From contig CAVQTN010000002.1 of NCBI GenBank assembly GCA_963716585.1, positions 389,730 to 453,729 on the forward strand: a DNA stretch of 64,000 bases. The letters are read 5' to 3'. The notes under the pieces are model-generated. The model was not told where the DNA came from. It searched no databases and saw only the letters and a program-made list of their open reading frames with translations. This document shows positions 1 through 64,000 of this stretch, one piece after another; position 1 is the stretch's first letter, and each line of letters begins with the position of its first letter. The position numbers and the translations under genes were made by a program. Source of the stretch: an uncultured Chloroflexia bacterium. Its GTDB lineage: Bacteria; Chloroflexota; Limnocylindria; QHBO01.

Positions 1-1071
1 CCCAGCGCCGGACCAATGCGCGAGATGAACTCCCCCAACCGCGCCGGCGGGAGCGACACATCGAGCTTGTGGACGATGCCGGCCGCCGCGATCGCCTCGG
101 TGTGCCGCTCCCGCAGCTCCCACAGCCGGCGCCGGCCGGCCGCGTCGGTCGCCAGCAGCACGTCGTCCCGTTCGCCGAGAAGGGCAACCAGCTCGTGGGT
201 CGGGTCGTGGCGTGCGGCAACCTCGAGCAGCAGGTAGGCGCCGTGCGGGCCGGAGAATGGCCGGGCCGCGCCCGTGTGGGCCACCACCAGTGAGAGACCC
301 TGCTCGAAGAACAGCTCGGCCGCCATCAGGGAGGCCAGCTCGCGCCGCGCGACGTCGACGACCGCGATGGCCGCCTCGGCCGACGGCAACGCCAGCAGGG
401 CCGTCGCGCGCGCCGGCAGCGGCGGCACGAGGGCCAGCCGAGCGCCGGTGATGATCGCCCAGGGTTCCCTCACTGCCGCACAGCAGGCCGGCCAGGTCGT
501 AGCCGGTGTTGTCCTTGCGCAGCCCCGCCAGCCGGCTGACGATTGATCCGTCGGCGAGCACCGCCTCCACGCCGAGCAGCTGCGAGCGCATGGCGCCGTG
601 ACGCAGGACATTGAGACCACCCGCGTTGGTGGCGATCATGCCGCCGATCGTCGCCGAGTCGCGCGCGCCGAGGTCGACGCCGAATCCCCACTCGGCAGCC
701 GCCGCGTGGGACTGCAGGCCGGCCAGCGTCAGGCCGGCGCCGACCGTCACGGCGCCAGCGTCGACTGGCTCCAGCGAACGCAGCCGTCCCAGGCTGAGCA
801 CCACCTCGCCGCCGCGTGGTACCGAGCCGCCGACCAGGCCGGTGTTGCCGCCCTGCGGCACGATCGGCACGCCGGCATCGGCGCAGCAGCGCACCACCTC
901 GGCGATCTCCTCGGTCGAGCCGGGACGCACGACCGCCAGCGCGGAGCCCGAGAAGCGTCGCGTCCAGTCCGTTTCGTAACCGGCCTTGCGGTCCGCATCG
1001 GTCAGGACATGCGCGTCACCGACGATCGTGCGCAGCTCGCTGAGCAGGCCCATCGGTCAATCCTGACATGC
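1..1071 (-). CDS. FAD-linked oxidase (GlcD / D-lactate dehydrogenase family); C-terminus lies beyond the window start; apparent 1-nt frame break near 456-462
   Basis: Minus-strand translation from the ATG at 1071/1056 reads MGLLSELRTIVGDAHVLTDADRKAGYETDWTRRFSGSALAVVRPGSTEEIAEVVRCCADAGVPIVPQGGNTGLVGGS...GSEGTLG (FAD_binding_4). After about position 460 the protein continues in another frame (AIITGARLALVPPLPARATALLALPSAEAAIAVVDVARRELASLMAAELFFEQ..., FAD-oxidase C-terminal domain). It is missing from the ORF track because it runs off the window edge. Confidence 0.6.
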
Positions 1072-1087
1072 GCGTAGACTCTCGGGC

Positions 1088-1558
1088 GTGATTTCAAACG
1101 GTCGCGTGGCGCACGTCAACGTGTCGCCCGGCGGGGTGCCGAAGCTATCCATCGACGGCACCTGGGTGGGGCGTCTCGGCCTGGAGGGCGACGGCCACAC
1201 CGAGCCGGAGCCGATGCACGGCGGTCCCGACCAGGCGGTCTCGCTCTACTCGGTCGAGAGCATCGCGCGCGTCGCGGCCGACGGGCACCAGGCGTTCCCC
1301 GGCGCCTTCGGCGAGAACCTGACGCTCGATGGCATCGAGATGGGGTCGCTGGCTGCCGGCGACCGGCTGGCGGTCGGCGAGGCGTTGGTCCTCGAGATCA
1401 CCAAGCATGCGCAACCATGCCAGACGATCGCCCACTGGTTCGTGGAGGGGCGCATCGGGCGCATCAGTGGCAAGACCCATCCCCAGGATGCGCGCTGGTA
1501 CGCACGTGTTCTGGTCGAGGGCCGCGTGCGGACCGACGACGCCGTCCGCCGCATCTGA
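1088..1558 (+). CDS. MOSC domain-containing protein (YiiM-like)
   Basis: 156-aa ORF. MOSC beta-barrel hallmarks are present (GENLTLDGIEMGSLAAGDRLAVGEALVLEITKHAQPCQTIAHWF...GRISGKTH). It is divergent from the oxidase gene. Confidence 0.65.
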   Translation: MISNGRVAHVNVSPGGVPKLSIDGTWVGRLGLEGDGHTEPEPMHGGPDQAVSLYSVESIARVAADGHQAFPGAFGENLTLDGIEMGSLAAGDRLAVGEALVLEITKHAQPCQTIAHWFVEGRIGRISGKTHPQDARWYARVLVEGRVRTDDAVRRI

Positions 1559-1573
1559 GGGGCGCGCCGCCAG

Positions 1574-3496
1574 TCATCCCGCGGTCTGGCGTTCCAGCTC
1601 GCGGCCGCGTTCTCGGGTGAGGCTCAGCACGCGCCCGACGGCCTGCTCCAGCGATTCGCGGTCGTACCCGCCGCGGTACAGGACTTCGTTGACGAAGAAG
1701 GTCGGAGTGCCGGCCACGCCGGCCTCTTCCGCGCTGTTCACGTCCTGTGCCACGCGCGGCGCCAGGCGGGCGGTCCGCAGGTCGCGCTCGAAGCGCTCCG
1801 CGTCGAGCTGGAGCTCCGCGGCGTAGCGGACCAGGTCGGCGAACTGCAGCGCGTCCTGGTGCAGGAACAGCAGGTCATGCATCGGCCAGAACGCGCCCTG
1901 CGCAGCGGCCGCTTCCGCCGCCTCCGCGGCGAGCGCCGCGTTGGGGTGGACGTCGGGCAGCGGCAGATGCCGGAAGACGAACCGCAGCTCGCCGTCGAAC
2001 GTGTCGAGCAGCTCGCGCACGCCCGGCGCGGCGCGGCCGCAGTGCGGGCACTCGTAGTCTCCGTACTCGACGAGCGTGACCGGCGCATCGGCGGGTCCGC
2101 GGATATGGTCGCGGACGAGATCGACCGGTTCCGTCAGGTCCGGGAGCGGCAGCGAGGTTCGGGCTTCCGCCCGGCGGCGCCATTCGCCCGGGAGCAGCGA
2201 TACGGCGTGGAACAGGGTGATGCTCAACACGGCCGCCACGAGGGATGCCGCCAGGATCCCGAGCTTTGCCTGGTCCAGGAGCGCCCCGTTGTAGCTGAGC
2301 CCTCCGATCAGGAGCGACATGGTGAACCCAATGCCGGCCACCGACGATGCGGCGATGAGGGACGGCCAACCGACGGCCAGCGGCGCGCCACCGAGCCAGC
2401 GCCGCGACGCAAGCCAGGCGCCGGCCGGGATTCCCAAGGTCTTGCCCACGACGAGACCCCCGACGATGCCGAGCACCAGGGACGATCGCAGTGCGCTGCC
2501 CAGGAGCTCCGGACTGAGGTCGAGCCCCGCATTGGCAAGGGCAAAGAGCGGGATGATGACGAAGCTGCTCCACGGATGGAGCGCATGCTGGAGGCGCTCG
2601 TTGGGCGAAAGCGCCATGGTGATGTGACGGGCCGCCCTGCGTGCCAGGTCCGGACTGGGCCGCTGGCGGAATGCGCGCGTCGTGCCGGTGGCCAGCTCCA
2701 GCGAGGCGCGGCTGGGCGGATACGCGCTGGTGAGCAGTCCGACGGCGACGCCGGCGACGGTGGGATGCACTCCCGCCGTGGACGCCGCGAGCCACGCGCC
2801 GAGCGCGAGCAGGAGGTACACCTCCGAGCGCTCCACCCCACGCCATCGCAAGGCGGCCATCAATGCCAGCAGCGCCACGCCGATTGCCAGCGCGGCGAGG
2901 TTGACATCGGCGGTATACGCGATCGCGATGACGATCACCGCAGCGACGTCGTCCACGATGACCAGGGTCAGCAGGAAGGTCCGCAGCCGAAATGAGCTTC
3001 GCCTGCCCACCAGGGCCAGCACGCCAACCGCGAAGGCGGTGTCGGTGGCCATCACCATCGCCCATCCGCGCGAGGCCTCTGCCGTCGGGTTGAACGCCAG
3101 GAAGATGAGGACGGGCAACGCCATCCCGCCCACCGCCGCGATCACCGGCACGGCCAGCCGGCGGCGTTCGCGGAACTCGCCCATATCGAACTCGCGCCGA
3201 ACCTCGAGGCCGATGAGCAGGAAGAACACGGCCATCAGCCCGTCGTTCACCCAGCCCCGCAGGTCGTGGGCAAGGACGAAGTCGCCGAGCCGAAGCGACA
3301 GCTGAGATCCCCACAGCGCGTCGTAGCCGCCTCCCCACGGAGAGTTGGCCCACAGCAGTGCGGCGACCGTGGCGACCAGCAGGACGACGGCGCCGCCGGC
3401 CTCGGTGTGGAGGAAGCTGCGCACCGCGGCGAGGTGCTGCCGCGCCGGTGTCTGGGCCGACTCGATGCGGGTCGAGCCGGTTGGTCGGAGGGTCAC
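1574..3496 (-). CDS. nhaA: Na+/H+ antiporter NhaA fused to a C-terminal DsbA-like thioredoxin domain
   Basis: 640 aa. The N-terminal 12-TM NhaA region includes WVNDGLMAVFFLLIGLEVRRE and FLLTLVIVDDVAAVIVIA. The C-terminal soluble domain carries a CPHC thioredoxin motif (YGDYECPHCGRAAP) and DsbA-like sequence. Confidence 0.85.
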   Translation of the reverse strand: MTLRPTGSTRIESAQTPARQHLAAVRSFLHTEAGGAVVLLVATVAALLWANSPWGGGYDALWGSQLSLRLGDFVLAHDLRGWVNDGLMAVFFLLIGLEVRREFDMGEFRERRRLAVPVIAAVGGMALPVLIFLAFNPTAEASRGWAMVMATDTAFAVGVLALVGRRSSFRLRTFLLTLVIVDDVAAVIVIAIAYTADVNLAALAIGVALLALMAALRWRGVERSEVYLLLALGAWLAASTAGVHPTVAGVAVGLLTSAYPPSRASLELATGTTRAFRQRPSPDLARRAARHITMALSPNERLQHALHPWSSFVIIPLFALANAGLDLSPELLGSALRSSLVLGIVGGLVVGKTLGIPAGAWLASRRWLGGAPLAVGWPSLIAASSVAGIGFTMSLLIGGLSYNGALLDQAKLGILAASLVAAVLSITLFHAVSLLPGEWRRRAEARTSLPLPDLTEPVDLVRDHIRGPADAPVTLVEYGDYECPHCGRAAPGVRELLDTFDGELRFVFRHLPLPDVHPNAALAAEAAEAAAAQGAFWPMHDLLFLHQDALQFADLVRYAAELQLDAERFERDLRTARLAPRVAQDVNSAEEAGVAGTPTFFVNEVLYRGGYDRESLEQAVGRVLSLTRERGRELERQTAG

Positions 3497-3558
3497 ACGC
3501 GTAAGGTAGCGCCTGTGAATCCTGGCGACTCGTCGGCTTTCGGACTCCGCTTGATCAT

Positions 3559-3894
3559 GTGGCGTGCATGCTGACGATGCAGGCTCGCTTCACCACGGGG
3601 GCTGCTGCCGTCATGGCCCGCGACCCGGCGGTCGAGCACGGTCAGATGCTGCATGCGCCGGGTCTCAAGACCAGCGGCCGCTTCTTTGCCTTCGCCACGC
3701 CGGAAGACATCGTCGCCAAGCTGCCCGCCTCGCGGGTGCAGGAACTGATTGCTTCGGGAATCGGACGCCCGTGCGTCCTCCGGAGGGCTGCGCCCATGCG
3801 GGAGTGGGTCCGCCTCGTTCCCGACAATGACCAAGCCTGCGTGGCGTACCTGATCGAGGCCCGCGACTTCGTCGCCGCCACGCAGCGGAGGTGA
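3559..3894 (+). CDS. TfoX N-terminal domain-like small protein
   Basis: 111 aa with a GTG start and high GC3. It matches the TfoX_N pattern (GLKTSGRFFAFATPEDIVAKLP...MREWVRLVPDNDQACVAYLIEARDFV). Confidence 0.45.
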   Translation: MACMLTMQARFTTGAAAVMARDPAVEHGQMLHAPGLKTSGRFFAFATPEDIVAKLPASRVQELIASGIGRPCVLRRAAPMREWVRLVPDNDQACVAYLIEARDFVAATQRR

Positions 3895-3914
3895 CCAGGA
3901 ATGGCCCGCCGGCA

Positions 3915-5726
3915 CTAGCCTGCGCGGCGCAGAACCCTGGCGAGCTGGTTGACGAACGGGTCCGTCTCGATCTCCTCGAGTGAGCGCGGCAGGGCCAGCG
4001 ACCAGTTGGGCGCCTGGTCCGGGGTCGTCCCCGGCAGATTCGGGCGCTCCTCGACGCGCAGCGCATCCTCGAGCGTGGCGGCCACCAGCAGCGATGCCGA
4101 CGCGGCCAGGCGGCGATGCGCGGCCAGGATGACGGCATCGGCCTCGCGCGGGTCGGGAGCGATCGACACGAGCGGTGCTCGCATGCGCCGGAAGCCGGTC
4201 GCATCCGGCGCCAGGCCGGCCCGCCGCTGCTGCTCGAGGTCGGCTCCGCTCCACAGGCCGGAAATGGTTGGCAGATCGTGGGTGGTGACCGCTGCCAGGG
4301 CGAGCTCGGGGTAGGCGCCCGGATCAGCCCCTTCGAAGAGCAACAGGCGGTACGAGAGCATGCGGCGCTCGGCCAGCGTGGCGCGCACTTCGGGCTCGAC
4401 GGTCCCGAGATCCTCGCCGATGATGACCGCGTTGGCCCGATGCGCCTCGAGCGCCACGATGGCCAGCAGCTCGTCGGCGGGATAGCGGACGTACGCGCCG
4501 GCGGCCGGGTTGTGGCCGGGCAGCACCCACCACTGGCGGAATAGGCCCATGACGTGGTCGATGCGCAATCCCCCGGCGTGCCGCAGCGACGCGCGGATGG
4601 TCTCGATGAACGGCGCATGGCGGGCCTGCTGCAGCCGATGCGGCACGAACGGCGGCAGGTTCCAATCCTGGCCCGCGGCGTTGAAGGTGTCGGGCGGCGC
4701 GCCGACGGTCACGCGCTCGGCCAGCAGGTCCTGCCAGCTCCACGCATCGGCGCCCTCGGGGTCGAAGCCGACGGCCACATCGTTGATCAACGGCAGCTCC
4801 GCCGCGGCCTCGGCAAGCTGCTCGTCGACGAGCCACTGCAGCCACGCATGGAACGCGACCCTGTCGCCATGGGCCGCCGCGAATGCGCGAGCGCCGGGTG
4901 GCGACCGCAGCTCCTGCGGCCACTCCCGCCAGCGGCCGCCGAACCGCTCCGCGGCGACGCAGAACGTGGCCCACTCCTCGAGGCCGCGCCCCTGCCCGGC
5001 GCGATAGGCCGCGAAGGCGCCTCCACGCGGGGCGTCGCGCCACAGCAGCTCCAGGGCGCGCTCCTTCGCCTGCCAGGCGCGCGGACGGTCGATCAAGCGC
5101 GCGGCGTTGAGCTGGCGCGCCTCGGGTGCCAGGCGGCGCACCTCGTCACCGGCGCCGTGAACCGCCTCCGGTCGCAGGTAGATCGGATTGCGGAAGCGCC
5201 GCGAGCTCGGGAAGTACGGGCTCGGCTCCGGCGTCGGGCCGGGCGCCACCGCGTGCAGCGGGTTCATGATGCAGAACCCCGCGCCGAGCGTGCGCGACCA
5301 GCGCGCCAGCTCCCGCAGGTCGACGAGATCTCCGATGCCCCAGCTCCCTGCCGAGCGGACGGCATACAGCTGCGCGGTCCAGCCCCAGGCGCGCTCCTCG
5401 GGCAGCGGGCATGTCGGCGGTGCCGCGATGAGCAGCAGTTCGCGGTCGTCGCCGATCAGCCGGTGGTAGCCGTACGGCAGGTCGGCCGGCAGTCGGTCGA
5501 GCACGCCCAGCGCGGTGCCGTCCTCGAGGACCAGCTCGCCGACGTCGCGAAGCGGATCGCCGGCCACCACGAGGCGCACCGGGGACGTCGGACGCGGCTC
5601 GCGCGGCTCCACCTGCATCGCTTCGAGGATCCCGCGCTCGACGTCAGGCGCGACCGCGCGCCACTCACCGGTGGTGCTCAGGAACCCGCGGACGAGGCCC
5701 CACTCGGAGGCGGCGCCATCGCTCAT
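3915..5726 (-). CDS. malQ: 4-alpha-glucanotransferase (amylomaltase, GH77)
   Basis: GH77 motifs are present (LYAVRSAGSWGIGDLVDLRELARW, RIDHVMGLFRQWWV, IIGEDLGTV). The track ORF (909 aa) is over-extended upstream in a frame overlapping treY. The real start is the ATG at 5726, which overlaps the treY stop (ATGA). Confidence 0.85.
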   Translation of the reverse strand: MSDGAASEWGLVRGFLSTTGEWRAVAPDVERGILEAMQVEPREPRPTSPVRLVVAGDPLRDVGELVLEDGTALGVLDRLPADLPYGYHRLIGDDRELLLIAAPPTCPLPEERAWGWTAQLYAVRSAGSWGIGDLVDLRELARWSRTLGAGFCIMNPLHAVAPGPTPEPSPYFPSSRRFRNPIYLRPEAVHGAGDEVRRLAPEARQLNAARLIDRPRAWQAKERALELLWRDAPRGGAFAAYRAGQGRGLEEWATFCVAAERFGGRWREWPQELRSPPGARAFAAAHGDRVAFHAWLQWLVDEQLAEAAAELPLINDVAVGFDPEGADAWSWQDLLAERVTVGAPPDTFNAAGQDWNLPPFVPHRLQQARHAPFIETIRASLRHAGGLRIDHVMGLFRQWWVLPGHNPAAGAYVRYPADELLAIVALEAHRANAVIIGEDLGTVEPEVRATLAERRMLSYRLLLFEGADPGAYPELALAAVTTHDLPTISGLWSGADLEQQRRAGLAPDATGFRRMRAPLVSIAPDPREADAVILAAHRRLAASASLLVAATLEDALRVEERPNLPGTTPDQAPNWSLALPRSLEEIETDPFVNQLARVLRRAG

Positions 5727-8182
5727 CGGCGCTCGAGCAGCGCGACCGGAAACGCGGCCAGCAGCTCGGCCAGCGGCACGCCGCGCGCGACCTGGCGCTC
5801 CTGCAGCAGGTCGTGCCAGGCTCCCGCCGGGAGCTGCAGCGTGGTGTCGCCCCACGACGAGAGTCCGGCCGCCAGGCGCGGCGCGACAACGGCCAGCGAG
5901 CGACTGCGCAGGAAGGCGACGACTCGATCGCCCCTCGCGCCCTCGACGGTCAGCGGCTGGTACGAGCCGGCGAAGGCCTCGGGCCGTTGGTTGCGCAACG
6001 CGAGGACGCGCCGAAGCAGCCACAGCTTGGCGAGGCCGTCGCCCGCGCGCTGCCAGGCCTCGGCCGCGGTCATGGGCCCGACCTCGTCCAGCAGCCGGCG
6101 ACGTGCGCCGAAGTCGACGGGCCGGCGGTTGTCCGGGTCGACCAGCGACCGCTCCCACAGCTCGCTGCCCTGGTAGATGTCCGGCACGCCTGCGGCGGTG
6201 AGCCGCAGCAGCAGGAGTGCCAGCGAGGTCCGGCGTGCCGCGTCCTCCAACGTGTCCACGAATGCGGCGACCTCGGCGGCGAACGCGGCATCTCGCAGGA
6301 CGCCGCGAACGAACGCCTCCAGCGCCGCGTCGTAGCGGGCGTTCGGCGCGGTCCAGGTCGTGTAGCGCTTCGCCTCGTGCGCCGCCTTGCGCATGTAGGC
6401 CACGGCCCGCTCGACGGAGATGGGCCAGGCGCCGACGAGCGTCTGGTAGAGCAGGTACTCGACGTTGCGGTCGGGCAGAGCGTCGGTGCGGTGACGTTCG
6501 GCCAGCGCCGACCAGCGCGCCACCGCCGCGCCCCATTCGACGGGGAGCTGCGACAGGAGCGCCAGCCGCGCCCGAACGTCCTCGCCGCGCTTCGTGTCGT
6601 GGGTGGTCCCCGCCAGCATCGTCCGGCGCGACGCCGCCGAGCACCAGGCATGGAACTCGGCGACCGACCGTCCGAAGCGCCCCGGATCGCCGCCGACCTC
6701 GTTGAGCGCCACGAGCCGGTGGTATCGGTAGAAGGCGGTGTCCTCGACGCCCTTGGCCATCGCCGGGTCGCTGAGCTGCTGGAAGCGCATCGCCAGGTCG
6801 CCGCCGCGCTCGCCGCCGGACCGCAGGGTCAGGATCTCCTCGAGGAAGCCGAAGAGCCCGGGATCCAGGTCGGGCCGATGCCCGCAGGCCTGTGCCACAG
6901 CCGCGCGGATGCGCCGCGCATCGGCATCGGTCAATTCGTGGACCTCCGCCCTGGCGTAGGTCCGATACACGTCGAACGAGGCAAGCACCTCGGTGAGCGC
7001 CTCGCGCAGCTCGTGCCGCGTGAAGTCACGATGCCGCCGGTCCGACTCGCAGACGGCGAGGAATCGGGCGGCCAGCCGGTTGAGGTCGCTGCCCAGCCGA
7101 TCGTGCAGGACCTGCAGCTTCGACGTCCGCGCGACCTCACCCCACGACGCCGTCTCGCCGGTGAATGACGTGTACAGCTCGGTGAGTGGCGTCTCGCCGG
7201 CCGGGTCCACAAAGAGGCCGAGCGCCAGGTTGGCGAAGTCGTAGCCGGTCGTTCCCTCGATCGGCCAGGCCTCCGGCAACGCTTCGCCAGTCGCCAGGAT
7301 CTTCTCGGCCAGCAGCCAGGCATGCGGCACATCGGCGCGCAGCCGCTCGAAATAGCCGGTCGGATCGCGCATGCCGTCCGGATGATCCACGCGCAGCCCG
7401 TCGACCGCGCCGGCCGCAATCTGGTCCAGGATCAGCGCGTGGGTCGCCTGGTAGACGTCGGCATCTTCCACCCGCAGACCGATGAGCGTGTCGACATCGA
7501 AGAAGCGGCGGTAGCCGAGGTCGCTCGCCGAGGCGGTCCGGCGCGCCAGGCGCCAGTGCTGCCGCCCGATGAGCGCGTCGAGCGCCTCCGGATCCGCATT
7601 GATGGCTGCCACCCGCTGCGCGACCCCGCCTTCGTCGGCTGACCACGGAACGGTGGCCGGGTCGATCGGGAATCGCGCGGCTTCATGCGCGACCTGCAGC
7701 TCGCCACCCTCCGAGACGAGCTGCAGCCCCCCGCACTCCAGGACCCGGCCGTAGTGGTCGGGCAGCACCGGCAGGAGGATCTTGCCGGTCAGGCGCGGCT
7801 CGGCCGGCTGCCAGTCGACGTCGAACGCCCGCGCGTGGCGACTCCCTTGTCCGTGCTTCAGGACGTCCCACCACCAGCGGTTCTGTGGAACCCCGATCGC
7901 CATGTGGTTCGGCACGATGTCGAGCAGCAGTCCCATGCCGTGTGCATGCAGTGCCTCGACGAGCGTCGCGAAGCCTGCCGCGCCGCCCAGCTCGGCACTG
8001 ATCGCCGCGTGATCCACGACGTCGTAGCCGTGCGTGCTGCCCGCGACGGCCTGAAGCACCGGGGAGCTGTAGAGGTGGCTGATCCCGAGGTCGGCCAGGT
8101 ACGGGACCAGCGCGGCAGCCTCGGCGAAGCGGAACTCCGCCCGAAGTTGCAGCCGGTAGGTGGCCCGCGGCTCGATCGACAT
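5723..8182 (-). CDS. treY: malto-oligosyltrehalose synthase (GH13)
   Basis: 819 aa. The N-terminus reads TYRLQLRAEFRFAEAAALVPYLADLGISHLYSSPVLQA, and GYDVVDH and LLLDIVPNHMA are present, as typical of TreY. Confidence 0.9.
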   Translation of the reverse strand: MSIEPRATYRLQLRAEFRFAEAAALVPYLADLGISHLYSSPVLQAVAGSTHGYDVVDHAAISAELGGAAGFATLVEALHAHGMGLLLDIVPNHMAIGVPQNRWWWDVLKHGQGSRHARAFDVDWQPAEPRLTGKILLPVLPDHYGRVLECGGLQLVSEGGELQVAHEAARFPIDPATVPWSADEGGVAQRVAAINADPEALDALIGRQHWRLARRTASASDLGYRRFFDVDTLIGLRVEDADVYQATHALILDQIAAGAVDGLRVDHPDGMRDPTGYFERLRADVPHAWLLAEKILATGEALPEAWPIEGTTGYDFANLALGLFVDPAGETPLTELYTSFTGETASWGEVARTSKLQVLHDRLGSDLNRLAARFLAVCESDRRHRDFTRHELREALTEVLASFDVYRTYARAEVHELTDADARRIRAAVAQACGHRPDLDPGLFGFLEEILTLRSGGERGGDLAMRFQQLSDPAMAKGVEDTAFYRYHRLVALNEVGGDPGRFGRSVAEFHAWCSAASRRTMLAGTTHDTKRGEDVRARLALLSQLPVEWGAAVARWSALAERHRTDALPDRNVEYLLYQTLVGAWPISVERAVAYMRKAAHEAKRYTTWTAPNARYDAALEAFVRGVLRDAAFAAEVAAFVDTLEDAARRTSLALLLLRLTAAGVPDIYQGSELWERSLVDPDNRRPVDFGARRRLLDEVGPMTAAEAWQRAGDGLAKLWLLRRVLALRNQRPEAFAGSYQPLTVEGARGDRVVAFLRSRSLAVVAPRLAAGLSSWGDTTLQLPAGAWHDLLQERQVARGVPLAELLAAFPVALLERR

Positions 8183-8231
8183 CGCGCGGACCGTAGCACG
8201 CGGCTCGACTTCGCCCCGCTACCCTTTCGGC

Positions 8232-9785
8232 GTGAGGGAGATTGAGCTCTTCCTGGAGCTGCTGGTGGTCGTCGCACTGATCGCCACGGTCGCTCGCCGG
8301 CTGGGCGTCCCGTACGCGATCCCGATGGTCGTGGGCGGCCTGCTGCTCGGGTTCATTCCCGGGCTGCCGCGCATCGTGCTGACACCGGACCTGGTTCTGC
8401 TCATCTTCCTGCCGCCGATCCTGTTCTCGGCGGCGTACACCACCTCATTTCGCGACCTGCAGGCGAACATCAAGCAGATCGGCCAGCTTGCCTTCGTGCT
8501 CGTCCTGATCACGATGGCTGGCGTGGCGGTCGTTGCGCACTGGCTGGTACCCGAGATCGGCTGGCCCGCAGCCTTTGCCCTGGGCGCGATCGTCTCACCG
8601 CCCGACGCCATCTCGGCGACGGCGATCGCCCAGCGGGTCGGGCTGCCGCGGCGCGCGGTGATCATCCTGGAAGGCGAGAGCCTGGTGAATGACGCCACGG
8701 CGCTGACCGCCTATCGCGTCGCCGTCGCCGCAGCCGTCGGCACCTCGTTCGGGCTCGGCGATGCCGCGCTGAAGCTGCTCGTCACGCTCGTCGGCGGCAT
8801 CGTCATCGGACTGGTCGCCGGCTGGGTGATCACCCGCGTGGTCAACCGCCTCAATGACGCTCCGGTCGAGACCACTGTCAGCCTCATCGCACCGTTCGCG
8901 GCCTATCTGCCCGCCGAGCAGCTCGGCGTCTCCGGCGTGCTCGCCTGCGTGATTGCGGGGCTCATGCTCGGGCGCGCCGCGCCCACCATTCTCAGCTCGC
9001 AGTCGCGCGTGCTGGCGACATCGGTCTGGCAGATGGTCATCTTCCTGATCAATGCGTTTGTCTTCGTGCTCATCGGCCTGCAGCTGCCGGCCATCGCCGA
9101 TTCCAGCGCCCACTCGCTGTCGCAGTTCCTGATCGTTGGTGCCGCTGCCGCCGCGACGGTTGTCGCCGTTCGGATGGCCTGGATCTTCATCAGCTCCTAC
9201 GGCGCAGCGTGGCTGGCACGAAGGCACAACGGCCAAAGCTATCCGGGGTGGGAAGGCCTGCTGGTCCTCTCGTGGGCGGGCATGCGGGGCTCCGTCTCGC
9301 TGGCCGCGGCCCTGGCGCTGCCCGCCGTGCCGCCCTTCCCGGGTCGGGAGCTCATCATCTTCGCCGCCTTCTCGGTCATCCTGGTGACGCTCGTGGGACA
9401 GGGTCTCACGCTGCCGCTGCTGGTCCGCCGGCTCGGCCTATCCGGCGACGCCGAGCGTGGTGGCGAGGAGACGCATGCACGCCAGTTCGCCACCGAAGCG
9501 GCGTTGAGCCGGCTCATCGGCCTGCGCGAGGAGTGGCCGGACCACATCCCACTGGTCGACCAGCTGAGGCAGCGCTACGAGCACCGAACGGAGCATGAGC
9601 ATGCCGATCCGAACGACGAGGAAGCCGACCAGGAACTGATCGAGCACCGGCAGATCCGCCACGAGGTGATCGAGGCCGAGCGTCTTGCCGTCATCCACCT
9701 GCGGGATATCGGCGAGATCAATGACGACGTGCTGCGCCGCCTGGAGCGCGAGCTGGACCTCGAAGAGCTGCGGATGGAGGCATAG
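8232..9785 (+). CDS. CPA1-family Na+/H+ (cation/proton) antiporter
   Basis: Multi-TM protein with an NhaP/YjcE-like fold (LLIFLPPILFSAAY, IVSPPDAISATAIAQRVGLPRR, AIILEGESLVNDATALT). The track start at 8160 would overlap treY. The GTG at 8232 was chosen, so the start is uncertain. Confidence 0.75.
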   Translation: MREIELFLELLVVVALIATVARRLGVPYAIPMVVGGLLLGFIPGLPRIVLTPDLVLLIFLPPILFSAAYTTSFRDLQANIKQIGQLAFVLVLITMAGVAVVAHWLVPEIGWPAAFALGAIVSPPDAISATAIAQRVGLPRRAVIILEGESLVNDATALTAYRVAVAAAVGTSFGLGDAALKLLVTLVGGIVIGLVAGWVITRVVNRLNDAPVETTVSLIAPFAAYLPAEQLGVSGVLACVIAGLMLGRAAPTILSSQSRVLATSVWQMVIFLINAFVFVLIGLQLPAIADSSAHSLSQFLIVGAAAAATVVAVRMAWIFISSYGAAWLARRHNGQSYPGWEGLLVLSWAGMRGSVSLAAALALPAVPPFPGRELIIFAAFSVILVTLVGQGLTLPLLVRRLGLSGDAERGGEETHARQFATEAALSRLIGLREEWPDHIPLVDQLRQRYEHRTEHEHADPNDEEADQELIEHRQIRHEVIEAERLAVIHLRDIGEINDDVLRRLERELDLEELRMEA

Positions 9786-9808
9786 GCGCGCTTGGCCGGC
9801 GCCCAGTC

Positions 9809-9876
9809 GCGGTGAGTCGCCTGGCTCGCGGTGAGTCGCGGTGAGTCGCGGTGAGTCGCCTGGCTCGCCGTGAGTC
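9809..9876. repeat. tandem array of GGTGAGTCGC 10-mers interspersed with CTGGCTCGC(C) units
   Basis: Read directly. The array is ggtgagtcgc ctggctcgc ggtgagtcgc ggtgagtcgc ggtgagtcgc ctggctcgcc gtgagtcgc. The units are partly self-complementary (gagtcgcc / ggcgactc). It sits immediately 5' of repeat copy 1. Confidence 0.8.
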
Positions 9877-9885
9877 GCCAGGCGA

Positions 9886-10012
9886 TGAAACGAGTGACAG
9901 CCGCAGGCTCACGTGCGATCCATGCGCCAGGCGACTCAGATCAGCGCGATCGGGGGTTACTCGCCTGCAAACCGGTCGGTTTCAGTCAGCTGGCGCATCA
10001 AGTGCACGACAG
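9886..10012 (+). repeat. 127-nt structured direct repeat, copy 1, in the convergent intergenic region between the antiporter and the lipoprotein gene
   Basis: Ungapped alignment to 10874-11000 gives 108 of 127 identical bases. It contains the conserved hairpin aaaccg-gt-cggttt and conserved blocks gaaacgagtgaca, ctcagatcagcgcgat and cacgacagc. Confidence 0.8.
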
Positions 10013-10074
10013 CTCGCCCATTCCGGTCGGTTGATGCGCTGCACGACTCAAAGCGGGCCGCCCGCGACCGCTCC

Positions 10075-10734
10075 CTAGCTCGGCGCCAGCTGCGCGATGT
10101 CGATGACCAGCCGGTTGGGCTCCTCGAGCGTGGTGACGCGCATGCAGGCGCCGGGACCACGAACGCCGACGTACCACGTGCTTACCGCCTCGAAGTCGCC
10201 GCCCTGCTGGACGCTGACAACCTCGGCGAGCCCCGTCGGGGCGAGCGACGTTGGTCCGTCGTAGGAGATCGACCCGTCCGGCAGTTGTTTGGTCGTTCCT
10301 GGCAGCCGGACACGGAAGAAGCTCTCGCCGGGAATCGACAGCTCTCGGCCCGACCCGTCCTGGTAGAACGGTGGCACCCCCCGTTCGATGTCGTACGCGC
10401 CAGCTCCATCGGTCTCGAAGACGATCCTGTCGAACCGGTCATGTCCGCCGATCCGCACGTCGACGAGGCTGATGGGACCTGCGGCGTCCGAGCCCGCCAC
10501 CCGGAACTGCAGCGCGGCGGTGCAGTCGAAGCCGGTCAGGTCGTTCGGGCCGTCCTTGTCGGGTGGCATGGAGGGGACCGACATCGTCGGGTCGCTCGCG
10601 GGCGTCGCCGAGCCGGCGGTCGCTGGCAGCGTGGGGGCTGCGCTGGGGCTGGCGGTCGTGGCCGCGAGCGCGCTGCAGCCGGTAAGGATGAGGTTGACAC
10701 CAAGCAGCCAGGTCAGGGCGAAACGAACGGGCAT
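10075..10734 (-). CDS. secreted lipoprotein of unknown function
   Basis: 219 aa. The signal peptide and lipobox are MPVRFALTWLLGVNLILTGC. The mature sequence is non-repetitive and varied in composition (FDCTAALQFRVAGSDAAGPISLVDVRIGGHDRFDRIVFETDG...). The overlapping plus-strand ORF 9913-10740 is Arg/Gly junk. Confidence 0.65.
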   Translation of the reverse strand: MPVRFALTWLLGVNLILTGCSALAATTASPSAAPTLPATAGSATPASDPTMSVPSMPPDKDGPNDLTGFDCTAALQFRVAGSDAAGPISLVDVRIGGHDRFDRIVFETDGAGAYDIERGVPPFYQDGSGRELSIPGESFFRVRLPGTTKQLPDGSISYDGPTSLAPTGLAEVVSVQQGGDFEAVSTWYVGVRGPGACMRVTTLEEPNRLVIDIAQLAPS

Positions 10735-10873
10735 TGGTAGCGAACTCCGTTGGATGGTGATGCCCTGCGTAGACGCCCTCGCGTTGGTTCTTGTTCCAGA
10801 CCGATGCGTGACGCCCGCGGAGCCTGACTCGTGCCGGAGCCAAACCCGCGGCCGCTGAGTCGCTCGGCGACTG

Positions 10874-11000
10874 AAACGAGTGACACCCGCAGGCTCACCT
10901 GCCGCTCATGCGCCACAGGACTCAGATCAGCGCGATTGAGCGTTACTCGGCTGCAAACCGGTCGGTTTCAGTCGCCTGGCGCGTGAAACGCACGACAGCG
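10874..11000 (+). repeat. 127-nt structured direct repeat, copy 2, in the divergent promoter region between the lipoprotein gene and trpE
   Basis: Same element as 9886-10012 at 85% identity with no gaps. Here the 5' gaaacgagtg can additionally pair with cactcgtttg at 11011-11020. Confidence 0.8.
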
Positions 11001-11381
11001 CGCGCGTCCCACTCGTTTGACTCCCCGCCCAGCTCAAGCTGCGGCGGCGCCAGTTGACGTCACCGGAGCATCGGCCCATGATGCGCGCTCAATCGAACAC
11101 GACAGGCGTTGACCGGGACGATTAGTCGGTTGGCGGGCCCCACGAGCGAGCCGGGAGGGTGGAAGCCGGCGTGGCCCGATCCGATGAACTGGACCCGCGA
11201 GCCTCGCTCCGAACCCGGCGCCAACCACGCTGGCAGTAGGCGGCGACGAACTGACCGGACGTTAGCAGCGGTCGAACCGAGCGCGAGCCCGCAGCAACGG
11301 ACTCGAACCAGGGTGGCACCGCGGAAGAACGCCTCCGTCCCTTTGTATGGATGGAGGCGTTGCGGTACCTGCAAGGATGAA

Positions 11382-12775
11382 ATGACGCTCGCGGACACGA
11401 CACCCGGCATTGCGACCCTGGAGCTGGCGGCCGATACGCTGACGCCGGTCGCTGCCGCACTGCGCCTGGGTGATCGCTGCGCCTTCCTGCTGGAGAGCGT
11501 CGAGGGCGGCGTGCGCTACGGCCGCCACTCGATCGTGGGCGTCCGCGGCAGGACCCTGGTGGTGCGAGGCGAAACGGCCACGATCGACGGCCGGGACTTC
11601 GCCGCCGACGACCCGCTCGAGGCGTTGCGCGCCGTCCTGCCGCGGCAGGCCGCCGGTCGCGGCGACCTGCCGTTTCCGCTGGCATCCGGCGTGGGCTACC
11701 TGGGGTACGAGGCCGCGGCACGCTGGGAGCGCGTCCCGACGCCGTCCGCCGATCCGCTGGGCATGCCGGACGCCGTGCTGCACATTCCGGAGGCGGTGAT
11801 CATCTTCGACCACCTCGCACAGGTGATGCGCCTGGCTGCACTGGAAACGCCGCACGTGGCCATACGGCTCCAGGACCTCGCCGAGACACTGGGCCGGCCG
11901 AGCCCCGACGAGGCGCCGCGGCCAATGCCGCCATTGGCCGGCGAGGCGCCGCCGGACGATGCGGCGGCACGGGAGCGCTACGAACGCAACGTTGGGCAGC
12001 TGGTCGAGGAGATCCATGCCGGCGAGATGCTTCAGGCGGTCCTGGCTCGACGCTTCAGCATTCCGACGCAGCGCGGTGCCTTCGACATCTACCGCTCGCT
12101 GCGCCGCATCAACCCGTCGCCCTACCTCTTCTACCTCGACCTGTCGGACGTGGCGCCCCGTACGGCGCTGATCGGGGCCTCACCCGAGCTCCTCGTCCGG
12201 GTGCGCGACGGCGAAGTGGTGACCCGACCAATCGCCGGCACCCGGCCGCGCGCCGAGGATCCGAGCGAGGACGCCCGCCTGGAACGTGAGCTGCAGCACG
12301 ACCCGAAGGAGCTCGCCGAGCACGCCATGCTGGTCGACCTTGCCCGCAACGACGTCGGCCGCGTGTCGGTGGCGGCTTCGGTCGAAGTGCCGACGCTGCG
12401 CGCCGTCGAGCGCTACTCGCACGTCATGCACCTCGTCTCCGAGGTGCGCGGTCGGCTCCGGCCGGAGCTGGACGCCTTCGACGCGCTCCGGGCCGCCTTT
12501 CCCGCCGGCACGGTCAGCGGCGCGCCCAAGGTGCGCGCCATGCAGGCCATCGCCGACCTCGAGGGCGAGAAGCGCGGCCCGTACGGCGGCGCCATCGGCT
12601 TCTTCTCGTCGACCGACATCGAGGCGGCGATCACCATCCGCAGCGTCCTGCTGCGAGACGGCATGGCCCACGTGCAGGCCGGCGCCGGCATCGTCGCCGA
12701 CTCGGCGCCGCGCCGCGAGAGCGCCGAGGTGGCGGCCAAGGCCCAGGCAACCCTCGTGGCGGTCGGAGGAGGGGC

Positions 12776-12779
<4 letters not shown>
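11382..12779 (+). CDS. trpE: anthranilate synthase component I
   Basis: TrpE/chorismate-binding motifs are present (LLESVEGGVRYGRHSIVGV, GYLGYEAAARWE, FPAGTVSGAPKVRAMQAIADLEGEKRGPYGGAIGF). The start was set at ATG 11382 (MTLADTTPG). The 5' extension of the track ORF from 11109 lies over the repeat and was rejected. Confidence 0.85.
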
Positions 12780-13552
<773 letters not shown>

Positions 13553-13555
<3 letters not shown>

Positions 13556-14427
13556 TCCGCGATCCAGGTCCCGCGCCGTTGGCGTCGCGTTTCTTCCGCC
13601 CGTCGCCTTCCGTCGTCTCGGTTGGGCCGACCTCGTTCGGCGGCGGCGGACCGGTACTGGCCGCAGGCCCATGCGCCGTCGAGTCGCGGGAGCAGCTGCT
13701 GGCGGTTGCCTCGGCCGCTGCCTCGGTCGGGGCCGGGCTGCTGCGGGGCGGCGCCTTCAAGCCCCGCACCTCGCCATACGCGTTCCAGGGGCTGGGACCG
13801 GAGGGCCTCCGCCTACTGGCCGAGGCGCGCGCCGAGACGGGGCTGCCGGTCGCCACCGAGGTCCTGGCGCCGGAGCAGGTCGAGCTGGTGGCCGAGTACG
13901 CCGACATGCTGCAGGTCGGCGCGCGAAACATGCAGAACTTCTCGTTGCTCGCCGCCGTTGGAGCGGCCCGCAAGCCGGTGCTGCTGAAGCGCGGTCTTGG
14001 CGCAACGCTCGACGAGTGGCTGCTGGCGGCGGAGTACCTGATCGCCACCGGCGCCTCAGGCGTCGTGCTGTGCGAGCGCGGCCTGCGTCATTTCGACCCG
14101 CACACGCGCAACATCCTGGATCTCGCTGGTGCGGTGGCCGTGGGCTCCATGACGCACCTGCCGGTCATCGCCGATCCGTCGCACGCGACCGGCCGCCGCG
14201 ACCTCGTGATTCCGATGGCGCTGGCAGCGCTGGCTGCCGGCCTGAAAGGGGTCATCATCGAGGTCCACCCCGATCCGGACCGCGCGCTCTCCGACGGCCC
14301 CCAATCTCTCGACCTGGACGGTCTGCGCGAGTTGGCGGCGCGCATCGCCGGGTTGGGAATCAGGCTCGCCCAGCCCTCAAGACAGCCGCGCGCGACCACC
14401 GTCGAGGGCTGGGCCGGCTGGCGTTGA
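13553..14427 (+). CDS. 3-deoxy-7-phosphoheptulonate (DAHP) synthase, class I-beta, paralog 1
   Basis: DAHPS/KDO8PS-like motifs are present ([59 protein letters not shown]). The start is uncertain, a possible TTG near 13553. It overlaps the RES toxin gene convergently by about 50 nt. Confidence 0.75.
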
Positions 14428-14928
14428 GCGTCCTTCCAGCGGCTCGGGATGCTGCTCGCGCGATCCGACCGGCATGACCGCCTGAAAACCCCCGCGGAAG
14501 ACCACGAGCGACCAGTGGCCGCGGTGCGCGGCCGACGGAGCAACGATACCCAGCGCTCCCATGCGCCGTGCGCGTCGGCCAAGCTGTTGGGCACGTTCTC
14601 GCGGTCCCGTCAACTCCTCCTCGCTGACGCCCATTGCCTCGCGCACGTCGGGAACCCGCAGGTCGAGCACCGGGAGATCGTTGACGTCGAGCTCCCACAG
14701 GCATCGCGTCTCGTCCTCTGGACGGATTGCGCCGCGCGTCACAACGCTCCACTCGGCCCAAACGGTCGGCGCGTCGAGTGCTGCGTAGAGCGGCCACGAC
14801 TCGCCGGCGCGGTGGTATCGGGCCGATGCTGACGCCGGCCGGTCAGGCGGAAAGGCCGGGATGTCGACGCCGGTCTGGCGGTAGACGCGCCCAGAAAATC
14901 GGCTCAGGAGGTCGCTCGGCGGCCGCAC
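14377..14928 (-). CDS. RES-domain toxin (MbcT/ParT-like putative NAD+-targeting toxin)
   Basis: 183 aa. RES-domain signatures are present (RYHRAGESWPLYAALDAPTVWAEW ... LDLRVPDVREAMGV ... GALGIVAPSAAHRGHWSLVVF). It lies immediately downstream of the cognate Xre-like antitoxin gene. Confidence 0.7.
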   Translation of the reverse strand: MRPPSDLLSRFSGRVYRQTGVDIPAFPPDRPASASARYHRAGESWPLYAALDAPTVWAEWSVVTRGAIRPEDETRCLWELDVNDLPVLDLRVPDVREAMGVSEEELTGPRERAQQLGRRARRMGALGIVAPSAAHRGHWSLVVFRGGFQAVMPVGSREQHPEPLEGRSTPAGPALDGGRARLS

Positions 14929-14936
14929 CGGACGCG

Positions 14937-15263
14937 TCAGGCGAAGTCTCCGACGATGTACGACTCGGCAGCAGCGCGCACGCGCTCGAAGTCGCCCGCC
15001 GCCAGTCGGTCGATCGGCCGCTTCCAGCCGACGAACGCGCTGGGCGCCTCGAGCCAGGCCTGCTTGGCTTGTGGCGTCATGCCACGGCCGAGGGTGTCGA
15101 GCACCGCCTGGAGCTCGTGCATGCGCTCACGGTAGCGCCGCTGGGGGGACTGGCCGGCTCGCCAGCGCTCGGCGGTCCGCACGTCGGCGCCGGTCGCACG
15201 CGCGATGACCCGCGCCGGGAAGAGGCGGGCAAGGGGCAGCGGGCCCAATGTTGAGGCAACCAT
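14937..15263 (-). CDS. Xre-like antitoxin with a DUF2384 (MbcA/ParS-type) toxin-binding domain
   Basis: 108 aa. The C-terminus matches DUF2384 (TPQAKQAWLEAPSAFVGWKRPIDRLAAGDFERVRAAAESYIVGDFA). Its stop is 9 nt from the RES gene start. Confidence 0.65.
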   Translation of the reverse strand: MVASTLGPLPLARLFPARVIARATGADVRTAERWRAGQSPQRRYRERMHELQAVLDTLGRGMTPQAKQAWLEAPSAFVGWKRPIDRLAAGDFERVRAAAESYIVGDFA

Positions 15264-15419
15264 CGTGTGGCCATGCTAATGCCGGCCGAATTGCCGGTCA
15301 AGATGACGCGGGTGGGTCGTCCAGGGGTTGAGCTTGCAACATGTGGCTGTATCCGCCATCGATCCAGCCACGGAGCCGCTTCAAGGGCAGTCCGCTGGCC
15401 GCGAGCGATGGATAACCGC

Positions 15420-15453
15420 AAAACCGGCCATCGGGGGGTCGCCCGATGGCCGT
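15420..15453 (-). terminator. intrinsic terminator downstream of aroQ, the end of the shikimate operon
   Basis: There is an 11-bp perfect stem cggccatcggg / cccgatggccg (15426-15453) with a 6-nt loop. On the minus-strand transcript it is followed by GUUUUG (plus-strand aaaac at 15421-15425). Confidence 0.6.
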
Positions 15454-15496
15454 TAGCGCCAGATGCTGCAAACGGCGATCGCCAAGGGAGCACCCG

Positions 15497-15913
15497 CTAG
15501 AGGCGAGCGATAAGCAGATCCAGCGCCTCGAGGTAGCCTCGCCAGCCGTGACCCGCGACCTGCGCAACACAGGCCGGCGCGGTCACCGATACCCGCCGCC
15601 ACGGCTCGCGCGCCGACGTGTCGCTGATGTGCACCTCGACCACCGGCCGCCCACACGCCACCAGTGCGTCGTGGAGCGCGTGGCTGGTGTGCGCCAGCGC
15701 CCCCGGATTGATGATCACCGCGTCGTAGTCAACCTGTTCCAGCCGGTCGATCAGCGCCCCCTCGTGGTTCGACTGCAGGTGCAGCACCTCGTGCTCGCCC
15801 GCCCGCTCCCGCAGCGCGGCGACGATCTCGTCGAGCGTCGTGGTGCCGTAGATCTCCGGCTGCCGGCGCCCCAGGATGCCCAGGTTCGGCCCGTTCAGGA
15901 CGAGGATCCTCAC
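15497..15913 (-). CDS. aroQ: 3-dehydroquinate dehydratase, type II
   Basis: 138 aa (MRILVLNGPNLGILGRRQPEIYG...HLQSNHEGALID...IINPGALAHTSHAL). Confidence 0.9.
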   Translation of the reverse strand: MRILVLNGPNLGILGRRQPEIYGTTTLDEIVAALRERAGEHEVLHLQSNHEGALIDRLEQVDYDAVIINPGALAHTSHALHDALVACGRPVVEVHISDTSAREPWRRVSVTAPACVAQVAGHGWRGYLEALDLLIARL

Positions 15914-17447
15914 GGTCCGATGCGCCGCATGGCGGCCTCCAGCTCCGCGTCGGACACGTCGTCCACCTCCTCCACCTGGCCGATGCTCATCGGCAGCAGC
16001 CAGCGCTGTCGCCCTTCCGACCGCTTCTTATCGGTCTCCAGCGACGAACGAACGACCGATGCGTCGAAGTCGCGCTGCAGGTTGAGGCCGAGGCCGATGA
16101 GCAGGTGGTCCAGGCGCTCGGGCAGCCCCGCATCGGCACCCCGGGCAACCGCCATGGCCGTGACCGCTCGCAGGCCGAGGGCGACCGCCGCACCGTGGGA
16201 CAGGCGGTAGCGGCTCTCGACCTCCAGCGCGTGACCGAGCGTGTGGCCGAGGTTCAGCTGACGGCGCTCGCCGTCCTCGAACGGGTCGCGCTGCACGATG
16301 TCGAGCTTCACCCGCGCCGCGCGCTCGGTGATCGCGTAGCGCGCCTCCTCGTCGCCGCCCAGCGCCGCATTGCCCCGCTGCTCGAGGAGCTCCCACAGCA
16401 CCGGGTCGCCGATCATCGCCGCCTTGATCGCCTCGGCCAGCCCGTCGCGCAGCTGGTCGCGCGACAGCGTGCGCAGCGCCTGAATGTCCGCCACGACCGC
16501 GACAGGCGGCCAGAAGGCACCGACCGCGTTCTTGGCACCGGTCAGATCGACCGCCACCTTGCCGCCAAGCGCCGCATCGGCCTGTGCCAGCCAGGTCGTC
16601 GGCAGGTTGACCCACGGCGCGCCGCGGGCGAACAGCGCCGCGGCCAGCCCGACCACGTCGCCGGTGGTGCCGCCGCCAACCGCGACCAGTGGATCGCCGC
16701 GCTCGTGGCGCACCTCGCTGAGCCAGTCGAGGATCCGTTCCAGGTTGCGCAGCCGCTTCGAGCGTTCACCGGCGGCGATCTCCAGGCGACGTCCGGGCGG
16801 CGCCAGGTTCGCCACCCGCCGATCGACGATCACCGACGGCGTGCCCTCCAGCTCGGGAAGCGGTGGCGCCACGCCATAGATCACGCGGGCGGTCGCGGGA
16901 CCCATCGGATGGTGGCGCGCGACCTCGGCGTCGAACAGGCGACGGCCGGCCGGCGCGGGCTGCGCCAGGAGATCGCAGATGCGGTCGAGCGCATTCGGCT
17001 CGGATGTGTCGAGGTGCACGTCCGCCGCTCGATAGAACGGCGCTCGCCGTTCGGCCAGGCGCTGCAGGCCTGCCGACGCGTCGTCGCCGAGCATCGGACG
17101 AGGCTCGCTACCGGCGATCCGCTGAGCGAGCATCTCGAGCGGCGCGTCGAGCCACACCACGCGGCCGTAATGCCACAGCCGCCAGCGATTGATCGGATCC
17201 TCGATCGCGCCGCCGCCGGTGGCCACCACGGCGCCCGCCGGCAGATCGGCCACGACCGCGGCTTCGTGCGCGCGGAACGCCGCCTCGCCATCCGTCGCGG
17301 ATCAGCTCGGCCGGCGTGCCGCCCGGTGCGCTGCCGAACAAGCTCATCGGTGTCGGCCAGTGGTCGGCCAAGGCGCGCCGCCAGGTCGCGAGCGAGCGTC
17401 GTCTTGCCGCTGCCGGACAGGCCGACCAGCACGACACCTTCAGCCAT
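15910..17447 (-). CDS. aroB: shikimate kinase fused in frame to 3-dehydroquinate synthase (AroK-AroB); the kinase N-terminal region is interrupted by two 1-nt frame breaks near 17318 and 17296
   Basis: The DHQS portion reads PLVAVGGGTTGDVVGLAAALFARGAPWVNLPTTWLAQADAALGGKVAVD and NLGHTLGHALE. The ORF opens inside the kinase C-terminal half (AVVADLPAGAVVATGGGAIEDP...VVWLDAPLEMLAQRI) with no stop before the DHQS domain. The kinase P-loop half (MAEGVVLVGLSGSGKTTLARDLAARLGRPLADTDELVRQRTG) is in the track ORF 16881-17852. Linking the pieces needs the path frame1, then GTPAELIR, then DGEAAFRAHEAAVVADL. Confidence 0.7.
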
Positions 17448-18192
17448 GCGCCAGCTCCGCCTGCAGCGCGGAGCGCATCGGTCCCATGGGGGCTTCACGG
17501 CCGGTCCACAGCGTGAAGCTGAGCGCCGCCTGTCGAAGCAGGACACCGCCGCCGTCGGTTGCCCGCGCGCCGACATTGCGTGCCTCGCGCACCAGGCGCG
17601 TCGGGCTCGGTCGATACACCAGGTCGAGCACCGCCAGGTCGGGTCGCAGAAGGCCTGCAGGGACCGGCGAGGTATCCGACCCGGTGCCGATCGGGGTGGC
17701 GTTGACGAGCAGATCCGCGTCGCGCAGCGCGTCGCGCAGCTCAGCCCACTGCGCACGCGTGACGACGGTGGCCGATGCGCCGGCGTCGGCCAGGGCAACC
17801 ACGATGGCGCGCGAGGCGCCGCCTGCCCCCAGGACGACGGCGCGTCGAGCATCCGGCGCGAGGGCGGCCAGCTCGGCGGCGATGGCGGGGAGGTCCGTGT
17901 TGTGGCCGATCAGGCGGCCCTCGTCGGGAACGATGGTGTTGAGTGCGCCGGCACGCTCGGCATCGGCTGCCAGCTCATCGACCAGCGCCATGGCCGCGAC
18001 CTTGTGCGGCTGGGTCACGTTGGCACCCGCCTCGTTGCGGAGTCCGTTGACTGCCGCGGGAAGGGCCTCGGACGGCACGTCGGCGAGCTCGTAGCGCAGG
18101 GCGAGCCGAAACGCCTCGAACGCCGCGTTCTGGATGGCCGGCGACGCCGAGTAGCCGATGTGCTGGCCGAGCAGCAACACGCGGCCGCTCAC
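17440..18192 (-). CDS. aroE: shikimate dehydrogenase
   Basis: 250 aa (LLGQHIGYSASPAIQNAAF...VTQPHKVAAMALVDEL...NTIV...VLGAGGASRAIVVAL...LLVNATPIG). Its stop overlaps the aroK start (ATGGCTGA). Confidence 0.85.
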   Translation of the reverse strand: MSGRVLLLGQHIGYSASPAIQNAAFEAFRLALRYELADVPSEALPAAVNGLRNEAGANVTQPHKVAAMALVDELAADAERAGALNTIVPDEGRLIGHNTDLPAIAAELAALAPDARRAVVLGAGGASRAIVVALADAGASATVVTRAQWAELRDALRDADLLVNATPIGTGSDTSPVPAGLLRPDLAVLDLVYRPSPTRLVREARNVGARATDGGGVLLRQAALSFTLWTGREAPMGPMRSALQAELAHG

Positions 18193-19388
18193 GCCCTGCC
18201 CTGGGGGCCGCCTGAGCGGCGACGGCGACGCGCCACCGCCGCCCGCACGTCGCCCAACGTGTCGCCGCCGAACGTGGCGAGCAGCTCGTCCGCCAGGATG
18301 AGCGCCACCATCGACTCACCCACGATCGCGGCGCGCGGCAGGATCGCCACGTCCGAGCGCTCGATGTGCGCCCGCTCCAGCGCCCCGCTGACCAGGTCGA
18401 CGCTGGGCAGCGAGCGCCGCAACGTGGCGACCGGCTTCACAGCCGCACGCACCACGACCGGGGCGCCGTTGCTCATGCCGCCCTCGATCCCACCTGCGTT
18501 GTTCGTGCGTCGCCGCCAGCCAGGACCGCCGGGCAGGACGACGTCGTGCACCTCGCTGCCCCGCCGCTCCACCACGCCGAAGCCGAGTCCGATCTCGACG
18601 CCCTTGACCGCAGGGATGGCCATCACCGCGGCGGCCAGCGCACCATCCAACCGCGTGTCCCACTCCGCGTCCGAGCCCAGCCCAATCGGCAGCCCATCCA
18701 CGACGACGACGAACGAGCCGCCGATCGAGTCGCCGGCCTCCTTGACCGCCTCGATCTCGTCCAGCATGCGGCCCTCGGCCTCCGGATCCGGGCAGCGCAG
18801 CGGGCTCGGCGCGCGCAGGTCATCGCGCCACCAGCCTTCGGGTACGCATTCGAGCGCCGTCGCGGCATCCGGGAAGGCACGCACCGAACCCAGCTGGTCG
18901 ACGAAGCTCCAGACCCGGACGCCGACCAGACGAAGCAGCTGCCGTGCGACCGCGCCCGCCACCGCACGCGCAGCCGTCGAGCGAGCTGATGCGCGCTCGA
19001 GCACGTCGCGCATGTCATCGGTGTCGTACTTGATAGCGCCGGCGAGATCGGCGTGACCGGGACGAGCACGGGTGATCGGCTTCGGCCGCCGCTCCGCCGG
19101 CACCACCTCGACCGCCATGCGATCGGTCCAGTTCTGCCAGTCGCGGTTCTCGACCATGAAGCCCAGCGGCGAGCCGAGCGTGTGGCCATAGCGCAGCCCC
19201 GCCATCCACTGCACGCGGTCGCGCTCGATCTGCATCCGCCGCCCGCTGCCGTAACCGTGCTGGCGCCGCTGGAGGTCGCGGTTGACGCCGGCGGTCGAGA
19301 TGCGCAACCCGGCGGGCAATCCTTCGAGCACGCCGACGAGTCCCGGGCCGTGTGATTCTCCCGCGGTCAGCAGTCGCAGCCGCCTCAC
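18189..19388 (-). CDS. aroC: chorismate synthase
   Basis: 399 aa (MRRLRLLTAGESHGPGLVGVLEGLPAGL...GRRMQIERDRVQWMAGLRYG...). Its stop overlaps the GTG start of aroE (GTGA). Confidence 0.9.
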   Translation of the reverse strand: MRRLRLLTAGESHGPGLVGVLEGLPAGLRISTAGVNRDLQRRQHGYGSGRRMQIERDRVQWMAGLRYGHTLGSPLGFMVENRDWQNWTDRMAVEVVPAERRPKPITRARPGHADLAGAIKYDTDDMRDVLERASARSTAARAVAGAVARQLLRLVGVRVWSFVDQLGSVRAFPDAATALECVPEGWWRDDLRAPSPLRCPDPEAEGRMLDEIEAVKEAGDSIGGSFVVVVDGLPIGLGSDAEWDTRLDGALAAAVMAIPAVKGVEIGLGFGVVERRGSEVHDVVLPGGPGWRRRTNNAGGIEGGMSNGAPVVVRAAVKPVATLRRSLPSVDLVSGALERAHIERSDVAILPRAAIVGESMVALILADELLATFGGDTLGDVRAAVARRRRRSGGPQGRA

Positions 19389-20699
19389 GCCGGCACCGCC
19401 GCCAGTGTTTCGAGATCGTCCCAGAAGGACGGATAGGAGACCGATGCGCTCTCCGCGTCATCAATCCGCACTGTTCCTCCGACACCGGTGAGCGCCGCGA
19501 TCGCGAAGGCGATCGCAATCCGGTGGTCGTGGTCCGTGGCAATGTCGGCGTCGCGCGACGTCCCACGCGACACCCGCCAACCATCCGGTCGCTCCTCAAC
19601 CGTGGCGCCGACGCGCGACAGGCCGGCGACGACCGCCGAGATGCGATCCGTTTCCTTGACCCGCAGCTCGCGCGCGTCGCGCAGCTCGGACTCGCCCTCG
19701 GCGGCGGCCATGGCGACCGCCAGCAACGGCAGCTCGTCGATGAGCGGCCGGGACCTCGTCACCAGCCAGGCTGACCGCCTCGAGCCGTGGCGCGCTGCGC
19801 ACCACGAGATCGCCCACGCGCTCGGGGCCGTCGTCCCGCTCCTCGCACACCACGACGTCGGCGCCCATACGCCGCAGGACGTCCACGTACCTCAGGCGCG
19901 TCCGGTTGAGGCAGACGTCGACCAGCCGCAGCTCCGCGTCCGGGTGAAGCGTCGCGGCGACGACCCAGGCGGCGGCGCTCGACGGGTCGCCGGCAACGTC
20001 CAGGCTGAAGGCTCGGGGGCGTGCCGGGCCGTGGACCGTTGTCACACGCTCGTCGCGGCGGATGCCCACGCCCAGCCAGGCAAGCAGCCGCTCGGTGTGG
20101 TCGCGCGTCGGTCCGGGCAGCTCGATGGTCGTTTCGCCCTCGGCGCCCAGCGCGGCGAGGCAGATCGCCCCGAGCACCTGCGCGCTGGCAATCTCGAGCC
20201 GATGCTGCGTCGCCCGCAGCCCTGCCGGCACGACGCGGATAGGTGCGTGACCGTCGGTCGTCGTCACGTCGGCGCCCATGGCTCGCAGCGGCGCTGCAAT
20301 GCGCTCCATCGGCCGTCGCCGCAGCGAGCCGTCGCCATCGAGCACCGCGGCGATGCCGTGCCCGGCCAGGAGCCCGGCCAACAGCCGCATGGTCGTACCC
20401 GAGTTGCCGCAATCGAGCGGAGCGCCGGTTTCGAGCGTCGCCAGGCAGCGCCGCGTGCTCTCGATGTCGGCGCCGGCGCCGTGGATTCGCACCTGCGACT
20501 CGCCGTCGGCGATGGCCGCAGCCATCAACGCCCGATGCCCGATCGACTTGTCCGACGGCACGCGGATCACCCCGCGCAGCGCCGGAGCCCGGCTCACCAC
20601 GCGCTTCACCGCCAGATACCCGCGGCATGGGTGAACGGCGACGGGAGCACCCGCAATCGTGCCAATCCACTCAGCAGGCGGGTCGTTCCCGCTCGACAT
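19385..20699 (-). CDS. aroA: 3-phosphoshikimate 1-carboxyvinyltransferase (EPSP synthase, class II-like); 1-nt frame break near 19757
   Basis: The N-terminal two-thirds are in ORF 19596-20699 (VPSDKSIGHRALMAAAIADGES, TRDHTERLLAWLGVGIR). The C-terminal third is in ORF 19385-19762 (LIDELPLLAVAMAAAEGESELRDARELRVKETDRISAV). Skipping one G in the cccggccg run gives the expected ...GDEVPPLIDELP... Confidence 0.75.
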
Positions 20700-20787
20700 G
20701 GCGGGTCGCAGCCGTCATCGGCCGCCAGCCACCCATCAGCAGGGTAACTGGCGGAAGCCGCGACCCCGGCGGCCATGCTCGAAGACA

Positions 20788-22099
20788 TCACGGGTGCACC
20801 TCCGATGCGTGGCGCCGCTGCACGGAGCGCGAAGCGCGCAGGATCGAGCCGAAGACCGCCGACATCTCCTCGACCGTCATCACGCCGTCGCCGGCGGCCG
20901 CGCGGACCAGCAGCTCGTGCTCGCGCCGCACGTCGTGGCCGTGCGTGCCATTGCCACGGGCCTGCTGGACGGCGAGCGCCGCCGCGGCCCGTTCCTGCAG
21001 CAGCGCCGCGATCCGGTGGTCCAGCGAATCGATCGTCTCGCGCAGCGCCACGACGTCGCCGGATGGCGGCGCCGGGGATGGCATCGGTCGCTCGGGAATG
21101 CGCACGAACTGCAGTCGTCGCAGCTCGTCCATGAGCTCGCCGAACTCCTCGAACGAGAGCGACTGGTCGCCATCGGATTTGGCCTGGGTGGGATGGGGAT
21201 GCACCTCGATGAGCAGGCCATCCGCTCCGACGGCAGCGCCGGCGAGCGCCATCGGTCCGACCAGGGCTCGCTGGCCGGTGCCGTGCGAGGGGTCGACCAT
21301 GATCGGCAGGTGGGTGCGCTGGCGCAGCACCGGCACGGCCGACAGGTCGAGCGTGTTGCGTGTGGCCGTCTCGAACGTGCGGATGCCACGTTCGCAAAGG
21401 ATCACGTTTGGGTTGCCGGAGGACAGGACGTACTCGGCCGCCAGCAGCCACTCCTCGATGGTCGCGCCGAAGCCGCGCTTGAGCAGCACCGGCAGCCGGC
21501 TGTGGCCCACGGCGCGCAGCAGCACGAAGTTGTGCATGTTGCGGCTGCCGACCTGCAGCACATCGACGTAGCGGGCGAAGATCTCGACCTGCGCCGGATC
21601 GGTCACCTCGCTGATGACCGGCAGGCCGGTCTCGTCGCGGGCGTGCGCCAACAGCTCCAGGGCGGCGGAGCCCGAGACCCTGGAAGGCGTACGGCGAGGT
21701 GCGCGGCTTGAAGGCGCCGCCACGCAGCAGGGTCGCGCCCTCGCGACGCGCCGCGCGGGCCGTGCTCAGCAGCTGGTCGGCGGATTCCACCGCGCACGGG
21801 CCGGCGACCACCTGCAGCTCGCCTCCGCCACCGACGTCGACGTCACGCACCCGAACCCGGGTGCGCTCCGGATGATGCTCGATGCTTGCCAGCTTGTACG
21901 GCTGGGTGACCCGGATGACCTGCTCGACGCCGGGGAAGGTTCCCAGGTGCGCCGCACGCTCCACCTCGGCGCCGACCACGCCGATCACCGTCCGCTCCTC
22001 GCCGACGCTGACGAAGGCCTGCAGGTCGTGCGCCTCGATGGCCTCCCGGACTGCCTTCACATCGTCCCGCGTCGCCGTCGGACGCATCACCACGATCAT
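20788..22099 (-). CDS. tri-domain DAHP synthase (N-terminal ACT-like regulatory domain, class I-beta DAHPS core, C-terminal AroQ-type chorismate mutase), paralog 2; 1-nt frame break near 21661
   Basis: The N-terminal part is in ORF 20606-22099 ([43 protein letters not shown]...[12 protein letters not shown]...[15 protein letters not shown]). The continuation is in ORF 20788-21723 ([45 protein letters not shown]...[12 protein letters not shown], then the CM domain [33 protein letters not shown]...). The break is an extra C in gccgccctggag. Confidence 0.75.
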
Positions 22100-22164
22100 C
22101 TGTCAACGCCTCTTGCTGTGCTCGGCGTCTCGTGCCGAATGGGTCCTGGCAGAGGGAAACAAAA

Positions 22165-22200
22165 AACGCACCGGTCCGGGCGGACCGCTGCGTCGGCGGG
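22165..22200 (-). terminator. rho-independent terminator or attenuator hairpin in the leader of the shikimate operon
   Basis: The minus-strand RNA reads GCAGCGGUCCGCCCGGACCGGUGCGUUUUUUGUUUCCC, a stem CGGUCC/GGACCG followed by a U6 tract. It lies about 65 nt upstream of the DAHPS-CM start. A T-run this AT-rich is rare in this sequence. Confidence 0.6.
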
Positions 22201-22246
22201 CACGAGTGCCTCTGCTGGCGGGACTTGCCCGTCTGCCTCGTACCCG

Positions 22247-22276
22247 CTAGGCGTAGTACCAGCACGTGTGGTTCAT
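22247..22276 (-). promoter_or_regulatory. candidate attenuation leader peptide MNHTCWYYA with adjacent Trp-Tyr-Tyr codons
   Basis: The minus-strand reading is ATG AAC CAC ACG TGC TGG TAC TAC GCC TAG. It starts 38 nt after the SDR stop and ends about 45 nt before the terminator hairpin. The aromatic codons sit at the 3' end of the leader, ahead of an aromatic-pathway operon. Confidence 0.45.
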
Positions 22277-22313
22277 GAGTGCGCGGAAGGGTAATCCCGT
22301 TTCCCGACCGATG

Positions 22314-23021
22314 TCAACGCTCGGTCGCCCGACGGATGGCGACGCTCGGCGGCAGGATGGTGCGTCCGCCGTCGGCGTGCCACACCGCGCCGGTGACGTA
22401 GCTCGCCTCCGGCGAGACGAGGAATGCGATGACGTCGGCGATCTCCACGGCGCGCCCCATGCGCCCGAGCGGCACGTCCGGGCGCTCGCCAGGCGGAAAT
22501 GCTGCCGCATCGAAGGCCGTGTCGATCGCCCCGGCGGCCACGACGTTGACGCGCACCTCGGGGGCGCCGATGAGCGCCATCGAGCGAGCGAGGCCCTCCA
22601 GCCCGGCCTTCGACGCCGCGTAGGCAGGTGAACGCGGCGAGCCCTCGGCGGCCCCGGCGATACTGCCGACCAGCACAGCCGCCCCTCGCGATGCGCGCAG
22701 GAGCGGGAGCGCGGCGCGCATCGCCAGGTACGGCGCCCGCAGGTTGACGCGCAGCAGCTCGTCCCACGCCTCGAGGTCGTCCCAGGGCCCCGCCGCCGGC
22801 AGTCCTGCCGAGCAGACCAGGGCGTCGAGCGTCCCGTCGAGCTGCTCGAGGGCGCCAGCCAGCACCGCCTGGTCGCCCGCGTCGCCGACCATGTCCGCGT
22901 CCAGCCCGGGCTGCAGGTCGATTCCCAGCACGCGCCAGGCATCGCCGCGCAGACGCTCGGCGACCGCCTGGCCGATCCCGGAGGCGGAGCCGGTGACGAG
23001 CGCGCTGCGTGGTTGTTTCAT
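22314..23021 (-). CDS. SDR-family short-chain dehydrogenase/reductase
   Basis: The start is the ATG at 23021 (MKQPRSALVTGSASGIGQAVA), a TGxxxGxG Rossmann motif. The YxxxK context is AYAASKAGLEGL. The overlapping 594-aa track ORF is spurious. Confidence 0.8.
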   Translation of the reverse strand: MKQPRSALVTGSASGIGQAVAERLRGDAWRVLGIDLQPGLDADMVGDAGDQAVLAGALEQLDGTLDALVCSAGLPAAGPWDDLEAWDELLRVNLRAPYLAMRAALPLLRASRGAAVLVGSIAGAAEGSPRSPAYAASKAGLEGLARSMALIGAPEVRVNVVAAGAIDTAFDAAAFPPGERPDVPLGRMGRAVEIADVIAFLVSPEASYVTGAVWHADGGRTILPPSVAIRRATER

Positions 23022-23088
23022 CGGCGAAGGATGGCAGACCGGTGCAACGCAGTCCCCTCGCTCTCCGTCCTGACAGCAGCATCCACGC

Positions 23089-24954
23089 GTGCGACACTGG
23101 CGCCGAGGTACCTTCACGATCCTGGATCACCGGCTCATCAGCGCGTTGAGCGGCACGGCCCTCCTGCTCGCCGCCTGTTCGGCCACCCCGATTTCCACCC
23201 CTCCTGCGGCCACCCCGAGCATGACGGCCACTCCCAGCCCGCCGCTCAGTGCGACGCCGGTCCCGACCGCCACGCCCGACCCGGTCGAGCAGCTGCTGGC
23301 CGGCATGACGGTCGACGAGCGCATCGGGCAGCTGCTGATGCCGTACGCCTACGGATCGTCGGCCACCAGGGTCACGACCGCACAGGCGGCCGCCAATCGC
23401 CAGATCTACGGCGTCGACACGCCCGCACAGCTCGTGACGCGCGACCACCTCGGGGGCATGATCCTGCTGCCGCGCAATACGCTCCATCCGACGCTCTCCG
23501 AGCTGCCGACCGACAACACGACCGACCCGGCCGCCGTCCCCGGCCTGGTGGACGGCCTGCAGCAGGCGGCGCAGGCCGACAGCGGCGTGCCGCTGCTGAT
23601 CGCCACCGACCAGGAGGAAGGGATCGTCACCCGGATCGGTGCTCCGCTGGCGATGTTCCCCGGCGCAATGCCACTCGGAGCGGCGGGGTCGGCCGAGTTG
23701 GCGCGCAACGTGGCCGCCGCGACCGGCCGCGAGCTGGCCGCCCTCGGTATCAACCTCGACCTCGCGCCGGACAGTGACGTCAATGTCGAACCGCGCAATC
23801 CGGTCATCGGGCTGCGGTCGTTCGGCGACGAACCGAGCCTGGTCTCCCGGCTGGCCGCGGCGCAGGTCGCCGGCTACCAGCAAGACGCCGCGATCGGTGC
23901 GGCCGCCAAGCACTTCCCGGGTCACGGCGACACCACGGTCGACAGCCACACCGGGCTGCCAGTCATCGACCACGACCGCGCGACGCTCGATCGGGTGGAC
24001 CTGCCGCCGTTCGCGGCGGCCATCGGCGCCGGGGTGGACGTCGTGATGGCCGGCCACCTCCTCGTTCCGGCCCTCGACCCGGACGAGCCCGCAACCCTCT
24101 CGTCACGGATCCTGACCAACCTGCTGCGTGGCGATCTCGGCTTCGACGGCGTGGCCATGACCGACTCACTGTGGATGCAGGGCATCCGCTCCCGCGTCAA
24201 CAGCGATGCGGAAGCTGCCCTCCGCGCGCTGCAGGCCGGTGCCGACATCCTGCTCATGCCGCCCGACCCTGCCGGGGTCATCGATGCCCTCGGCGCGGCG
24301 GTGCGCGACGGCACGCTCAGCCAGACGCGGGTTGACGCATCCGTGCGGCGCGTCCTGCGACTGAAGCAGCGCCTGGGCCTGCTGCAGCCAGGCTGGCACC
24401 CCGCGGCGCGGGTCCCCGATGTGCAGACGCTCGCCGCCGATCGCGCGCTGGCCCTCGACGCCGCGACGCAGGCCGTCACGCTGACCAGCTGCACCGCGGC
24501 CCTGCCGCTCAGCAGCCGAAGCAGCCTGGTGGTCGGTCTCGACGGACCGGCGACCACACTCGCCGCCGGCCTGCCAAACGCCCACCCGCTGGCCGTGGCC
24601 TTCAACCCGACGGCAGCGCAGCGACAGGCTGCTGTAGCGGCCGCCGCGACGGCCGGCAGCATCGTGGCGCTGACCTACGACGCGGACCAGTCGGCGGCGC
24701 AGCAGGCCCTGCTCCGGGACCTGGCCGCCAGTGGCCGGCCGCTGATTGTCGTGTCGATCGATCTGCCGTATGACCTGGCCGTGCCGGTTGCCGCCGACGC
24801 GCGCCTGGCGACGTACGGGGCCGGAGCCGTGTCGATGGCCGGCCTGGCGCGGGCACTGACTTCCGGCAGCTTCAGCGGCCGGCTGCCGGTCGCCGTTCCC
24901 GGCCCCGCTGGTCGCGCGCTCGCGTTCGGCGACGGACTCGACCGCTGCCGCTGA
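23089..24954 (+). CDS. glycoside hydrolase family 3 lipoprotein (beta-N-acetylhexosaminidase / beta-glucosidase-like)
   Basis: 621 aa. The lipobox is LLLAAC, followed by a Ser/Thr/Pro linker. GH3 N-domain motifs are present (GGMILLPRN, KHFPGHGDTTVDSHTGLPVIDHD, VMAGHLLVPALD, GFDGVAMTDSL). Confidence 0.8.
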   Translation: MRHWRRGTFTILDHRLISALSGTALLLAACSATPISTPPAATPSMTATPSPPLSATPVPTATPDPVEQLLAGMTVDERIGQLLMPYAYGSSATRVTTAQAAANRQIYGVDTPAQLVTRDHLGGMILLPRNTLHPTLSELPTDNTTDPAAVPGLVDGLQQAAQADSGVPLLIATDQEEGIVTRIGAPLAMFPGAMPLGAAGSAELARNVAAATGRELAALGINLDLAPDSDVNVEPRNPVIGLRSFGDEPSLVSRLAAAQVAGYQQDAAIGAAAKHFPGHGDTTVDSHTGLPVIDHDRATLDRVDLPPFAAAIGAGVDVVMAGHLLVPALDPDEPATLSSRILTNLLRGDLGFDGVAMTDSLWMQGIRSRVNSDAEAALRALQAGADILLMPPDPAGVIDALGAAVRDGTLSQTRVDASVRRVLRLKQRLGLLQPGWHPAARVPDVQTLAADRALALDAATQAVTLTSCTAALPLSSRSSLVVGLDGPATTLAAGLPNAHPLAVAFNPTAAQRQAAVAAAATAGSIVALTYDADQSAAQQALLRDLAASGRPLIVVSIDLPYDLAVPVAADARLATYGAGAVSMAGLARALTSGSFSGRLPVAVPGPAGRALAFGDGLDRCR

Positions 24955-25100
24955 ACTGGGGGCTATCGGTCCCGGAAGATCCATGCTAGACTGCCGTGAC
25001 ATGCTCCCTTGCGGGAGCGCAGATAACGCGGCGCACGATCACTCCTCTCACGGTTTTCGGCGAGAAGGTCGCTGGAGCCGCACGAGAAGGAGTTTCTTTT

Positions 25101-25457
25101 TTGTACCAATCAACCTACACCGATAAGACGCTGGTCTGCGCCGACTGCAACCAGGAGTTCGTCTTCACCGGCAGCGAGCAGCAGTTCTTCGCTGATCGCC
25201 AGTTCAGCGAGCCGCGTCGCTGCCCGGCCTGCCGCGCAATCCGCAAGGCCTCCCGCGGCGACAACGGCGGGAGCAGCTACGGCAATGGCGGCGGCTATTC
25301 GAGCGGTGGTTACTCGAGCGGCGGCGGCTACGACCGTGGCCCGCGCGAGATGCACAGCGCGACGTGCGCGAGCTGCGGCCGCGAGGCCCTCGTCCCATTC
25401 CGGCCGACCGGCAGCAAGCCGGTCTACTGCAGCGACTGCTTCAGCCCGCGCCGCTAG
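25101..25457 (+). CDS. small double zinc-ribbon protein with a central Gly/Tyr/Ser-rich linker (putative nucleic-acid-binding)
   Basis: 118 aa from TTG 25101, preceded by GAAGGAG at 25084-25090 and an unusual T-rich spacer. The two ribbons are C-x2-C-x24-C-x2-C (CADC...CPAC) and C-x2-C-x17-C-x2-C (CASC...CSDC), separated by GGSSYGNGGGYSSGGYSSGGGYDRGPR. GC3 is high only from 25101 onward. The GTG at 24996 is rejected as the start. Confidence 0.65.
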   Translation: MYQSTYTDKTLVCADCNQEFVFTGSEQQFFADRQFSEPRRCPACRAIRKASRGDNGGSSYGNGGGYSSGGYSSGGGYDRGPREMHSATCASCGREALVPFRPTGSKPVYCSDCFSPRR

Positions 25458-25504
25458 TCGTCGTGCGCCAATGGCGCCACTCCGCTGATTTCCAATCGAG
25501 CCCG

Positions 25505-25540
25505 GTGAGCAATCGCCGGGCTCGATTGCTGCCCGCGGTT
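25505..25540 (+). terminator. 13-bp perfect inverted repeat (caatcgagcccgg / ccgggctcgattg) immediately after the zinc-ribbon gene; a U-tract-less terminator or a protein-binding palindrome
   Basis: Read directly. The loop is 10 nt and there is no downstream T-run. Confidence 0.4.
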
Positions 25541-25816
25541 GCGGACGCCAGTCGCCTCGGAAGGGCTGTGCCGCGCGGAACGCTCGGGGGGTGCCACTCC
25601 GAGTGGACATACGTCGGCGTGATCAGCGTTCGAGCGGTGCGGCGCTCGCGGTGGACGGCCCAACGCCGCGGACCGAGCGTGGAGAGCGTGCCAACGCCAT
25701 GCCCCGACCGCTACGCAGTGGACGAGCGCGGTTCAGACCGACAGGTGACTGGTCGCGCGACGTCCAGCAACCAAGGCTTGGCCTTAACGCGGCGTTGATC
25801 ATCGAATAACAGCGGC

Positions 25817-26986
25817 TTGACGACGCGGCCGCAGGCTGGCCGCATGACCAACAGATTCATGCCGCTCGGCAGACATGCGACACGCACGGCGCTGCCCCTC
25901 CTTGTCATCGGCTCATTCGCCCTGGCTGCATGCCAGCCGGCCGGCTCAGCTTCGAGCGCGCCAGCCTCCGGCTCGCCGGGCACGGGCTCGTCCCCGTTGA
26001 CCACTTCTTCCGCCAGCTCGACCTTGAAGGCCGATCTGCTGGGCGCCGGCGCGACCTTCCCCGACCCGGTCTACCAGGAGTGGATCGGCGGGTTCGTGGG
26101 TGCCAATCCGGGGGTCTCGATCACGTACGAGCCGATCGGCTCCGGCGGCGGGGTCGAGCAGTTCATCGCGCAGTCCACCGACTTTGGCGGATCGGATGCA
26201 TTCATGACCGATGACGAGATCACGGCCGCGGAGAAGGCGCGCGGCTGCGATGTCGTGCACATCCCCACCGTCTTCGGCGCCGTGGCGATGGCCTACAACG
26301 TGCCCGCGGTCGATGGCCTGGTGCTCGACTCCGCGACGATCGCCGGCATCTTCCTGGGCAGGATCACGAAGTGGAACGACCCCGCCATCGCCGCACTGAA
26401 CACCGGCGCGACCCTGCCGGACCTGCAGATCATCGTGGCACATCGCTCCGATGGATCGGGCACGACCTCGATCTTCACGACGTACCTCGACGGCGAGAGC
26501 ACTGACTGGCGCACTGGCGTGGGCAAGGGCAAGGAGGTCAGCTGGCCGACCGGGGTCGGCGGGCAGGGCAACGACGGGGTGGCCGCGGCCGTCGCCCAGA
26601 ACGAGGGGGGCATCGGCTACGTCGAGCTGTCGTATGCGATCGAGAACGGCCTGGCGGTCGCATCGGTCAAGAACGCCGACGGCACCGCGGTCGAGCCGAG
26701 CCTCGAGTCGACAACCGCGGCGGCCGACGGGATCCAGATCCCCGACGACCTGCGCTTCAACATCGCGCACGTCGGCGGCACTGGCTATCCGATCGCCGGG
26801 GCGACCTGGGTGCTCGCCTACACGTGCGGCTATGACCAGGCCAAGGCCGATGCGCTGAAGGCCTTCCTGCGCTGGGCGCTCGAGGACGGCGACCAGGTCG
26901 CACAGGAGCTGCACTACGCCCCGGTCGGTGAGGCGCTGCAGGCGAGGGCGCTGGCCAACGTCGACCGGATCAACGCCGGCGGATGA
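25817..26986 (+). CDS. pstS: phosphate ABC transporter substrate-binding lipoprotein
   Basis: The lipobox is FALAAC and the mature domain is PstS-like (GAGATFPDPVYQEWIGGF..., SDGSGTTSIFTTYL). The start may be the internal ATG at 25844. Confidence 0.85.
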   Translation: MTTRPQAGRMTNRFMPLGRHATRTALPLLVIGSFALAACQPAGSASSAPASGSPGTGSSPLTTSSASSTLKADLLGAGATFPDPVYQEWIGGFVGANPGVSITYEPIGSGGGVEQFIAQSTDFGGSDAFMTDDEITAAEKARGCDVVHIPTVFGAVAMAYNVPAVDGLVLDSATIAGIFLGRITKWNDPAIAALNTGATLPDLQIIVAHRSDGSGTTSIFTTYLDGESTDWRTGVGKGKEVSWPTGVGGQGNDGVAAAVAQNEGGIGYVELSYAIENGLAVASVKNADGTAVEPSLESTTAAADGIQIPDDLRFNIAHVGGTGYPIAGATWVLAYTCGYDQAKADALKAFLRWALEDGDQVAQELHYAPVGEALQARALANVDRINAGG

Positions 26987-27930
26987 AACCCAGGACCAGC
27001 CGCGGCGACAACGCCTTCCGCTGGATGGTGACCCTCTCGGGTGCCGCCGTCCTGGCCGTGCTGGCGTTGATGATCGGCTCGACCACGCTGGACGCCCTGC
27101 CGGTCTTCGTTTCGCAGGGGCTGGGCAGCTTCCTGACCGGCACGACGTGGGACCCGGGCGTGTCGCGCACCACGATCACCGGCACGTACCAGGCCGGCGT
27201 CTTCCTCTACGGCACGCTGCTGACCTCGGCCATCGCGCTGGCGCTGGCGGTCCCGGTCTCGCTGGGCATCGCGCTCTTCCTGAGTGACGTCGCCGCGCCG
27301 CGCCTGCGCGGTCCGCTGATCGCCCTGGTCGACCTGCTGGCCGCCATCCCGAGCGTCATCTACGGGCTGTGGGGGCTGCACTTCTTCGCGCCGGTCATCC
27401 TGAGGCCCGCGGCGCAGTCGATCAGCGCCGGGATCGGATTCATCCCGACCTTCGGGGGCCCGGTGATCGCGTTCAACGTCTTCTACGCCGGCGTCGTGCT
27501 GGCGATCATGATCGTGCCAATCATCACCGCCATCGCCCGCGAGGTGTTCGTGGCGGTACCAAACGCCCAGCGCGACGCGGCGTATGCCGTGGGCGCTACC
27601 CGTTGGGAGGTGATGCGCTCGGTGGTCGTGCCGCGCAGCCGGCCGGGCATCATCGGCGCGATCATGCTCGGGCTCGGACGTGCGCTCGGCGAAACAATCG
27701 CGGTGGCGCTGCTGATCGGTGGCGGGACAGCGATCAGCGCGAGCATCTTCCAGCCGGGGGACACGGTCGCCGCCAAGATCGTCAACACGTTCCAGGAGTC
27801 GACTCCCGAGGCGGTCCGCGCCCTGATCGCGCTGGGCGTGACGCTCTTCGCGCTCACCATCGCGATCAACGTCGCGGCGCGCCTGATCGTGCGGCGCATC
27901 GGCGATCTCAGCGGCGAGGCGGTCGCATGA
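26983..27930 (+). CDS. pstC: phosphate ABC transporter permease
   Basis: 315 aa with 6 TM segments. The ABC permease EAA-like loop is GRALGETIAVALLIGG. It overlaps pstS and pstA. Confidence 0.85.
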   Translation: MKPRTSRGDNAFRWMVTLSGAAVLAVLALMIGSTTLDALPVFVSQGLGSFLTGTTWDPGVSRTTITGTYQAGVFLYGTLLTSAIALALAVPVSLGIALFLSDVAAPRLRGPLIALVDLLAAIPSVIYGLWGLHFFAPVILRPAAQSISAGIGFIPTFGGPVIAFNVFYAGVVLAIMIVPIITAIAREVFVAVPNAQRDAAYAVGATRWEVMRSVVVPRSRPGIIGAIMLGLGRALGETIAVALLIGGGTAISASIFQPGDTVAAKIVNTFQESTPEAVRALIALGVTLFALTIAINVAARLIVRRIGDLSGEAVA

Positions 27931-28796
27931 CGGCCACGACTTCGCTGCTGATCCGTGCTCCCGGCGCACGGCGGCGTCGCGCCTTCGACCGGGTGGTGAG
28001 CGGCCTGCTGCTGTTCGCGGCGCTGTCTGCCGTGGTGCCGCTGCTGCTGATCATCGGGGTCACCATGGCGCGCGGCCTGCCGGCCATGAACTTCGCCTTC
28101 CTGACCGAGACGTTCAATTTCTCGCGCCGGGCGGCGGGCGGCGGCTACCTGCACGGGCTGGTCGGATCGCTGTACATGGGCGCCCTCGCGGCGCTCATGG
28201 CAATCCCGCCCGGAATCGCCACCGCGATCTACCTGACCGAGTTTCCACGCTCGCCGCTGGCGCCAGCGGTCCGGTTCTTCGCCGACGTGATGACCGGCGT
28301 GCCGAGCGTCTTCGTCGGCCTGTTCGTCTATACCCTGCTGGTGCGCCAGATCGGCTTCGGCACGTTCGTCGGCGCGCTGTCGCTGGCCATCATCATGCTG
28401 CCGATCGTGGTGCGCTCGTCCGAGGAGATCCTGCGGCTGGTGCCCGGCGACCTGAAGCGGGCGAGCTACGCGCTGGGGGCGCGGCACTGGCAAACGGTGC
28501 TGCGGGTGGTGCTCCCAGCGGCGGCACCCGGGCTGGTGACCGGATCGATGCTGGCGATCGCCCGCGCGCTGGGCGAGACGGCGCCCCTGGTCCTCACCGC
28601 CCTCGCGGCGCAGACGGTCGTGCTCGACTTCCAGGGCCAGGGCCAGTCGGCCCTGCCACTGCTCATCTTCCGCGAGGCGCGCGGGGCGTTCGCCGCCGGA
28701 CAGGAGCGCGCCTGGGCGGGGGCACTGGAGCTGATGCTGCTCGTGCTGGTGCTGAGCCTCGTCGCGCGGCTGGTGGGGAGGCGCCTGCATGGCTGA
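27927..28796 (+). CDS. pstA: phosphate ABC transporter permease
   Basis: The start is an ATGA overlap with pstC ([12 protein letters not shown]...). The loop [15 protein letters not shown] is present. The track ORF from 27369 is over-extended. Confidence 0.85.
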
Positions 28797-29622
28797 AATG
28801 GCCGCCTTGCCGGTGATGGACGCGACGGATGCCCGCGAACCCGAGACGCTCGCCACGGCGGACGCCGTGTTGCGCCTCGAGAACGTCGCGATCCACTACG
28901 ACGACGTGACCGCTGTGCGCGGCATCTCGCTCGACGTGCCCCGCAACCGGATCCTGGCGCTCATCGGTCCCAGCGGCTGCGGCAAGTCCACGCTGCTGCG
29001 CAGCATGAACCGCATGAATGACCTGATCCCCGGCGCGCGCCTCGACGGCCGGGTCAGCTACAACGGCGAGGACATGTACGACCCCGCGGTGGACCCGGTG
29101 GAGGTACGGCGCCGCGTCGGGATGGTCTTCCAGAAGCCGAACCCCTTCCCGAAGTCGATCTACGACAACGTGGCCTTCGGTCCCCGGCTCGCCGGCGCGC
29201 GGCGCGACCTCGACGAGATCGTCGAGCGCTCACTGCGCCGGGCAGCGCTGTGGGACGAGGTCAAGGACAAGCTGCGCGCGCCCGGGACGGCCCTCTCGGG
29301 CGGGCAGCAGCAGCGGATGTGCATCGCCCGCGCCATCGCCGTGGAGCCGGACGTGATCTTGATGGACGAGCCCTGTTCCGCCCTCGACCCGATCGCCACC
29401 CTGCGCATCGAGGAGCTGATGCGCGAGCTCAGCCACGCGTACACGATCGTGATCGTGACGCACAATATGCAGCAGGCGGCGCGCGCCAGTGATGTGACGG
29501 CGTTTCTGAACATGGGCGCGGACCGCGCTGGCCATCTCGTAGAGGTGGCACCCACTCAGCGGCTCTTCACCGCCCCGAGCAACCAGATCACCGAGGACTA
29601 CATCACCGGACGGTTCGGCTGA
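28789..29622 (+). CDS. pstB: phosphate import ATP-binding protein
   Basis: Walker [10 protein letters not shown], signature [16 protein letters not shown], and Walker [12 protein letters not shown] are all present. Confidence 0.9.
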
Positions 29623-30335
29623 TGCGACCGATGGAGTTCGATCCAATGAGCGATGACAGCGATCCGCAACCTCACGGCGGCCTGCGCAGCACCTTCGACC
29701 AGGCCCTGAGCGCGCTCAAGGAGGACGTCCTGCGGCTGGGTTCGCTGGTCGATGACGCCGTCGCCGGCGCCGGACGAGCACTGGTCGAGCGCGACGTCGA
29801 GCTTGCCGACCAGGTGCGCTGGAACGACGAGCAGGTCAACGAGCTGCAGCGGCGCATCAACACGGAGGTCGCTGCGGCGATCGCCACGCAGTCCCCGGTG
29901 GCCCGTGACGCACGCGAGCTGCTGGCGCTCTATCACGCCGCCGCGGAGCTGGAGCGAATGGGCGACTACGCGGTCAACATCGCGAAGCTGGCCCAGCAGC
30001 TGGCCGCCGAGCCGGAGCAGCCGATCCTGCCCCAGATCCCGCGGATGGTGATTCTCTGTCGCGAGCAGCTGCGCTCCGCCATGCGGGCGCTGGTCGATGT
30101 CAGCGAGGACGAGGCGCGTGCCATGTGCCGCCGTGACGACGAGATCGATGCGCTCTACAACGAGGCCTACCGCGCCAGCCTGGATGTTCTGACCCAGCAT
30201 GCGGATCGGGCGGCGCAGACGACGCATATGCTCTTCGCGGCGCATCACCTGGAGCGCCTCGGCGATCGGGTCACCAACATCGGCGAGGACGTGGTGTACC
30301 TGGCCACCGGGCGCGTGGAGGACCTCAACCCCTGA
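29622..30335 (+). CDS. phoU: phosphate signalling complex protein PhoU
   Basis: 237 aa with two PhoU repeats (ELERMGDYAVNIAK ... HLERLGDRVTNIGEDVVYLATG). Confidence 0.85.
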   Translation: MRPMEFDPMSDDSDPQPHGGLRSTFDQALSALKEDVLRLGSLVDDAVAGAGRALVERDVELADQVRWNDEQVNELQRRINTEVAAAIATQSPVARDARELLALYHAAAELERMGDYAVNIAKLAQQLAAEPEQPILPQIPRMVILCREQLRSAMRALVDVSEDEARAMCRRDDEIDALYNEAYRASLDVLTQHADRAAQTTHMLFAAHHLERLGDRVTNIGEDVVYLATGRVEDLNP

Positions 30336-30358
30336 GCAGCCCGAAGCGTCGCATCCTG

Positions 30359-31045
30359 GTGGTGGAGGACGATCGCACGTTGCGCCAGGCGCTGACCTTC
30401 AACCTGGCCCGCGAGGGCTACGACGTCGTCCCGGCGGTCGACGGCGAGCAGGCGCTGGCCGCCGTGCGCGGCGCCGGCCTCGACCTCGTCCTGCTCGACG
30501 TGATGCTGCCGGGCATGAGCGGCATGGAGGTGCTGCGTGTCATGCGTGGGGAGGGCCTTGCCACGCCGGTGATCATCGTCTCGGCCAAGGGCGACGAGAT
30601 CGATCGGGTGGTGGGCCTCAGGGTTGGAGCGGACGACTACGTGGCGAAGCCGTTCAGCCGCCCCGAGCTGCTGGCACGGGTGGAGGCGGTGTTGCGCCGT
30701 GGCGCCGGCCGATCACCGGTCGACGGCACCGCGCAACCGATCCTGGAAGCAGGCCCGCTGCGCGTCGACGCCGTTCGACGCAGCGTTGCGCTGGCCGGAG
30801 CCGAGGTTGCCGTGACGCCGCGCGAGTTCGACCTGCTCGCGCACCTGGCACGCCAGCCCGAGCGGATCTTCACCCGGGACCAGCTGCTGGCCGCGGTCTG
30901 GGGCTTCGACTATTCCGGCGACGGACGGACCGTGGACGTGCACGTCAGCTGGCTGCGCAGGAAGCTGCGCGGTGCCGACGGTCACGACTGGTTCCGCACG
31001 GTGCGTGGCGTGGGCTACGCATTGTCGCCGCCGGCGGATCGGTGA
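30359..31045 (+). CDS. OmpR/PhoB-family response regulator (RegX3/PhoP-like)
   Basis: The receiver (LDVMLPGMSGMEVLRVMR, IVSAKGDE, GADDYVAKPF) is followed by a winged-helix DNA-binding domain (ILEAGPLRVD...VALAGAEVAVTPREFDLLAHLARQPERIFTRDQLL...GYAL). The GTG start is uncertain, since no in-frame ATG follows the phoU stop. Confidence 0.75.
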   Translation: MVEDDRTLRQALTFNLAREGYDVVPAVDGEQALAAVRGAGLDLVLLDVMLPGMSGMEVLRVMRGEGLATPVIIVSAKGDEIDRVVGLRVGADDYVAKPFSRPELLARVEAVLRRGAGRSPVDGTAQPILEAGPLRVDAVRRSVALAGAEVAVTPREFDLLAHLARQPERIFTRDQLLAAVWGFDYSGDGRTVDVHVSWLRRKLRGADGHDWFRTVRGVGYALSPPADR

Positions 31046-32106
31046 GCGCCGAAGCGCGACCGGACCCGGCGGCGGCCTTCGAGGCTCTGCTCGCCAGCCG
31101 GGGCGGCGACCTCCTCCTGCTCGTCGACGAGCGGCTGCAGATCCTGCGCGCCGGCGGCGACGCCGAGTCGCTCGCCGAGCGTTCGGCGGAGGAGCTCGCG
31201 GGCATGAGCCTTATTGCCGCGTTCGGATCCGCGGCGCTCGACGGCGTGGCGCGGCAGGCGATCTCGGCGCAGCAGGCGGTCTCAGGCGAGGCCCAGATGG
31301 GCAGGCTGGGCAGCCGCAGCTTCACGGTCGAGGCGGTCCCGGTGCCGAGCGGCGTCGTGCTGCTCCTGCACGACGTCACGACCCTGCGGCGCATGGAACG
31401 CGTCCGCCGCGACTTCGTGGCGAATATCAGCCACGAGCTGCGAACACCGCTCTCCTCGATCAAGCTCCTGGCCGAGACGCTCTCGTCCGGCACGGTCGAC
31501 GACGCGGCGACGACCGCCGATTTCGCGCGACAGATCGAGCGCGAGGCCGACCACCTGGCGCAGCTGGTCGACGAGCTGCTCGACCTGTCGATGATCGAGT
31601 CCGGCGAGACGCAGCTGCACCTCGAGCTCCTCGATCCGGATGCGCTGATCGCCGATGTCGTGCGCCGCATCGCTCCGGTCGCCGAACGACGCGGGATCAG
31701 CGTGCGGCAGCTGCCCGCCGGCGGCGCACCGGGCGAGCTCCCCGCGGACCGCGAGCGCATCGGCCAGGCGGTCCTCAACCTGGCGCACAACGCCGTGAAA
31801 TACAGCTCGTCCGGCGGCGAGATCCGCATCGGCTGGGGGGTGCGACCGAAGGCGGTGCGCTTTTCGGTATCCGATGACGGAATCGGAGTCCCCGAATCCC
31901 ACCAGCAACGCCTGTTCGAACGCTTCTACAAGGTCGACCGCGCCCGCGTGCGTGGCGAGGACGAGGCCACGGTCAGCGCAGGCCTGGGCCTCGCCATCGT
32001 GCGGCACATTGCCGAGGCGCACGGCGGAAGAGTGGGGCTCGAAAGCCGCGAGGGGATCGGCTCGACGTTCTGGATCGAGCTGCCGACGCGCGAACGAGCC
32101 GAGTAG
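31042..32106 (+). CDS. soluble PAS-containing sensor histidine kinase (SenX3/PhoR-like)
   Basis: The GTG start overlaps the regulator stop (GTGA). There are no predicted TM segments. A PAS-like region is followed by HisKA (FVANISHELRTPLSSIKLLAETL) and HATPase_c (NLAHNAVKYSSSGGEIRIG...DDGIGVP...GLGLAIVRHI). Confidence 0.8.
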   Translation: MSAEARPDPAAAFEALLASRGGDLLLLVDERLQILRAGGDAESLAERSAEELAGMSLIAAFGSAALDGVARQAISAQQAVSGEAQMGRLGSRSFTVEAVPVPSGVVLLLHDVTTLRRMERVRRDFVANISHELRTPLSSIKLLAETLSSGTVDDAATTADFARQIEREADHLAQLVDELLDLSMIESGETQLHLELLDPDALIADVVRRIAPVAERRGISVRQLPAGGAPGELPADRERIGQAVLNLAHNAVKYSSSGGEIRIGWGVRPKAVRFSVSDDGIGVPESHQQRLFERFYKVDRARVRGEDEATVSAGLGLAIVRHIAEAHGGRVGLESREGIGSTFWIELPTRERAE

Positions 32107-32107
32107 C

Positions 32108-32995
32108 CTAGCCGGCGATGACCAACGTGCGTGGAGGCGGGAAATCATCCAGCAGACCGGCGGCGATGACCTGGAAGAGCTCCTGCGGATCCGGCAGGCC
32201 GTGCAGCCGGTGCGAGCCGAGACTGCGGAAGGTGAGACCGTCGGCGGGCGTGCCGAGCACGCCATGCGTCGCCAGGGATAGGACGATCTGGCCGCCGTGC
32301 CCCGCGGAGCAGATGCGCGCGGCGGTGTGCACCGCCAGCCCCACGTAGCCGCTCTCGGTCAGGGTCGGTGCGCCGCTGTGCAGGCCGATGCGGACCCGAA
32401 CCGTGAGCCCTTCCATCCAGCTGCGGGTCCCGAACGCGCGCTGGATGGCGATCGCTCCGCTGAGGGCGGCGGGGGCGGCGGCGAAGACGGCGAAGAACTC
32501 GTCGGCCCGAACGTCGACCTCGTGACCACCGTGCTGGCGCACCGCATCGCGGACCATGCCACGCACGTCTTTCAGCAGCGTGGCATAGCGGTCGCCGAGC
32601 CGGGAAACAAGAGCGGTCGAACCCTCGATGTCGGCCAGAAGGAAGGTGACGTCGCCGGTCGGCAGGTCGTGGATCTCGCTCGCGCGCGCCGCGACCTGGC
32701 CGAGCAGCCGTTCGTTCTCGATGGCCAGCTTCTCGGCCGCATAGCGCTCGCTGCGCAGCTGGCCGGTCATGAATCCGATGGGGACGATGCCGTGCCGCTT
32801 CGCCGCCGCCAGCAGCCGCAGCCGCGCCCTGTCGCGCGAAACTTCGTCCTCAAAGACGACCTGGTTGAAGCGCGCCAATGCATTGCGCACGTGGGCCGCG
32901 TCGTGAATCGGCAGCCGTCGGTGGCCTCTCGCATCAACGTGTGCGAAGGCGCTGTTCGGCAGATGTGCGCGTCGCTTCGCGTCGAGCTGGCCCAT
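32108..32995 (-). CDS. class III adenylate/guanylate cyclase with an uncharacterised N-terminal domain of about 80 aa
   Basis: The cyclase core reads VTFLLADIEGSTALVSRLGD...DEFFAVF...VRVRIGLHSGAPT...GYVGLAVHTAARI. The N-terminus (RAHLPNSAFAHVDARGHRRLPIHDAAHVRNALARFNQVVFEDE) is a domain I could not place. Confidence 0.75.
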   Translation of the reverse strand: MGQLDAKRRAHLPNSAFAHVDARGHRRLPIHDAAHVRNALARFNQVVFEDEVSRDRARLRLLAAAKRHGIVPIGFMTGQLRSERYAAEKLAIENERLLGQVAARASEIHDLPTGDVTFLLADIEGSTALVSRLGDRYATLLKDVRGMVRDAVRQHGGHEVDVRADEFFAVFAAAPAALSGAIAIQRAFGTRSWMEGLTVRVRIGLHSGAPTLTESGYVGLAVHTAARICSAGHGGQIVLSLATHGVLGTPADGLTFRSLGSHRLHGLPDPQELFQVIAAGLLDDFPPPRTLVIAG

Positions 32996-33071
32996 GATTG
33001 GTAGAGGTCCTGCATTCCGGCTGACGGTGCACCGGCCCGGTCACCGCGGTGAACGGCCATTATCGCAAACG

Positions 33072-33923
33072 CTAATCCGGCCGCGATTCGGAGAGTGGCC
33101 GCGCGCGGCTGCGGTCCGCGCGCCTCGTCTCGATGCGCAGCCACTGCCAGCCCGCCACGCCGATGAGCACAAAGCTGATGACGTCAGCGCCGATCAGCAT
33201 CACCGTTCCCGCCAGGCGCTGGTCGGCGAGCGCACCGGCGGCGACGTAGTGGTGGTACAGGAGCGTGGTCTGCGACACGATCACCAGTCCCAGCACCGAG
33301 CTCTGCGGCATCCCCAGGAACAGGTACAGCAAGCGCGCGGAGCCGCCGAGACGACGGGGCAGCGGGTCGCTGCCGATGGCCGGCAGCCAGTAGAGGTACC
33401 CGCTGAGCAGAAAGAGCAGGTGCTCCAGCTGGTGGACGCCCTCGGACTCGAGGGCAAGCTCGAAGAGCGGCGAGAAATGCGCGCCCCACATGACGACCGC
33501 GAAGACCAGCCAGGTGACGAGCGGGAAGGTGATGACGCGCACGAGCCGCGAGTGCAGCAGCGGCACCAGCACGCGGCGCCGAACGCCGGGCGACGCCACG
33601 CGCAGGAGTAGCGTGCCAGGCGCCCCGAGGACGAGAAGCGGCGCGGCGACGAAGCCGATCAGCAGGTGCTGCACCATGTGAAGGCTGAACAGATCATCGG
33701 CGAGGGTGTCGATCGGCGATTGGAGGGCGACGAACAGGCTGAGCAGGCCCCCGAGGAACGCCGCGGAGCGCCAGCCCGAGACGCGCGAGCCCGGGTGCGC
33801 GGCATTCACGCGCGCAACGCCGACGGTCCAGGAGGCGCCCGCCACGGCGAGCAGCAGGACCAACGCGGGCTCGATCGTCCAGCCCAGGACGACCCAGCTT
33901 CCAGGCGCGGCGTGAGCAAGCAT
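33072..33923 (-). CDS. ctaG: cytochrome c oxidase assembly factor CtaG (Caa3_CtaG family)
   Basis: 283-aa polytopic membrane protein (HMVQHLLIGFVAAPLLVLGAP ... LEHLLFLLSGYLYWLP). Confidence 0.7.
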   Translation of the reverse strand: MLAHAAPGSWVVLGWTIEPALVLLLAVAGASWTVGVARVNAAHPGSRVSGWRSAAFLGGLLSLFVALQSPIDTLADDLFSLHMVQHLLIGFVAAPLLVLGAPGTLLLRVASPGVRRRVLVPLLHSRLVRVITFPLVTWLVFAVVMWGAHFSPLFELALESEGVHQLEHLLFLLSGYLYWLPAIGSDPLPRRLGGSARLLYLFLGMPQSSVLGLVIVSQTTLLYHHYVAAGALADQRLAGTVMLIGADVISFVLIGVAGWQWLRIETRRADRSRARPLSESRPD

Positions 33924-33984
33924 GGTGTGCCTGACCCCTTGTCAGCCGGCGTATACTGCCGCCCTACGGCGTCAATACTATGGG

Positions 33985-34446
33985 ATGGCCCCAATGAACG
34001 ACATCCCCTCCGGTCCGACGGAACCCGGTCATCGGCCTGCCTTCGGCATCCTCGCCGGCGCGCTGCTGACTGCATCGCTGCTGCTGGCCGCCTGCAGCAG
34101 TCCGCCCGCGTCCGACGGCGGCCCGGTCAGCGAGCCGAGCGGCACCGTGGTGGTCAGGATGACCGACCAGCTGACCTTCGAGCCGGCGGCGATCGCCATC
34201 AAGGTTGGCACGAAGGTGCGTTGGGAGAACGCCTCGTCGATGGATCACACCACCACCGACGATCCGGCGAAGGCCCCCGACCCGAAGGATGCCGCGTTGC
34301 CAAGCGGCGCCGAGACCTGGGACTCGGGCGTGCTCAACGCCGGCAAGACCTTCGAGCGCACCTTCACTGTTCCCGGCACCTACATCTACTTCTGCCAGCC
34401 GCATGTGTCGGCTGGGATGGTCGGTCGGATCACCGTCACCGAGTAG
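33985..34446 (+). CDS. blue-copper (cupredoxin/plastocyanin-like) lipoprotein
   Basis: The lipobox is LLLAAC. Type-1 Cu ligands are present in ...MDHTT... and YFCQPHVSAGMVGRITV (Cys-x2-His-x4-Met). The start was chosen at the internal ATG (MAPMNDIPS). Confidence 0.7.
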   Translation: MAPMNDIPSGPTEPGHRPAFGILAGALLTASLLLAACSSPPASDGGPVSEPSGTVVVRMTDQLTFEPAAIAIKVGTKVRWENASSMDHTTTDDPAKAPDPKDAALPSGAETWDSGVLNAGKTFERTFTVPGTYIYFCQPHVSAGMVGRITVTE

Positions 34447-34491
34447 CACATCACCGCCAACCCGCAGAGGGGACGCAACAAGGAGCGTGCC

Positions 34492-35061
34492 ATGCCCGTG
34501 CAATGGATGATCGGCATCGCCTTCGTGATCATGGCCGGGTGCCTGGCCGCCGTCTTCCTGTGGATCGCGCTGGACGCGAGGATTGAATCCTGGGATGGCG
34601 TCTATCGACGAGCGGGCGTGATCAGGCGGCGCTGGCTCATTGGTCTGCTGGCCCTGTCGGTCGTCGCCTTCGCGGTCTCGATGACCTGGCTTCCCTACCA
34701 GTTCGTGCGCAGCGCACAGCTGCCCGGGGCGGCGAAGGAGGTCGCCGTGACCGCGCACCAGTACGCCTTCGACCTCAATACCGAGTGCCTGCCGACGAAC
34801 CAGCCCATCCAGTTCTCGGTCGGCAGCAGCGACGTCACGCACGGCTTCGCGATCTACGATCCCGACGGCCACATCGTCGGCCAGGTGCAGGCCATGCCCG
34901 GCTACACCAACGTCCTGCGCCTGGGCCTGACCAAGCCCGGGACCTACACGCTGCGCTGCGATGAGCTGTGCGGCCCGGGTCACCCGTTCATGAAGCGCGA
35001 GATCACGGTGGGCGGCTGCACGACCGGCGCAGCCGCGTGCGGGGGTGGCGGCTGTGGCTGA
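34492..35061 (+). CDS. ctaC: cytochrome c oxidase subunit II (short form with a CuA centre)
   Basis: Two N-terminal TM helices are followed by a CuA cupredoxin domain with HGFAI ... CDELCGPGHPFM. Confidence 0.8.
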   Translation: MPVQWMIGIAFVIMAGCLAAVFLWIALDARIESWDGVYRRAGVIRRRWLIGLLALSVVAFAVSMTWLPYQFVRSAQLPGAAKEVAVTAHQYAFDLNTECLPTNQPIQFSVGSSDVTHGFAIYDPDGHIVGQVQAMPGYTNVLRLGLTKPGTYTLRCDELCGPGHPFMKREITVGGCTTGAAACGGGGCG

Positions 35062-35088
35062 TCCGCGGCTGACGAAGGGAGCCCGAAG

Positions 35089-36630
35089 ATGACAACCGTG
35101 ACCGTAAGCGACGATGCGCTGCTGCACGATCCTGCCCGGCTGCGAACCGTCAACCGCCTGACCTTGCTGTGGGTGCTGACCGCGTTCGCCCTGCTTCTGA
35201 TCCTGGGACTGGCTGGCCTGCTGATGCGGGCGATCCAATCCGGACTGCTGGGCGGACTGGCATTCCCGTGGTTCTATCCGATCCTGACGCTGCATGGCAT
35301 CGGCATGGTCGCCCTGGTGGCCCTCATCCCCCTTGCCGGCTGCTGGTTCATCTTCGCCCAGCGGGTGCCAATGAGCACGCGCCTGTGGACGATCTGCTAT
35401 GGCGCGACGGTGCTCGCCGTCGTGCTCGTGCTGGTCTCGACCCTGATCGGCCATTTTGGCACCGGTTGGACCTTCCTCTATCCGCTGCCGTACCAGAGCG
35501 GCGGCGCCTGGGAGACCTGGGCGTTCGTGCCGTTCCTGCTGGCAGTCACCATCGTCGTGCTCGTGGTGCTCGCGATCGACGTCGAGTTCCTGTACCGCGG
35601 CATCCGGAAGTACGGCAGTTTGGGTCGCATGTACGGGCTGGAGTACCTAGTTAACCCTCATCCGCCCGACGACGGCCGGCCGCGGACCGATCCTGCCACG
35701 ATCGCCATGACCACCACGGCGCTGACCTGGATTCCGGCGGCTCTGCTTGGCGCCGTGCTGGTCGTGCTGGAGTTGACACAGGTCGTCTTCCCGGACTTCA
35801 GCATCAGCGCGCTGCTGGCCAAGAACCTGACCTTCTTCGCGGGCCACATGCTGGTCAACGTGGGCCTGTACATGGCGGCGGCGCTGCTCTACGTCATCCT
35901 GCCGGTCTTCGCAAAACGGCCGTGGAATGTCGCGCGCTACGTGGTCATCGGCTGGCTGGCGACGACCGTGGCGCTGTGGTTCGCCTTCTACCATCACCTC
36001 TACCAGGACTTCGCGCAGCCCGACGCCGTCCAGGTCGTCGGCGAGGTGTTCAGCTACGTCAGCGCGTTCCCAGCCCTGGTTGTCACCCTGCTGGGTGGCG
36101 TTCTCCTGGTCTGGCGCTCCGGCATCCGCTGGTCGCCGGCGCCACTGTTCATGTACCTCGGCATGGTCGGCTGGGCCATCGGCGGGACGGGTGCCATCCT
36201 CGACGGCACGGCCGGACTCAACCAGTTCATGCACAACACCCTGTGGGTCGCCGGACATTTCCACGGCATCATGGCGATGGGCGTCATGATGTTCTTCCTG
36301 GGCACGGTCTACTACGTCTTCCCCGCCCTGACCGGCCGGGCGTTGTCCGATCGCATCGGGCGCATGGCGGCGGTGTTCATCGGGGTCGGCGGCTACACGG
36401 TGGTGCTGGTGTTCTTCCTGTCGGGCGTGCTCAGCGAGCCGCGCCGCTACGCCGTTCAGCTGCCCGGCACCGAATGGCTCGCACTCATAGGCCTGCTGGG
36501 AGCGATCCTGGTCGGCATCGGCGGGTTGATGATTGGCGGTGACATGCTCGGAGCGCTGCGCCGGCCGGCCGTCCAGCCGAGTGACCCACAGCGTGAGCCG
36601 GAGGCCGGACCCGCCCCGGCGCCGGCGTAG
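35089..36630 (+). CDS. ctaD: cytochrome c oxidase subunit I
   Basis: 513 aa with 12 or more TM helices. Haem-copper oxidase motifs are present (WFYPILTLHGIGMV, WTFLYPLP, GHFHGIMAMGVMMFF). Confidence 0.9.
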   Translation: MTTVTVSDDALLHDPARLRTVNRLTLLWVLTAFALLLILGLAGLLMRAIQSGLLGGLAFPWFYPILTLHGIGMVALVALIPLAGCWFIFAQRVPMSTRLWTICYGATVLAVVLVLVSTLIGHFGTGWTFLYPLPYQSGGAWETWAFVPFLLAVTIVVLVVLAIDVEFLYRGIRKYGSLGRMYGLEYLVNPHPPDDGRPRTDPATIAMTTTALTWIPAALLGAVLVVLELTQVVFPDFSISALLAKNLTFFAGHMLVNVGLYMAAALLYVILPVFAKRPWNVARYVVIGWLATTVALWFAFYHHLYQDFAQPDAVQVVGEVFSYVSAFPALVVTLLGGVLLVWRSGIRWSPAPLFMYLGMVGWAIGGTGAILDGTAGLNQFMHNTLWVAGHFHGIMAMGVMMFFLGTVYYVFPALTGRALSDRIGRMAAVFIGVGGYTVVLVFFLSGVLSEPRRYAVQLPGTEWLALIGLLGAILVGIGGLMIGGDMLGALRRPAVQPSDPQREPEAGPAPAPA

Positions 36631-36641
36631 GCTCCGCCAGC

Positions 36642-37613
<972 letters not shown>

Positions 37614-37657
37614 TTCCCGCGTCGGCGCGAGCGACGCCGGAAACGCTCGTCTGAGCA

Positions 37658-38362
37658 ATGCCCAGTCATCGGCTCCGTGGGTCCGGTGCGGTCACGATCG
37701 ACCTGCAGGCGAAGCGCAACCGGCTGCTCGGCGATCCGGCGCGGCTGATGATCGTGGATGCGGTCACCAAGCGCCCGCGGCTCATCTCGGAGCTGACCGC
37801 GCTCACCGGGCTGCACCGCAACACGGTCCGCGCGCACCTCGCCCGGCTGGTCGATGCCGGCCTGCTCAGCGCGGAACGTCGCGATCCGATTGGGCCGGGC
37901 CGGCCGGCAAGGCGGTATTGCCTGCGCGACAGCCTGGGAATCCCCGGTACCGAGCAGCGGCTGCTGATCCGATCGCTTCTGCGGCTCGTGGCCGAGGCGT
38001 ACCAGGACGGCGCCACCGAGCGAGCCGAGCACGAGGGACACCGCATCGGCCTGCAGCTCGGCAGTGCGCTTGACCATCCGTCGGCCAGGCAGGCGCTGGC
38101 GCAGGTGACCGAGATCCTGCGTGAGCTCGCCTTCTCACCCGAGCTCACCGCCAGGGGCGAGGTGAGCCAGATCACCCTGCACAGCTGCCCATTCACAGTG
38201 TCTCCCGACGATCCGCGCGGCGGGATCATCTGCGCCTTCCACCTCGGCCTGATTCGCGGCGTGGTGGAGGTGGCCGCGCCGCCCGGACGCCACGATGTGC
38301 ACCTGCTGCCGCACGTCGGCCCCGACTTCTGCCGGGCCGAGATTCGCTTCGCCGCGGGCTGA
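37658..38362 (+). CDS. ArsR/SmtB-family winged-helix transcriptional regulator with a C-terminal Cys/His-containing domain
   Basis: The wHTH reads LLGDPARLMIVDAVTKRPRLISELTALTGLHRNTVRAHLARLVDAGLL. The C-terminal region contains HSCPF...CAFH. Confidence 0.6.
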   Translation: MPSHRLRGSGAVTIDLQAKRNRLLGDPARLMIVDAVTKRPRLISELTALTGLHRNTVRAHLARLVDAGLLSAERRDPIGPGRPARRYCLRDSLGIPGTEQRLLIRSLLRLVAEAYQDGATERAEHEGHRIGLQLGSALDHPSARQALAQVTEILRELAFSPELTARGEVSQITLHSCPFTVSPDDPRGGIICAFHLGLIRGVVEVAAPPGRHDVHLLPHVGPDFCRAEIRFAAG

Positions 38363-38367
38363 CGGCG

Positions 38368-39318
38368 TCAGGCCTGGTCGGCCATGGGCCGGACCTCGCC
38401 GATCCAGCGCACCAAGGTCTCTTCGTCGAAGGGCGCGGCCATCTCGCCGATGAAGGTGTGGAAGCCGAGGGTCTTCCGCTCGCGCATCTTCTCGGCGAGC
38501 TGCTCCGGCGTGCCGACCCAGAAGGTGCCGTCGCGCTCCACCTCGCGCATCGGCGTGTGGTTGTGCTCCATCCGTGCCTGCCAGGCGCGGCGCGCCTCAG
38601 CCTCGGTGTCACGGATGAGGGGCTTGCAGCCGGCGCTGAATTCGATCTCGGCCGGATCGCGGCCGGCATCGTCGCAATGCCGGCGCAGGACCTCGACCTT
38701 GTGGCGCAGGAAGTCGACCTCGCCCATGGCATTCCACATGTCGGCATACCTGGCCACGGTGCGCAGCGTCTTTCGCTCGCCGGAGCCGCCGATCATGATC
38801 GGCAGGTGCTGCTGGATCGGCCGCGGCAGGAGGCGCAGCCCGTCGAACGAGTAATGGCCGTCCGGGTCCGAGGTCACCGTCTGTCCATCGAACAACGCGC
38901 GCAGGGCAGCCACCGCCTCGTCCATCCAGTCAAGCCGCTGGCCGAAGCCGCTGCCGAAGTCGATGCCATGCGCGGTGTGTTCCAGCCCGAACCAGGCTCC
39001 GCCCATGCCGGCGATGACCCGGCCGTCGCTGACGTGGTCGATGGTCGTCAGCTCCTTGGCGACCAGCCCCGGGTTGCGCAGGGGCACGGCGCCGACCAGC
39101 AGGCCCAGGCGAGCCCGGGTCGTGACCTTGGCCAGTGCCGCGAGCGCCGTGTACCCCTCGAAGATGGGCTGGTACGGGTCGCCAAAGATGGCGTACAGGT
39201 GATCCCACGTCCAGAGGTGGTCGTAGCCGAGCTCGTCGACGCGCATTGCGGCCAGCTCGAAGGCGGGCCAGTCGGTCGCCTGGTTCCAGAGCAGGACCCC
39301 GAGTCGCGTCTCGGCCAT
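38368..39318 (-). CDS. LLM-class (luciferase-like) flavin/F420-dependent oxidoreductase
   Basis: 316-aa TIM-barrel LLM family (LGYDHLWTWDHL, LGLLVGAVPLRNPGLVAKELTTIDHVSDGRVIAGMGGAW). Confidence 0.75.
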   Translation of the reverse strand: MAETRLGVLLWNQATDWPAFELAAMRVDELGYDHLWTWDHLYAIFGDPYQPIFEGYTALAALAKVTTRARLGLLVGAVPLRNPGLVAKELTTIDHVSDGRVIAGMGGAWFGLEHTAHGIDFGSGFGQRLDWMDEAVAALRALFDGQTVTSDPDGHYSFDGLRLLPRPIQQHLPIMIGGSGERKTLRTVARYADMWNAMGEVDFLRHKVEVLRRHCDDAGRDPAEIEFSAGCKPLIRDTEAEARRAWQARMEHNHTPMREVERDGTFWVGTPEQLAEKMRERKTLGFHTFIGEMAAPFDEETLVRWIGEVRPMADQA

Positions 39319-39322
39319 CTGC

Positions 39323-40405
39323 TCAGGCCCAGGGCAGGCTGATGGGCAGCAGCGCGTTGAGCAGCAGGCCCAGGATCAGCAGCGCGCCCGCACGCCGCGT
39401 GTGGATGAAGGCCGCGCCGACGAACCACAGCGGCCAGCCGACGTAGCCCTCCGGCGGCTGCACCGGCCGCGGTGCGTTGAAGACGCGCAGGACCAGCAGC
39501 AGCAGTGGGACGCCGAGCAGGGTGACGATCACAAACGGCCCGATCCAGCCGACCAGCGCGGGCACGATCACGATCGGGTAGTAGGCGATCATCAGGACCT
39601 GGGCGACCCGCCGCGCTGTTGCCTGGCCGAGCATCACCGGCAGGGTGTGTACGCCCTTCGGCCGGTCGGCCTCGATCTTGTCGATGTGCTTGCCGAACAG
39701 CACGGTGGTCACCAGGATGGCGTACGGCAGCGACGCGATCCACACCCATCCGGGCAGCGCGCCGGTCGCGACGTAGAAGGTGCCGCCGACCATCAGCGGG
39801 CCCCACACCAGGAAGACGCCCGGCTCGCCCAGACCGTGGTACTTGAGCCGGATGGGCGGCGCGACATAGAAGACCGATACGAACAGGCCCGCCAGCGCGA
39901 ACGCGATGACCAGTGGCCCTCGCTCGTACGCCAGGAACAGCATGATCGCCAGGTCGACCGCATTGGCCAGCAGGATGGCGACGGCCAGCTGCCGCCGGGT
40001 GACCCAGCCCGAGAGCACGGGATGAGGCGCATACAGCGCCCGGTAGTAGTCGTCGGTGTCTACCCCACCCTCCAGGTCGAAATAGTCGTTGATCATGTTG
40101 TTGGCGGCGTGCGCCACCACCAGGCCGATGACGGCCAGCAGCGCCAGCCAGTAGCTGATTTGCACCTCACCCTGGCGGGCCGCGCCGACGGCCAGCAGCG
40201 CGCCGATGAGCCCGGACGTGGCGGTCATCGAGAAGACGGCCGCGCGGGTGATGACCAGCCACTTGCTGACCGCGTCGGGGTGGGTCATGCCCGCCGGCAG
40301 GTTGGCGGTGCGCAGCACGTAGCCCCAGCTGCGCAGGCGGGCACCCAACGGTGCGCTGGGCGTCACCGGGGTTGGCTTCGGAATCACGGGCCTGGTTGTC
40401 GACAT
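39323..40405 (-). CDS. UbiA-family aromatic prenyltransferase (MenA-like)
   Basis: Polytopic. The first Asp-rich motif is NNMINDYFDLEGGVDTDD and the second is FGKHIDKIEADRPKG. The start was chosen at MSTTRPVIPK, and the upstream 26 codons are uncertain. Confidence 0.65.
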   Translation of the reverse strand: MSTTRPVIPKPTPVTPSAPLGARLRSWGYVLRTANLPAGMTHPDAVSKWLVITRAAVFSMTATSGLIGALLAVGAARQGEVQISYWLALLAVIGLVVAHAANNMINDYFDLEGGVDTDDYYRALYAPHPVLSGWVTRRQLAVAILLANAVDLAIMLFLAYERGPLVIAFALAGLFVSVFYVAPPIRLKYHGLGEPGVFLVWGPLMVGGTFYVATGALPGWVWIASLPYAILVTTVLFGKHIDKIEADRPKGVHTLPVMLGQATARRVAQVLMIAYYPIVIVPALVGWIGPFVIVTLLGVPLLLLVLRVFNAPRPVQPPEGYVGWPLWFVGAAFIHTRRAGALLILGLLLNALLPISLPWA

Positions 40406-40793
40406 GTACGGCCGCGAGTCTACTCCGGGGCCGTCCGCGGGTCGCGCACCACGCCAGCGGCGACCAAGTCCGAGGGGACTCACCTGCGTGAGAGCACTTG
40501 GCTCGCGTGCGATCGACGCGCGCAGTGACTCAATTCGACCGGATTGACCCCTGAACTCGCGCGCGACGCGTCGTTGTGAGGTACTGCTCGCCTCAAATGC
40601 ATGACAGCGGCCGGATCTCGGTCGAGTGAATCAGGCCAGACTCAAAGCGGCGCCCAACCGATGGCGAGCGCCGTTGAAGTGCAGGAGGGCCTGGAGAAAC
40701 GATCGCGCCGCCGCGCATTCGCTGCCGCGGTCCTGGACGATCGGGCGAGCGGGGACACTTCCCCACTCGCCCAGCGGAGCCTCGCGGCTCCCG

Positions 40794-41054
40794 TCAGCTG
40801 GACGAGGAGCCGCTGCCGCTCGACGCCTTGTCGCTGCGGTCGCAGACGTGGCCCGTCGCGCCGTTGTCCGAGCCGATCCCCGTCCCGGCGCTGGCGCTGG
40901 GACTCGCGCTGGGCGTGGCTGACGGCGACGCGGCGAAGACGCTGGCCGCGCCGCCGAGCAGGATCGTGGCTCCCAGCACGGCGGCCGCGATCAAGGCGCG
41001 GGGTCGTGAACGGGCCGGCGGGCCGGCATCGGCCTGGATGGTTGGTTCCATTGC
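40794..41054 (-). CDS. small secreted Ser/Pro/Thr-rich protein (about 86 aa)
   Basis: Sequence: MEPTIQADAGPPARSRPRALIAAAVLGATILLGGAASVFAASPSATPSASPSASAGTGIGSDNGATGHVCDRSDKASSGSGSSSS. It has a signal peptide (or signal-anchor) and a low-complexity tail. It lies 87 nt downstream of the GT39 gene on the same strand. Only the 3' part of track ORF 40794-41864 was accepted. Confidence 0.4.
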   Translation of the reverse strand, partial: AMEPTIQADAGPPARSRPRALIAAAVLGATILLGGAASVFAASPSATPSASPSASAGTGIGSDNGATGHVCDRSDKASSGSGSSSS

Positions 41055-41140
41055 GTAACCTCCTGTCTGTGACGGCCGCCTGGTGGGGGCCGATGCGGTC
41101 CAGGGTGTCCTGCAGCTCTTGGAGTCGCATGAGAGTCGGC

Positions 41141-43162
41141 TCATGCGGCCAGGTCGTAGACGGTCACCCTGCCGATCGTCGTCGCGCTGAAGCGATCCGC
41201 GACCCACTGGCTGATCTGGGAGGCGACGTCCGATCCACCCCGCGCCCCGCGGAAGCCGCCGGCGTCGACTCCGGCGACGTAGTAGTGGATCGCGCCCGCG
41301 GCGACGTATGCCTGGAACTCGGCCAGCGTCGGCGAGGGGTCGGTGCCGTTGAAGCCGCCGATGGCCATCACCGACCGGCCGCTGCCGAGGGCCAGGCCAG
41401 CGGCGTTGTTGGCGCCGGTCGTGGCCGCTGCCCAGCGGTAGTTCGACGCATCCTGCTGCAGGGCCGCGACGAGTGCGGCACTCGGCGTCGCCGAGTCGAG
41501 CAGACCGCCGAGCGACGCGCCTCGATTGGCCGTGCCGTTGGACCCGCCGCCGAACGCTGGGAATGGCCGACTGTTGCCCGGGCGCTGGAACAGCTGGCCA
41601 CGCGGCCCGCGGAACGCGTTGCCGGGAGCGCCGGGGCCAAAGCGGCCGAAGCCGTCGACATTCTCGACCTGCGGCTCGGTGGTGGGGATGGCACCGCTGT
41701 GCGCCTCGGCGGCGGTGGCGATGGCGCCGAGGGAAGGGGCGGCCATCACGACCGCGACCGAGACAGCGAGCACCAGCTGCTGGATCCTCCGTCCGGCGCT
41801 CCGGCTGAACAGCAGCCCCATGGCGGCCACTCCGCCGCCGAAGAGCAGCACGGGCGCCAGCCACGGAAACCAGTCAGGGCTGCGGGCCAGCAGCGTCACC
41901 GCCCAGATGACGGTGAGGGCGACGCCAGCGGCGAGGCTGGCGCGAGCCACGGGATGACGTCGCCGAGCCCAGGCGGCGGCCACGCCCATGCCCACCAACG
42001 CACCGATGGCGGGCACCAGCACGACCGTGTAGTAGGGGTGGAAGATGCCCTTCATCAGGCTGAAGACGAGCCCGGTGAGCACCAGCCAGCCGCCCCACAG
42101 CAGCGCCTGGGCGCGCACCGCGTCGGTTCGCCGGCGACGGCGCGTCAGCCACAGCAGCGCCACGAACGAGACCAGCGCCGCCGGCAGCAGCCAGCTGACG
42201 TTGCTGCCCAGCTCACCACCGAACAGGCGCAGCCAGCCCGCGCCGTCGCTGAACGGGCCGCCGCCGAACCCGCCGAACGTAGGTGCTCCCCCGCCGACTC
42301 GACCGACCTCGTCGCCGGTCAGCCGCCCGAGGCCGTTGTAGCCGAGCATCAGGTCGATGATGTTGTTCGTCTGCGTCCCGCCGATGAACGGACGCGTGCT
42401 CGCGGGCAGCAGCATCACCACGGCGACCCACCAGCCGGCCGAAACCAGGACGGCCAGCGCGGCCGCTCCGACCTGGCGCACCCGCCGCCACCAGCTCGTG
42501 GGTGCGGCGAGCAGGTAGACGCCGCTCAGCACCGGGATGATCACGAATCCCTGCAGCATCTTGGTCAGGAACGCGAAGCCGACGGCCACGCCGGCGAGCA
42601 CCAGCCAGCGCGTCGAGGCCGTTTCGAGGGCCCGCAGCGTGCCGTACGCCGACGCAACCAGCAGCAGCGTCAGCAGCGCGTCCGGGTTGTTGAATCGGAA
42701 CATGAGCGCAGCGACGGGGGTCAGCGCCAATGCGGCGCCGGCGATCAGCCCGCCCAACGCTCCGCCACGGCGACGAACGCTCAGGTACAGCAGCCAGACC
42801 GCTGCGACGCCCTCGAGGGCCTGCGGGGCCAGGATGCTCCACGAGCTGAAGCCGAAGATGCGGGCGCTGAGTGACATGACCCACACGGCCGCCGGCGTCT
42901 TGTCGACGGTGATCGCGTTTCCGGCGTCGAAGGAGCCGAACAGCATGGCTGCCCAGTCCTTCGAGCCCGCCAGCGCCGCCGCCGAGTAGTACGCGTTGGC
43001 CCAGCCCGATGCGGACAGGTTCCACACGAAGAGCGCTGCGCTTCCCAGCAGGAGAAGCACGAGGGCGGGAAGCTCCCACCCAAGGGAGCGTCCCGCGACG
43101 CGTGTGTTGGCCGGTTGTGCGATTCGAACGCCGGCGTCACCGGCCAGGACGTCGGAGCTCAT
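41141..43162 (-). CDS. glycosyltransferase family 39 (PMT/ArnT-like) polytopic membrane protein
   Basis: 673 aa. The N-terminal signature typical of bacterial GT39 proteins is present (WNLSASGWANAYYSAAALAGSKDWAAMLFGSFDAGNAITVDKTPAAVWVM). The protein has many TM helices and a Gly-rich periplasmic region. Confidence 0.75.
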   Translation of the reverse strand: MSSDVLAGDAGVRIAQPANTRVAGRSLGWELPALVLLLLGSAALFVWNLSASGWANAYYSAAALAGSKDWAAMLFGSFDAGNAITVDKTPAAVWVMSLSARIFGFSSWSILAPQALEGVAAVWLLYLSVRRRGGALGGLIAGAALALTPVAALMFRFNNPDALLTLLLVASAYGTLRALETASTRWLVLAGVAVGFAFLTKMLQGFVIIPVLSGVYLLAAPTSWWRRVRQVGAAALAVLVSAGWWVAVVMLLPASTRPFIGGTQTNNIIDLMLGYNGLGRLTGDEVGRVGGGAPTFGGFGGGPFSDGAGWLRLFGGELGSNVSWLLPAALVSFVALLWLTRRRRRTDAVRAQALLWGGWLVLTGLVFSLMKGIFHPYYTVVLVPAIGALVGMGVAAAWARRRHPVARASLAAGVALTVIWAVTLLARSPDWFPWLAPVLLFGGGVAAMGLLFSRSAGRRIQQLVLAVSVAVVMAAPSLGAIATAAEAHSGAIPTTEPQVENVDGFGRFGPGAPGNAFRGPRGQLFQRPGNSRPFPAFGGGSNGTANRGASLGGLLDSATPSAALVAALQQDASNYRWAAATTGANNAAGLALGSGRSVMAIGGFNGTDPSPTLAEFQAYVAAGAIHYYVAGVDAGGFRGARGGSDVASQISQWVADRFSATTIGRVTVYDLAA

Positions 43163-43167
43163 CAGCG

Positions 43168-44367
43168 TCAGCGGTTGGCGGGCAGCGTGCCCAGCGTGAC
43201 CGAGAGCTGCCGGGTCTGGCCGCCGCGCACGATCGTCAGCGCAAGCTTCTCGCCCGGGGCATGCGGCAGGATGAGGGTCGACAGGTCGTGGGTGGCATCC
43301 ACCTTCGTGCCGTCGACCGTGACGATCACATCGCCGTCGCGCAGCCCGGCTGCCTCGGCGGGGCCACCGGCCACGACGGCGGATCCCGCGCCGGAGCCCG
43401 ACGGGGCATGGATCAGTGCGCCGTTGTCAACCGACAGACCCTGGTCCTTCGCCAGCTGCCGCGTGACCGGCTGGTAGTAGACGCCGATCCATGGGCGCGA
43501 CAGCTGCTGGCCGGCGAGCGCCTGCTCCACCAGTGGCCTGGCGACGTCGATCGGAATGGCGAAGCCGATCCCCTGCGCGCTGCCGGCAACCGCGGTATTG
43601 ATCCCGATGACCTCGCCCGAGCTGCTGAGCAACGGGCCGCCGGAGTTGCCGGGGTTGATTGCCGCATCGGTCTGGATGAGATTGTTCAGCTGTTCGCCGG
43701 AGAGATCGGTCACGCCGCCGGCCTGGATCTGGCGGCCCAGCCCCGAGACCACACCGGTGGTGACCGTGTTCTCGAACGTGCCCAGCGGGTCGCCGATGGC
43801 GATCGCCATCTGCCCGATCTGCAGGTCGCTGCTCGAGCCGAGCTGCACCGTCGGCAGGCCGGTGGCACCGATCTTGACGATGGCAAGGTCGGTGAGCGGG
43901 TCGGTGCCGTAGACCGTGGCGTCGAAGGTGCGGCTGTCCGCCAGCCGGACCTGCAGCGCGGTGGCCCCCTGGACGACGTGCTTGTTGGTCAGGATCCAGC
44001 CGTGGCTGTCGACGATCATGCCCGAGCCGACACCGGTGCCCGTGCCGCGCGAGCTGTTGACCGTCGAGGTGATGACCACCACCGCCGGTGACGTCTTTTG
44101 CACGGCCGCCGTGACCGCGCTGGTTTCGTCGATGCGCACGTTGCTGACGACAGAGCCACCGGCAAGTGTTCCGCTCGAAGCGCCGCTCGACAACGGCGAG
44201 AGCAGATTGACCGCCGCGACGGCTCCCAGGCTGCCAGAGAGGAGCCCGGCGACGAGCGCGGCAACGATGAAAGGGCCCCATCCGGCCGGCCCGCCGCGAC
44301 GAGTGGCGGGTGCGGCGGCAACGATCGGCCCGGGAGCAGCTGCGCGATCGGAAGTCTGGTTGATCAT
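43168..44367 (-). CDS. htrA: HtrA/DegP-family serine protease with a PDZ domain (PepD-like)
   Basis: An N-terminal TM anchor is followed by a trypsin-like domain (GSGMIVDSHGWILTNKHVV, TDAAINPGNSGGPL) and a C-terminal PDZ domain (VDNGALIHAP...GDVIVTVDG). Confidence 0.85.
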   Translation of the reverse strand: MINQTSDRAAAPGPIVAAAPATRRGGPAGWGPFIVAALVAGLLSGSLGAVAAVNLLSPLSSGASSGTLAGGSVVSNVRIDETSAVTAAVQKTSPAVVVITSTVNSSRGTGTGVGSGMIVDSHGWILTNKHVVQGATALQVRLADSRTFDATVYGTDPLTDLAIVKIGATGLPTVQLGSSSDLQIGQMAIAIGDPLGTFENTVTTGVVSGLGRQIQAGGVTDLSGEQLNNLIQTDAAINPGNSGGPLLSSSGEVIGINTAVAGSAQGIGFAIPIDVARPLVEQALAGQQLSRPWIGVYYQPVTRQLAKDQGLSVDNGALIHAPSGSGAGSAVVAGGPAEAAGLRDGDVIVTVDGTKVDATHDLSTLILPHAPGEKLALTIVRGGQTRQLSVTLGTLPANR

Positions 44368-44456
44368 GAGCTCAGCATCGCCGCCGAGTCTGAGGGGATT
44401 CTGAGAATGCCTGCATGCGCCGGGTCAAACCTGAGTAAAGAAATGGCTGCTCGGCG

Positions 44457-45785
44457 TCAGGCCGGCGCAAGGGGCAGACGAATCTCGAAATGGGCCCCGC
44501 CACCCACACGGTTGGAGGCAACGATCGAGCCTTCATGCTGCTCGGCGATCCAGCGCGCGATCGACAACCCGAGCCCGGTCCCCTGGTGCGGCGCATCGGG
44601 GGCACGCCAGAAGCGGTCGAAGACGCGTGCCAGGTTCTCGCTGCCGATGCCCGGCCCGTCGTCGTCGACCGAGGCAACCACCTGGCGCCCCTCGGGCCGC
44701 ACTGCGACGCTGACCTGCGAGCCCGCAGGGCTGTGCTGGATGGCATTGTCGACGATGATCCCCAGCAGCTGCCGAAGCCGATCGGGGTCGCCATTGACCG
44801 GCGACGGTGAGGCATCGAGGCGAAGCGCCACATCGAGGACCTCCGCGCGGTGGCCCAGGCTGCGCAGCGCCTCGCCGGCGGCATCGGTCAGGTCGACCGG
44901 CTGACGCGTGAGCTGCAGCACGCCGGAGTCGGCGCGTGCCAGCAGGAGCAGGTCCTCGACGAGGCTGGTCAGGTGATCCGCCTCGGCTTCCACGTCGTCG
45001 AGCGCCGTGCCGACCTGCGCGACCGGCTGCTGCGGGTGGCGGCGCAGGTCCTCCACGCTGCTCTTGATGACCGCGATGGGCGTGCGCAGCTCATGGCTGG
45101 CATCGGCCGCGAACTCGCGCTGCCGTTCCAGCGACTCGCGAATCGGGACCAGGGCCCGCCCGGCGTACAGGAAGCCGAAGACGACCGATGCGGCGAGCAC
45201 CGCCAGGCCGCCGATCACCAGGACCAGCAGGGCGGTGTCGAGCACGCGCTGCTCGTTGGTGCGGTCCTGCAGGATCTGCACGACCCAGGTCTGGTCGCCG
45301 ATCTGCATCGGCTCGCTCAGCACGCGCACCGGCGTGGAGGCCACGCTGGCAAAGCGCACGTCGGTCGCACCGCGACGCGCGGCGTCGAGCGACGAGCCGA
45401 CCGGCAGGTCACCGGACAGGTCCGGCGGCAGCCTGCCGACGACCTCGTTCCCGGGAGCCACCAGGATGCTCATCGTGCCGGCCGCCGGGCCGCCGAACTG
45501 CGGCGTGCCCAGGTGCTGATCATCATTGAGCTGGCCGCCCAGAACGGCCGGCAGCGCCTGGTCGCCGAAACGCTGGATGAGCTGCTGGGTGTTGGTCGCC
45601 TGCTGGCGCAGCCGTGACTCGCTGGCGCCGGACAGGGCCGCGTTCAGGCTGGCGTACAGCGCGATGCCGAGCACGATCAAGGTCGCCAGGGTGGCGCCCG
45701 CGCTCCATGCGGCGAGCCGCCATCGGACACGACCGAGCAGCGGAGCATCGAGCCCCAGCCCCACGCGGCGGCGTTCGGTCGTCAT
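44457..45785 (-). CDS. membrane sensor histidine kinase (MprB/CpxA-like)
   Basis: There are two TM segments flanking a periplasmic loop, then HAMP, HisKA (FAADASHELRTPIAVIKSS) and HATPase_c (DNAIQHSPAGSQVSV...DDGPGI...GLGLSIARWI). It sits immediately upstream of the htrA-like gene. Confidence 0.8.
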   Translation of the reverse strand: MTTERRRVGLGLDAPLLGRVRWRLAAWSAGATLATLIVLGIALYASLNAALSGASESRLRQQATNTQQLIQRFGDQALPAVLGGQLNDDQHLGTPQFGGPAAGTMSILVAPGNEVVGRLPPDLSGDLPVGSSLDAARRGATDVRFASVASTPVRVLSEPMQIGDQTWVVQILQDRTNEQRVLDTALLVLVIGGLAVLAASVVFGFLYAGRALVPIRESLERQREFAADASHELRTPIAVIKSSVEDLRRHPQQPVAQVGTALDDVEAEADHLTSLVEDLLLLARADSGVLQLTRQPVDLTDAAGEALRSLGHRAEVLDVALRLDASPSPVNGDPDRLRQLLGIIVDNAIQHSPAGSQVSVAVRPEGRQVVASVDDDGPGIGSENLARVFDRFWRAPDAPHQGTGLGLSIARWIAEQHEGSIVASNRVGGGAHFEIRLPLAPA

Positions 45786-45801
45786 GCGGCTGCCATGCGC
45801 G

Positions 45802-46476
45802 TCACGCCTCCGCCATGCGATAGCCGACGCCGCGCACCGTGAGGATGCGCGTCGAGGCGCCGTCGCCGAGCTTGTCGCGCAGGTAGTGGACGTAGGTGTC
45901 GACGCTGTTCTCGGTCAGGAAGTCGCCATACGGCCAGGCGTGGTCGAGCAGCTGCTGACGCGTGAGCACTTGTCCGGGGTGGCGCAGGAAGCACTCGAGC
46001 AGTGAGAACTCCCGCGGGCTGAGCTCCACCGAGCGGTCGCCGACCTTGACCGAGCGCCGGACCTCGTCGAGCGCGATCGGGCCGTTGCGCAGAACCACGC
46101 CGCGCCGAGTCCCCCCGTCGCGCGCGCGACGGTCGAGCGCCCGCAGTCGTGCCGCGAGCTCCTCGTAGCTGAAGGGCTTGACGAGGTAATCGTCTGCGCC
46201 GGAGTCCAGGCCGCGCACGCGGTCGCCAACCGCGTCGCGCGCCGTCAGCATCAGGATCGGCGTGCGGTTGCCGTCGTCGCGCAGGCGGCGCGCAACCTCC
46301 AGGCCGCTGATGTCCGGCAGGCCGATGTCAAGGATCACGCCGTCCAAGCCGGCCATGCCGGCGACGTCGAGCGCCTCGTTCCCCGTGGCCGTCAGCTCGA
46401 CAAGGTGGCGGTCGCCTTCCAGCAGACGCTTGAGCAGGCGGCCGAGCCGCGCGTCATCCTCGACGACGAGCAGGTG
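45802..46476 (-). CDS. OmpR-family response regulator (MprA/CpxR-like)
   Basis: The start is MHLLVVEDDARLGRLL. The receiver is followed by a winged helix (SPREFSLLECFLRHPGQVLTRQQLL...GVGYRM). The track ORF extends spuriously to 46944. Confidence 0.8.
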   Translation of the reverse strand, partial: HLLVVEDDARLGRLLKRLLEGDRHLVELTATGNEALDVAGMAGLDGVILDIGLPDISGLEVARRLRDDGNRTPILMLTARDAVGDRVRGLDSGADDYLVKPFSYEELAARLRALDRRARDGGTRRGVVLRNGPIALDEVRRSVKVGDRSVELSPREFSLLECFLRHPGQVLTRQQLLDHAWPYGDFLTENSVDTYVHYLRDKLGDGASTRILTVRGVGYRMAEA

Positions 46477-46630
46477 CATGAGGCTGGGTGTGCTGGTCCA
46501 TGCGCAGAGCCTACGCCGTGGTTCTGAGAGTCCGCTGAGAACAGTGGACGGTCCGCGACGAGACCTTGCAGTAGGCGCCGCGACGACGGGTCGTATGCTG
46601 TAGCGGGCGCAGCGCCAAAGAGGTGATGAC

Positions 46631-47233
46631 GTGATTTCGCGTGGCTTCATGGGACGTCGCCGCGATTCCGATTCGGGGCGACGCCTGCCGCCCGGACAGT
46701 ACGACGTCGGCGACGCCTTCCCGGTCCTCTCCGCGGGGCCGACGCCGCGCACGCCGCTTGATCGGTGGGACTTCACGATCGAGCTGGCTGGCCAGCCTGC
46801 TGCCCGCTGGACCTGGGACGAGCTGCAGGAGCTGCCCCACGAGGAGCTGACGGTCGACATCCACTGTGTCACCAAGTGGTCCAAGTTCGCGACCCACTGG
46901 AGCGGGGTGTCGATCGACGCCCTGCTGGAGGGACTCCCTCCCACTGGTGCCTATCTCGTCGCCTTCTGCGACGGCGGCTATACCACCAACCTGCCGCTGG
47001 CGGATGCCACCGGCGGCAAGGCGTGGGTCGCGGATCGATACGACGGCCAGCCGCTGGCCCCCGAGCACGGCGGTCCGGCGCGGTTGCTGGTACCGCACCT
47101 CTACTTCTGGAAATCGGCGAAGTGGGTCCGAGGCCTGCGCCTGCTTGACCACGACGAGCCGGGGTTCTGGGAGACGCTCGGCTACCACAATCGCGGAGAC
47201 CCATGGCTGGAGCAGCGCTACAGCGGCGACTGA
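46631..47233 (+). CDS. sulfite-oxidase-family molybdopterin-binding oxidoreductase (short form)
   Basis: The Oxidored_molyb fold is present (HCVTKWSKFATHWSGVSIDALL...GGYTTNLPLADA...DGQPLAPEHGGPARLLVPHLYFWKSAKWVRGL). Confidence 0.7.
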   Translation: MISRGFMGRRRDSDSGRRLPPGQYDVGDAFPVLSAGPTPRTPLDRWDFTIELAGQPAARWTWDELQELPHEELTVDIHCVTKWSKFATHWSGVSIDALLEGLPPTGAYLVAFCDGGYTTNLPLADATGGKAWVADRYDGQPLAPEHGGPARLLVPHLYFWKSAKWVRGLRLLDHDEPGFWETLGYHNRGDPWLEQRYSGD

Positions 47234-47262
47234 CCTGGCAGGCCGCCCAGGTCACCCGGCAT

Positions 47263-47940
47263 ATGCAGGAGACGCCGCGGGTGTGGCGCATCTCCATGGC
47301 ACCGCCCGACCTGGCCGCGCACCTGGCCGGTCAGCACGTCGACATCCGGCTCACGGCGCCAGACGGCTACCAGGCCCAGCGCAGCTACTCGATCGCGTCG
47401 GCCCCCGAACAGTCCGGCCTCGAGCTTGTCGTGGAGCGGCTGGATGACGGCGAGGTCTCTCGGTACCTGACCGATGAGCTGCGCGAGGGCGACGTGATCG
47501 AGCTTCGCGGCCCGATCGGCGGCTACTTCGTCTGGCACGCCGGCCTCGGCGGCCCGCTGCAGCTGATCGCCGCCGGTTCCGGCGTCGCGCCCTTCCTGGC
47601 CATGCTCGACCATTGGCAGGCCTCCGGCTCGGAGGCACGCGTCCAGCTGCTCTACTCGTCCCGCACCCGTGACGAGGTCATCGCCCACGACCGCCTGGTG
47701 GAGCACCGCCGCGCCGGTATCGGCATCGCGATCACGCTCACGCGTGAGCAACCACCGGGCTGGGACGGCCTGAACGGTCGCGTGGATCGCCGCATGCTGG
47801 AGCAAGCAACCATTCCCGCGGAGGATCGGCCGCAGCTCTTCATCTGCGGGCCGACCGCCTTCGTCGAGGGCGTCGCCGACATGGCGGTCGCCCTCGGCCA
47901 CGACCCGAACCTGGTCAAGACCGAACGCTTCGGAGGATGA
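47263..47940 (+). CDS. ferredoxin-NADP reductase-like FAD/NAD(P)-binding oxidoreductase
   Basis: The FAD-binding motif is RSYSIAS and the NAD-binding motif is LIAAGSGVAPFLAML. The start was chosen at MQETPRVWRIS. The track start at 47203 would overlap the previous gene. Confidence 0.65.
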   Translation: MQETPRVWRISMAPPDLAAHLAGQHVDIRLTAPDGYQAQRSYSIASAPEQSGLELVVERLDDGEVSRYLTDELREGDVIELRGPIGGYFVWHAGLGGPLQLIAAGSGVAPFLAMLDHWQASGSEARVQLLYSSRTRDEVIAHDRLVEHRRAGIGIAITLTREQPPGWDGLNGRVDRRMLEQATIPAEDRPQLFICGPTAFVEGVADMAVALGHDPNLVKTERFGG

Positions 47941-48233
47941 GCACCATGGATTCCATCGCCAGCCATCGCCTGGATGGCAACGCCGCCGCGGGCCGGCTGA
48001 CCGACGTGTTCGCGGTCGAGATCACCACCATTCGCGCCGTGTGCGCCGGCTGTGGGCGGAGCGGGCAGTTGGGCGAATACATCGTCTACGCCGATGCGCC
48101 CGGCACGGTGATCCGCTGCCCGTCATGCGAGGCCGTCGTCATCCGGCTGGCGCAGGTCGGCGACAGCACCTGGCTCGACATGCGCGGCGCCCGGGCGCTG
48201 CGCATCCCCCTCGGCGGGACGGACCGGAGCTAG
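47937..48233 (+). CDS. small zinc-ribbon protein (CxxC...CxxC) of unknown function
   Basis: 98 aa. The start overlaps the FNR-like gene stop (ATGA). The cysteine pairs are CAGCG and CPSCE. Confidence 0.5.
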   Translation: MSTMDSIASHRLDGNAAAGRLTDVFAVEITTIRAVCAGCGRSGQLGEYIVYADAPGTVIRCPSCEAVVIRLAQVGDSTWLDMRGARALRIPLGGTDRS

Positions 48234-48286
48234 CCGCCGCTCCGTAGCGTGGGCTGGCCGCGCGAGGCCGCGACCAGCCGCGTCGC

Positions 48287-48883
48287 TCAGTCCTCGTCGA
48301 TGATCGGCATGTCGACGAGGTGCGCCGAGACGAACCACATCTGCATCTCGTTGGTGCGCAGCACGTCGCCCATCAGCAGGTCGTTGCTGCCCGAGTCGCC
48401 GTTCTCGTCGGTCACGTCGATGGCCTTCCTGGTCTCGCCGATGATGATCTTGTGCCCCTCGACCAGCCGCGACAGCATGGCCGGCACCTCTTCGGCGCCG
48501 TTTGGCGGCCGCACGATGTTCGTCAGCTCGGCGACGTGGCGCGGATCGGATACGGCGATGCCGCCCAGCATCTGCACGCGCTCCGCCAGGCCGTCGAGCA
48601 GCACCAACTGCTCTGCGGCGTGCTTGTCGAAGAGCAGGTGCAGCTGGTAGAAGGTCGGCCCCGACACCAACCAGTGGTGCTTCTTGTAGAGGCTGTACAG
48701 GATGGTGCTGTCGGCCAGGATCTCGTTCAGCAGCTTGCAGCTCTGCCGCCGCGACGCATCGTCCAGGCCGAGCGGCAGCTTGCGCAGGCTGCCGAAGCGT
48801 TGCACCTCGTGACCGCCGTGCGCCAGCTTGGGATTCGCCTCGTCCGAGGCGGCCACGGGCCGCCTGGTGGTTGTTGCCATCAT
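48287..48883 (-). CDS. dps: Dps-family DNA-protection / ferritin-like protein
   Basis: 198 aa (KLLNEILADSTILYSLYKKHHWLVSGPTFYQLHLLFDKHAAEQ...ERVQMLGG). The ferroxidase-site His and Asp/Glu pattern is present. Confidence 0.85.
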   Translation of the reverse strand: MMATTTRRPVAASDEANPKLAHGGHEVQRFGSLRKLPLGLDDASRRQSCKLLNEILADSTILYSLYKKHHWLVSGPTFYQLHLLFDKHAAEQLVLLDGLAERVQMLGGIAVSDPRHVAELTNIVRPPNGAEEVPAMLSRLVEGHKIIIGETRKAIDVTDENGDSGSNDLLMGDVLRTNEMQMWFVSAHLVDMPIIDED

Positions 48884-49338
48884 TGGTTCCTCTCGCTACT
48901 CGGTCGGGAGCGACGCTCCCCAGTCAAGCTTGTGACGGAGCACGATGCGGGCCAAGCCGCGACGGCCAAGGAGAGCCAGGCCGATCAGTTTCCGTCGCGC
49001 GGGCCGACGTCGGCGAGGCCGCCCTTACGACCACGATCGTCGGGAGTCGGTTGGCGCGGCAGACGGTCCCGGGTCGTGTTGTCGTGCGCGTCCCGCTCGG
49101 CCTGGTCGCTGATCCATCGCCGATCGCGTCGCAGTCGACGCCATAGCCATTTCATCACGCTCACCTCCGGGGCCCGCCCCGCGCAGTGCATACCACGCTG
49201 ATCGCCGCGGCGAGCGCCGCCACGCCCGTCATACCGAACACCACGATACTCGAACCCAGTCCGTCTCGCGGTGCGTTCCCCAGGACCAGAGTGGAGGCCC
49301 CGCTGCCACAGCAGCACAGGGGCAGCCGGGCCCGTGGG

Positions 49339-50421
49339 TCAGGGTCCTGGCACGTCGGTTGGAAGATTCTCAGTCGGGATCTTGGCAGCGGATCGTCGAG
49401 CCAGGAGCTCGCGCCCCTCGATGAGCCCGCCGGGTCGCAGGGCCAGGATCACAATCAAGGCGATCGCGAGGCAGACCTCCGTGAGCCCAACCACCTGGAA
49501 TGGCAGGAACTGGGCGATGTTGATCGTGTTCTCAACCCTTCGCAGGCCCTCGAACGCGAGGGTCACGATCCCGGTGCCGATGACGGCGCCCGACACGGTC
49601 GCCGGGCCTCCGACGATGAGCATCGTCAGGACGACGAACGTCTCCGTCAGGTAGAAGGCGCTCGATGAGAAGGACGTGATGAAGTGCGCCCAGAGAGCAC
49701 CGCCGAAGGCGACGATGAATGCCGACATCACGAATGCGGCCCAGCGCGTCCGCACGATGTCGATGCCTATGGTCGCGGCCGCGTAGGGGCTATCTCGCGA
49801 GGCGCGGAGCTTGAGCCCGAGCGTCGAATCCCTGAACAGGTATACGACCACGAGCACCATGAGCCCGGCGCTTGCGGCGGTCACCAGGTCCGTGTAGGGA
49901 AGCAGCCCGAACAAGGTCCTGGGCCCGTTGGTCACGTCGCTCCAATGGGCGAGGATGACGTGCACGATAACCAGCAGCGCGAAGGTCGCGATGACCGCCG
50001 CCGCGTCCGACAGCCGCATCAGCGGATAGCCAACCACCGCCGCAAACAGCGCTGCGACGCCCCCCGCGATGAGGCATGCCGGCAGGAATGGCAGCTGGAT
50101 GTGCACCAGCGGGGCGTACAGGGTCGGCAGAGCGAGTGCCTTGGCATCGGGGCTCATTGTCAGAATCGCGGAGGCATAGGCCCCGATGCCCATGAACCCG
50201 ATGTGACCGAACGACAGGACTCCGGAATTCCCGACGAACAGCTGGAGGCCCAGGACGAGAACCAGGCTGATGAAAGCGTCCGTCGCGATCCGCAGGACCA
50301 GGGGATCGCCAAGCAGCGACGCGGCACCGGCGACTGCGATCAGGATGGCCATGAGGACGACGAGGGGACGGTATCGGCCCACCAGGCTGCCAAGATCACG
50401 CACGGAAGCGAGGCGCATCAT
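49339..50421 (-). CDS. branched-chain-amino-acid-type (Liv/Urt family) ABC transporter permease
   Basis: 360 aa, polytopic (LSFGHIGFMGIGAYASAIL). Confidence 0.8.
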   Translation of the reverse strand: MMRLASVRDLGSLVGRYRPLVVLMAILIAVAGAASLLGDPLVLRIATDAFISLVLVLGLQLFVGNSGVLSFGHIGFMGIGAYASAILTMSPDAKALALPTLYAPLVHIQLPFLPACLIAGGVAALFAAVVGYPLMRLSDAAAVIATFALLVIVHVILAHWSDVTNGPRTLFGLLPYTDLVTAASAGLMVLVVVYLFRDSTLGLKLRASRDSPYAAATIGIDIVRTRWAAFVMSAFIVAFGGALWAHFITSFSSSAFYLTETFVVLTMLIVGGPATVSGAVIGTGIVTLAFEGLRRVENTINIAQFLPFQVVGLTEVCLAIALIVILALRPGGLIEGRELLARRSAAKIPTENLPTDVPGP

Positions 50422-51317
50422 GCGATCCGTTTCGCGGCTGCTCGGCCTCGCACAATGCCTTCCGGGCGTACGAGCAGAACGAGGATCACGATGGCAAACG
50501 TGAATGCTTCGCGAAAATCGAGCAGGCCCTGGGGCAGCACCGTCTCCATGCCCACCGTCAACAGACCGAGCAGGTAGCCACCGACCAATGCGCCGGTCAT
50601 GCCTTCCATCCCGCCGATAACGATCGCGATCAGGGCAATCAGGAGCGGCCCGCCGCCAATCGTCGGGTTCACTGAACCGATCCGGGCAATCCAGAACAAC
50701 CCGACCACCCCAGCCAGCACGCCGCTGATCGCGAACGCCGTCGCGATGACGCGGTCCGCGCGGATGCCGAGCAGGCGCGTCATCACGAAATCGTCGGATG
50801 CTGCGCGCAAGGCGATCCCGAGTGTCGACCGCCGTAGCACGAGGTTCAGCACCAGGAGGACACCGATGCTCACGAACAAGGTCAGGACATTGGCAACGCC
50901 AATCGAGACACCGGCGACCGTAATGTTCCCGGATAGGAGCTCGGGAATCGGAACTGCGCGGGGTCGTGGGGAGACGATCAGCAGCGCGGCATTCTGGAGG
51001 AGCGTGCTGACCGCAAACGAGGTGATGATCATGGCGCTGAGCGAGTTGGAACGGACGGGCCGGAAGGCGATCCGTTCCGTCAGCAGGCTGGCTCCCGCCG
51101 CGACCGCGATCGCAATCAACGCCACCGCCAGCCAGGGAAGCGGCCCATCACCCAAGACGAGCAGGGTGTAGCCGGCAACCATCAGCAGCTCACCGTAGGC
51201 CAGGTTCACGAGCCGAAGGACGCCGTAGACGATGACCATGCCGAGCGCCATCAACGCGTAGAGGCTTCCCAGGCTCAAGACGTTCAGCGTGAACTGGACC
51301 AGCCCGGCGAGGTCCAT
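50418..51317 (-). CDS. Liv/Urt-family ABC transporter permease
   Basis: 299 aa, polytopic (LAYGELLMVAGYTLLVL). Its start overlaps the upstream ATPase gene and its stop overlaps the next permease gene. Confidence 0.8.
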   Translation of the reverse strand: MDLAGLVQFTLNVLSLGSLYALMALGMVIVYGVLRLVNLAYGELLMVAGYTLLVLGDGPLPWLAVALIAIAVAAGASLLTERIAFRPVRSNSLSAMIITSFAVSTLLQNAALLIVSPRPRAVPIPELLSGNITVAGVSIGVANVLTLFVSIGVLLVLNLVLRRSTLGIALRAASDDFVMTRLLGIRADRVIATAFAISGVLAGVVGLFWIARIGSVNPTIGGGPLLIALIAIVIGGMEGMTGALVGGYLLGLLTVGMETVLPQGLLDFREAFTFAIVILVLLVRPEGIVRGRAAAKRIA

Positions 51318-52045
51318 CAGCCGCCTCCCGGTATGGGGCCGGAGCCCAGATAGACACGCGCGATGTCCACCTGGGATCGCACCTCGGCCGGCGCGCCGCT
51401 CGCCTCGATCGAGCCGGTTCGCAGCAGGTAGACGCGATCTGCGATCTCCAGCGTGCGCGTCACGTTCTGCTCGACGAGCAGGATCGTGACCCCCTCATCA
51501 CGAAGCTCCTTGACGAGGCGGAAGATCCTGTCGACCAGCGCCGGGGCGAGCCCGAGCGAGGGCTCATCCAGCATCAGGAGGCGCGGCCGCGAAAGCAGGG
51601 CGCGACCGATCGCGAGCTGTTGCTGTTCGCCGCCGGACAAGGTGCCGGCGCGCTGGGCTCGACGCTCGCCCAGGATTGGAAAGCGCTCGAACAGCGCTTC
51701 GGTGTCCACCCGGACAGCGGCCGCGTCTCGACGGAGGTACGAGCCCAGGCGCAGGTTCTCAGCAACCGTGAGGCTTGCGAAGATGCCGCGGCTTTCGGGG
51801 ACCATCGCCACGCCGCGCCGGGCGATCTCCTCCGGGGTGCGTCCGATGATGGACGATCCGAGAAACGAGATCTGGCCGCGGCTCGGCGCAACGACGCCTG
51901 CGATGGCACCCAGTGTGGTCGACTTGCCGGCGCCGTTCGCGCCGATGAGGGCGACGAGCTCCCCCTCGCCAACCTCGAGCGAAACGTCGCGGACCGCTGT
52001 GATCGAGCCGTAGCGCGCTCCGAGCCCCTCGACCTTCAGCACCTC
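51317..52045 (-). CDS. Liv/Urt-family ABC transporter ATP-binding protein (LivF-like)
   Basis: Walker A GANGAGKST, signature LSGGEQQQLAIGRAL, Walker B LLMLDEPSLGL. The start was set at the GTG overlapping the livG-like stop. The track ORF is over-extended to 52153. Confidence 0.8.
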   Translation of the reverse strand, partial: EVLKVEGLGARYGSITAVRDVSLEVGEGELVALIGANGAGKSTTLGAIAGVVAPSRGQISFLGSSIIGRTPEEIARRGVAMVPESRGIFASLTVAENLRLGSYLRRDAAAVRVDTEALFERFPILGERRAQRAGTLSGGEQQQLAIGRALLSRPRLLMLDEPSLGLAPALVDRIFRLVKELRDEGVTILLVEQNVTRTLEIADRVYLLRTGSIEASGAPAEVRSQVDIARVYLGSGPIPGGG

Positions 52046-52769
52046 AGGCCGCCGACCCTGCCGAAGTCCCGAGATACGCCTCGATGACGGCCGCGTCGCC
52101 CTGGATCTGATCCGCCGTGCCCTCGGCGATCGTCTGCCCGTGGGCAAGGACATGGATGCGATGGCACAGCCGCATGATCAGCCGCATGTCGTGATCGATG
52201 ACCAGGAGGCCGCGATCCGCGGTGCGCGGGATCTCGACCAGCCGATCCAGGAGCGCGTCTGTTTCGTCCTCGTTCAGGCCGGCTGCCGGTTCGTCGAGCA
52301 GGAGATAGCGGCAGCCCGTGGCAAGGGCGCGAGCGATCTCGACCATCCGCTCGAGTCCGTACGGAAGGGCACCGGCGAGCGAGTCGCGCAAGCTTGCCAG
52401 GCCCAGCCATTCGAGGAGATCAGCCGCTGTCCGCGAGGCCTCCCCTCTCGAGCGCCCAGCGCTCAGCGCGCCGACCTCGACGTTCTCCATGACCGTCAGG
52501 CTGCGGAACAGCTTGACCGACTGGAAGGTACGGGCGACTCCAGCTCGGGCGATGACATGCGCGGGCCGGCCGGCCACATCGACGTCATCCACCAGGATCC
52601 GACCCGCAGTCGGAGACAGCAGGCCGGTGACGACGTTGACGAGCGTGGTCTTGCCTGATCCGTTCGGCCCGATCAGGCCAAGGATCTCCCCCGGCCCGAA
52701 TCGGAGGCCCACGCCATTCAGGGCGCGGAGGCCGGCGAAGTCCTTCGTCAAGCCCTCGACGACAAGCAT
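52044..52769 (-). CDS. Liv/Urt-family ABC transporter ATP-binding protein (LivG-like)
   Basis: Walker A GPNGSGKTT, Walker B YLLLDEPAAGL, plus the LivG-type C-terminal extension. Confidence 0.8.
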   Translation of the reverse strand: MLVVEGLTKDFAGLRALNGVGLRFGPGEILGLIGPNGSGKTTLVNVVTGLLSPTAGRILVDDVDVAGRPAHVIARAGVARTFQSVKLFRSLTVMENVEVGALSAGRSRGEASRTAADLLEWLGLASLRDSLAGALPYGLERMVEIARALATGCRYLLLDEPAAGLNEDETDALLDRLVEIPRTADRGLLVIDHDMRLIMRLCHRIHVLAHGQTIAEGTADQIQGDAAVIEAYLGTSAGSAA

Positions 52770-52807
52770 TCAGGCGCGGCCGCAGCCCCGCCGGGCTGTC
52801 GCATGGG

Positions 52808-54028
52808 TCAGGGCTCGGGCACCCAGGTTGGGCGGAACCACCCATCGAATTTCGTCTTGCCGGCGGCGATCTCGGCGATCACCGCCTCCTTGTCGGGCCG
52901 GTGGCCGCCCGCCGCGTCCGACCAGGTGAGATGGCCCGTCAAGAGCGTGAACTCGGTTCCCTCCATGGCCTTGGCCATGGCCGCGCCATCGGTGCTGTTG
53001 GCCTTCGTCATCGCCTGAGCCATGACATTCACCACGTCCCATCCGGTGACGACGAACGCGGTGTCGGGATCCTTCTGGTATTCGGCCTTGTACAGGTCGA
53101 GAAACGCCGCGACGTTTGCGCCCGCATCGGCACTCATGAAGCTGTGGGTGACATAGAAGACGTCATTCCCACGATCGGGTCCCAGGACGACAGACAGCTG
53201 GGGATCGTCGTACGAGTCACCGCCCATGATCGGGGTGGTGATCCCGGCCGCGCGGATGGTCTTGATGATCGTCCCGAGGTCCGGCATGTACGACGAGATG
53301 TAGAGCACGTCCGGCTGCTTGGGCAGAGCCTTGATCCGTTGCAGCTGCGCCGAAAAATCCTGAGCGCCCTGGGTGTAGGTGTCCTCTGCGAACACCTCAC
53401 CACCGAGGTGCTTGAACGTGGCGATGAAGTAGCGGCTCAGGGACTTCGTGTAGTCGATGAACGTGTCGGTCACAACGTATGCCGTGCGCCAGCCCTTCTT
53501 CGCGTACGCGAATTCGGCCCCGGATGCGCCCATGGTCGTGTTCCACATCGAAAGGGTGAACTGCTTGTCGCCGAGCGACTTGGATCCGTAGAGGGGTGAG
53601 GACGCACAGGTGGAGATGCCGACGATGCCGGCTTTCTGTGCCTCGCGGCTGGCCGGGCCGCCGAAGTCGAAGTCACACGGCGCGATGATCGCCTTGGCGC
53701 CCTGCTGGATCAGCTCGAGCGCGACGTTCCCGACCACGACCGGGTCGCTCTTCCCGTCCAGGTTGATGAGCTCGACCTGCTTGCCGAGGATGCCGCCCTT
53801 CTTGTTCAGCTCCTTCACCGCAAGCTGGGCGCCACGCAGGCCCGGCTCGTCAAGCGGCGCCTGGATCCCGGTCAGGCTCAGCGTGGAGCCGATGAGGATC
53901 TTGTCGCCGGTCACGCCGCTGGCCGACGGACCAGGTGTCTGGGTACCGACTTGCGCGCCGCATGCCGCTACGATGAGCGCCACCGCGGTCAGGGCGGACA
54001 TCTGCTTGAGAAGCAAGCGATTCCCCAT
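52808..54028 (-). CDS. Liv/Urt-family periplasmic substrate-binding lipoprotein (amide/urea/amino-acid binding)
   Basis: The start is MGNRLLLKQMSALTAVALIVAAC (lipobox). A type-I periplasmic binding fold is present (ILIGSTLSLTGIQAPLDEPGLRGAQLAVKELNKKGGILGKQVEL). Confidence 0.8.
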   Translation of the reverse strand: MGNRLLLKQMSALTAVALIVAACGAQVGTQTPGPSASGVTGDKILIGSTLSLTGIQAPLDEPGLRGAQLAVKELNKKGGILGKQVELINLDGKSDPVVVGNVALELIQQGAKAIIAPCDFDFGGPASREAQKAGIVGISTCASSPLYGSKSLGDKQFTLSMWNTTMGASGAEFAYAKKGWRTAYVVTDTFIDYTKSLSRYFIATFKHLGGEVFAEDTYTQGAQDFSAQLQRIKALPKQPDVLYISSYMPDLGTIIKTIRAAGITTPIMGGDSYDDPQLSVVLGPDRGNDVFYVTHSFMSADAGANVAAFLDLYKAEYQKDPDTAFVVTGWDVVNVMAQAMTKANSTDGAAMAKAMEGTEFTLLTGHLTWSDAAGGHRPDKEAVIAEIAAGKTKFDGWFRPTWVPEP

Positions 54029-54090
54029 CAGACCAGTTCCTCCACCTGGCCCCCCGTTCTCGGCCGGCGGATGATAGCAGAATCGACCTG

Positions 54091-55137
54091 ATGCAAGAGG
54101 CACGAAGCGTGACCGATATCGTCCCGGTGACCCGGTTCGTCCCGACACCCCGGCAGTACGCCTGGACCTTCGGCGGCTGCGATCCGGTGATGCGGATCCG
54201 GCCCGGCGAAGTCATGGATCTCTTTACGGAAGACTGCTTCGCGGGGCACATCAGAACAGCAGCGGACCTGCCTGCCACCTCGATCGAATACCCCTTCATC
54301 AACCCGCAGACTGGCCCGTTCTTCGTCGAGGGTGCGGAACGCGGGGACACGCTGGCCATCCATCTCGTCGACGTTCAGCCGGCACGTGACTGGGCGGTGA
54401 GCACCACGGTGGCTCTGTTTGGAGCGCTGACCGGCACGAAGTTCACCGCCACCCTCCAGCCCGCTCTCCCGGAGCGGACCTGGATCTATCGCGTCGACGC
54501 GGCCACTCGGGAGGTCATCTTCGAGGCGCTCGACTCGGACTTCCCGGTGCGCCTCCCCCTCGAGCCCTTCCACGGGACCATCGGCGTTGCCCCGGCGGCG
54601 TACGAGGTCCGCAACGTCCTCGTCCCGGAGGCGTTCGGCGGCAACATGGACACGCGTGAAGCGCGGGCCGGGACGACCATCTATCTCGGCGTCAACGTCC
54701 CGGGCGCGCTCTTCTCGCTGGGCGACGGTCACTACACGATGGGCGACGGCGAGGCGTGCGGCGTCGCGGTCGAAGGAGCGATGAACACGCGCCTCACCGT
54801 TGACGTGATCAAGGGCGTCTACTGTGAGTGGCCGCGCCTCGAAGACGACGACTGGGTCATGGTGGCGGGCTCGTATCGCCCGCTGGAGGATGCGTTCAGG
54901 ATCGCCCAGACACAACTGGTCCGCTGGGTGGCCTCCGAGACCGGCCTCTCGGAGATGGACGCCTACCAGCTCGTTTCCCAGGCCGGGCGCTCGTCGATCG
55001 CGAACGTCTGCGACGCCAACTACACCATCGTCGCCAAGATGCCGAAGCGAGTCCTTCCGCACGACATCCCGTGGATGGGCGCGGCACATGACCGGCTGGC
55101 GGCCATCGGTCGGCGGGTCTCGATCGCTACGCCCTGA
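54091..55137 (+). CDS. acetamidase/formamidase-family amidohydrolase (FmdA/AmdA)
   Basis: 348 aa (FFVEGAERGDTLAIHLVDV...GGNMDTRE...GDGHYTMGDGEACGVAVEGAM). Confidence 0.85.
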   Translation: MQEARSVTDIVPVTRFVPTPRQYAWTFGGCDPVMRIRPGEVMDLFTEDCFAGHIRTAADLPATSIEYPFINPQTGPFFVEGAERGDTLAIHLVDVQPARDWAVSTTVALFGALTGTKFTATLQPALPERTWIYRVDAATREVIFEALDSDFPVRLPLEPFHGTIGVAPAAYEVRNVLVPEAFGGNMDTREARAGTTIYLGVNVPGALFSLGDGHYTMGDGEACGVAVEGAMNTRLTVDVIKGVYCEWPRLEDDDWVMVAGSYRPLEDAFRIAQTQLVRWVASETGLSEMDAYQLVSQAGRSSIANVCDANYTIVAKMPKRVLPHDIPWMGAAHDRLAAIGRRVSIATP

Positions 55138-55164
55138 GCAGGCAGGTTGTGGCCGCGCCGACGT

Positions 55165-55644
55165 CTACTGAACGTTGAAGTCGACGACCATCCCCTGGCT
55201 CACATGCCCGGGCAGGTTGCAGATGATGGCGTAGTGCCCAGCTGGCAGGTCGACGGTTAAGGTTCCCGAGGCCCCAGGCGCGAGCTCAGCAACCTCGCCC
55301 ATCGAGGTGAAGTCGTCCTCGTTCACCGCGCCGTCGACCAGCGGCAGGTCCGCTGCCTGGGTGTCCGTCTGGAGCACGACGAACTCGTGCGGCATGGTGC
55401 CGCCGTTCGTGACGTTGAAGGTCACCGAGCCGGCTGCCGCGGTCACCGCGCTCAGGGCGATCTTGTACTCGGTCAGCGTGGCGGTGATGGTCACCCCGGC
55501 CCCCGACGCGGGCGACGAAGCACTAGCTGAAGCCGATGCTGATCCGGAGGCAGTCGCCGACGGGGTCGTACCGCCGGCACTGCACGCGACCATCAGCGCC
55601 GCAAGGGCCGCCAGGGCGGCGGTCCGGAGTCCCATGGGGGTCAT
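55165..55644 (-). CDS. cupredoxin-domain lipoprotein (type-1 copper)
   Basis: The start is MTPMGLRTAALAALAALMVAC, followed by a Ser/Ala-rich linker. Copper ligands are present in MPHEF and CNLPGHVSQGM. Confidence 0.7.
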   Translation of the reverse strand: MTPMGLRTAALAALAALMVACSAGGTTPSATASGSASASASASSPASGAGVTITATLTEYKIALSAVTAAAGSVTFNVTNGGTMPHEFVVLQTDTQAADLPLVDGAVNEDDFTSMGEVAELAPGASGTLTVDLPAGHYAIICNLPGHVSQGMVVDFNVQ

Positions 55645-56021
55645 GCTGGTGCACCCACTTGGACGCTGTAGAACAACGCCCCAAGCGGAGCCGCTACGCC
55701 CAGCGCGAGCGACACAGGCCAAACGCGTGGGACCAAGAGCATCAAGATCAGGGGTCGGTCGCGAATCGTGAGCTGCGAGCGTGGGGCCACGGTGGTATCG
55801 CCTTTCGTGTCGTGCTCAGGTGCCGCAATCACGGACTTCGGGCTTCGCCCAGCCTCCGAGTGTCTCACGGACGGACGCCCCTGCAGGATGCGCGCCAGGA
55901 GGCGGGCATCCATTTGACCACTCGCGGCGGCTCCACGCCCTGCCGGTCGAGGCCAGCGGGGGCCCGCGTGCCCAGTCGACCGACGCCAATTGTTCTGCGA
56001 GGGCGGTTCCGTGCTCAAATG

Positions 56022-56093
56022 ATTGGCTGGGGCGGAAGGATTCGAACCTTCGATCTCCTGATCCAGAGTCAGGCGCCTTACCGCTTGGCCACA
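56022..56093 (-). tRNA. tRNA-Gln (anticodon CUG)
   Basis: The minus-strand sequence TGGGGTG-TG-GCCAAGCGGTAAGGC-G-CCTGA-CTCTGGA-TCAGG-AGATC-GAAGG-TTCGAAT-CCTTC-CGCCCCA-G folds as a cloverleaf. It has a 7-bp acceptor stem with one G-U pair, anticodon loop CUCUGGA, and a T-loop GGTTCGAATCC. CCA is not encoded. Confidence 0.8.
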
Positions 56094-56174
56094 CCCCAGC
56101 GCGCGTGCCGAAGGATTCTACCAAAGAGGCCGTTCCTGCCTCCTCCTGGTCTTCTCGCCGGCCGCAACCGGCCC

Positions 56175-57361
56175 CTAGGCGACGACGCGCTCGGCACGTA
56201 CCGGAATCGCGGCAGCGGCCACGAACGGGAAGGCGACCACGCTGGCGAAGGCAACGCCGTAGCCGAAGGCTCCCCCGCCGGCCAGGCCGATGATGATGGC
56301 CAGCGGCGTGGCGACGACGGTGGCGACCAGGTTCTGGAACGTGTTCTGGACGCCCAGCGCCCGTCCCGCCCATCGCGGCCCAGCTCGCTCGGCTACCGCG
56401 GTGAAAGCCAGCCCGTTGGGCGAGACCGTGATCATGGCCGCCACAGCCAGCGCAACGACCGATGCGCCGGAGCCTGCCATGGCGAGCACGCTAAGCATGG
56501 CCATCGCCAGGCCGATGGCCAGCGCCACGAGGCGCATCGGTCCAAGACGGGAGCGGACGCGATCCGACCAGTAGCCGGCCGCCAGCCGCGTGGCGGCGCC
56601 GACCAGCTGGGTGATCGCCAGCAGGATGCCGGCGCCGCCGAGCGACCAGCCGCGGCCGGTGACCAGGTAGTCGAAGGCGAAGATCGCGACGGCGAACTGC
56701 GGAATGACGAGGCACGCGCTGGCGGCATGGATGCGCCACAGGTAGGCCGTCCGATACGGCGAACCGTCTTGCGGCGCACCGGCCACCCGGGCGGGCCGCT
56801 GCGGATCGCGCACGACCAACCCGATGAGTACCGCGGTGACCAGGCAGGCCGCCCCCAGCCCGCCAAGGGCGGCGCCCAGGCCAATGGTGGCCAGCGACGG
56901 CAGGACGAGCGCGGCGGCGGCCACACCGAGCGGCTGGCCGGTCTGCCGGATGCCCATCGCCAGGCCGCGCTCCTGAACGTCGAACCAGCCCAGGATCAGC
57001 CGTCCGCTGGCGGCGTGGATGGCGGCACCGCTGGCACCCGCCAGGAAGAGGCAGATCCAGCGTTGCAGCGGATCGGGCAGCTGTGCCGCGGTCAGCAGCG
57101 CCAGCCCGGCGCCGGCGAGGCCGAGAGTCAGGACCAGGCGCTCGCCCCATCGGTCAGCCGCCGCGCCCCAGGCGATGAGCGCCACCAGCACGCCAAAGAC
57201 CGGCGCGATGACCAGGGTGGTGGCCGCCTCGAGCGGGAGCCCCTCGGAGCGCAGTGCCGGGATCAGGTAGGCAAGGCCGTACTGCGAGGCACAGCCGGCG
57301 ATCAGGCCGGTGAGGCCCACCGCCAGCACGACCCAGCGCTGCGCCCCGTTCTCGGTGGTCA
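56175..57361 (-). CDS. MFS-family transporter
   Basis: Twelve predicted TM helices. The start was set at the GTG at 57361 (VTTENGAQRWVVLAVGL). The first 100 or so codons of the track ORF are Arg/Gly junk. Confidence 0.7.
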
Positions 57362-57373
57362 CTGCCCCTCTAC

Positions 57374-58465
57374 TCAGGCGCTGTGGACCGCCAGCACGTT
57401 GTGCGCGGGAACCGGCCGGCTCATGCCCTTCAACGTCAACTCGCCGACCTCCTCGACCTCGACCAGTCCCTCGACCATGGCATAGGCGCGCTGCGTGAGC
57501 AGGATCTGGTCGGGCGCCGCCTGGCTGCTCAGCCGCGAGGCCATGATCACCACGTTGCCGATGGCGCCGTAGTCGTAGCGTCCTTCGAAGCCGATGCGCC
57601 CCAGCGTCGCGTAGCCGACCGCGATGCCCACCCCCAGGCCCATCTCGTAGCCACGCTTGCGCCACTCGCTGGCCACCGGCTGGAACCGCTCGCGCACGGT
57701 GAGCGCCATGCGCACGGCGCGCTCGACGTGATCCGGCTGCAGGACCGGATCGTTGAAGAACGTCATCACCCCGTCGCCGGCGAAGTGCTCGAGCGTGCCC
57801 TCGTGCTCCAGGATCGCGGTGCCGATGAGTCGGTGGTACTCGCCCAGCACCCCGAACAGCTCCTCCGGCTCCGCCTGCTCGGCGAACGTGGTGAAGCCGC
57901 GCAGGTCGCAGAAGACCGCCGTGATCTGGCGCCGATGCCCGCCGAGCAGCTGCTCGCCCTCCGCCGACGAGATGAGGGCCGAGATCTGCGGCGACAGGAA
58001 TCGACTGAGCTCCTGCTTCTGACGTTCGATCGTGTCATTGAGCGCGGTCTGGCGTGCGAGATACTCCTGCTCCAGGTCGTGCATCCGTTTCGCCGCCAGC
58101 GAGGCGTTGATCCGGGCTCGCAGGATGCTCGGCTCGATGGGTTTGGCGAGATAGTCGGTCGCGCCCAGCTCGATGCATCGCACCACGCTCTCGAGCTCTT
58201 CGACGCCGGAGACGATGATGACCGGGATGTGGCGGATGGCCGCGTCCTCTTTCATCGCCGCGAGGGTCTGGTAGCCGTCGAGCTCGGGCATCAGTACGTC
58301 GAGCAGGACGACGTCGATGGCGGCCGGCTGCGCTCGCAGCAGCTCCAGCGCGGCCATCCCGTTCTCAGCCTGCAGCACCTTCAGCCCCAGTGCCTCGAGC
58401 TGGCGGACCAGGACGAGCCGGTTGACGAGGCTGTCGTCGACGACGAGCGCGATGCCGTTGCTCAT
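57374..58465 (-). CDS. response-regulator receiver fused to a class III adenylate/guanylate cyclase
   Basis: The REC domain reads ALVVDDSLVNRLVLVRQLEALGLKVLQAENGMAALELL...DVVLLDVLMPELDG...ATDYLAKP. The cyclase domain reads ITAVFCDLRGFTTFAE...LEHFAGDGVMTFF...GLGVGIAVGYA. The start [11 protein letters not shown] overlaps the Hpt stop. Confidence 0.8.
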   Translation of the reverse strand: MSNGIALVVDDSLVNRLVLVRQLEALGLKVLQAENGMAALELLRAQPAAIDVVLLDVLMPELDGYQTLAAMKEDAAIRHIPVIIVSGVEELESVVRCIELGATDYLAKPIEPSILRARINASLAAKRMHDLEQEYLARQTALNDTIERQKQELSRFLSPQISALISSAEGEQLLGGHRRQITAVFCDLRGFTTFAEQAEPEELFGVLGEYHRLIGTAILEHEGTLEHFAGDGVMTFFNDPVLQPDHVERAVRMALTVRERFQPVASEWRKRGYEMGLGVGIAVGYATLGRIGFEGRYDYGAIGNVVIMASRLSSQAAPDQILLTQRAYAMVEGLVEVEEVGELTLKGMSRPVPAHNVLAVHSA

Positions 58466-58830
58466 GTAGCCCGATCCCGCCACGCGCGCAGCGCCTGGAG
58501 CGTTGCCTCCCACTCCACGGCGAGCCCGGCGAGGTCGTCGGCGGCGCCGTCCAAAGCATCCTCCCGTCCCGCGGCCTCGAGGCGTCGCGCACGAGCCGCC
58601 AGGCGCTGCGCCCCGACCGTGGCGCTGCTCGACTTCAGCGTGTGCGCCGGCCGTACCACCGACGCGGCATCGTGCGCGTCCGCCGCGGCCTGGATCTCGG
58701 CGATCTGGCGCGGCGCATCGCCGAGATAGGTGTCGATCAGATCGACGACGAAAGCGCTGTCGCCGCCGACCGAGGCCGCCAGCTCGGCCAATGCAACGTC
58801 ATCGAGGAGGGGGAGCTCAGGCTCGGGCAC
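58462..58830 (-). CDS. Hpt (histidine phosphotransfer) domain protein
   Basis: 122 aa. The phospho-His context is [26 protein letters not shown], which is typical of Hpt. Confidence 0.75.
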
Positions 58831-61800
58831 GTGATTTCCTCTTGCGCGGGGACCCGGGTTGCGCGGCCGGCACTCTCATTGGCGTCCGCTCCAGGGCGGC
58901 CGCCAGCTCCGGGGGGCGGATGGGCTTGCTCAGGTAATCGTTCATCCCAGCGGCCAGGCACGCCTCGCGGTCGCCGGCCATGGCGTTGGCGGTCATGGCC
59001 ACGATCCACAGCGGCCGACTCCGGCCAGCGGGAGCGGATCGCGCGCGTGGCACCGAGTCCGTCGAGCTCGGGCATCTGGACGTCCATGAGCACCACGTCG
59101 AACGGCGTCGCGCTCGAGTGCCGCGATCGCCTGCAGCCCATCGGCTGCCACCTGCGCGGTGTAACCGAGCTGCGCCAGCAATCGCAGGGCGAGCTTCTGG
59201 TTCACGGCGTTGTCCTCGGCCAACAGGATGCGCAATGGATTGCGCTCGCCAAGCAGGCCGTCATCGTTCGTCGCGACCTTGCCCGGCGCGGGACGCCGCG
59301 TCACGACCGGCGCCGAGCAGGATCGTGGCAATGGTGTCGTGCAGCGCCGACGGCTTGACCGGCTTCGCCAGCCAGTCCGTCACCGGACCGCCATCCCGGT
59401 CCCGCATGCCGACCGACGACAGGATCACCAGCGGTGTCTGCTGACGATGCGCCGTCTCATCGACGGCGCGGACGCGTTCCGCGAGCTCGACTCCGTCCAG
59501 CTCTGGCATCAGCAGGTCGAAGAGGGCGATGTCGAAGCGCTCGCCGTGCTCGAGCCATTCGAGCGCCTCGAGCGGCGAGCCCGTCTCGCGCGGCACCATC
59601 CCCCAGCGCGCGGTCTGCGCCACGAGGATGCGGCGATTCGTGGCGTTGTCATCGACGATCAGCGCCGTTCGTCCGCTCGAGGTCAGCCTCGATCCGCGCC
59701 GGTCGACTGGGTGCCACCGCATCTGGCGCGGCGAGCGGCATGCGGACCGAAAGATGGAAGACGCTCCCCTCTCCGGGGACGCCCTGGCTCTCGACAGTCA
59801 GCGAGCCATCCATCAGCTCCGCGAGCCGGCGGCTGATGGCGAGGCCGAGGCCGGTGCCGCCGTATCGGCGCGCAATCGACGCATCGGCCTGGCTGAAGGA
59901 CTGGAAGAGCCGATCCATGGCAGCCGCCGGGATACCAATGCCCGTGTCGCGAATGTCGATGCGGACCTCGCAGCGACCCAGGCTGCCGCGCTTCGGACGC
60001 TTCGATCTGGGTTCCGCCGACCGTCACGACGACCTCGCCCTGCTCGGTGAACTTGACGGCGTTCGAGAGCAGGTTGAGGAGCATCTGGCGCAACCGGCCC
60101 GCGTCGCCGACCAGGGCGGCGGGAAGCTCCTCGTCGACGGCGTAGACCAGCTCGAGGCCCTTCTTGGCAGCAGCCGGCGCGATGATGTCGAGCGAGACCT
60201 CGATGGCGTCGCGCAGGTTGAACGGGGCGTTCTCGAGATCGACGCGCCCCGCCTCGATCTTCGAGAAGTCGAGCACGTCGTTGATGATCGTCAGCAGCGC
60301 GTCACCCGACGTGCGGATCGTCTCGGCGAAGTCGCGCTGCTCCTCGTCGAGCGGTGTGTCCATCAGCAGCCCCGACATGCCGATGATGGCATTCAGCGGC
60401 GTCCGGATCTCGTGGCTCATGGCCGCCAGGAAGCTGCTCTTGGCCTCGTTGGCCTGCTCGGCGGCGTCTACGCGACTCCTGGGCCTCGCCGAAGAGGCGC
60501 GCATTCTCGAGCGCGATGGCCGCCTGCTGCGAGAGCCCGACCAGGAAGCTCAGGTCGGCGTTGCTGAACGGCGTCGGCGAGTCGGTCCGCCACATCGCCA
60601 GCATGCCGGCGACGGCTCCGCGGACCACGAGTGGCGCCGCCATGAGGCGTTCGGCGCCGTGCTGCTGCGTGCCCTCGATGGTCATCGCCCGAGGATCCGC
60701 ATTGGGGTCGTTGATGGCCTCTGCCGTACCGGTAACGGCAATATCACCCAGGATGCCGGCGCCACGGGTGATCAGGGAGGCGCGCAGCTGCTCGGCGATG
60801 TCTCCCTGTGCCGACGACCGCCCGGAACCTCTCGCCGTCCTGTTCCGGCAGATAGATCGCGGCGGCATCGGCGCGCAGCAGCCGAATGGCGCGCGAGGCG
60901 ATGACGTCGAGCACCGTCGACAGGTCGAGCGTCGCGGAGATCTCGCGCCCGACGTCGGCGAGCCCCGCCATCTCGTCGGCGCGGCGCCGGGTCTCGTCGT
61001 ACAACCGTGCGTTCTGGACCGCGACGCCGACGTTCGCGGCAATCGTCGCGAGCAGCCGCGCATCGGCGTCGCCGAAGCGGCTGTCGCTGGTGGTGCTCTG
61101 CACGCTGATGGCGCCGATGGCCCGGTCGCCTACCAGGATCGGCACGCCCAGGTACGACCGCGCGCGCGTTCCGACGCCTCGCTCCCCAGCGTCTCCCAGT
61201 CCGATTCGCTGTTGAGCAGCAGCGGCGCGCGGCCCGCGATCACGCGGGACGTCAGTCCGGTGCCCAGCGGCAGCGGATCCTGGCGCTCGTGGGTTCCACG
61301 CTCGACGTAGAACGGAAAGTCGATGACTCCGTGACTCCTCGTCGAGGAGCGCCACGTAGGTGATGTCGGCGTCGAAGGCATCGCGCGTCTTCTCGCCGAC
61401 GAGCGCCAGCAGCGGCTCGACCTCCATGCGCGCGGTCAGCGCCTCGCCCACGGTGTTGATCGTTCCAAGCTCGCCGACACGCTGGCGTGTCTCGTCGATG
61501 AGCCGACCCGTTCGCAGTGCCACGCTGAGGCTGGCCGCAATCGTGGTCAGCAGGGAGACATCGGCCTCGTTGAAGGCATATTCGCGGTCGAGGTTCTGGA
61601 GCGAGATGACGCCTAGGATCTCGTCGCCCAGGACGAGCGGGGCGAAGATCGCCGAGCGGGCCGGCTCACCGCTGAGCTGTGAAGGCTGGCCCAGCTCTGC
61701 CCCGACCTCGCGAAGGTCGTGGGTGATGAGCAACGGTTCCCGCGTCTCGATCACCCGCTTGCGGAAGCCCATCACCGGCCGCGACTCGACCGGATAGCGC

Positions 61801-64000
61801 TTGCCACGCTCCAGCGTGAACGGGAATTCCATCGTCTGGGTCGTCGCGTCGTAGACGGCGATGTCGACCACCTGCGTGTCGAAGACGTCGCTCGCGCGCT
61901 CGCCGACCAGCTCGTACATCGCCTGCACATCGACCTCGGCGGCGAGCCGGCGCTGCACGCTGTTGACGATCGCCAGCTCGGCGGCGCGCCGGTCGGTCTC
62001 CGCCAGCAGCCGCTTCGTCTCGTCGAAGAGACGAGCGTTCTCGAGCGCGACGCTGAGGCTCGACGTGAGCGTCGTCAGCAGTCGCACATCCGAGTCCGAG
62101 AAGGCGTCCTCGCGATCGATGTTCTGCAGCGAGATGACGCCTCGAGCCTCGTCCCCGACGATCGAGTGGAACCCACAGGCCCGACTGCGGCGCTTCACCT
62201 TGAACCACGCAGTGCCCAGGCGTGCTCCTGAAAGACACTCTGGATGTCGCGACCGATGAGCAGCGGCTGGCGCGTCTCCATCACGTGGGCTCGCAACCCG
62301 CCGATGGGCTGCGGCTCGTCAGGCAGACGCTCACCGCGCTCGATGGTATACGGATAGCGGATGAGCCCGGCTTGACGGTCGACGATGCCGATGTCGACGA
62401 CCTGCGCGTCGAAGATCTCCTGGATCTTGTCGCCGACGAGGTCGTACATCGCCTGCATGTCGAGCTGCGACGCAAGCCCCTGCTGGACGCTGTTGACGAC
62501 CGCCAACTCGGCCGCCCGCTCGATCGGTCTCGGTCAGAAGGCGCTTCGTCTCGTCGAAGAGCCGCGCGTTCTCGAGCGCCACGCTCAGGCTGGCGGCCAG
62601 CGTCGACAGGAGGCGCACGTCCGCTTCGGAGAATGCGTTCGTCCGATCCAGGTTCTGGAGCGAGATGCGGCCCCGAACCTCGCCGGCGGCGAACAACGGC
62701 GCCGCCACCAGGCTGAGTGCCGGCTCGCCCTGGATCGGTTGCAGGTCCTGTCCGGTTTCCACGTTCCAGGCGGGGACGTCGGCGATGTAGATCGGCTCCG
62801 CGCGCTCGATCAATTGCGCCGAATAGCCATGGACCGGCACCGGTTCATCGGGATAGCGTACGCCGCGCTCGATGGCGTACGGGAAGTGAATCAGGTTCGA
62901 CGCGGTGTCGATGATGCCGATGTCGACGACCTGCGCGTCGAAGATCTCCTGGATCTTGTCGCCGACGAGCTCGTACATCGACTGCATGTCGAGGTTCTGC
63001 GGCCAGCCCCTGCTGGACGCTGTTGACGACCGCCAGCTCGGCGGCGCGCTCGTCGGTCTCGGCCAGCAGGCGCTTCGTCTCGTCGAAGAGGCGGGCGTTC
63101 TCGAGCGCCACGCTGAGGCTGGAGCCAGCGTGGTGAGGAGGCGCACATCGGAATCCGAGAAGGCGTGCTCGCGGTCGAGGTTCTGGAGCGAGATCCGCCC
63201 GCGGATCTTCCCGTCGCCGAAGAGCGGCGCCATCACGAGGCTCCTGGACGGTTCACCCTGGGTGATGACCGTGCCGCCGGCGTGTTCGCTTGTCCCAAGC
63301 GTCGTAGTCGGGGATCAGCACCACCGAGCCGGTGCGGATCAGCTCGGAGGAGAGCCCGGAGCCCTCCAGCGTGGTCGGCTCGGTCGCGGAAAGCGCACCC
63401 CGCGCTCGATGGCGTAGGGGTAGCGCACCAGCCCGGCGTCGAAATCGAAGATGCCGATGTCGACGACCTGCGCGTCAAAAATCTCGCGGATCTTGTCGCC
63501 CACCAGTTCGTACATCGCCTGCATGTCGAGGTTCTGGGCCAGCCCCTGCTGGACGCTGTTGACCACCACCAGCTCGGCCGCGCGCTCGTCAGCCTCGCCC
63601 AGCAGCCGCTTCGTCTCGTCGAACAGCCGAGCGTTCTCGAGCGCCACGCCCATGCTCGATGCGACCGTGCTGAGGAGCCGCTCGTCGCTTTCGGAATAGG
63701 CATTCGGCTTCAGGTTTTCGAGGCCGATGATGCCGATCACCCGCTCGCCGGCGAGGATCGGCACGCCGAGCCATGACTCCGACGCCGGTCCCGCCACCAC
63801 GATCGCGTCGCTGGCTGCCGTATCGTCCAGCCTGCCGAGGCGCAGCGGCGCGCGCGATGCGATGACCTTGGAGGTGAGGCCCTGCCCCAGCTGAATCGGC
63901 TCGCTGTGCAGCCGATCCCCCTCGGCGATCTCATACGGGAACCGGATGACGTTGGTCGCCTCGTCGTAGAGGGCGACAAACAGCGAGGTCGCGTCGAAGA
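58817..64000 (-). CDS. hybrid sensor histidine kinase with at least 7 tandem GAF domains, HisKA, HATPase_c, and two receiver domains; N-terminus beyond the window end; reading frame interrupted at several points
   Basis: The pieces in the track are as follows. GAF modules of about 175 aa recur with a period of about 525 nt between 60300 and 64000 ([43 protein letters not shown]...[22 protein letters not shown]). HisKA and HATPase_c lie at 59649-60504 ([19 protein letters not shown] ... [17 protein letters not shown], then after a frame change [23 protein letters not shown]). REC1 is at 59261-59722 and REC2 is split over three frames (58817-59331). Confidence 0.6.

Follow-up and report, generated by a model that had tools for sequence, protein, structure and literature searches.

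The ERIC/IRU sequences of Enterobacteria are intergenic imperfect palindromes of about 127 bp or more, which are variably present at orthologous sites; they typically lie in transcribed regions and may come to lie in a 3' UTR, where they form a long hairpin. Descriptions of small palindromic repeats are scarce for Limnocylindria and other uncultured Chloroflexota, and a full-text literature search gave no paper mentioning both Limnocylindria and "repetitive". REP units are 20-40 bp long and carry a GTAG or CGTC tag at one end (PMC3733652), REP/REPIN sequences are mobilised by RAYT transposases (PMC3116915, PMC3337134), and the hairpins of REPINs show frequent compensatory changes (PMC3116915). 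BrickBuilt, a MITE of Porphyromonas gingivalis, carries an internal minisatellite (PMC4596501). The window analysed here, by which we mean the whole stretch of 64 kb, holds three copies of a palindromic repeat, all intergenic and two of them 1 kb apart. The repeat is probably a lineage-specific, non-coding and non-autonomous foldback element of about 200 bp, of the MITE/REPIN/ERIC kind, and the copies are most likely selfish DNA of an ordinary kind rather than regulatory RNA or parts of a gene cassette. The copies, and the gene which two of them bracket, are the following:

9867 to 10062, plus strand: copy 1 of the palindromic repeat (nhmmer 171.7 bits; covariance model 199.6 bits)
10075 to 10734, minus strand: AMIN-like (PF24837) lipoprotein gene, bracketed by copies 1 and 2 and lying outside the element (Pfam E 4.9e-29)
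10852 to 11048, plus strand: copy 2 of the palindromic repeat (nhmmer 164.5 bits; covariance model 193.4 bits)
40460 to 40662, plus strand: copy 3, diverged and largely decayed (nhmmer E 4.6e-7)
Putative ends of the element: TGAGTCGC...GCGACTCA

A direct repeat pair around the lipoprotein gene, 85% identical over 127 nt without gaps, had been reported in the preliminary description, and such a pair exists far above chance: the 18-mer GACTCAGATCAGCGCGAT and the 23-mer CTGCAAACCGGTCGGTTTCAGTC occur exactly twice each, with shuffle expectations of 0.17 and 0.00, respectively. The coordinates 10874-11000 given there for copy 2 are, however, 2 nt off. The segment in register with 9886-10012 is 10872-10998 (offset 986; 85.0% identity ungapped), whereas the offset of 988 gives an identity of only 27%. 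The full homology is longer than 127 nt and extends over about 196 nt (9867-10062 versus 10852-11048) with 78% identity and a single indel of 1 nt close to the 5' end. Both copies contain the three blocks described as shared, and also the hairpin aaaccg-gt-cggttt. The segment cactcgtttg is restricted to copy 2, as had been claimed, in the form of the perfect 10-mer, but copy 1 retains this helix (helix 2) with a bulge. A TR/VR pair of a diversity-generating retroelement (DGR) was considered for these two repeats and rejected, as an A in either copy is found at only 5 of the 32 mismatched positions, where mismatches confined to the adenines of one copy would be expected, and the window has no reverse transcriptase.

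A search of the window and of contigs from relatives for further copies gave two. Copy 3 was detected with a profile for which only copies 1 and 2 had been used. It lies about 30 kb from these, can be aligned with the element over its whole length, is 53-55% identical to them and is situated in an intergenic region upstream of the gene for a UbiA prenyltransferase (start 40405, minus strand). The fourth copy is found in a related metagenome contig, L003, at the site of copy 2, and is roughly 55% identical to copy 2. Copies 1 and 2 are mutually 78-85% identical, compared to 45-57% with any other copy. A covariance model run over 183 kb recovered these four copies and no others, and in about 98 kb of DNA from relatives (L002, L003 and L019-L029) the copy in L003 is the single one according to both nhmmer and the covariance model. 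Neither search found a family member at a distant locus (L004), and BLASTN in distant mode gave no match of copy 2 to plasmid and phage collections. The pattern GGCTCNCNTGCNNNNNANGCGCNNNNNGACTCA, which matches all three copies of the window, was also found at one locus in genome contigs and at nine in metagenome contigs; all ten were judged to be chance matches, since the match was confined to the pattern region and the GC content was lower. A weak match at 37107-37185 (nhmmer E 0.014), inside a coding gene, was not accepted as a family member.

The element is a long imperfect palindrome. The profile matches the reverse strand of copy 1, copy 2 and the L003 copy with E values from 3e-13 to 6e-18 (in reverse-strand self-matches, 5e-16 for copy 1 and 6e-18 for copy 2), and the self-complementarity exceeds that of dinucleotide shuffles with z values of 4.0, 7.1 and 7.0, respectively, while the palindrome of copy 3 is no longer significant (z = 0.4). 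Changes on both sides of a pair, which the preliminary description had suggested looking for with a covariance model, are seen in 19 of the 49 pairs of the consensus hairpin. Pairing is kept in 84-96% of these 49 pairs at a sequence identity of 45-57%, and 88.8% of the cells are paired compared to 75.5% in shuffles (0/500) and 26-38% with the partners slid; all these values refer to a structure that had been obtained from the four sequences themselves and was then evaluated on them. The consensus folds at -30.1 kcal/mol on the plus strand and -31.9 kcal/mol on the minus strand, and in a strand-neutral palindrome alignment, where the arms are only about 60-66% complementary, the mismatches are balanced (18 G·T versus 21 A·C). 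Since the strands fold equally well and the two kinds of mismatch are balanced, the palindrome belongs to the family and not to one strand, and points to the DNA level rather than the RNA level. The thermodynamic z-scores are modest (-1.1 to -3.7). The outer arms TGAGTCG...CGACTCA form helix 1, with exact termini which are blurred among the four diverged copies.

Comparison with relatives shows that the element appears and disappears in the gene spacers of one uncultured Chloroflexota lineage. Site 1, where copy 1 of the window is bordered by the stop codons of two convergent genes, one for a Na+/H+ antiporter (ends at 9785, plus strand) and one for the lipoprotein (ends at 10075, minus strand), is empty in L003, in which 14 nt separate the two stop codons. 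Site 2, located where the lipoprotein and trpE promoters diverge, is empty in L002 and filled in L003, and site 3 is empty in four relatives (L026-L029). The type of spacer is different for each copy: convergent, divergent and tandem. In L002 site 1 is occupied by a 204-nt segment which is palindromic (z = 3.2), though without detectable homology to the element. The TrpE proteins of relatives without the element at the orthologous site are 82% identical. No consistent target-site duplication was seen between filled and empty sites in the window, L002 and L003, where the flanks are about 25-40% diverged; the boundaries cannot be aligned base by base because the filled and empty sites come from genomes which are too diverged.

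The spacer around copy 2 contains two further features:

10770 to 10797, minus strand: promoter-like GGAAC-N17-CGTCTA of the lipoprotein gene (read from the sequence)
11054 to 11082, plus strand: trpE/T-box promoter TTGACG-17-CATGAT (promoter scan)

The GGAAC-N17-CGTCTA motif, which we take to be an ECF-sigma-type promoter, lies between the lipoprotein gene and copy 2 and is also found in L002 and L003. The trpE/T-box promoter begins 6 nt past the end of copy 2 and is conserved in L002, L003 and L024, with the homology ending directly upstream of AGTTGACG. With a conserved promoter on either side, each pointing away from it, copy 2 is probably not transcribed. Upstream of trpE there is also a sub-threshold Rfam match to the T-box. 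A consensus terminator scan detected no intrinsic terminators inside the elements; just past the stop codon of the lipoprotein gene, on the minus strand, a GC-rich stem is followed by TTTGAG.

The element was described earlier as having no evident coding potential, and our analysis agrees with this. Substitutions are spread evenly over the codon positions in every frame, most frames contain stops, and over 160 nt the amino acid identity (60-66%) is lower than that of the nucleotides (80%), which speaks against small coding ORFs. The 44 proteins of the window that were scanned belong to aromatic amino-acid biosynthesis, transporter, respiration and signalling functions, and no transposase, integrase or reverse transcriptase was found among them.

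In several respects the element resembles MITEs. It is about 200 bp long, well within their size of less than about 600 bp without coding capacity, intergenic and narrow in host range; it shows inverted-repeat symmetry and occurs in several copies at unlinked intergenic sites (three in the 64-kb window), and its insertion is polymorphic at sites 1, 2 and 3. It differs in being a loose palindrome as a whole, whereas a MITE has a unique core and short, sharp terminal inverted repeats. Furthermore, no insertion sequence with the same ends turned up as a possible parent, no target-site duplication was defined, and the copies documented are three in the window plus one. The likeness to REPINs lies in the extragenic hairpin of an inverted doublet, in the compensatory changes (19/49 pairs, with both strands equivalent), in the symmetry of a DNA feature with respect to the strands and in the persistence within a lineage. 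REPINs are, however, about 100 bp long, compared to about 180-200 nt for the hairpin of the element. A GTAG or CGTC tag is not consistently present at the end of the palindrome in the four aligned copies, and the 64-kb window contains no gene for a RAYT (Y1 transposase). With ERIC the element shares the intergenic imperfect palindrome and the variable presence at orthologous sites, but it has no sequence similarity to ERIC, belongs to Chloroflexota, is larger, and has one copy (copy 2) between promoters. Among the candidate explanations put forward in the preliminary description, that of a REP/MITE-like dispersed element is the one in line with these data, given copy 3 and the L003 copy, the imperfect palindrome and the presence or absence at all three sites.

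Maintenance of pairing (84-96% of the 49 pairs) in copies which are only 45-57% identical could also mean that the element is a functional hairpin and not mobile, that is a stem-loop of about 180 nt acting at the RNA or DNA level, in which selection keeps the pairing while the sequence drifts; it might serve, for instance, as a bidirectional terminator or a stabiliser of mRNA 3' ends where genes converge, or as a palindrome bound by a protein. The position of copy 1 exactly between two convergent stop codons, the palindromic nature of the unrelated segment at site 1 of L002, and the stem with TTTGAG after the lipoprotein gene are consistent with such a role. We nevertheless regard it as possible but unlikely, as a terminator or UTR function makes no sense for copy 2, upstream of both flanking promoters, the palindrome has been lost in copy 3, the terminator scan was empty, 14 nt suffice between the same convergent genes in L003, and the structure was tested on the sequences from which it came. 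The earlier suggestion of an RNA motif would make the element a structured RNA of one strand, encoded by a small RNA gene or forming a cis-regulatory leader or trailer of several operons; it may be brought in line with the covarying plus-strand hairpin predicted by RNAalifold, with the folding of copy 1 plus its tandem array, which is better than in all 200 shuffles (z = -3.7), and with the fact that the plus orientation gives the best nhmmer score for all three copies of the window. The minus strand folds equally well, however, there is no excess of G·U (18 G·T against 21 A·C), and no Rfam 15 family matches the element at the gathering threshold in the whole window. Even at E values up to 10 only microRNA noise was obtained at the element over 9700-11450, and at E values up to 1 there were no matches over 40380-41200, the region of copy 3. 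The element is moreover not conserved at orthologous sites in relatives with 82% identical TrpE, its gene context varies from copy to copy, and copy 2 is outside both predicted transcription units, so that a role as conserved regulatory or small RNA motif appears improbable.

Copies 1 and 2, 986 bp apart, are far closer to each other than to the other copies, which would also be expected if copy 1 were a one-off segmental duplication or gene conversion of copy 2 with no mobility involved, copy 3 and the L003 copy being chance matches or ancient relics. The lack of further copies in the pattern scans of public contigs is compatible with this. Against such a local history, copy 3 was detected at E 4.6e-7 and over its full length by a profile from which it was excluded, its spacer is unrelated, 30 kb distant and empty in four relatives, and a simple tandem duplication cannot give the present layout since the gene between copies 1 and 2 is not duplicated; we consider this explanation doubtful. 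Two imperfect palindromes in direct orientation around a single short gene (660 bp) are also reminiscent of integron attC sites, and recombination sites delimiting a mobile lipoprotein cassette were among the earlier proposals. This we reject as highly improbable. In L002, L003 and a JGI contig the gene order trpE-lipoprotein-antiporter is maintained whether or not the repeats are there. The lipoprotein gene, for which a comparison between strains had been proposed, is retained both in L003 without copy 1 and in L002 without copy 2. The gene has its own conserved promoter motif, the RYYYAAC / GTTRRRY (R-box) core is absent from copies 1 and 2 and their flanks, the elements of about 200 nt are above the size range of attC, no integrase was found among the 44 proteins scanned, and copy 3 stands alone.

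For the non-autonomous foldback element that we favour, the copies would arise by transposition or copy-and-paste through an enzyme presumably encoded elsewhere in the genome. Copy 1 may have derived recently from copy 2, or from a master common to both, and landed 1 kb away, and copy 3 may represent an old, decaying insertion. Effects on neighbouring genes would be secondary, with copy 1 possibly serving as a hairpin between convergent genes, and copy 2 possibly separating the two divergent promoters by about 240 bp. It is tempting to go further and speculate, with a rather small chance of being right, that the element is a REPIN-like replicator of Chloroflexota, whose hairpin of about 180 nt is recognised as folded single-stranded DNA by a putative lineage-specific transposase, Y1/RAYT-like or of another kind, with TGAGTCGC marking the site of binding or cleavage. 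Compensatory change would then preserve the pairing, and the TGAGTCGC motif would have been amplified in tandem at copy 1. Recognition of the family explains the apparent "cassette" layout around the lipoprotein gene and warns annotators against calling small RNAs or ORFs at the element. The element may account for contig breaks or rearrangements beside trpE in related MAGs and is a possible marker for strain typing; a new biological question would arise only if the family proved to have a mobilising enzyme dedicated to it or to play a part in regulation.

Copy 1 differs from copy 2 at its 5' end, where it is overlapped by an array:

9805 to 9883, plus strand: tandem array of the 5'-terminal motif of the element (TRF, periods 10 and 19)

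TRF and exact 10-mer matches both support the tandem 10-mer array noted earlier in front of copy 1. It is composed of five (G/C)GTGAGTCGC units with two CTGGCTCGC units interleaved; GGTGAGTCGC has four exact matches, together with one CGTGAGTCGC variant, and copy 2 carries one variant unit, GCTGAGTCGC. The array may have originated by replication slippage of the terminal TGAGTCGC motif. Its structure fits the designation "VNTR-like", but the length variation implied by this term was not seen, the array being identical in length in L001, a near-identical contig (99.86%) from another sample. An intergenic MITE-like element with a short-period tandem repeat, in which the number of units varies between copies, is similar to what is found for BrickBuilt. 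The 23-nt array of BrickBuilt, however, constitutes the body of all copies, whereas the 10/19-nt array of the present element is expanded only in copy 1, at the 5' terminus. The 13-mer TGAGTCGCCTGGC of the array is perfectly complementary to 9926-9938 within copy 1. A CRISPR array, in which identical repeats of 23-50 nt alternate regularly with unique spacers, was considered and rejected, as TRF and the repeat search gave nothing beyond the head-to-tail array of 10/19 nt and a pair of 19-nt units. These two GTCGCC..TGAAAC units lie 113 nt apart and presumably resemble the ends of type I-C CRISPR repeats.

The existence of a repeat pair flanking the AMIN-like lipoprotein gene was confirmed. The 85% ungapped identity over 127 nt given in the preliminary description stands (85.0% between 9886-10012 and 10872-10998), whereas its copy 2 was misplaced by 2 nt, since 10874-11000 (offset 988) is just 27% identical to copy 1. 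The homology is also longer than 127 nt, with 78% identity and one 1-nt indel over the bounds obtained from nhmmer and the covariance model. Both GACTCAGATCAGCGCGAT and CTGCAAACCGGTCGGTTTCAGTC have two exact occurrences in the window, where shuffles expect 0.17 and 0.00, respectively. The element and its surroundings comprise the following features.

Features of the repeat family and its neighbourhood
Ends at 9785, plus strand: Na+/H+ exchanger gene, upstream
9805-9883: tandem array, period 10 and 19
9867-10062: copy 1 (nhmmer and covariance model)
9872-9890, 10857-10877 and 10970-10989: 19-nt sub-unit GTCGCC-NGG-CG(A/C)NTGAAAC
10075-10734, minus strand: AMIN-like lipoprotein gene (PF24837)
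10770-10797, minus strand: GGAAC-N17-CGTCTA motif, upstream of the lipoprotein gene
10852-11048: copy 2 (nhmmer and covariance model)
11054-11082, plus strand: trpE promoter (TTGACG at 11054, 17-nt spacer, CATGAT)
11100-11345, plus strand: T-box leader before trpE (RF00230; 65 bits, E 2e-13, below the gathering cut-off of 93 bits)
11382-12779: trpE, downstream
40460-40662: copy 3 (profile of copies 1 and 2)

The element is not confined to the lipoprotein locus, as it would be in a simple local duplication. A profile built from copies 1 and 2 only detected copy 3 (E 4.6e-7) some 30 kb away, in the intergenic stretch preceding a UbiA prenyltransferase gene, and also matched a further copy in L003, a related metagenome contig. 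The four copies can be aligned across ~200 nt, with 78% identity between copies 1 and 2 and 45-57% for every other pair. Over 183 kb, the covariance model of the family recovered exactly these four and their reverse strands, with no other hit. In genome and metagenome collections, a pattern that fits each of the three window copies gave chance matches only, and plasmid and phage collections held no match to the element. A weaker nhmmer match, 37107-37185, falls within a gene and was dropped. Between copy 3 and the PMT_2 gene is a small unannotated ORF of ~85 aa (40794-41051, minus strand) whose N-terminal segment is hydrophobic and whose tail is rich in Ser, Pro and Ala; in two relatives, L028 and L029, its place is taken by an unrelated gene of 140 aa.

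The copies are palindromic. Reverse-strand matches to the family profile were obtained for copy 1 (E 5e-16), copy 2 (6e-18) and the L003 copy (3e-13), and their self-complementarity against dinucleotide shuffles is significant (z = 4.0, 7.1 and 7.0); for copy 3 it falls short of significance (z = 0.4), as is expected of a decayed relic. RNAalifold gives a single long bulged hairpin of 49 pairs, with both sides changed in 19 of them. Paired cells make up 88.8% of the hairpin against 75.5 ± 2.1% in column-preserving shuffles (0/500), the structure being derived from the same four sequences, and pairing is only 26-38% once partners are slid. Signs of coding constraint are absent from every frame, in line with the earlier reading of the repeat as non-coding.

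Two other explanations had been put forward for the copies. As recombination sites they would delimit a cassette holding the lipoprotein gene. The gene is, however, retained in the relatives L002 (lipoprotein 63% identical) and L003 (70%), within a conserved trpE-lipoprotein-antiporter order, while the repeat sites vary. The site of copy 1 is empty in L003, with 14 nt between two convergent stop codons, and in L002 (10649-10852) it holds a different 204-nt segment with no detectable homology to the element. The site of copy 2 spans ~10 nt in L002 versus ~240 nt in the window, and in L003 it contains a copy that is roughly 55% identical; that of copy 3 is empty in four relatives (UbiA 82-91% identical). 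By these comparisons the repeats are gained and lost around a stable gene, which therefore is not a cassette delivered with them; attC cores are also absent from the element, and this explanation is rejected. The 204-nt segment of L002 is itself significantly palindromic (z = 3.2); it could belong to a second family of foldback repeats or form a terminator hairpin.

A cis-regulatory or small RNA motif is unlikely. The pairing signal has no strand specificity: the reverse-complement alignment folds at -31.9 kcal/mol with 17/44 covarying pairs and the forward one at -30.1 kcal/mol with 19/49, and a strand-neutral palindrome alignment has 18 G·T mismatches alongside 21 of the A·C type. Folding z-scores of single sequences are modest (-1.1 to -3.7), and no Rfam family matches the element. 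Copy 1 lies in a convergent spacer, copy 2 between divergent promoters and copy 3 in a tandem-gene spacer, layouts that are hard to reconcile with a common cis-RNA role, and copy 2 is probably untranscribed because of its position. The promoter on one side of it, that of trpE, is conserved in L002, L003 and L024, and the T-box promoter and leader in L002, L003, L019, L021 and L025. On the other side, GGAAC-N17-CGTCTA precedes the lipoprotein gene in 3/3 genomes (the window; L002, ~9925-9955; L003, ~1425-1455) and fits ECF-sigma promoters; in distant homologues the gene lies directly 3' of an ECF sigma factor gene. The observation on this motif also covers L004-L008.

A REP/MITE-like dispersed element, the remaining proposal, is supported by copy 3, the L003 copy, the presence and absence at the sites and the palindrome. 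Its features match those of ERIC. They also match small non-autonomous intergenic repeats such as MITEs (PMC10969869, PMC11602168) and REPINs, for which hairpin-preserving compensatory changes are documented (PMC3116915), but differ from REP units, which are 20-40 bp long with a GTAG or CGTC tag (PMC3733652). None of the 44 window proteins is a transposase, no target-site duplication emerged at the sites compared, copy mismatches have no adenine bias, and no CRISPR-like regular array lies around the element. A REPIN-like replicator with a putative dedicated enzyme in Chloroflexota is possible.

The 10-mer tandem array described before copy 1 was recovered, with four exact GGTGAGTCGC units and one variant interspersed with two CTGGCTCGC units, and has equal length in a near-identical contig from another sample (99.86% identical). 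Its unit is the 5' terminus of the element itself, (G/C)GTGAGTCGC followed by CTGGC, and its 13-mer TGAGTCGCCTGGC is perfectly complementary to 9926-9938 within copy 1. Amplification of the terminal motif by slippage is the simplest reading; a MITE with an internal minisatellite, BrickBuilt, is on record (PMC4596501).

The 19-nt sub-unit consists of a mini-hairpin and a subsequent TGAAAC, and each element has two of them in direct orientation. Superficially it resembles type I-C CRISPR repeats at their 3' end; neither an array nor cas genes were seen with it.

Homology between genomes ends directly upstream of AGTTGACG, where copy 2 also ends, and the place of this copy is a hot spot of assembly breaks or rearrangement. 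In the closest relatives (L019, L021, L023 and L025), contigs terminate within the trpE T-box or shortly before it, and ahead of the trpE promoter L024 (1-345) carries an unrelated gene, the break falling right at AGTTGACG.

The window has ~70% GC and carries housekeeping genes for aromatic amino-acid biosynthesis, transporters, cytochrome oxidase and signalling. Homologues of its proteins bear source names that indicate Candidatus Limnocylindria (Chloroflexota). Tandem repeats of ~530 bp with ~66% identity at 60465-64000 are GAF domains arrayed in large signalling proteins encoded on the minus strand. An inverted 690-bp similarity (13628-14310 and 21157-21839, 69% identity) represents two DAHP synthase paralogues, one at each end of the gene cluster for aromatic amino acids.

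Follow-up and report, generated by a model that had tools for sequence, protein, structure and literature searches.

Single-base frame breaks in the shikimate operon of an uncultured Candidatus Limnocylindria are best explained as consensus errors of the assembly

The frame breaks in the shikimate operon of the Candidatus Limnocylindria contig analyzed here are very probably single-base consensus errors of the assembly rather than changes in the DNA of the organism. The window, as the whole 64-kb stretch of DNA that was analyzed is called here, is part of a 1,158,598-bp (1.16-Mb) contig from an uncultured member of Candidatus Limnocylindria (Chloroflexota), which is most likely the product of a long-read metagenome assembly. 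Sequencing or assembly error was the first reading offered in the original prediction, and it is favored because the same type of lesion is found in unrelated genes and because the affected genes are intact in relatives, including an aroA that is unbroken in a near-identical independent contig (L001).

Four one-base breaks had been predicted in the operon, and all four are present, on the minus strand, as frame changes in DAHPS-CM, aroA, and aroK (one or two in each gene). The break sites were placed by aligning the window with intact relatives, each appearing as one extra base in the window, and the coordinates first given for them lie within about 12 nt of the aligned positions. The operon is arranged as follows, in window coordinates, with square brackets enclosing the extra base.

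22100..22320, minus strand: conserved operon leader, intact in the window, with a TTGACA box, a 9-codon aromatic leader ORF, a long stem, a terminator hairpin, and a T-run.
20788..22099, minus strand: DAHPS-CM, bifunctional DAHP synthase/chorismate mutase (ferredoxin-like domain, DAHP_synth_1, and CM_2), with an extra base at ~21666 in CTCC[G]CCGCC.
19385..20699, minus strand: aroA (EPSP synthase), with an extra G at 19745 in CCGGCC[G]CTCATC.
18189..19388, minus strand: aroC (chorismate synthase), an intact single ORF of 399 residues; L001 encodes an identical protein.
17440..18192, minus strand: aroE (shikimate dehydrogenase), an intact single ORF of 250 residues, matched over its full length by the orthologue in relative L085.
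15910..17447, minus strand: aroK-aroB fusion (shikimate kinase and 3-dehydroquinate synthase), with two extra bases, both in the kinase part, at ~17319/20 in GGGCG[G]CACG and at ~17292/3 in GACG[G]ATGG.
15497..15913, minus strand: aroQ (type II 3-dehydroquinate dehydratase), intact, 138 residues; an identical protein is encoded on the independent contig L082.

In the window DAHPS-CM runs in frame −1 and then in frame −0, and relatives read GLGLPALELL at this point in a single frame; the aroK-aroB fusion passes through frames −2, −1, and −0 where relatives have a single-frame RTGRTPAEMIRDDGEPAFR. The claim that removal of one base at each site restores the expected protein holds, the corrected genes being free of stops and encoding 436 (DAHPS-CM), 437 (AroA), and 511 residues (AroK-AroB). 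The lengths of the corrected DAHPS-CM and AroK-AroB are those usual for the lineage, and the corrected AroA corresponds to the intact 437-residue AroA of L001. All three domains are found in the corrected DAHPS-CM, and SKI, DHQ_synthase, and DHQS_C are present in the corrected AroK-AroB. Together with a second DAHP synthase of 353 residues, described below, all of the corrected proteins reach full length, and their Pfam domains are complete. Neither nonsense codons nor larger deletions occur in the broken genes, no internal stops are left once single bases are corrected, and the codon-position GC signal is strong throughout these genes.

The breaks had been described as confined to the shikimate operon, but only 4 of the 22 firm single-base breaks in the 64 kb lie within 15910–22099. 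The remainder are in unrelated genes and in the second DAHP synthase, so that six genes are affected in all: one break falls in an FAD-linked oxidase, two in the second DAHP synthase, and four in the operon, and the other 15 all belong to a hybrid histidine kinase. The features outside the operon that bear on the argument are the following.

1..1055, minus strand: FAD-linked oxidase (GlcD-like), which continues beyond the window, with an extra base near 456 in a conserved SEGTLG|IIT motif.
12776..13363, plus strand: trpG, with TGG at 13361–13363 where relative L166 has a TGA stop, giving an in-frame read-through into the ATG of the next gene.
13364..14427, plus strand: second DAHP synthase paralogue, following trpE-trpG, with extra bases at ~13461 (GCTC[G]CCTCG) and ~13552–13554.
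14377..15263, minus strand: RES-domain toxin (14377–14928, Pfam RES match) and putative antitoxin (14937–15263).
58817..64000, minus strand: hybrid sensor histidine kinase (seven GAF domains, HisKA, HATPase_c, and two REC domains), running off the window, with 15 single-base breaks.

In the oxidase, the break (at ~456) leaves the FAD_binding_4 and FAD-oxidase_C domains of Pfam in different frames. Reconstruction of the second DAHP synthase from three frames gives a protein of 353 residues, whose N terminus is not matched by the ferredoxin-like domain model; the reconstruction is settled by homologues of identical length, since the intact relatives are exactly 353 residues long, with 86–89% identity at 100% coverage. 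The kinase breaks, located by codon-usage segmentation and translation, extend from ~59012 to ~63387 and comprise 11 insertions and four deletions. The Pfam domains of the kinase run across the frame junctions, three of which were resolved to single bases, and the stitched protein is colinear over residues 6–1699 with an intact ORF of 1888 residues in the closest relative (75% amino acid identity).

The distribution of the breaks is indeed nonuniform, as had been stated. The block from about 22 to 56 kb that had been described as clean shows no breaks in a frame segmentation based on codon usage or in spot checks, and no breaks fall anywhere within 21.7–59.0 kb. Under a uniform model with 20 events, a break-free stretch of 37 kb has a probability of ~2e-8, and none as long arose in 200,000 simulations; the contrast in density is between no breaks in 37 kb and 15 in 4.4 kb. 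GC content was considered as a cause of the clustering and rejected, as the clean block overlaps in GC with the kinase region, which is itself one of the most GC-poor parts of the window. Three ORFs in the same frame at 33.9–36.6 kb, considered as a gene with hidden nonsense lesions, are separate genes for a cupredoxin, COX II, and COX I, each with a ribosome-binding site, and no hidden broken genes were found in the long unassigned stretches of the window. An additional frameshift considered at the end of trpG was likewise discarded, since DNA alignment shows the TGA/TGG difference in the stop codon instead, which may be either a base error or a genuine substitution.

The lesions consist solely of insertions or deletions of one base, with 18 insertions and four deletions; the excess of insertions has a binomial p of 0.012, computed on 16 versus 4. 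The suggestion that they are of the homopolymer type is not borne out, as the base-resolved sites lie in runs of one to four bases and the inserted G or T is outside long runs. At 19745 and at ~63000 the inserted G interrupts a run of C (CCC to CCGC), so these insertions are not a product of replication slippage. No slippery motif is shared among the break sites. A real strand-specific process that inserts G on the coding strand throughout was also considered and rejected: only three insertions are unambiguously G, all in minus-strand genes, another is T, and at the plus-strand sites the inserted base is ambiguous.

The most direct comparison is with L001, an independent Logan contig from run ERR11596054 that is 99.72% identical to the window over 3.2 kb. 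At the aroA site it differs from the window solely in lacking the extra G, and it encodes the intact AroA. It should be noted that this near-identical comparison covers aroA only, the other three operon sites being compared with relatives that are ~84–90% identical in DNA. In those relatives (L083–L085 and L166–L169), DAHPS-CM (436 residues), AroK-AroB (511–512 residues), AroA, the second DAHP synthase (353 residues), and trpG are all in a single frame, and the sole uncompensated coding gaps between them and the window are the break sites. A search for further near-identical contigs by exact protein look-up returned with aroQ only a 1.1-kb contig that ends short of aroK; aroE and a 447-residue truncated ORF were not on record. 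None of ten corrected variants (AroK-AroB, AroA, and eight of DAHPS-CM) was present in the collection, a null result that is uninformative. A metagenome-assembled genome (MAG) of another species of the same class (L006), with an MFD isolate name and contigs named in the “contig_N” style, has four +1 breaks in aroC, aroE, and aroK-aroB, whereas four MAGs with k141- or NODE-style (short-read) names have no breaks in the operon. The set to which L006 belongs consists of Nanopore-only assemblies treated with one round of Medaka (PMC12313526).

The consensus errors probably arose as follows. Consensus quality would vary along the contig, with weakly supported parts in the window at ~0.5, 13.4–21.7, and 59–64 kb, in which consensus calling would have introduced spurious bases one at a time, for the most part as insertions, each splitting a gene that is otherwise perfectly preserved; the region from 21.7 to 59 kb would be well supported and hence clean. 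The clustering may be due to local coverage, strain mixture, or mis-mapping of repeats. Indels in Nanopore consensus sequences are known to produce frameshifted gene calls, especially below ~40× coverage (PMC9262707), and frameshifts from long-read indels are the subject of further work (proovframe, bioRxiv 10.1101/2021.08.23.457338; Kastor, PMC12007338). The breaks in the window resemble those of Nanopore assemblies and MAGs in being isolated one-base indels in otherwise intact, unrelated genes that are absent from short-read assemblies of relatives, on a contig of megabase scale, and they resemble those of L006 in both lesion type and operon. Two observations stand against an artefact: the errors lie outside long homopolymers, the textbook failure mode of Nanopore sequencing, and their strong clustering is matched by no quantity measured here, GC included. 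In these respects they differ from typical Nanopore frameshifts, although the platform was probably a long-read one.

One particular form of the artefact explanation, which is possible although not the probable one, is a chimeric or mixed-population consensus, in which reads of co-occurring relatives were merged and polishing on mis-recruited reads produced indels that belong to no single genome. Such a process would explain why the breaks cluster. Each affected stretch shows either high conservation among related Limnocylindria (the aro genes, at ~84–90% DNA identity) or internal repetition (the GAF repeats of the kinase), and independent short-read contigs of the near-identical population end inside the operon, at window positions 17707/20927 and 15259/16401, a pattern to be anticipated where sequence is shared between strains or species. 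However, a conserved SDR gene just upstream, ~85% identical to its relatives, is unbroken, and in the kinase the breaks are as frequent in the nonrepetitive part (HisKA, HATPase, and REC) as in the repeats.

Genuine decay would mean very recent pseudogenization, with both DAHP synthases, shikimate kinase, and EPSP synthase lost by +1 insertions in an incipient, community-reliant aromatic auxotroph and the sensor kinase and oxidase decaying in parallel. The breaks are physically in the deposited sequence, six of the seven in 13.4–21.7 kb hit genes of one pathway, and the corrected proteins have no exact match elsewhere, but the balance of the evidence makes this very unlikely. The aroA gene is intact in a strain that is 99.72% identical, five of the seven coding SNPs between the window and L001 are synonymous (a small sample), codon bias is kept, nonsense mutations and larger deletions are absent, the leader is intact, and aroB, aroC, aroE, aroQ, and trpE are unbroken. 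The occurrence of 15 indels in 4.4 kb of the kinase and none in the adjacent 37 kb is far from any natural ratio of indels to substitutions. Bacterial pseudogenes are usually deletion-biased, which the 18:4 excess of insertions opposes, and the Nanopore-only MAG of another species has the same type of lesion in the same operon. Pseudogenes of reductive evolution are known from Mycobacterium leprae and from recently host-restricted bacteria; the window resembles these in having frame disruptions in several genes of one pathway, but differs from them in the absence of nonsense codons, larger deletions, deletion bias, and relaxed constraint, in the intact state of a near-identical strain, and in a lesion density in one gene that is implausibly high beside 37 kb with none.

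Two further suggestions were attached to the idea of decay. Redundancy through a second aro set finds no support, as the only second aro gene in the window, the DAHP synthase at 13364–14427, is itself broken twice. A link to an adjacent toxin-antitoxin insertion also fails: a RES/antitoxin pair, which in the window lies in the variable spacer between two converging gene sets, is in the same place in relatives L167 and L168, where all aro and trp genes are intact, and it is therefore not a recent insertion connected with the breaks. Should the extra bases nevertheless be real, which is highly improbable, +1 insertions would very recently have inactivated shikimate kinase, EPSP synthase, and the two DAHP synthases in a free-living soil strain of Limnocylindria that keeps the other genes of the pathway and the attenuator. 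The strain would then offer a snapshot of the first steps toward community-dependent aromatic amino acid auxotrophy, perhaps driven by a mutator state prone to insertions, which would also have broken the large sensor kinase many times.

Programmed recoding, in which a +1 shift of the ribosome or slippage during transcription would restore the proteins in vivo, has a negligible likelihood: all four operon breaks are of the same sign (+1), and a full protein would require one extra base to be read past, as in the known programmed +1 frameshifting of prfB, but all orthologues examined are single-frame and have no shift site, which effectively refutes it, and, unlike the prfB type, the shifts in the window have no motif in common and occur at many sites and with both signs, the 15 events in one kinase gene being implausible on this basis.

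With the breaks taken as consensus errors, the best reading of the sequence is that the operon (DAHPS-CM, aroA, aroC, aroE, aroK-aroB, and aroQ) is intact and functional and is under the control of a predicted aromatic leader-peptide attenuator. The leader ORF starts with an ATG at 22276 and encodes MNHTCWYYA*. The leader is kept in seven Limnocylindria loci, with a consensus structure that includes compensatory pairs, and it has no match to an Rfam family. Ribosome-mediated attenuators with aromatic leader peptides include pheL and trpL of Escherichia coli and, in Corynebacterium glutamicum, the aroR leader that precedes aroF. The leader in the window is like these in having a short ORF ending in Phe, Trp, or Tyr codons, followed by alternative stems, an intrinsic terminator, and genes of aromatic biosynthesis. 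It differs in its occurrence in Candidatus Limnocylindria (Chloroflexota), in preceding the gene order DAHPS-CM-aroA-aroC-aroE-aroKB-aroQ, and in having no Rfam family match. This predicted attenuator is the one biologically interesting by-product of the analysis.

Consensus errors can cluster strongly, and several “pseudogenes” that fall close together in a single operon can thus mimic the decay of a pathway. Frame-aware correction or polishing is therefore needed ahead of metabolic inference from this assembly: annotated as it stands, it lacks DAHP synthase, shikimate kinase, and EPSP synthase and would lead to a prediction, very probably false, of aromatic amino acid auxotrophy for an uncultured lineage of Chloroflexota.

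The window (GC content about 70%) carries a compact aromatic-biosynthesis operon on its minus strand, delineated by the open reading frame (ORF) list and domain hits:

22099-20788, minus strand: DAHP synthase fused to chorismate mutase (DAHPS-CM)
20699-19385, minus strand: aroA
19388-18189, minus strand: aroC
18192-17440, minus strand: aroE
17447-15910, minus strand: aroK-aroB fusion
15913-15497, minus strand: aroQ

The ATG of aroK-aroB overlaps the aroE stop codon (ATGGCTGA). Shikimate kinase and 3-dehydroquinate synthase form a single 511-512-aa protein in the closest relatives of the window, and an AroK-AroB fusion of about 510-570 aa is present in 120 of 120 homologues among the matches listed (P0001-P0120). 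The original prediction was of single-base frame disruptions in DAHPS-CM, aroA and aroK, each correctable by removal of one base. The frame changes, one in DAHPS-CM, one in aroA and two within about 27 nt in the aroK part, appear alike in the raw sequence, in a codon-position GC plot and in the list of ORFs. With one base removed per site, the three genes do encode proteins (436, 437 and 511 aa) that are free of internal stops and whose domain sets are complete.

An independent Logan contig from run ERR11596054 (L001) matches window positions 17707-20927 at 99.72% identity, differing by 8 substitutions and 1 gap. Its AroA, of 437 aa, is intact, and the sole gap is the extra G of the window at 19745 in aroA (CCGGCC-CTCATC versus CCGGCCGCTCATC). 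Near-identical sequence was compared at this site only, the other three operon sites being judged against relatives about 84-90% identical in DNA (L083, L084 and L085), in which the operon genes are single-frame. The whole operon is present on L085 (GCA_038248695.1), with proteins of 436, 407, 399, 250 and 511 aa. Alignment with L083, L084 and L085 leaves uncompensated coding gaps at three places only, each a single additional base in the window:

~21666, minus strand: extra base in DAHPS-CM, where the relatives read GLGLPALELL
~17319/20, minus strand: extra base in the aroK part, a gap against the relatives
~17292/3, minus strand: extra base in the aroK part, a gap against the relatives

Across both aroK sites the relatives read RTGRTPAEMIRDDGEPAFR. 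Because of these gaps, and because single-base deletion gives stop-free full-length proteins, all four operon breaks are assigned as +1 insertions.

A Viterbi segmentation by codon usage, with the long ORFs of the window as its training set, was run over all 64 kb and also places frame switches outside the operon, in three genes:

1055-1, minus strand, running off the window: FAD-linked (GlcD-like) oxidase, frame change (one extra base) near 456
58817-64000, minus strand, running off the window: giant hybrid histidine kinase, >1,700 aa, 15 single-base frame breaks
13364-14427, plus strand, directly after trpE-trpG: second DAHP synthase (second DAHPS), broken twice

The oxidase break falls inside a conserved motif (SEGTLG|IIT, the bar marking the break), and FAD_binding_4 and FAD-oxidase_C lie in different reading frames. 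The kinase is split into 16 frame segments which, when stitched, contain 7 GAF, HisKA, HATPase_c and 2 REC domains; domains cross the junctions, one REC covering model positions 1-110 of 111 over three frames, and the stitched protein aligns with an intact 1888-aa ORF of a metagenome contig (L136) in one colinear HSP (residues 6-1699, 57% identity). Alignment of the gene's own GAF-linker paralogues gave base-level calls at three junctions:

~63126: one base missing
~63000: extra G, GGCC[G]CAG
~62525: extra T, CCGA[T]CGAG

The kinase is followed by a separate ORF with an Hpt domain (58462-58830) and, at 57.4-58.5 kb, by a REC-adenylate/guanylate-cyclase-like gene. The second DAHPS is readable only through three frames; its reconstruction has 353 aa, exactly the length of the intact proteins of relatives (86-89% identity, 100% coverage), and DNA alignment locates the two insertions:

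~13461: extra base, GCTC[G]CCTCG, whose correction restores an invariant Pro
~13552-13554: extra base

The end of trpG was rejected as a further frameshift, since TGG at 13361-13363, where the relative L166 has a TGA stop, keeps the frame and gives in-frame read-through into the DAHPS start codon; from the sequence, this may be an erroneous base or a genuine trpG-DAHPS fusion.

The firm single-base breaks in the window number 22 (18 insertions and 4 deletions), and only 4 of them lie in the interval (15910-22099) to which they had been thought confined, the other 18 being in the oxidase, the kinase and the second DAHPS. The expected clean block at about 22-56 kb was borne out: no breaks were found from 21.7 to 59.0 kb, where inspection of possible nonsense sites and of long stretches without assigned genes revealed nothing broken. 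The unevenness is also real: for 20 events placed uniformly, the break-free stretch has p ~2e-8, and 200,000 simulations produced none as long. What the pattern shows is a contig with two poor stretches and one clean one, not a broken operon. Three genes considered as nonsense lesions were rejected, being separate genes each with its own ribosome-binding site:

33916-36630, plus strand: cupredoxin, cytochrome oxidase subunit II and subunit I, consecutive in the same frame with single stop codons between them

At Rfam gathering thresholds the window yields a single RNA gene, a tRNA-Gln (CTG anticodon; 56024-56098, minus strand). A gene at 10084-10722 lies between the two copies (9886-10051 and 10872-11037) of a 166-nt direct repeat, which are 80% identical, and a short tandem array at 9805-9878 with units AGTCGC(GGTG/CTGGCTCGCGGTG) adjoins the first copy.

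The frame breaks are very probably an assembly artefact. The aroA insertion is absent from the 99.7%-identical independent assembly, and every affected gene is intact in all short-read-style relatives examined. The broken genes contain only +/-1 indels, with no nonsense codons or larger deletions found, and the codon-position signal is undiminished through them. Five of the 7 coding substitutions between the window and L001 are synonymous, apparently reflecting purifying selection that has continued to the present, and the regulatory leader of the operon is intact. The 15 indels in 4.4 kb of the kinase gene, against none in the adjoining 37 kb, have no known natural counterpart. Bacterial pseudogenes have a deletion bias, and the 18:4 excess of insertions runs opposite to it. 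Finally, some insertions place a G within a short C-run (CCC to CCGC), which is not a product of replication slippage. The suggestion of homopolymer-type sequencing error is supported as to error, but the homopolymer type is not in keeping with the sites.

Decay of the operon, the alternative offered, is left unsupported by the intact aroA in L001, the lack of nonsense codons or larger deletions, the intact leader and the mostly synonymous substitutions. Redundancy with a second aro set fares no better, the sole paralogue in view, the second DAHPS, being itself broken. Decay had also been linked to a toxin-antitoxin insertion:

14377-15263, minus strand: RES-domain toxin and putative antitoxin (108 aa), in the spacer between converging gene sets

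The layout is trpE-trpG-DAHPS, a variable spacer holding this pair, and aroQ-aroKB-aroE converging from the other strand; two relatives (L167 and L168) share it with all genes intact, which argues against the link. A RES pair occurs at the same place in both (9615-10438), alongside MerR/TipAS and PIN genes, which are absent from the window.

As to why artefactual breaks should cluster, GC content does not track them in the window. Reads of co-occurring relatives may have been mis-recruited onto conserved genes or the kinase's internal repeats, as the roughly 84-90% DNA identity of aro genes between related species would allow and as fits the independent short-read contigs of a near-identical population, which end inside the operon; the adjoining conserved SDR gene, however, is clean. 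A local drop in read depth is also possible.

The intact leader was compared in seven Limnocylindria loci (the window, L002, L004, L005, L006, L084 and L085):

22100-22320, minus strand: conserved leader upstream of DAHPS-CM

A TTGACA box is common to all seven, as are a leader ORF of 8-9 codons that ends in a run of aromatic residues (MNHTCWYYA in the window; MNAFWFYA, MKSFFWFYA, MSHNFWFYA, MTRNFWFYA and MTNRYWYYV) and a long invariant stem that begins at the leader stop codon. Inner and terminator hairpins keep their pairing by compensatory changes in the loci compared and are followed by a T-run. Judged by its sequence, this looks like the anatomy of a ribosome-mediated attenuator sensing the supply of Phe, Trp and Tyr. 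The leader has no match in Rfam, and no description of such a leader for Chloroflexota was found in the literature searched.

The contiguity of the source contig (1,158,598 bp; uncultured Candidatus Limnocylindria lineage) points to a long-read assembly. Gene-splitting indels in Nanopore consensus sequences are well documented, especially below ~40x coverage (PMC9262707). The set to which L006 belongs, recognized by its MFD isolate name and "contig_N" naming, consists of Nanopore-only assemblies with one Medaka round (PMC12313526). L006 (MFD02134.bin.2.238, contig_34039), from a different Limnocylindria species, thereby serves as a direct control: its copy of the operon (10001-13514) carries four separate +1 breaks, in aroC, aroE and aroK-aroB, with more outside the operon, whereas no operon break was seen in four MAGs of this class with k141/NODE-style names. 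The shikimate pathway of L006 is therefore understated in the public record as well.

Follow-up and report, generated by a model that had tools for sequence, protein, structure and literature searches.

A conserved aromatic-codon leader, likely a non-canonical ribosome-mediated attenuator, upstream of a DAHP synthase-led shikimate operon in Limnocylindria

The leader of an operon for a fused DAHP synthase-chorismate mutase (DAHPS-CM) and the shikimate pathway in an uncultured member of the Chloroflexota is likely to be a ribosome-mediated leader-peptide attenuator of non-canonical build, which would sense the charging of aromatic tRNAs. Three features of classical attenuators were found in it: a short ORF with codons for the end products, a terminator with no promoter between it and the first gene, and a placement of the codons such that ribosome position would change leader folding. 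The DNA analysed was a stretch of 64,000 nt (the window) from assembly GCA_963716585.1, contig CAVQTN010000002.1, positions 389,730-453,729 of the forward strand, assigned to an uncultured Chloroflexia bacterium. The window has a GC content of 69.9%, and the nearest named relatives belong to Candidatus Limnocylindria (phylum Chloroflexota), represented by metagenome-assembled genomes. All coordinates are window positions, and the leader elements and the DAHPS-CM gene all lie on the minus strand (Table 1).

Table 1. Features of the leader and of the first gene downstream, in window positions.
Feature	Position	Strand	Remarks
-35 hexamer TTGACA	22312..22317	minus	Read directly; perfect match; overlaps the SDR stop codon TGA (22316-22314)
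-10 hexamer TACCCT (TAnnnT)	22288..22293	minus	18 nt after the -35 hexamer
Leader ORF ATG AAC CAC ACG TGC TGG TAC TAC GCC TAG (MNHTCWYYA*)	22247..22276	minus	Read directly; homologues in 26/26 copies
Putative regulatory codons UGG UAC UAC (Trp-Tyr-Tyr)	22253..22261	minus	Codons 6-8, followed by Ala; aligned positions aromatic in relatives
Hairpin P1-P2	22196..22247	minus	-28.6 kcal/mol; present in the MFE, the centroid fold and the RNAalifold consensus
P1 5' arm	22247-22235	minus	First G is the G of the leader stop codon
P2	22233-22217	minus	3 pairs with compensatory changes
3'-side internal loop AGCAGAG	22216-22210	minus	Nearly invariant as RGCAGAG
P1 3' arm	22209-22196	minus	A22207 bulged
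P1-terminator linker, 2 nt	22194..22195	minus	1-3 nt in all 25 aligned family-1 sequences
Intrinsic terminator	22157..22193	minus	Stem 22193-22182 / 22177-22166, loop 22181-22178, U-tract 22166-22157
Shine-Dalgarno AAGAGG of the DAHPS-CM gene	22109..22114	minus	Read directly; 9 nt before ATG 22099
DAHPS-CM gene, first downstream	20788..22099	minus	92% identity; Pfam domains; frameshift 21668-21699 in the assembly

The window leader was compared with leaders from 25 other loci, giving a set of 26 copies that we call family 1. Ten loci were retrieved through the protein and together span 64-92% protein identity: seven (L001-L007) came from a protein-based scan of species-representative genomes for the fused enzyme (64-74% identity), and three closer relatives (L201-L203, 80-90% identity) from exact protein look-up. 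The other 15 were metagenome copies found in a scan with a DNA pattern that fixes the ends of the P1 helix; the pattern was too loose, and its 120 matches were mostly chance occurrences inside GC-rich genes, with 15 true elements among them. Structural counts were taken from an alignment of 25 family-1 sequences (A1). The unit of promoter, ORF, P1/P2 hairpin and terminator was present in all 10 protein-retrieved Limnocylindria loci and in the 15 metagenome loci, so that conservation of an aromatic leader ORF and a hairpin upstream of orthologous DAHPS genes, which had been proposed as a check, was confirmed. The next gene encoded DAHPS, beginning MIVVM or MIIVM, in each of the 24 copies with enough downstream sequence. 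The gene upstream of the unit varied (SDR, membrane protein, integrase fragment), and in L001, L002 and L004-L006 it was not an SDR gene, yet the unit still preceded DAHPS. Because the unit stays with DAHPS while the upstream gene changes, the terminator is to be assigned to the DAHPS leader, not to SDR.

TTGACA was perfect in 26/26 family-1 copies, and a TAnnnT box at a spacing of 17-18 nt was likewise found in all of them. The -10 hexamer of the window ends 11 nt before the leader ATG, and across the 26 copies the distance from the end of TAnnnT to the leader start codon was 8-13 nt. No Shine-Dalgarno or other purine-rich element was found between the -10 hexamer and the start of the leader ORF in these copies. 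Since the promoter ends so close to the start codon and a Shine-Dalgarno sequence is lacking, the ORF is probably translated from a leaderless or near-leaderless mRNA, with the transcription start placed by the promoter position and such translation assumed to operate in this phylum.

The 9-codon ORF MNHTCWYYA lies, as originally predicted, between the SDR gene and the DAHPS operon. Its last three sense codons had been given as Trp-Tyr-Tyr; they are in fact Tyr-Tyr-Ala, the Trp-Tyr-Tyr block being followed by one further codon and the stop TAG (22249-22247). Equivalent positions in the relatives read W-F-Y, W-Y-F, W-Y-Y or F-E-F-Y, with synonymous exchanges of UUU for UUC and of UAU for UAC. 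The family-1 peptides are 8-9 residues long and include MTYQWFYG, MTFQWFYG, MSYMWFYV, MNTFFWYYT, MTRYWYFS, MNMHWFYG, MNKFWFYV, MRTSWYYD, MNHAFEFYA, MNAFWFYA and MNLVCWYYV, among others. Each of the 26 leaders carries 3-4 aromatic codons; Trp is nearly universal, and all three aromatic residues occur in the leaders of most relatives. Residues 2-4 are free to vary. The aromatic block is retained, with Phe/Tyr exchanges and synonymous substitutions inside it, and one codon for a small residue followed by TAG always closes the family-1 ORF. With whole-codon changes as the only differences in length, variable residues 2-4 and a retained aromatic block, the pattern is that left by selection for the codons as they are translated, as opposed to selection for a peptide product or for base pairing of the RNA.

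Downstream of the ORF, the RNA is predicted to form two adjacent structures, the P1-P2 hairpin and an intrinsic terminator. Neither the promoter nor the P1-P2 hairpin had been noticed when the leader was originally described. The terminator stem is formed by the arms ACGCAGCGGUCC / GGACCGGUGCGU (22193-22166) around a GCCC loop, with a core of -16.4 kcal/mol, and is followed by the U-tract UUUUUUGUUU (22166-22157), a site that was also picked up by a terminator scan. The terminator starts 53 nt past the leader stop and its U-tract ends 57 nt before the DAHPS ATG (22099), so the hairpin and T-run are where they had been described, between the ORF and the operon, with the distances (~45 and ~65 nt) corrected. 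The remark that such a T-rich run is rare in a 70% GC sequence was borne out: the whole 64 kb holds only four runs of at least 5 A/T and only two decamers in which 8 or more letters are T or A, the terminator T-run being one of the two. The 201-nt leader folds better than shuffled sequences (z = -2.4). The terminator scan gave 2 terminator-like sites versus 1.4 expected by chance. For one sequence alone, a hairpin and an ORF of 9 codons carry no significance; it is the conservation in 25 other loci that lifts the observation above chance.

The alignment agreed with the predicted helices. In A1 the three helices were paired in 93.8% of cells, versus 30-45% when the partners were slid by 1-3 columns. 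Three P2 pairs had changed on both sides (GC/CG/AU, GC/AU and CG/UA), as had 4 pairs of the upper terminator stem, the base of which (ACGCAG/CUGCGU) was invariant. The 13 bp of P1 were paired in 99% of cells and were invariant in sequence except for a U-G to C-G change and one G-C to G-U change. This invariance leans mainly on the 11 sequences obtained free of pattern bias (the 26 copies minus the 15 retrieved by pattern), and in these protein-found sequences that of P1 and the 7-nt loop also holds. The distance from the last aromatic codon to P1 is 5 nt in family 1, and every copy has its stop codon at the P1 5' arm or within it.

A second homologous family of leaders was found before unfused DAHPS genes in other Limnocylindrales and in further Chloroflexota loci. 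These leaders read M-x-x-x-F-Y-F-R-C-P-A-stop, with variants such as MTTYFWYPSPA, MKHWFYFRRPA and MTRFYWFTDPA, and share the promoter type, a P1-like helix (GCCCGGCAUGA / UCGUGCCGGGC) and an inner hairpin; the linker is 3-6 nt and the terminator is GCAGAGG/CCUCUGC with U6. A covariance model built from family 1 (R1) matched family 2 at full length (E 6e-17 to 0.017) and gave one match only in the 64-kb window, at 22157-22273. The outer P1 pairs flip between the families from G-C to C-G, which supports P1 as a helix. The core of its 3' arm, UCGUGCC, is kept, and the partner changes from GGUACGA to GGCAUGA. The family-2 ORFs run into the P1 5' arm, which contains their last codons and the stop, and P1 begins 3-4 nt past the last aromatic codon. 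Longer, classical-looking aromatic leaders were found before DAHPS or CM-DAHPS genes in Roseiflexaceae (LYFWFWYF), Smithella (GFYGYWFYTYF) and Verrucomicrobiia loci.

The first gene downstream encodes a protein with an N-terminal ferredoxin-like domain, a DAHP synthase core and a C-terminal chorismate mutase. The frameshift in the assembled gene was mapped by tblastn and the frame was restored by removing one extra G from a GGG run; the reconstructed DAHPS-CM shares 92% identity along its entire length with intact database proteins that have the domains PF18152, PF00793 and PF01817. It is followed by aroA, aroC, aroE, aroK-aroB and aroQ, assigned by Pfam, down to position 15497. The same gene order was seen in the relatives as far as the loci reach (aroA and aroC in L201-L203, aroE in L201 and L203). 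No conserved promoter-like element was found between the terminator and the DAHPS start codon when the relatives were compared, and because there is no promoter there, the operon would be expressed only by read-through of the terminator.

The original prediction had assumed the logic of the classic trp and phe attenuators, with mutually exclusive antiterminator and terminator structures. The conserved ORF, terminator and promoter support an aromatic attenuator; the antiterminator part of the claim is not supported. No antiterminator was found in single-sequence folds, with or without the terminator 3' arm, in which the ribosome was masked at codons 6, 7, 8 and the stop, the terminator forming in every case; nor was one found in RNAalifold consensus folds of both families with the same masks. 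A column-wise scan for pairing between the terminator arms and the upstream RNA gave no conserved helix of at least 4 bp beyond trivial G-U-rich ones, and RNAduplex energies of the terminator arms with all upstream RNA were no better than those of shuffled arms (z ~0 to +2, mostly positive). Judged from secondary structure only, termination would occur in the stalled and in the untranslated state alike. P1 was the sole translation-sensitive structure found in the leader, and a conserved local mini-hairpin, GGCA/UGCC, can form in its 3' arm once P1 opens. Rfam searches gave no family at the gathering threshold in the leader and tRNA only in the whole window; a permissive search of 21900-22500 returned two chance-level matches (E 0.64 and 2.1), neither of them a T-box, in agreement with the earlier failure to find one.

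Several other devices were considered and rejected. The internal loop contains GCAGAGG, a mimic of the terminator 5' arm, which pairs perfectly in three loci only (L185, L197 and L176) and has z ~0 elsewhere. A second ORF running across the terminator from a GUG in the P1 3' arm (AGAGG-N5-GUG) has no conserved frame relative to DAHPS, meets an in-frame UGA before the terminator in L011, and would have the wrong regulatory sign. Most members lack the slippery sequences needed for hungry-codon frameshifting on UUUU and the landing sequences needed for a gene-60-like bypass over P1. The spacing of a sigma-54-like GG-N10-GC found in the P1 3' arm fits family 2 only, and the (G/U)AG triplets of a TRAP-like array are irregularly spaced.

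How a leader of this build might control termination can be approached from the position of P1. We tentatively suggest that control operates with no antiterminator, in that P1-P2, folded only while a ribosome waits at a hungry Trp, Phe or Tyr codon, would suppress the terminator 1-3 nt downstream, either through anchoring of the stalled ribosome next to it or through a direct effect on RNA polymerase or on a factor. The signal would be the charging of tRNA-Trp and tRNA-Tyr and, in most relatives, of tRNA-Phe too. In the mRNA entry channel the message is single-stranded up to about +11 from the ribosomal P site. Counted from the first nucleotide of the P site, the start of P1 is at about +12 or more when the A site holds an aromatic codon. 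This is at or past the point at which the ribosome unwinds mRNA; stalling at any of these codons would therefore keep P1 folded, up against the mRNA entrance of the ribosome. To reach the stop codon, a ribosome would have to open about 10 bp of P1 in family 1, or the whole 5' arm in family 2, and the freed 3' arm could refold as the GGCA/UGCC mini-hairpin.

The form of this coupling that we favour, itself a speculative one, is occlusion by the ribosome through a shortened tether. When the aromatic tRNAs are charged, the ribosome would open P1 and leave, the terminator would form with at least 40 nt of free RNA upstream, and transcription would stop at 22157-22166. At a hungry aromatic codon, the stalled ribosome together with the folded P1 would in effect stand 1-3 nt from the terminator 5' arm. 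P1 would then act as a tether-shortener, the lower terminator stem would not be completed in the RNA-polymerase exit channel, and polymerase would read through into the operon. Near-complete repression of a terminator by ribosomes standing a few bp upstream is known from E. coli (PMC4824070). Occlusion of this kind would account for the constant distance from the codons to P1, for the very short linker that follows P1, and for the lack of an antiterminator. A further point against it is that termination proceeds in classic attenuators even with a hairpin upstream of the terminator. It leaves unexplained the invariance in sequence of P1 and the internal loop, next to the covariation of P2 and the top of the terminator.

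That invariance fits recognition by a macromolecule better than a role in structure only, and raises a rather unlikely alternative in which P1-P2 is itself the active element. Here the folded, sequence-specific RNA would block termination, through RNA polymerase in the manner of the put RNAs of phage HK022 or by binding a protein or a small ligand, and the ORF would only gate its folding: completion of the ORF would unfold P1 and lead to termination, stalling at W, Y or F codons would keep P1, and the untranslated default would be ON. Besides the 13 bp of P1 and the loop RGCAGAG, invariant in 25 sequences, this alternative is favoured by the retention of UCGUGCC between families in spite of its changed partner, by an ORF that always ends at or inside the P1 5' arm, by a mini-hairpin that could lock P1 open after the ribosome has passed, and by the lack of antiterminator pairing. 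Against it, no Rfam family matches, the element has a length of just 52 nt, the invariance is in part due to the pattern-biased retrieval, and a default-ON state is unusual for leader-peptide control.

An improbable reading takes the unit as a constitutive attenuator or insulator, or as a gene for a small RNA or small peptide, with a fixed leak of the terminator feeding the operon and aromatic codons that play no regulatory part. The terminator forms in all modelled states, and the strong promoter and stable hairpin would give a terminated transcript of ~120 nt, maybe acting in trans like rnTrpL in Sinorhizobium; released attenuator RNAs can act in trans (PMC6614838). It is hard to see, in the absence of sensing, why an aromatic block should be conserved specifically before the gene that opens the aromatic pathway, both in two diverged families and in other phyla, and why the spacing of codons and P1 should be fixed; since the peptide is not conserved outside the aromatic block, a functional peptide is also unlikely. 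Still less credible is translational control as in the mycobacterial leaderless Cys sORFs, in which the 3' end of the ORF would pair with the DAHPS Shine-Dalgarno region and a stalled ribosome would free it. In the window, ACGCCU (22254-22249) is complementary to AGGCGU in that region (22111-22106), and the pairing extends to 9 bp in L201. Across 24 loci, however, native ORF-Shine-Dalgarno duplexes averaged -11.4 kcal/mol versus -11.5 for cross-locus pairs, with z against shuffles of ~0, so the pairing would at most be a lineage-specific extra, and it leaves the conserved terminator unexplained. The possibility raised with the original prediction that the hairpin and T-run simply terminate the SDR gene (Pfam adh_short, on the same strand and ending 120 nt upstream), the ORF being there by chance, is negligible and is refuted by the comparative data, given that the unit precedes DAHPS where the upstream gene is not SDR and that a conserved promoter stands between the SDR stop and the conserved ORF.

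With ribosome-mediated attenuation as the preferred reading, the element would be the first regulatory RNA for aromatic amino-acid synthesis in the Limnocylindria, an abundant, uncultured class of soil and freshwater Chloroflexota. The sequences suggest that control of DAHP synthase by mixed aromatic leaders is spread over several phyla. The element is compact (~120 nt, with a near-leaderless ORF of 8-9 codons), and in most relatives Trp, Phe and Tyr are integrated in one peptide. It makes testable the question of whether a stalled ribosome, or a folded upstream RNA, can suppress intrinsic termination with no competing base pairs. If true, coupling through P1-P2 with no antiterminator would be a new mechanism of ribosome-mediated attenuation, in a minimal ORF reading three aromatic amino acids; if portable, the element could serve as a small sensor of aromatic amino acids.

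The leader can be set against several known systems. It resembles the E. coli trp and pheA attenuators (the Trp_leader class, RF00513) in having a leader peptide with codons for the end products, a terminator before the first structural gene and a folding decided by ribosome position. Those attenuators have four segments, with a 2:3 antiterminator that overlaps the terminator and the regulatory codons inside segment 1, whereas here no antiterminator was found, a near-leaderless ORF has its regulatory codons 5 nt ahead of the hairpin, and there is no Rfam match. Because the defining antiterminator was tested for and not found, the element is, as judged from its sequence, not a member of the canonical four-segment trp/phe class; in function it would be like a leader-peptide attenuator. 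The proposed logic, in which a nearby ribosome prevents termination with no antiterminator, is shared with pyrBI, pyrE and stop-codon-proximal terminators. In pyrBI and pyrE, however, the ORF runs to or over the terminator and the signal is UTP-dependent polymerase pausing, whereas here the ORF ends 53 nt before the terminator, closeness would come only through the folding of P1, and the signal would be charged tRNA.

The put RNA of phage HK022, which is made of two stem-loops, suppresses termination with no base pairing to the terminator, and translation does not gate it. The likeness would extend only to the alternative in which P1-P2 is itself active, as a folded, sequence-specific nascent RNA just upstream of a terminator. 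Mycobacterial leaderless polycysteine sORFs are first cistrons whose codons sense one amino acid and which act on translation (bioRxiv 10.1101/834739). They share with the present leader a leaderless short ORF with regulatory codons; they mask a downstream Shine-Dalgarno sequence and have no terminator, whereas here a canonical terminator is conserved and the ORF-Shine-Dalgarno pairing is not.

By analogy, the closest published counterpart is aroR-aroF of Corynebacterium glutamicum, in which aroR (Phe-Tyr-Phe) precedes aroF, encoding DAHP synthase, and Phe limitation leads to ribosome stalling and more read-through (PMC4046766, PMC11802643). A short ORF with mixed aromatic codons before DAHP synthase is common to both, a functional analogy drawn from the literature only; the two differ in phylum (Actinomycetota versus Chloroflexota), and aroR has no Trp codon, whereas Trp is nearly universal here. 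A full-text literature search, as a limited negative, found no description of this leader element in Chloroflexota. The earlier view of a rarely documented variant therefore needs tempering, since aroR-aroF has been published and other aromatic DAHPS leaders were found: a mixed aromatic leader before DAHP synthase is not new in principle, and the novelty here lies in the phylum, in a minimal, near-leaderless ORF that usually combines Trp, Phe and Tyr, and in the antiterminator-less architecture.

Immediately 3' of the U-tract, CCUCUGC (22149-22155, minus strand) is a perfect complement of GCAGAGG (22209-22215) at the P1-P2 internal loop of the leader. The same post-terminator sequence was found at L201, L203 and L176, with CUCUGC at L202, and in family 2 (homologous leaders before unfused DAHPS) and at L185 and L197 CCUCUGC is the 3' arm of the terminator itself. 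Where it lies beyond the terminator, any action of CCUCUGC would be confined to read-through transcripts. Also on the minus strand, ACGCCU in the last leader codons (22249-22254) is complementary to AGGCGU in the DAHPS Shine-Dalgarno region (22106-22111), and this pairing reaches 9 bp at L201. It was not kept across the family, native duplexes being equal to cross-locus controls, and is at most a lineage-specific translational extra.

At L004 (3477-3531), a member of family 1 (leaders before fused DAHPS-CM), AUG replaces the conserved GUG of the P1 3' arm; in this lone case one base pair is lost and the start codon is retained. A second ORF beginning at the P1 3'-arm GUG was rejected on other grounds.

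Compared with intact orthologues, DAHPS-CM, aroA and aroK each switch frame in the window, and aroC of the same operon has an unbroken reading frame. These switches look like homopolymer indel errors of assembly, or an operon in decay. A DAHP synthase paralogue elsewhere in the window apparently carries a frameshift too. No leader element was found 5' of the paralogue, and the covariance model detected a single copy in the whole window.

Features in the window and at the compared loci
Feature	Position	Strand	Remark
DAHPS-CM frame switch	21668-21699	minus	extra G within GGG run
aroA frame switch	19746-19786	minus	comparison with intact orthologues
aroK frame switch	about 16880-17250	minus	comparison with intact orthologues
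DAHP synthase paralogue	about 13365-14427	+	starts MIVVLASPS; 57% identity to operon copy
L018 aromatic leader	2105-2232		5' of aroH-type chorismate mutase and DAHPS
L043 and L056 aromatic leaders	about 200 nt 5' of DAHPS match
L076 aromatic leader	3741-3854		5' of DAHPS

The second of only two T-rich spots in the window, GAGAAGGAGTTTCTTTTTTGTACC (25092-25102, + strand), lies 140 nt 3' of a GH3 gene (23089-24954), and no clear GC-rich hairpin was found there. Canonical U-tract terminators seem to be very rare in the source genome.

Long aromatic leader peptides with terminators were also observed 5' of DAHPS at four of the compared loci (L018, L043, L056 and L076). Examples of such long leaders are VRVRGSSLYFWFWYFASPQGDWLLRVE in Roseiflexaceae, MDRKLNANIGFYGYWFYTYF... 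in Smithella and ..SYFYFPT.. in Verrucomicrobiia. Control of DAHPS by aromatic leaders seems to be widespread and under-described.

Follow-up and report, generated by a model that had tools for sequence, protein, structure and literature searches.

The locus studied here comes from a soil Chloroflexota bacterium of the class "Candidatus Limnocylindria" and forms an operon. Its three co-oriented genes, located on the minus strand from position 57374 to beyond position 64000, encode a hybrid histidine kinase, a stand-alone Hpt protein, and a receiver (REC)-cyclase; the window, i.e. the whole 64,000-nucleotide stretch of DNA that was analysed, ends within the kinase gene. All of the phospho-acceptor residues are present, namely the H-box His in SHEIRTP, the acceptor Asp of both kinase receivers, Hpt His63, and Asp56 of the cyclase protein, and with these residues in place a His-Asp-His-Asp relay onto the cyclase appears to be the best reading of the sequence. 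The predicted phosphorelay is modular and of an ordinary kind, with a nucleotide cyclase as an uncommon output. It is likely that the trio is such a relay operon, that the frame breaks found in the kinase gene are consensus errors, and that this gene is functional in the organism. The residues, the motifs, and the conservation of the trio all fit the four-step relay proposed in a preliminary description of this DNA, whereas the cAMP output that it also proposed is not secured, and the architecture is less unusual than it implied.

Gene organisation and conservation

The three adjacent co-oriented genes of the preliminary description were found as described (Table 1). Its ATGA-style overlaps apply to one junction: the Hpt and cyclase genes overlap by ATGA (58465-58462), but the kinase stop codon TGA (58819-58817) overlaps the GTG start of the Hpt gene (58830) by 14 nt, as read from the sequence. 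The overlapping stop and start codons and the tight packing suggest translational coupling. A AAGAGGAAA ribosome-binding site lies upstream of the Hpt gene. For the cyclase, ATG 58465 is the most likely start codon, in line with the public call of 363 aa, rather than GTG 58513.

Table 1. Features of the kinase-Hpt-cyclase locus, in window positions
Feature	Position	Strand	Basis
Hybrid histidine kinase gene	58817..64000 (5' end cut by window end)	-	Three-frame translation, segment chain, Pfam on stitched pieces
GAF array, 7 units in window, first partial	60502..64000	-	Pfam GAF/GAF_2/GAF_3, direct repeats
HisKA, H-box SHEIRTPLN, His codon 60414-60412	60247..60444	-	Pfam 2.9e-24; coordinates via L001
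HATPase_c, N box NLLSNA.KF, G1 DTGIGI, G2 GGTGLGL	59739..60108	-	Pfam 4e-27; motif positions
Kinase receiver 1 (LIVDDN ... ALFDLLMPE ... ILSS ... LAKPVK)	59350..59665	-	Pfam Response_reg 1.3e-13
Kinase receiver 2 (ILLAEDN ... VLMDVQMPE ... AMTA ... LSKPIR)	58892..59229	-	Pfam Response_reg 4e-25, stitched sequence
16 single-base frame breaks	59015..63385	-	L001 alignment and frame-segment chain
Stand-alone Hpt gene, 122 aa, GTG start 58830	58462..58830	-	Pfam Hpt 4.3e-16; sequence reading
Response-regulator cyclase gene, 363 aa, ATG 58465, TGA 57376-57374	57374..58465	-	Pfam; public protein P0001
REC domain, aa 5-107, acceptor Asp56 codon 58300-58298	58145..58453	-	Invariant residues; model fold
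Linker, aa 112-175: 45-residue helix and two short helices before the cyclase domain	57941..58132	-	DSSP on model
Class III cyclase homology domain, aa 178-360	57386..57934	-	Alignment to CyaB 3R5G

At least five related contigs of "Candidatus Limnocylindria" contain the trio, with differing flanking genes: contig_9433 (L001), contig_2995 (L083), contig_6163 (L084), contig_17710 (L085), and contig_16288 (L086). In all five, the Hpt gene is kept between the kinase and the cyclase with the same stop/start overlaps, and contig_9433 encodes an identical Hpt protein. The orthologous kinases contain 10-11 GAF domains, HisKA, HATPase_c, and two REC domains by Pfam, and are full length and uninterrupted in L083 (2319 aa), L084 (2507 aa), and L085 (2293 aa). 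More distant REC-cyclases directly follow a kinase in Dehalococcoidia, uncultured-actinobacterium, Chthonomonadaceae, and Desulfobaccales MAGs, and no Hpt was detected by search at these four loci. At the more distant Chloroflexota locus L005, the multi-GAF kinase carries the Hpt domain as a fused part of its own chain.

Domain architecture of the three proteins

A Pfam search found the domain content given earlier (GAF, HisKA, HATPase_c, Response_reg, Hpt, and Guanylate_cyc), all above gathering scores, and thus confirmed both the Hpt and the cyclase. The kinase pieces gave 2+3+2 = 7 GAF units (PF01590 / PF13185), in agreement with the at least seven already proposed, as well as HisKA, HATPase_c, and two Response_reg domains. 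The GAF units recur with a period of about 528-531 nt (176-177 aa, the same as in the orthologues), direct repeats at this spacing in the window are 60-88% identical, and every unit, with its end mapped to the window, closes with a helix of one shared type. The best solved GAF matches are DosT/DevS and are weak (E 1e-7 to 1e-5); by inspection of the translations, no His (heme ligand) or Cys (bilin attachment) is conserved across the units. Both kinase receivers have the acidic pocket, the acceptor Asp, the Ser/Thr, and the Lys, and the second is interrupted by two indels in the window.

The preliminary description placed the first half of the GAF array, and with it any additional N-terminal domain, beyond position 64000. 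However, in L001 only about 0.7 kb of the gene lies upstream of the position equivalent to 64000, and by this comparison the missing part amounts to about 1.3 GAF units and a short helical N-terminus. The intact orthologues begin with about 40-60 helical residues running directly into GAF 1, and no other sensor or membrane domain precedes it in them. The kinase is a soluble protein of about 1,950 aa, with eight tandem GAF units in this strain followed by HisKA-HATPase_c-REC-REC.

The Hpt protein matches PF01627 with 59.4 bits against a cut-off of 24.6 and has the HxxK(G/S) motif, with His63 in AHTLKSS (codon CAC at 58644-58642) as the candidate phosphorylation site. The cyclase protein is 100% identical to the public protein P0001 and matches both Response_reg (E=4e-25, 88.6 bits vs a cut-off of 30.2) and PF00211 Guanylate_cyc (E=2.8e-18, 66.6 bits vs 21.9, profile positions 7-173 of 183). 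Its receiver residues D10, D11, D56, S86, and K108 do not vary among the 55 family members. The AlphaFold model (mean pLDDT 85.8) consists of a REC domain with the alternating beta-alpha receiver fold (aa 5-107), a 45-residue helix, and a cyclase domain; DSSP assigns helices to residues 112-156, 159-165, and 168-175, the first of which continues from the last REC helix.

The best Foldseek match is to CyaB (3R5G), with a target-normalised TM of 0.83, an rmsd of 2.7 A, and 34% identity; Cya2, CyaC, Ma1120, and Rv1625c were also matched, the catalytic domains of Cya2 and CyaC with a target-normalised TM of about 0.8. The alignment to the phytochrome-cyclase 6FHT begins at aa 146 and therefore takes in part of the linker. 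The full-length REC-helix-GGDEF proteins WspR (3BRE, 3I5A) and DgcR (6ZXB) were also among the matches.

Proposed phosphorelay and relation to known systems

A possible mechanism can be described as follows. A cytoplasmic cue may act on the GAF rod and set the autophosphorylation of the H-box His, from which the phosphoryl group would pass to a kinase receiver Asp, then to Hpt His63, and finally to Asp56 of the cyclase protein. Phosphorylation of this receiver may shift the long linker helix in a homodimer, and thereby turn the cyclase domains on or off; REC-coiled-coil-GGDEF regulators and CyaC are switched in this way.

Class III cyclases under phosphotransfer control are already known from cyanobacteria, namely the class IIIb adenylyl cyclase CyaC (Spirulina platensis / Anabaena), and the present operon is a modest variant of this kind. 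In CyaC, receiver phosphorylation raises the activity, whether it comes from the intrinsic kinase or from the separate kinase AphC (PMC3009899; Kasahara and Ohmori 1999, reference B70 of PMC1183210). These experimentally known receiver-controlled cyclases, together with the distant REC-cyclases of other phyla that directly follow a histidine kinase, make the architecture less unusual than had been implied. In CyaC as in the present operon, the cyclase lies directly C-terminal to a receiver, GAF domains and a histidine kinase belong to the pathway, and the catalytic domain of CyaC (1WC1) is a strong structural match. However, CyaC is one polypeptide with two GAF domains and without an Hpt step, whereas three proteins, 8-11 GAF domains, and a His-Asp-His-Asp path are found here. 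As a class IIIb enzyme, CyaC has the canonical catalytic set Lys/Thr/Asn/Arg; the Limnocylindria cyclase family has His/Gly/Ile/Arg.

The kinase core with its receiver scores best against the models of BarA, TorS, LuxQ, ArcB, and RcsC, and the Hpt protein against the Hpt regions of TorS, LuxU, and ArcB; the predicted His-Asp-His-Asp logic is common to BarA, TorS, ArcB, LuxQ-LuxU, and RcsC-RcsD. Membership in the BarA, TorS, ArcB, or LuxQ families was considered and rejected: all scores lie far under the NCBIfam equivalog cut-offs (414 bits vs 890 for BarA, 410 vs 676 for TorS), and therefore the kinase and the Hpt belong to none of these families. The sensors of BarA/TorS-type systems are periplasmic or in the membrane, whereas a soluble GAF array is used here, and the terminal regulator is an enzyme rather than a DNA-binding protein.

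WspR, PleD, and DgcR share the layout of a receiver, a long helix, and a domain of nucleotide-cyclase fold, and likely also activation by phosphorylation-driven dimer rearrangement. Their output is a GGDEF domain, whereas here a class III cyclase homology domain (PF00211) takes its place, the product of which would be a mononucleotide cNMP and not c-di-GMP. Among the solved catalytic domains, that of Pseudomonas aeruginosa CyaB (3R5G) is the closest, but it has Lys, Thr, and Asn where His, Gly, and Ile are found here. The PDB constructs compared are catalytic domains only (198 residues in 3R5G, about 165-190 in Mycobacterium avium Ma1120), and to our knowledge full-length P. aeruginosa CyaB and Ma1120 have no receiver domain. 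Stigmatella aurantiaca CyaB is reported to be an adenylyl cyclase in which an N-terminal receiver is fused to a class III cyclase (Coudart-Cavalli et al. 1997), and we know of no cognate kinase or Hpt defined for it.

In Dictyostelium, the histidine kinase-RdeA-RegA pathway is likewise a multistep phosphorelay in which the terminal receiver controls a cAMP-metabolising enzyme (PMC3783435). RegA is a phosphodiesterase and therefore degrades cAMP instead of synthesising it, and the eukaryotic relay is not homologous as an operon. In the Dictyostelium adenylate cyclase ACR, a class III cyclase is joined to a histidine kinase and two receivers, but its two-component parts are largely vestigial (PMC3009899).

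Integrity of the kinase gene and wiring of the relay

The domains of the kinase were described correctly, but the gene has no uninterrupted reading frame in the window. It falls into 17 frame segments, corresponding to 16 single-base indels at approximately 63385, 63280, 63123, 63000, 62521, 62209, 62163, 61331, 61186, 60811, 60470, 59997, 59678, 59311, 59107, and 59015; from the direction of the frame change, 13 are insertions and three are deletions. The metagenome contig L001 is 98.9% identical, and the same 4.3 kb form one ORF in it, which covers the C-terminal 1429 aa of the kinase. The alignment to L001 has 14 gaps, all of one base and confined to 59016-63125, while the segment chain gives all 16 breaks. 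L001 in turn has many breaks of its own in the N-terminal 1.5 kb of the kinase, where the window has a single frame (63387 to 63998). Similar one-base artefacts occur in sister assemblies of the same accession series: in L085 they falsely fuse the Hpt to the cyclase, and in L086 they split the kinase. An ABC permease in the window carries two further single-base indels, both in short same-base runs, and is cut to 360 aa, compared with 478 aa in L002.

The frame breaks would most likely be errors of the assembled consensus rather than gene decay, because the near-identical L001 is intact there and broken elsewhere, the substitutions are mostly synonymous, and the orthologues are intact. The pseudogene named as an alternative in the preliminary description is very improbable; in this reading the kinase would be truly and heavily frameshifted in this strain, with the Hpt and REC-cyclase as orphans that are fed by other kinases or being lost. 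The 16 frame changes do stand in the deposited sequence and are gathered in one gene, while indels are nearly absent from the Hpt, the cyclase, and the 11 kb of flanking sequence. The kinase has 16 indels within 5.2 kb and the flanks have 2 within 11.2 kb, a density about 17 times higher in the kinase; a share of 32% of the sequence thus contains 16 of all 18 indels (binomial p about 1e-6). The kinase indels are mostly insertions outside homopolymers, which differs from the usual long-read error profile. However, neutrality lasting long enough for 16 indels should give changes independent of codon position, and this is contradicted by the 63 substitutions in the kinase relative to L001, which are 50 synonymous and 13 non-synonymous, with 50 at position 3 and only two at position 2. 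Genuine decay of bacterial genes is deletion-biased, contrary to the 13 +1 insertions; L001 and the window are broken in different parts of the gene, each being intact where the other is not; and further one-base indel errors occur elsewhere in the window. The two complete receivers of the kinase make the phosphoryl route ambiguous. The kinase might phosphorylate the cyclase receiver directly and use its own receivers as sinks or regulators, as the four distant MAG loci in which no Hpt was detected by search might suggest, or the Hpt might pool several hybrid kinases, so that the pathway is neither closed nor linear. Such wiring is quite unlikely, given that each of the five Limnocylindria contigs keeps the Hpt gene in the middle of the trio, overlapping its neighbours by stop/start codons, that the Hpt is fused to the multi-GAF kinase in L005, and that hybrid kinases generally require an Hpt for transfer to a separate receiver.

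Active site and product of the cyclase

Alignment to P. aeruginosa CyaB (3R5G; phmmer E=1.3e-32) gives D187, H227, D231, G300, I307, and R311 as the six signature residues. Both metal-binding Asp are kept, D187 in FCDLRGF and D231 in AGDGVM, and are invariant in the 55 family members, as are H227, I307, and R311, while G300 has a conservation of at least 90%. Of the six canonical class III positions, three are replaced: His227 takes the place of the substrate Lys and Gly300 that of the Asp (or Thr/Ser in class IIIb), so that the adenylyl-specifying pair is absent, and Ile307 takes that of the transition-state Asn, which leaves the Asn-Arg pair incomplete with Arg311. Arg or His occupies the substrate position in most of the 150 nearest 50%-identity cluster representatives, and Lys in only a handful; Ile-for-Asn marks a sub-clade, with 14 representatives sharing the six-residue signature and three more having Ile. 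We know of no characterised cyclase with this His/Gly base-recognition pair and Asn-to-Ile replacement, nor was one found here. Since half of the canonical residues are replaced, catalysis and product are uncertain, and the proposed cAMP synthesis is not secured.

It is therefore conceivable, though on balance unlikely, that the relay stands but its output is not an adenylyl cyclase: the protein might make cGMP or a pyrimidine cNMP, or, as a pseudo-cyclase with slow or no catalysis, signal through nucleotide binding or through dimerisation that depends on phosphorylation. The replacements relative to CyaB, their near-invariance in the family, and the rarity of Lys among the nearest representatives point in this direction, as does the Gly that the guanylyl cyclase Cya2 also uses as its second specificity residue (PMC4215837). 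However, the retention of both metal-binding Asp and of the Arg is unusual for dead enzymes, and Ma1120 is an active adenylyl cyclase with Ala for the transition-state Asn, in which restoring the Asn lowered the activity, although Ma1120 keeps the Lys and the Asp (PMC4215837). A Pycsar anti-phage pyrimidine cyclase system was considered and rejected: the PADLOC PycC match (66 bits) is no better than that of the generic Pfam cyclase model (66.6 bits), the cyclase is flanked by the Hpt and an MFS transporter, neither of them a Pycsar effector. The cyclase probably makes a 3',5'-cyclic purine nucleotide, and cAMP is the default guess.

There is also a small chance that the Limnocylindria receiver-cyclase clade with its invariant or near-invariant His/Gly/Ile is a phosphorelay-gated synthase of another cyclic nucleotide, cGMP or a pyrimidine cNMP. 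If so, it would represent a housekeeping, non-defence use of a cGMP or pyrimidine cNMP messenger in abundant soil Chloroflexota.

Operon Layout and Domain Composition

The trio of a multi-GAF hybrid histidine kinase, a stand-alone Hpt protein and a REC-class III cyclase lies in a region with a G+C content of 68-71%. The domains assigned in the preliminary description, including Hpt and cyclase, were borne out by matches in the ORFs and in the stitched pieces of the kinase; the latter match seven GAF units, HisKA (2.9e-24), HATPase_c (4e-27), and two receivers (1.3e-13 and 4e-25). None of the NCBIfam equivalogs covers any of the three proteins. ATG 58465 is most likely the start of the REC-cyclase, giving a protein of 363 aa. 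ATGA-type overlaps had been described for the junctions; this holds for Hpt and cyclase (58465-58462), but the kinase stop codon (58819-58817) and the Hpt GTG start (58830) share a 14-nt overlap, with a AAGAGGAAA ribosome-binding site upstream of the GTG.

Features of the signalling trio
Feature	Position	Strand	Remarks
REC-cyclase ORF	57374-58513	minus	Response_reg, E=4e-25; Guanylate_cyc, E=2.8e-18
Hpt ORF	58462-58830	minus	122 aa, GTG start; Hpt, E=4.3e-16
Kinase	58817 to window end	minus	No single ORF; pieces stitched from three minus frames

An MFS transporter gene (56175-57362, minus strand) begins 11 nt past the cyclase stop codon and may be co-transcribed with the trio. The only tRNA in the window, tRNA-Gln (CTG) (56024-56098, minus strand), lies between the MFS gene and a cupredoxin-like gene. 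Further downstream, a formamidase/acetamidase gene, a five-gene periplasmic-binding-protein ABC transporter, and then ferritin occupy 50418-55137, and no link between these neighbours and the signalling operon was established. Contig_9433 (ENA ERZ25039577), which carries the related loci L001 and L002, has an additional 216 nt between the cupredoxin-like and formamidase genes (L002 13310-13525) that the window lacks (55153-55157), a strain-level structural difference.

Conservation of the Trio and Its Sensor

At E<=1e-10, relatives of the cyclase protein number more than 7,999. The 120 best show 75-100% identity; the few named among these 120 come from 'Candidatus Limnocylindria' or Chloroflexota MAGs of soil-type metagenomes. 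Beyond contig_9433, kinase, Hpt, and cyclase occur with the same overlaps and with other neighbours in four contigs. In three of these the orthologous kinase is intact (2319, 2507, and 2293 aa), with 10-11 GAF domains, HisKA, HATPase_c, and two receivers, while in the fourth (locus L086) it is split by one frame break. At one of the four loci, L083, genes for an MFS protein and a FAD-binding monooxygenase lie upstream of the kinase, and neither occurs at the other loci. A 487-aa Hpt-REC-cyclase fusion among public proteins (P0037, L085 10001-11464) was rejected as Rosetta-stone evidence because a normal Hpt C-terminus (LGAWVAAEEAR) and stop codon are found in another frame, the fusion having arisen from a one-base indel near the Hpt end.

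More distant REC-cyclases (37-46% identity) were among the matches listed in a scan of genome contigs with the generic receiver patterns MPE[LM]DGY and CIELGATD, a listing that contained no close relative; they directly follow a histidine kinase in Dehalococcoidia, uncultured actinobacterium, Chthonomonadaceae, and Desulfobaccales MAGs. In a Chloroflexota MAG (SHND01000060.1, L005 3018-11005), the Hpt domain forms part of the multi-GAF kinase through fusion, and this kinase is followed by a REC-cyclase with 38% identity.

The GAF units of the orthologues have a period of 176-177 aa, and GAF 1 directly follows a short helical stretch at the N-terminus, where no hydrophobic segment was seen. Therefore, the kinase sensor looks cytoplasmic. 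The absence, on inspection, of a conserved His or Cys makes heme or bilin GAFs unlikely. The N-terminus of the window's own kinase was deduced from L001, by colinearity with which this strain's kinase would have eight GAF units and about 0.7 kb of gene past 64000; the earlier proposal that half of the array lies beyond that position is not supported.

Frame Breaks in the Kinase Gene

The homologous path through the kinase consists of 17 frame segments. Its frame shifts 16 times from 59015 to 63385, and judged by the direction of the shift thirteen of these are +1 insertions and three -1 deletions. Large deletions are absent, and the domain sequence flanking each break is well kept. On contig_9433 the Hpt and cyclase proteins are unchanged. 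Across 8 kb L001 shares 98.9% identity with the window, and the C-terminal 4.3 kb of its kinase form a single ORF of 1429 aa. Against L001 the window has 14 one-base gaps (59016-63125), none of them in the Hpt, cyclase, or MFS gene. The N-terminal 1.5 kb of the L001 kinase (L001 4267-5725) is itself broken many times where the window keeps a single frame (63387-63998), so the breaks are independent in the two assemblies. The L086 kinase is broken once, at about 5690-5830; the contigs of L001 and L086 are long and bear Flye-style names, and spurious antisense ORFs of 488 aa and 267 aa, without a Pfam match, are called across their broken stretches.

It is very unlikely that the kinase is a real pseudogene, an alternative that had been raised in the preliminary description. 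Substitutions between the window and L001 (n=63) fall at the third codon position in 50 cases, at the first in 11, and at the second in 2; 50 of the 63 are synonymous, and the 13 replacements are mostly conservative. Such a distribution is that expected under purifying selection and is irreconcilable with a period of neutrality long enough to gather 16 indels, and the near-identical L001 carries the C-terminal 4.3 kb intact. Similar one-base changes also appear elsewhere. Relative to contig_9433 the window gains a G at 49402 and loses a C at 49285, both inside short homopolymer runs, and together these indels cut a branched-chain-type ABC permease (ORF 49339-50421, minus strand) to 360 aa, whereas the L002 version has 478 aa; a further assembly error of the window seems to be the cause. 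Sister assemblies of the same ENA accession series contain similar one-base artefacts. Based on the intact L001 ORF, the independent breaks, the synonymous excess, the permease indels, and the sister-assembly artefacts, the kinase frame breaks are best explained as consensus errors, in a gene that is long, contains internal repeats, and varies between strains.

Consensus error leaves two features without explanation, namely the indel density and the bias towards insertions outside homopolymers. There are 16 indels in the 5.2 kb of the kinase versus 2 in 11.2 kb of flank; the latter were counted by direct alignment to L002, since GC3 frame tracking and GC filters by codon position, applied across the window, gave too much noise for frameshifts beyond the kinase to be counted. 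No common motif (methylation site, homopolymer) was seen when the insertion sites were inspected by eye. Of the 12 insertions that could be placed against L001, codon arithmetic puts 10 or 11 next to a third codon position, as would arise if both alleles of one synonymous SNP were kept together. The kinase (58817-63178) diverges from contig_9433 by about 1.5% (63 SNPs), and Hpt plus cyclase (57374-58816) by about 0.14% (2 SNPs in 1.46 kb), about ten-fold less, a mosaic that suggests recombination or strain mixing limited to the kinase. The gene also contains internal repeats at 528-531 nt that are 60-88% identical; these were recovered by direct repeat search, since the GAF unit (about 530 nt) exceeds the longest period of Tandem Repeats Finder, which returned no repeats in 57000-64000. 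A consensus from mixed strains differing mainly in the kinase gene would fit the insertion placement, the divergence, and the repeats. Where a gene in an assembly of this kind is called a pseudogene, the call should be compared with sister contigs and with the balance of synonymous and non-synonymous changes.

Relay Residues and a Possible Mechanism

Judged by sequence, no residue required for a His-Asp-His-Asp relay is missing. The kinase has the H-box His, the ATP-binding boxes, and a complete active site in both of its receivers, Hpt has His63, and the cyclase receiver has D10, D11, D56, S86, and K108. In the AlphaFold model of the REC-cyclase (pLDDT 85.8), the last receiver helix extends as a 45-residue helix, after which come two short helices and then the cyclase domain. 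Foldseek matched the catalytic domain to CyaB, Cya2, and CyaC, and the full chain to REC-helix-GGDEF regulators. The best-supported mechanism, drawn from this architecture and from CyaC, a cyclase activated by phosphorylation of its receiver (PMC3009899), is that receiver phosphorylation would reposition the helical dimer, opening or closing the cyclase active sites.

Cyclase Active Site and Predicted Product

The active-site signature is the most intriguing feature of the trio. Alignment to Pseudomonas aeruginosa CyaB (3R5G, E=1.3e-32) showed that the Arg and the two Asp residues that bind metal are retained, while the substrate Lys is replaced by His227, the Thr/Asp by Gly300, and the transition-state Asn by Ile307. 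Neither His227 nor Ile307 varies among 55 family members, and conservation of Gly300 there is at least 90%. Across the 150 nearest cluster representatives (50% identity), the Lys position is typically taken by Arg or His and the second position by Gly, Ala, Ser, or Thr, and the Asn is in most cases retained; Ile at the Asn position marks a sub-clade, which is also seen with other N-terminal regions.

On these residues the output domain departs from a textbook adenylyl cyclase. Loss of the Asn is no bar to activity, since Ma1120 is active with Ala there, and Cya2, with Gly at the second specificity site, is a guanylyl cyclase (PMC4215837). The predicted product is cAMP, with slightly better than even confidence; that another nucleotide is made, or that catalysis is absent, is rather unlikely. 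Membership in Pycsar was rejected, as the fit to PycC models is no closer than that to the generic Pfam model and an effector gene is lacking.

Significance

Class III cyclases under receiver control (CyaC), relays that pair a hybrid kinase with Hpt, and long arrays of GAF domains are all separately known, and a eukaryotic relay controls cAMP through RegA (PMC3783435). The literature search turned up neither a characterised relay in bacteria that runs from a stand-alone Hpt to a REC-cyclase nor any study of this REC-cyclase family. The trio, which is abundant in uncultured soil Chloroflexota, extends well-understood modular signalling, and a new principle is not claimed. The cyclase sub-clade is a natural experiment in how much of the canonical class III active site an enzyme can do without. 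If the proposed wiring is true, a very large cytoplasmic GAF sensor would be tied to cyclic-nucleotide synthesis via a full His-Asp-His-Asp relay in an abundant, uncultured class of soil Chloroflexota.
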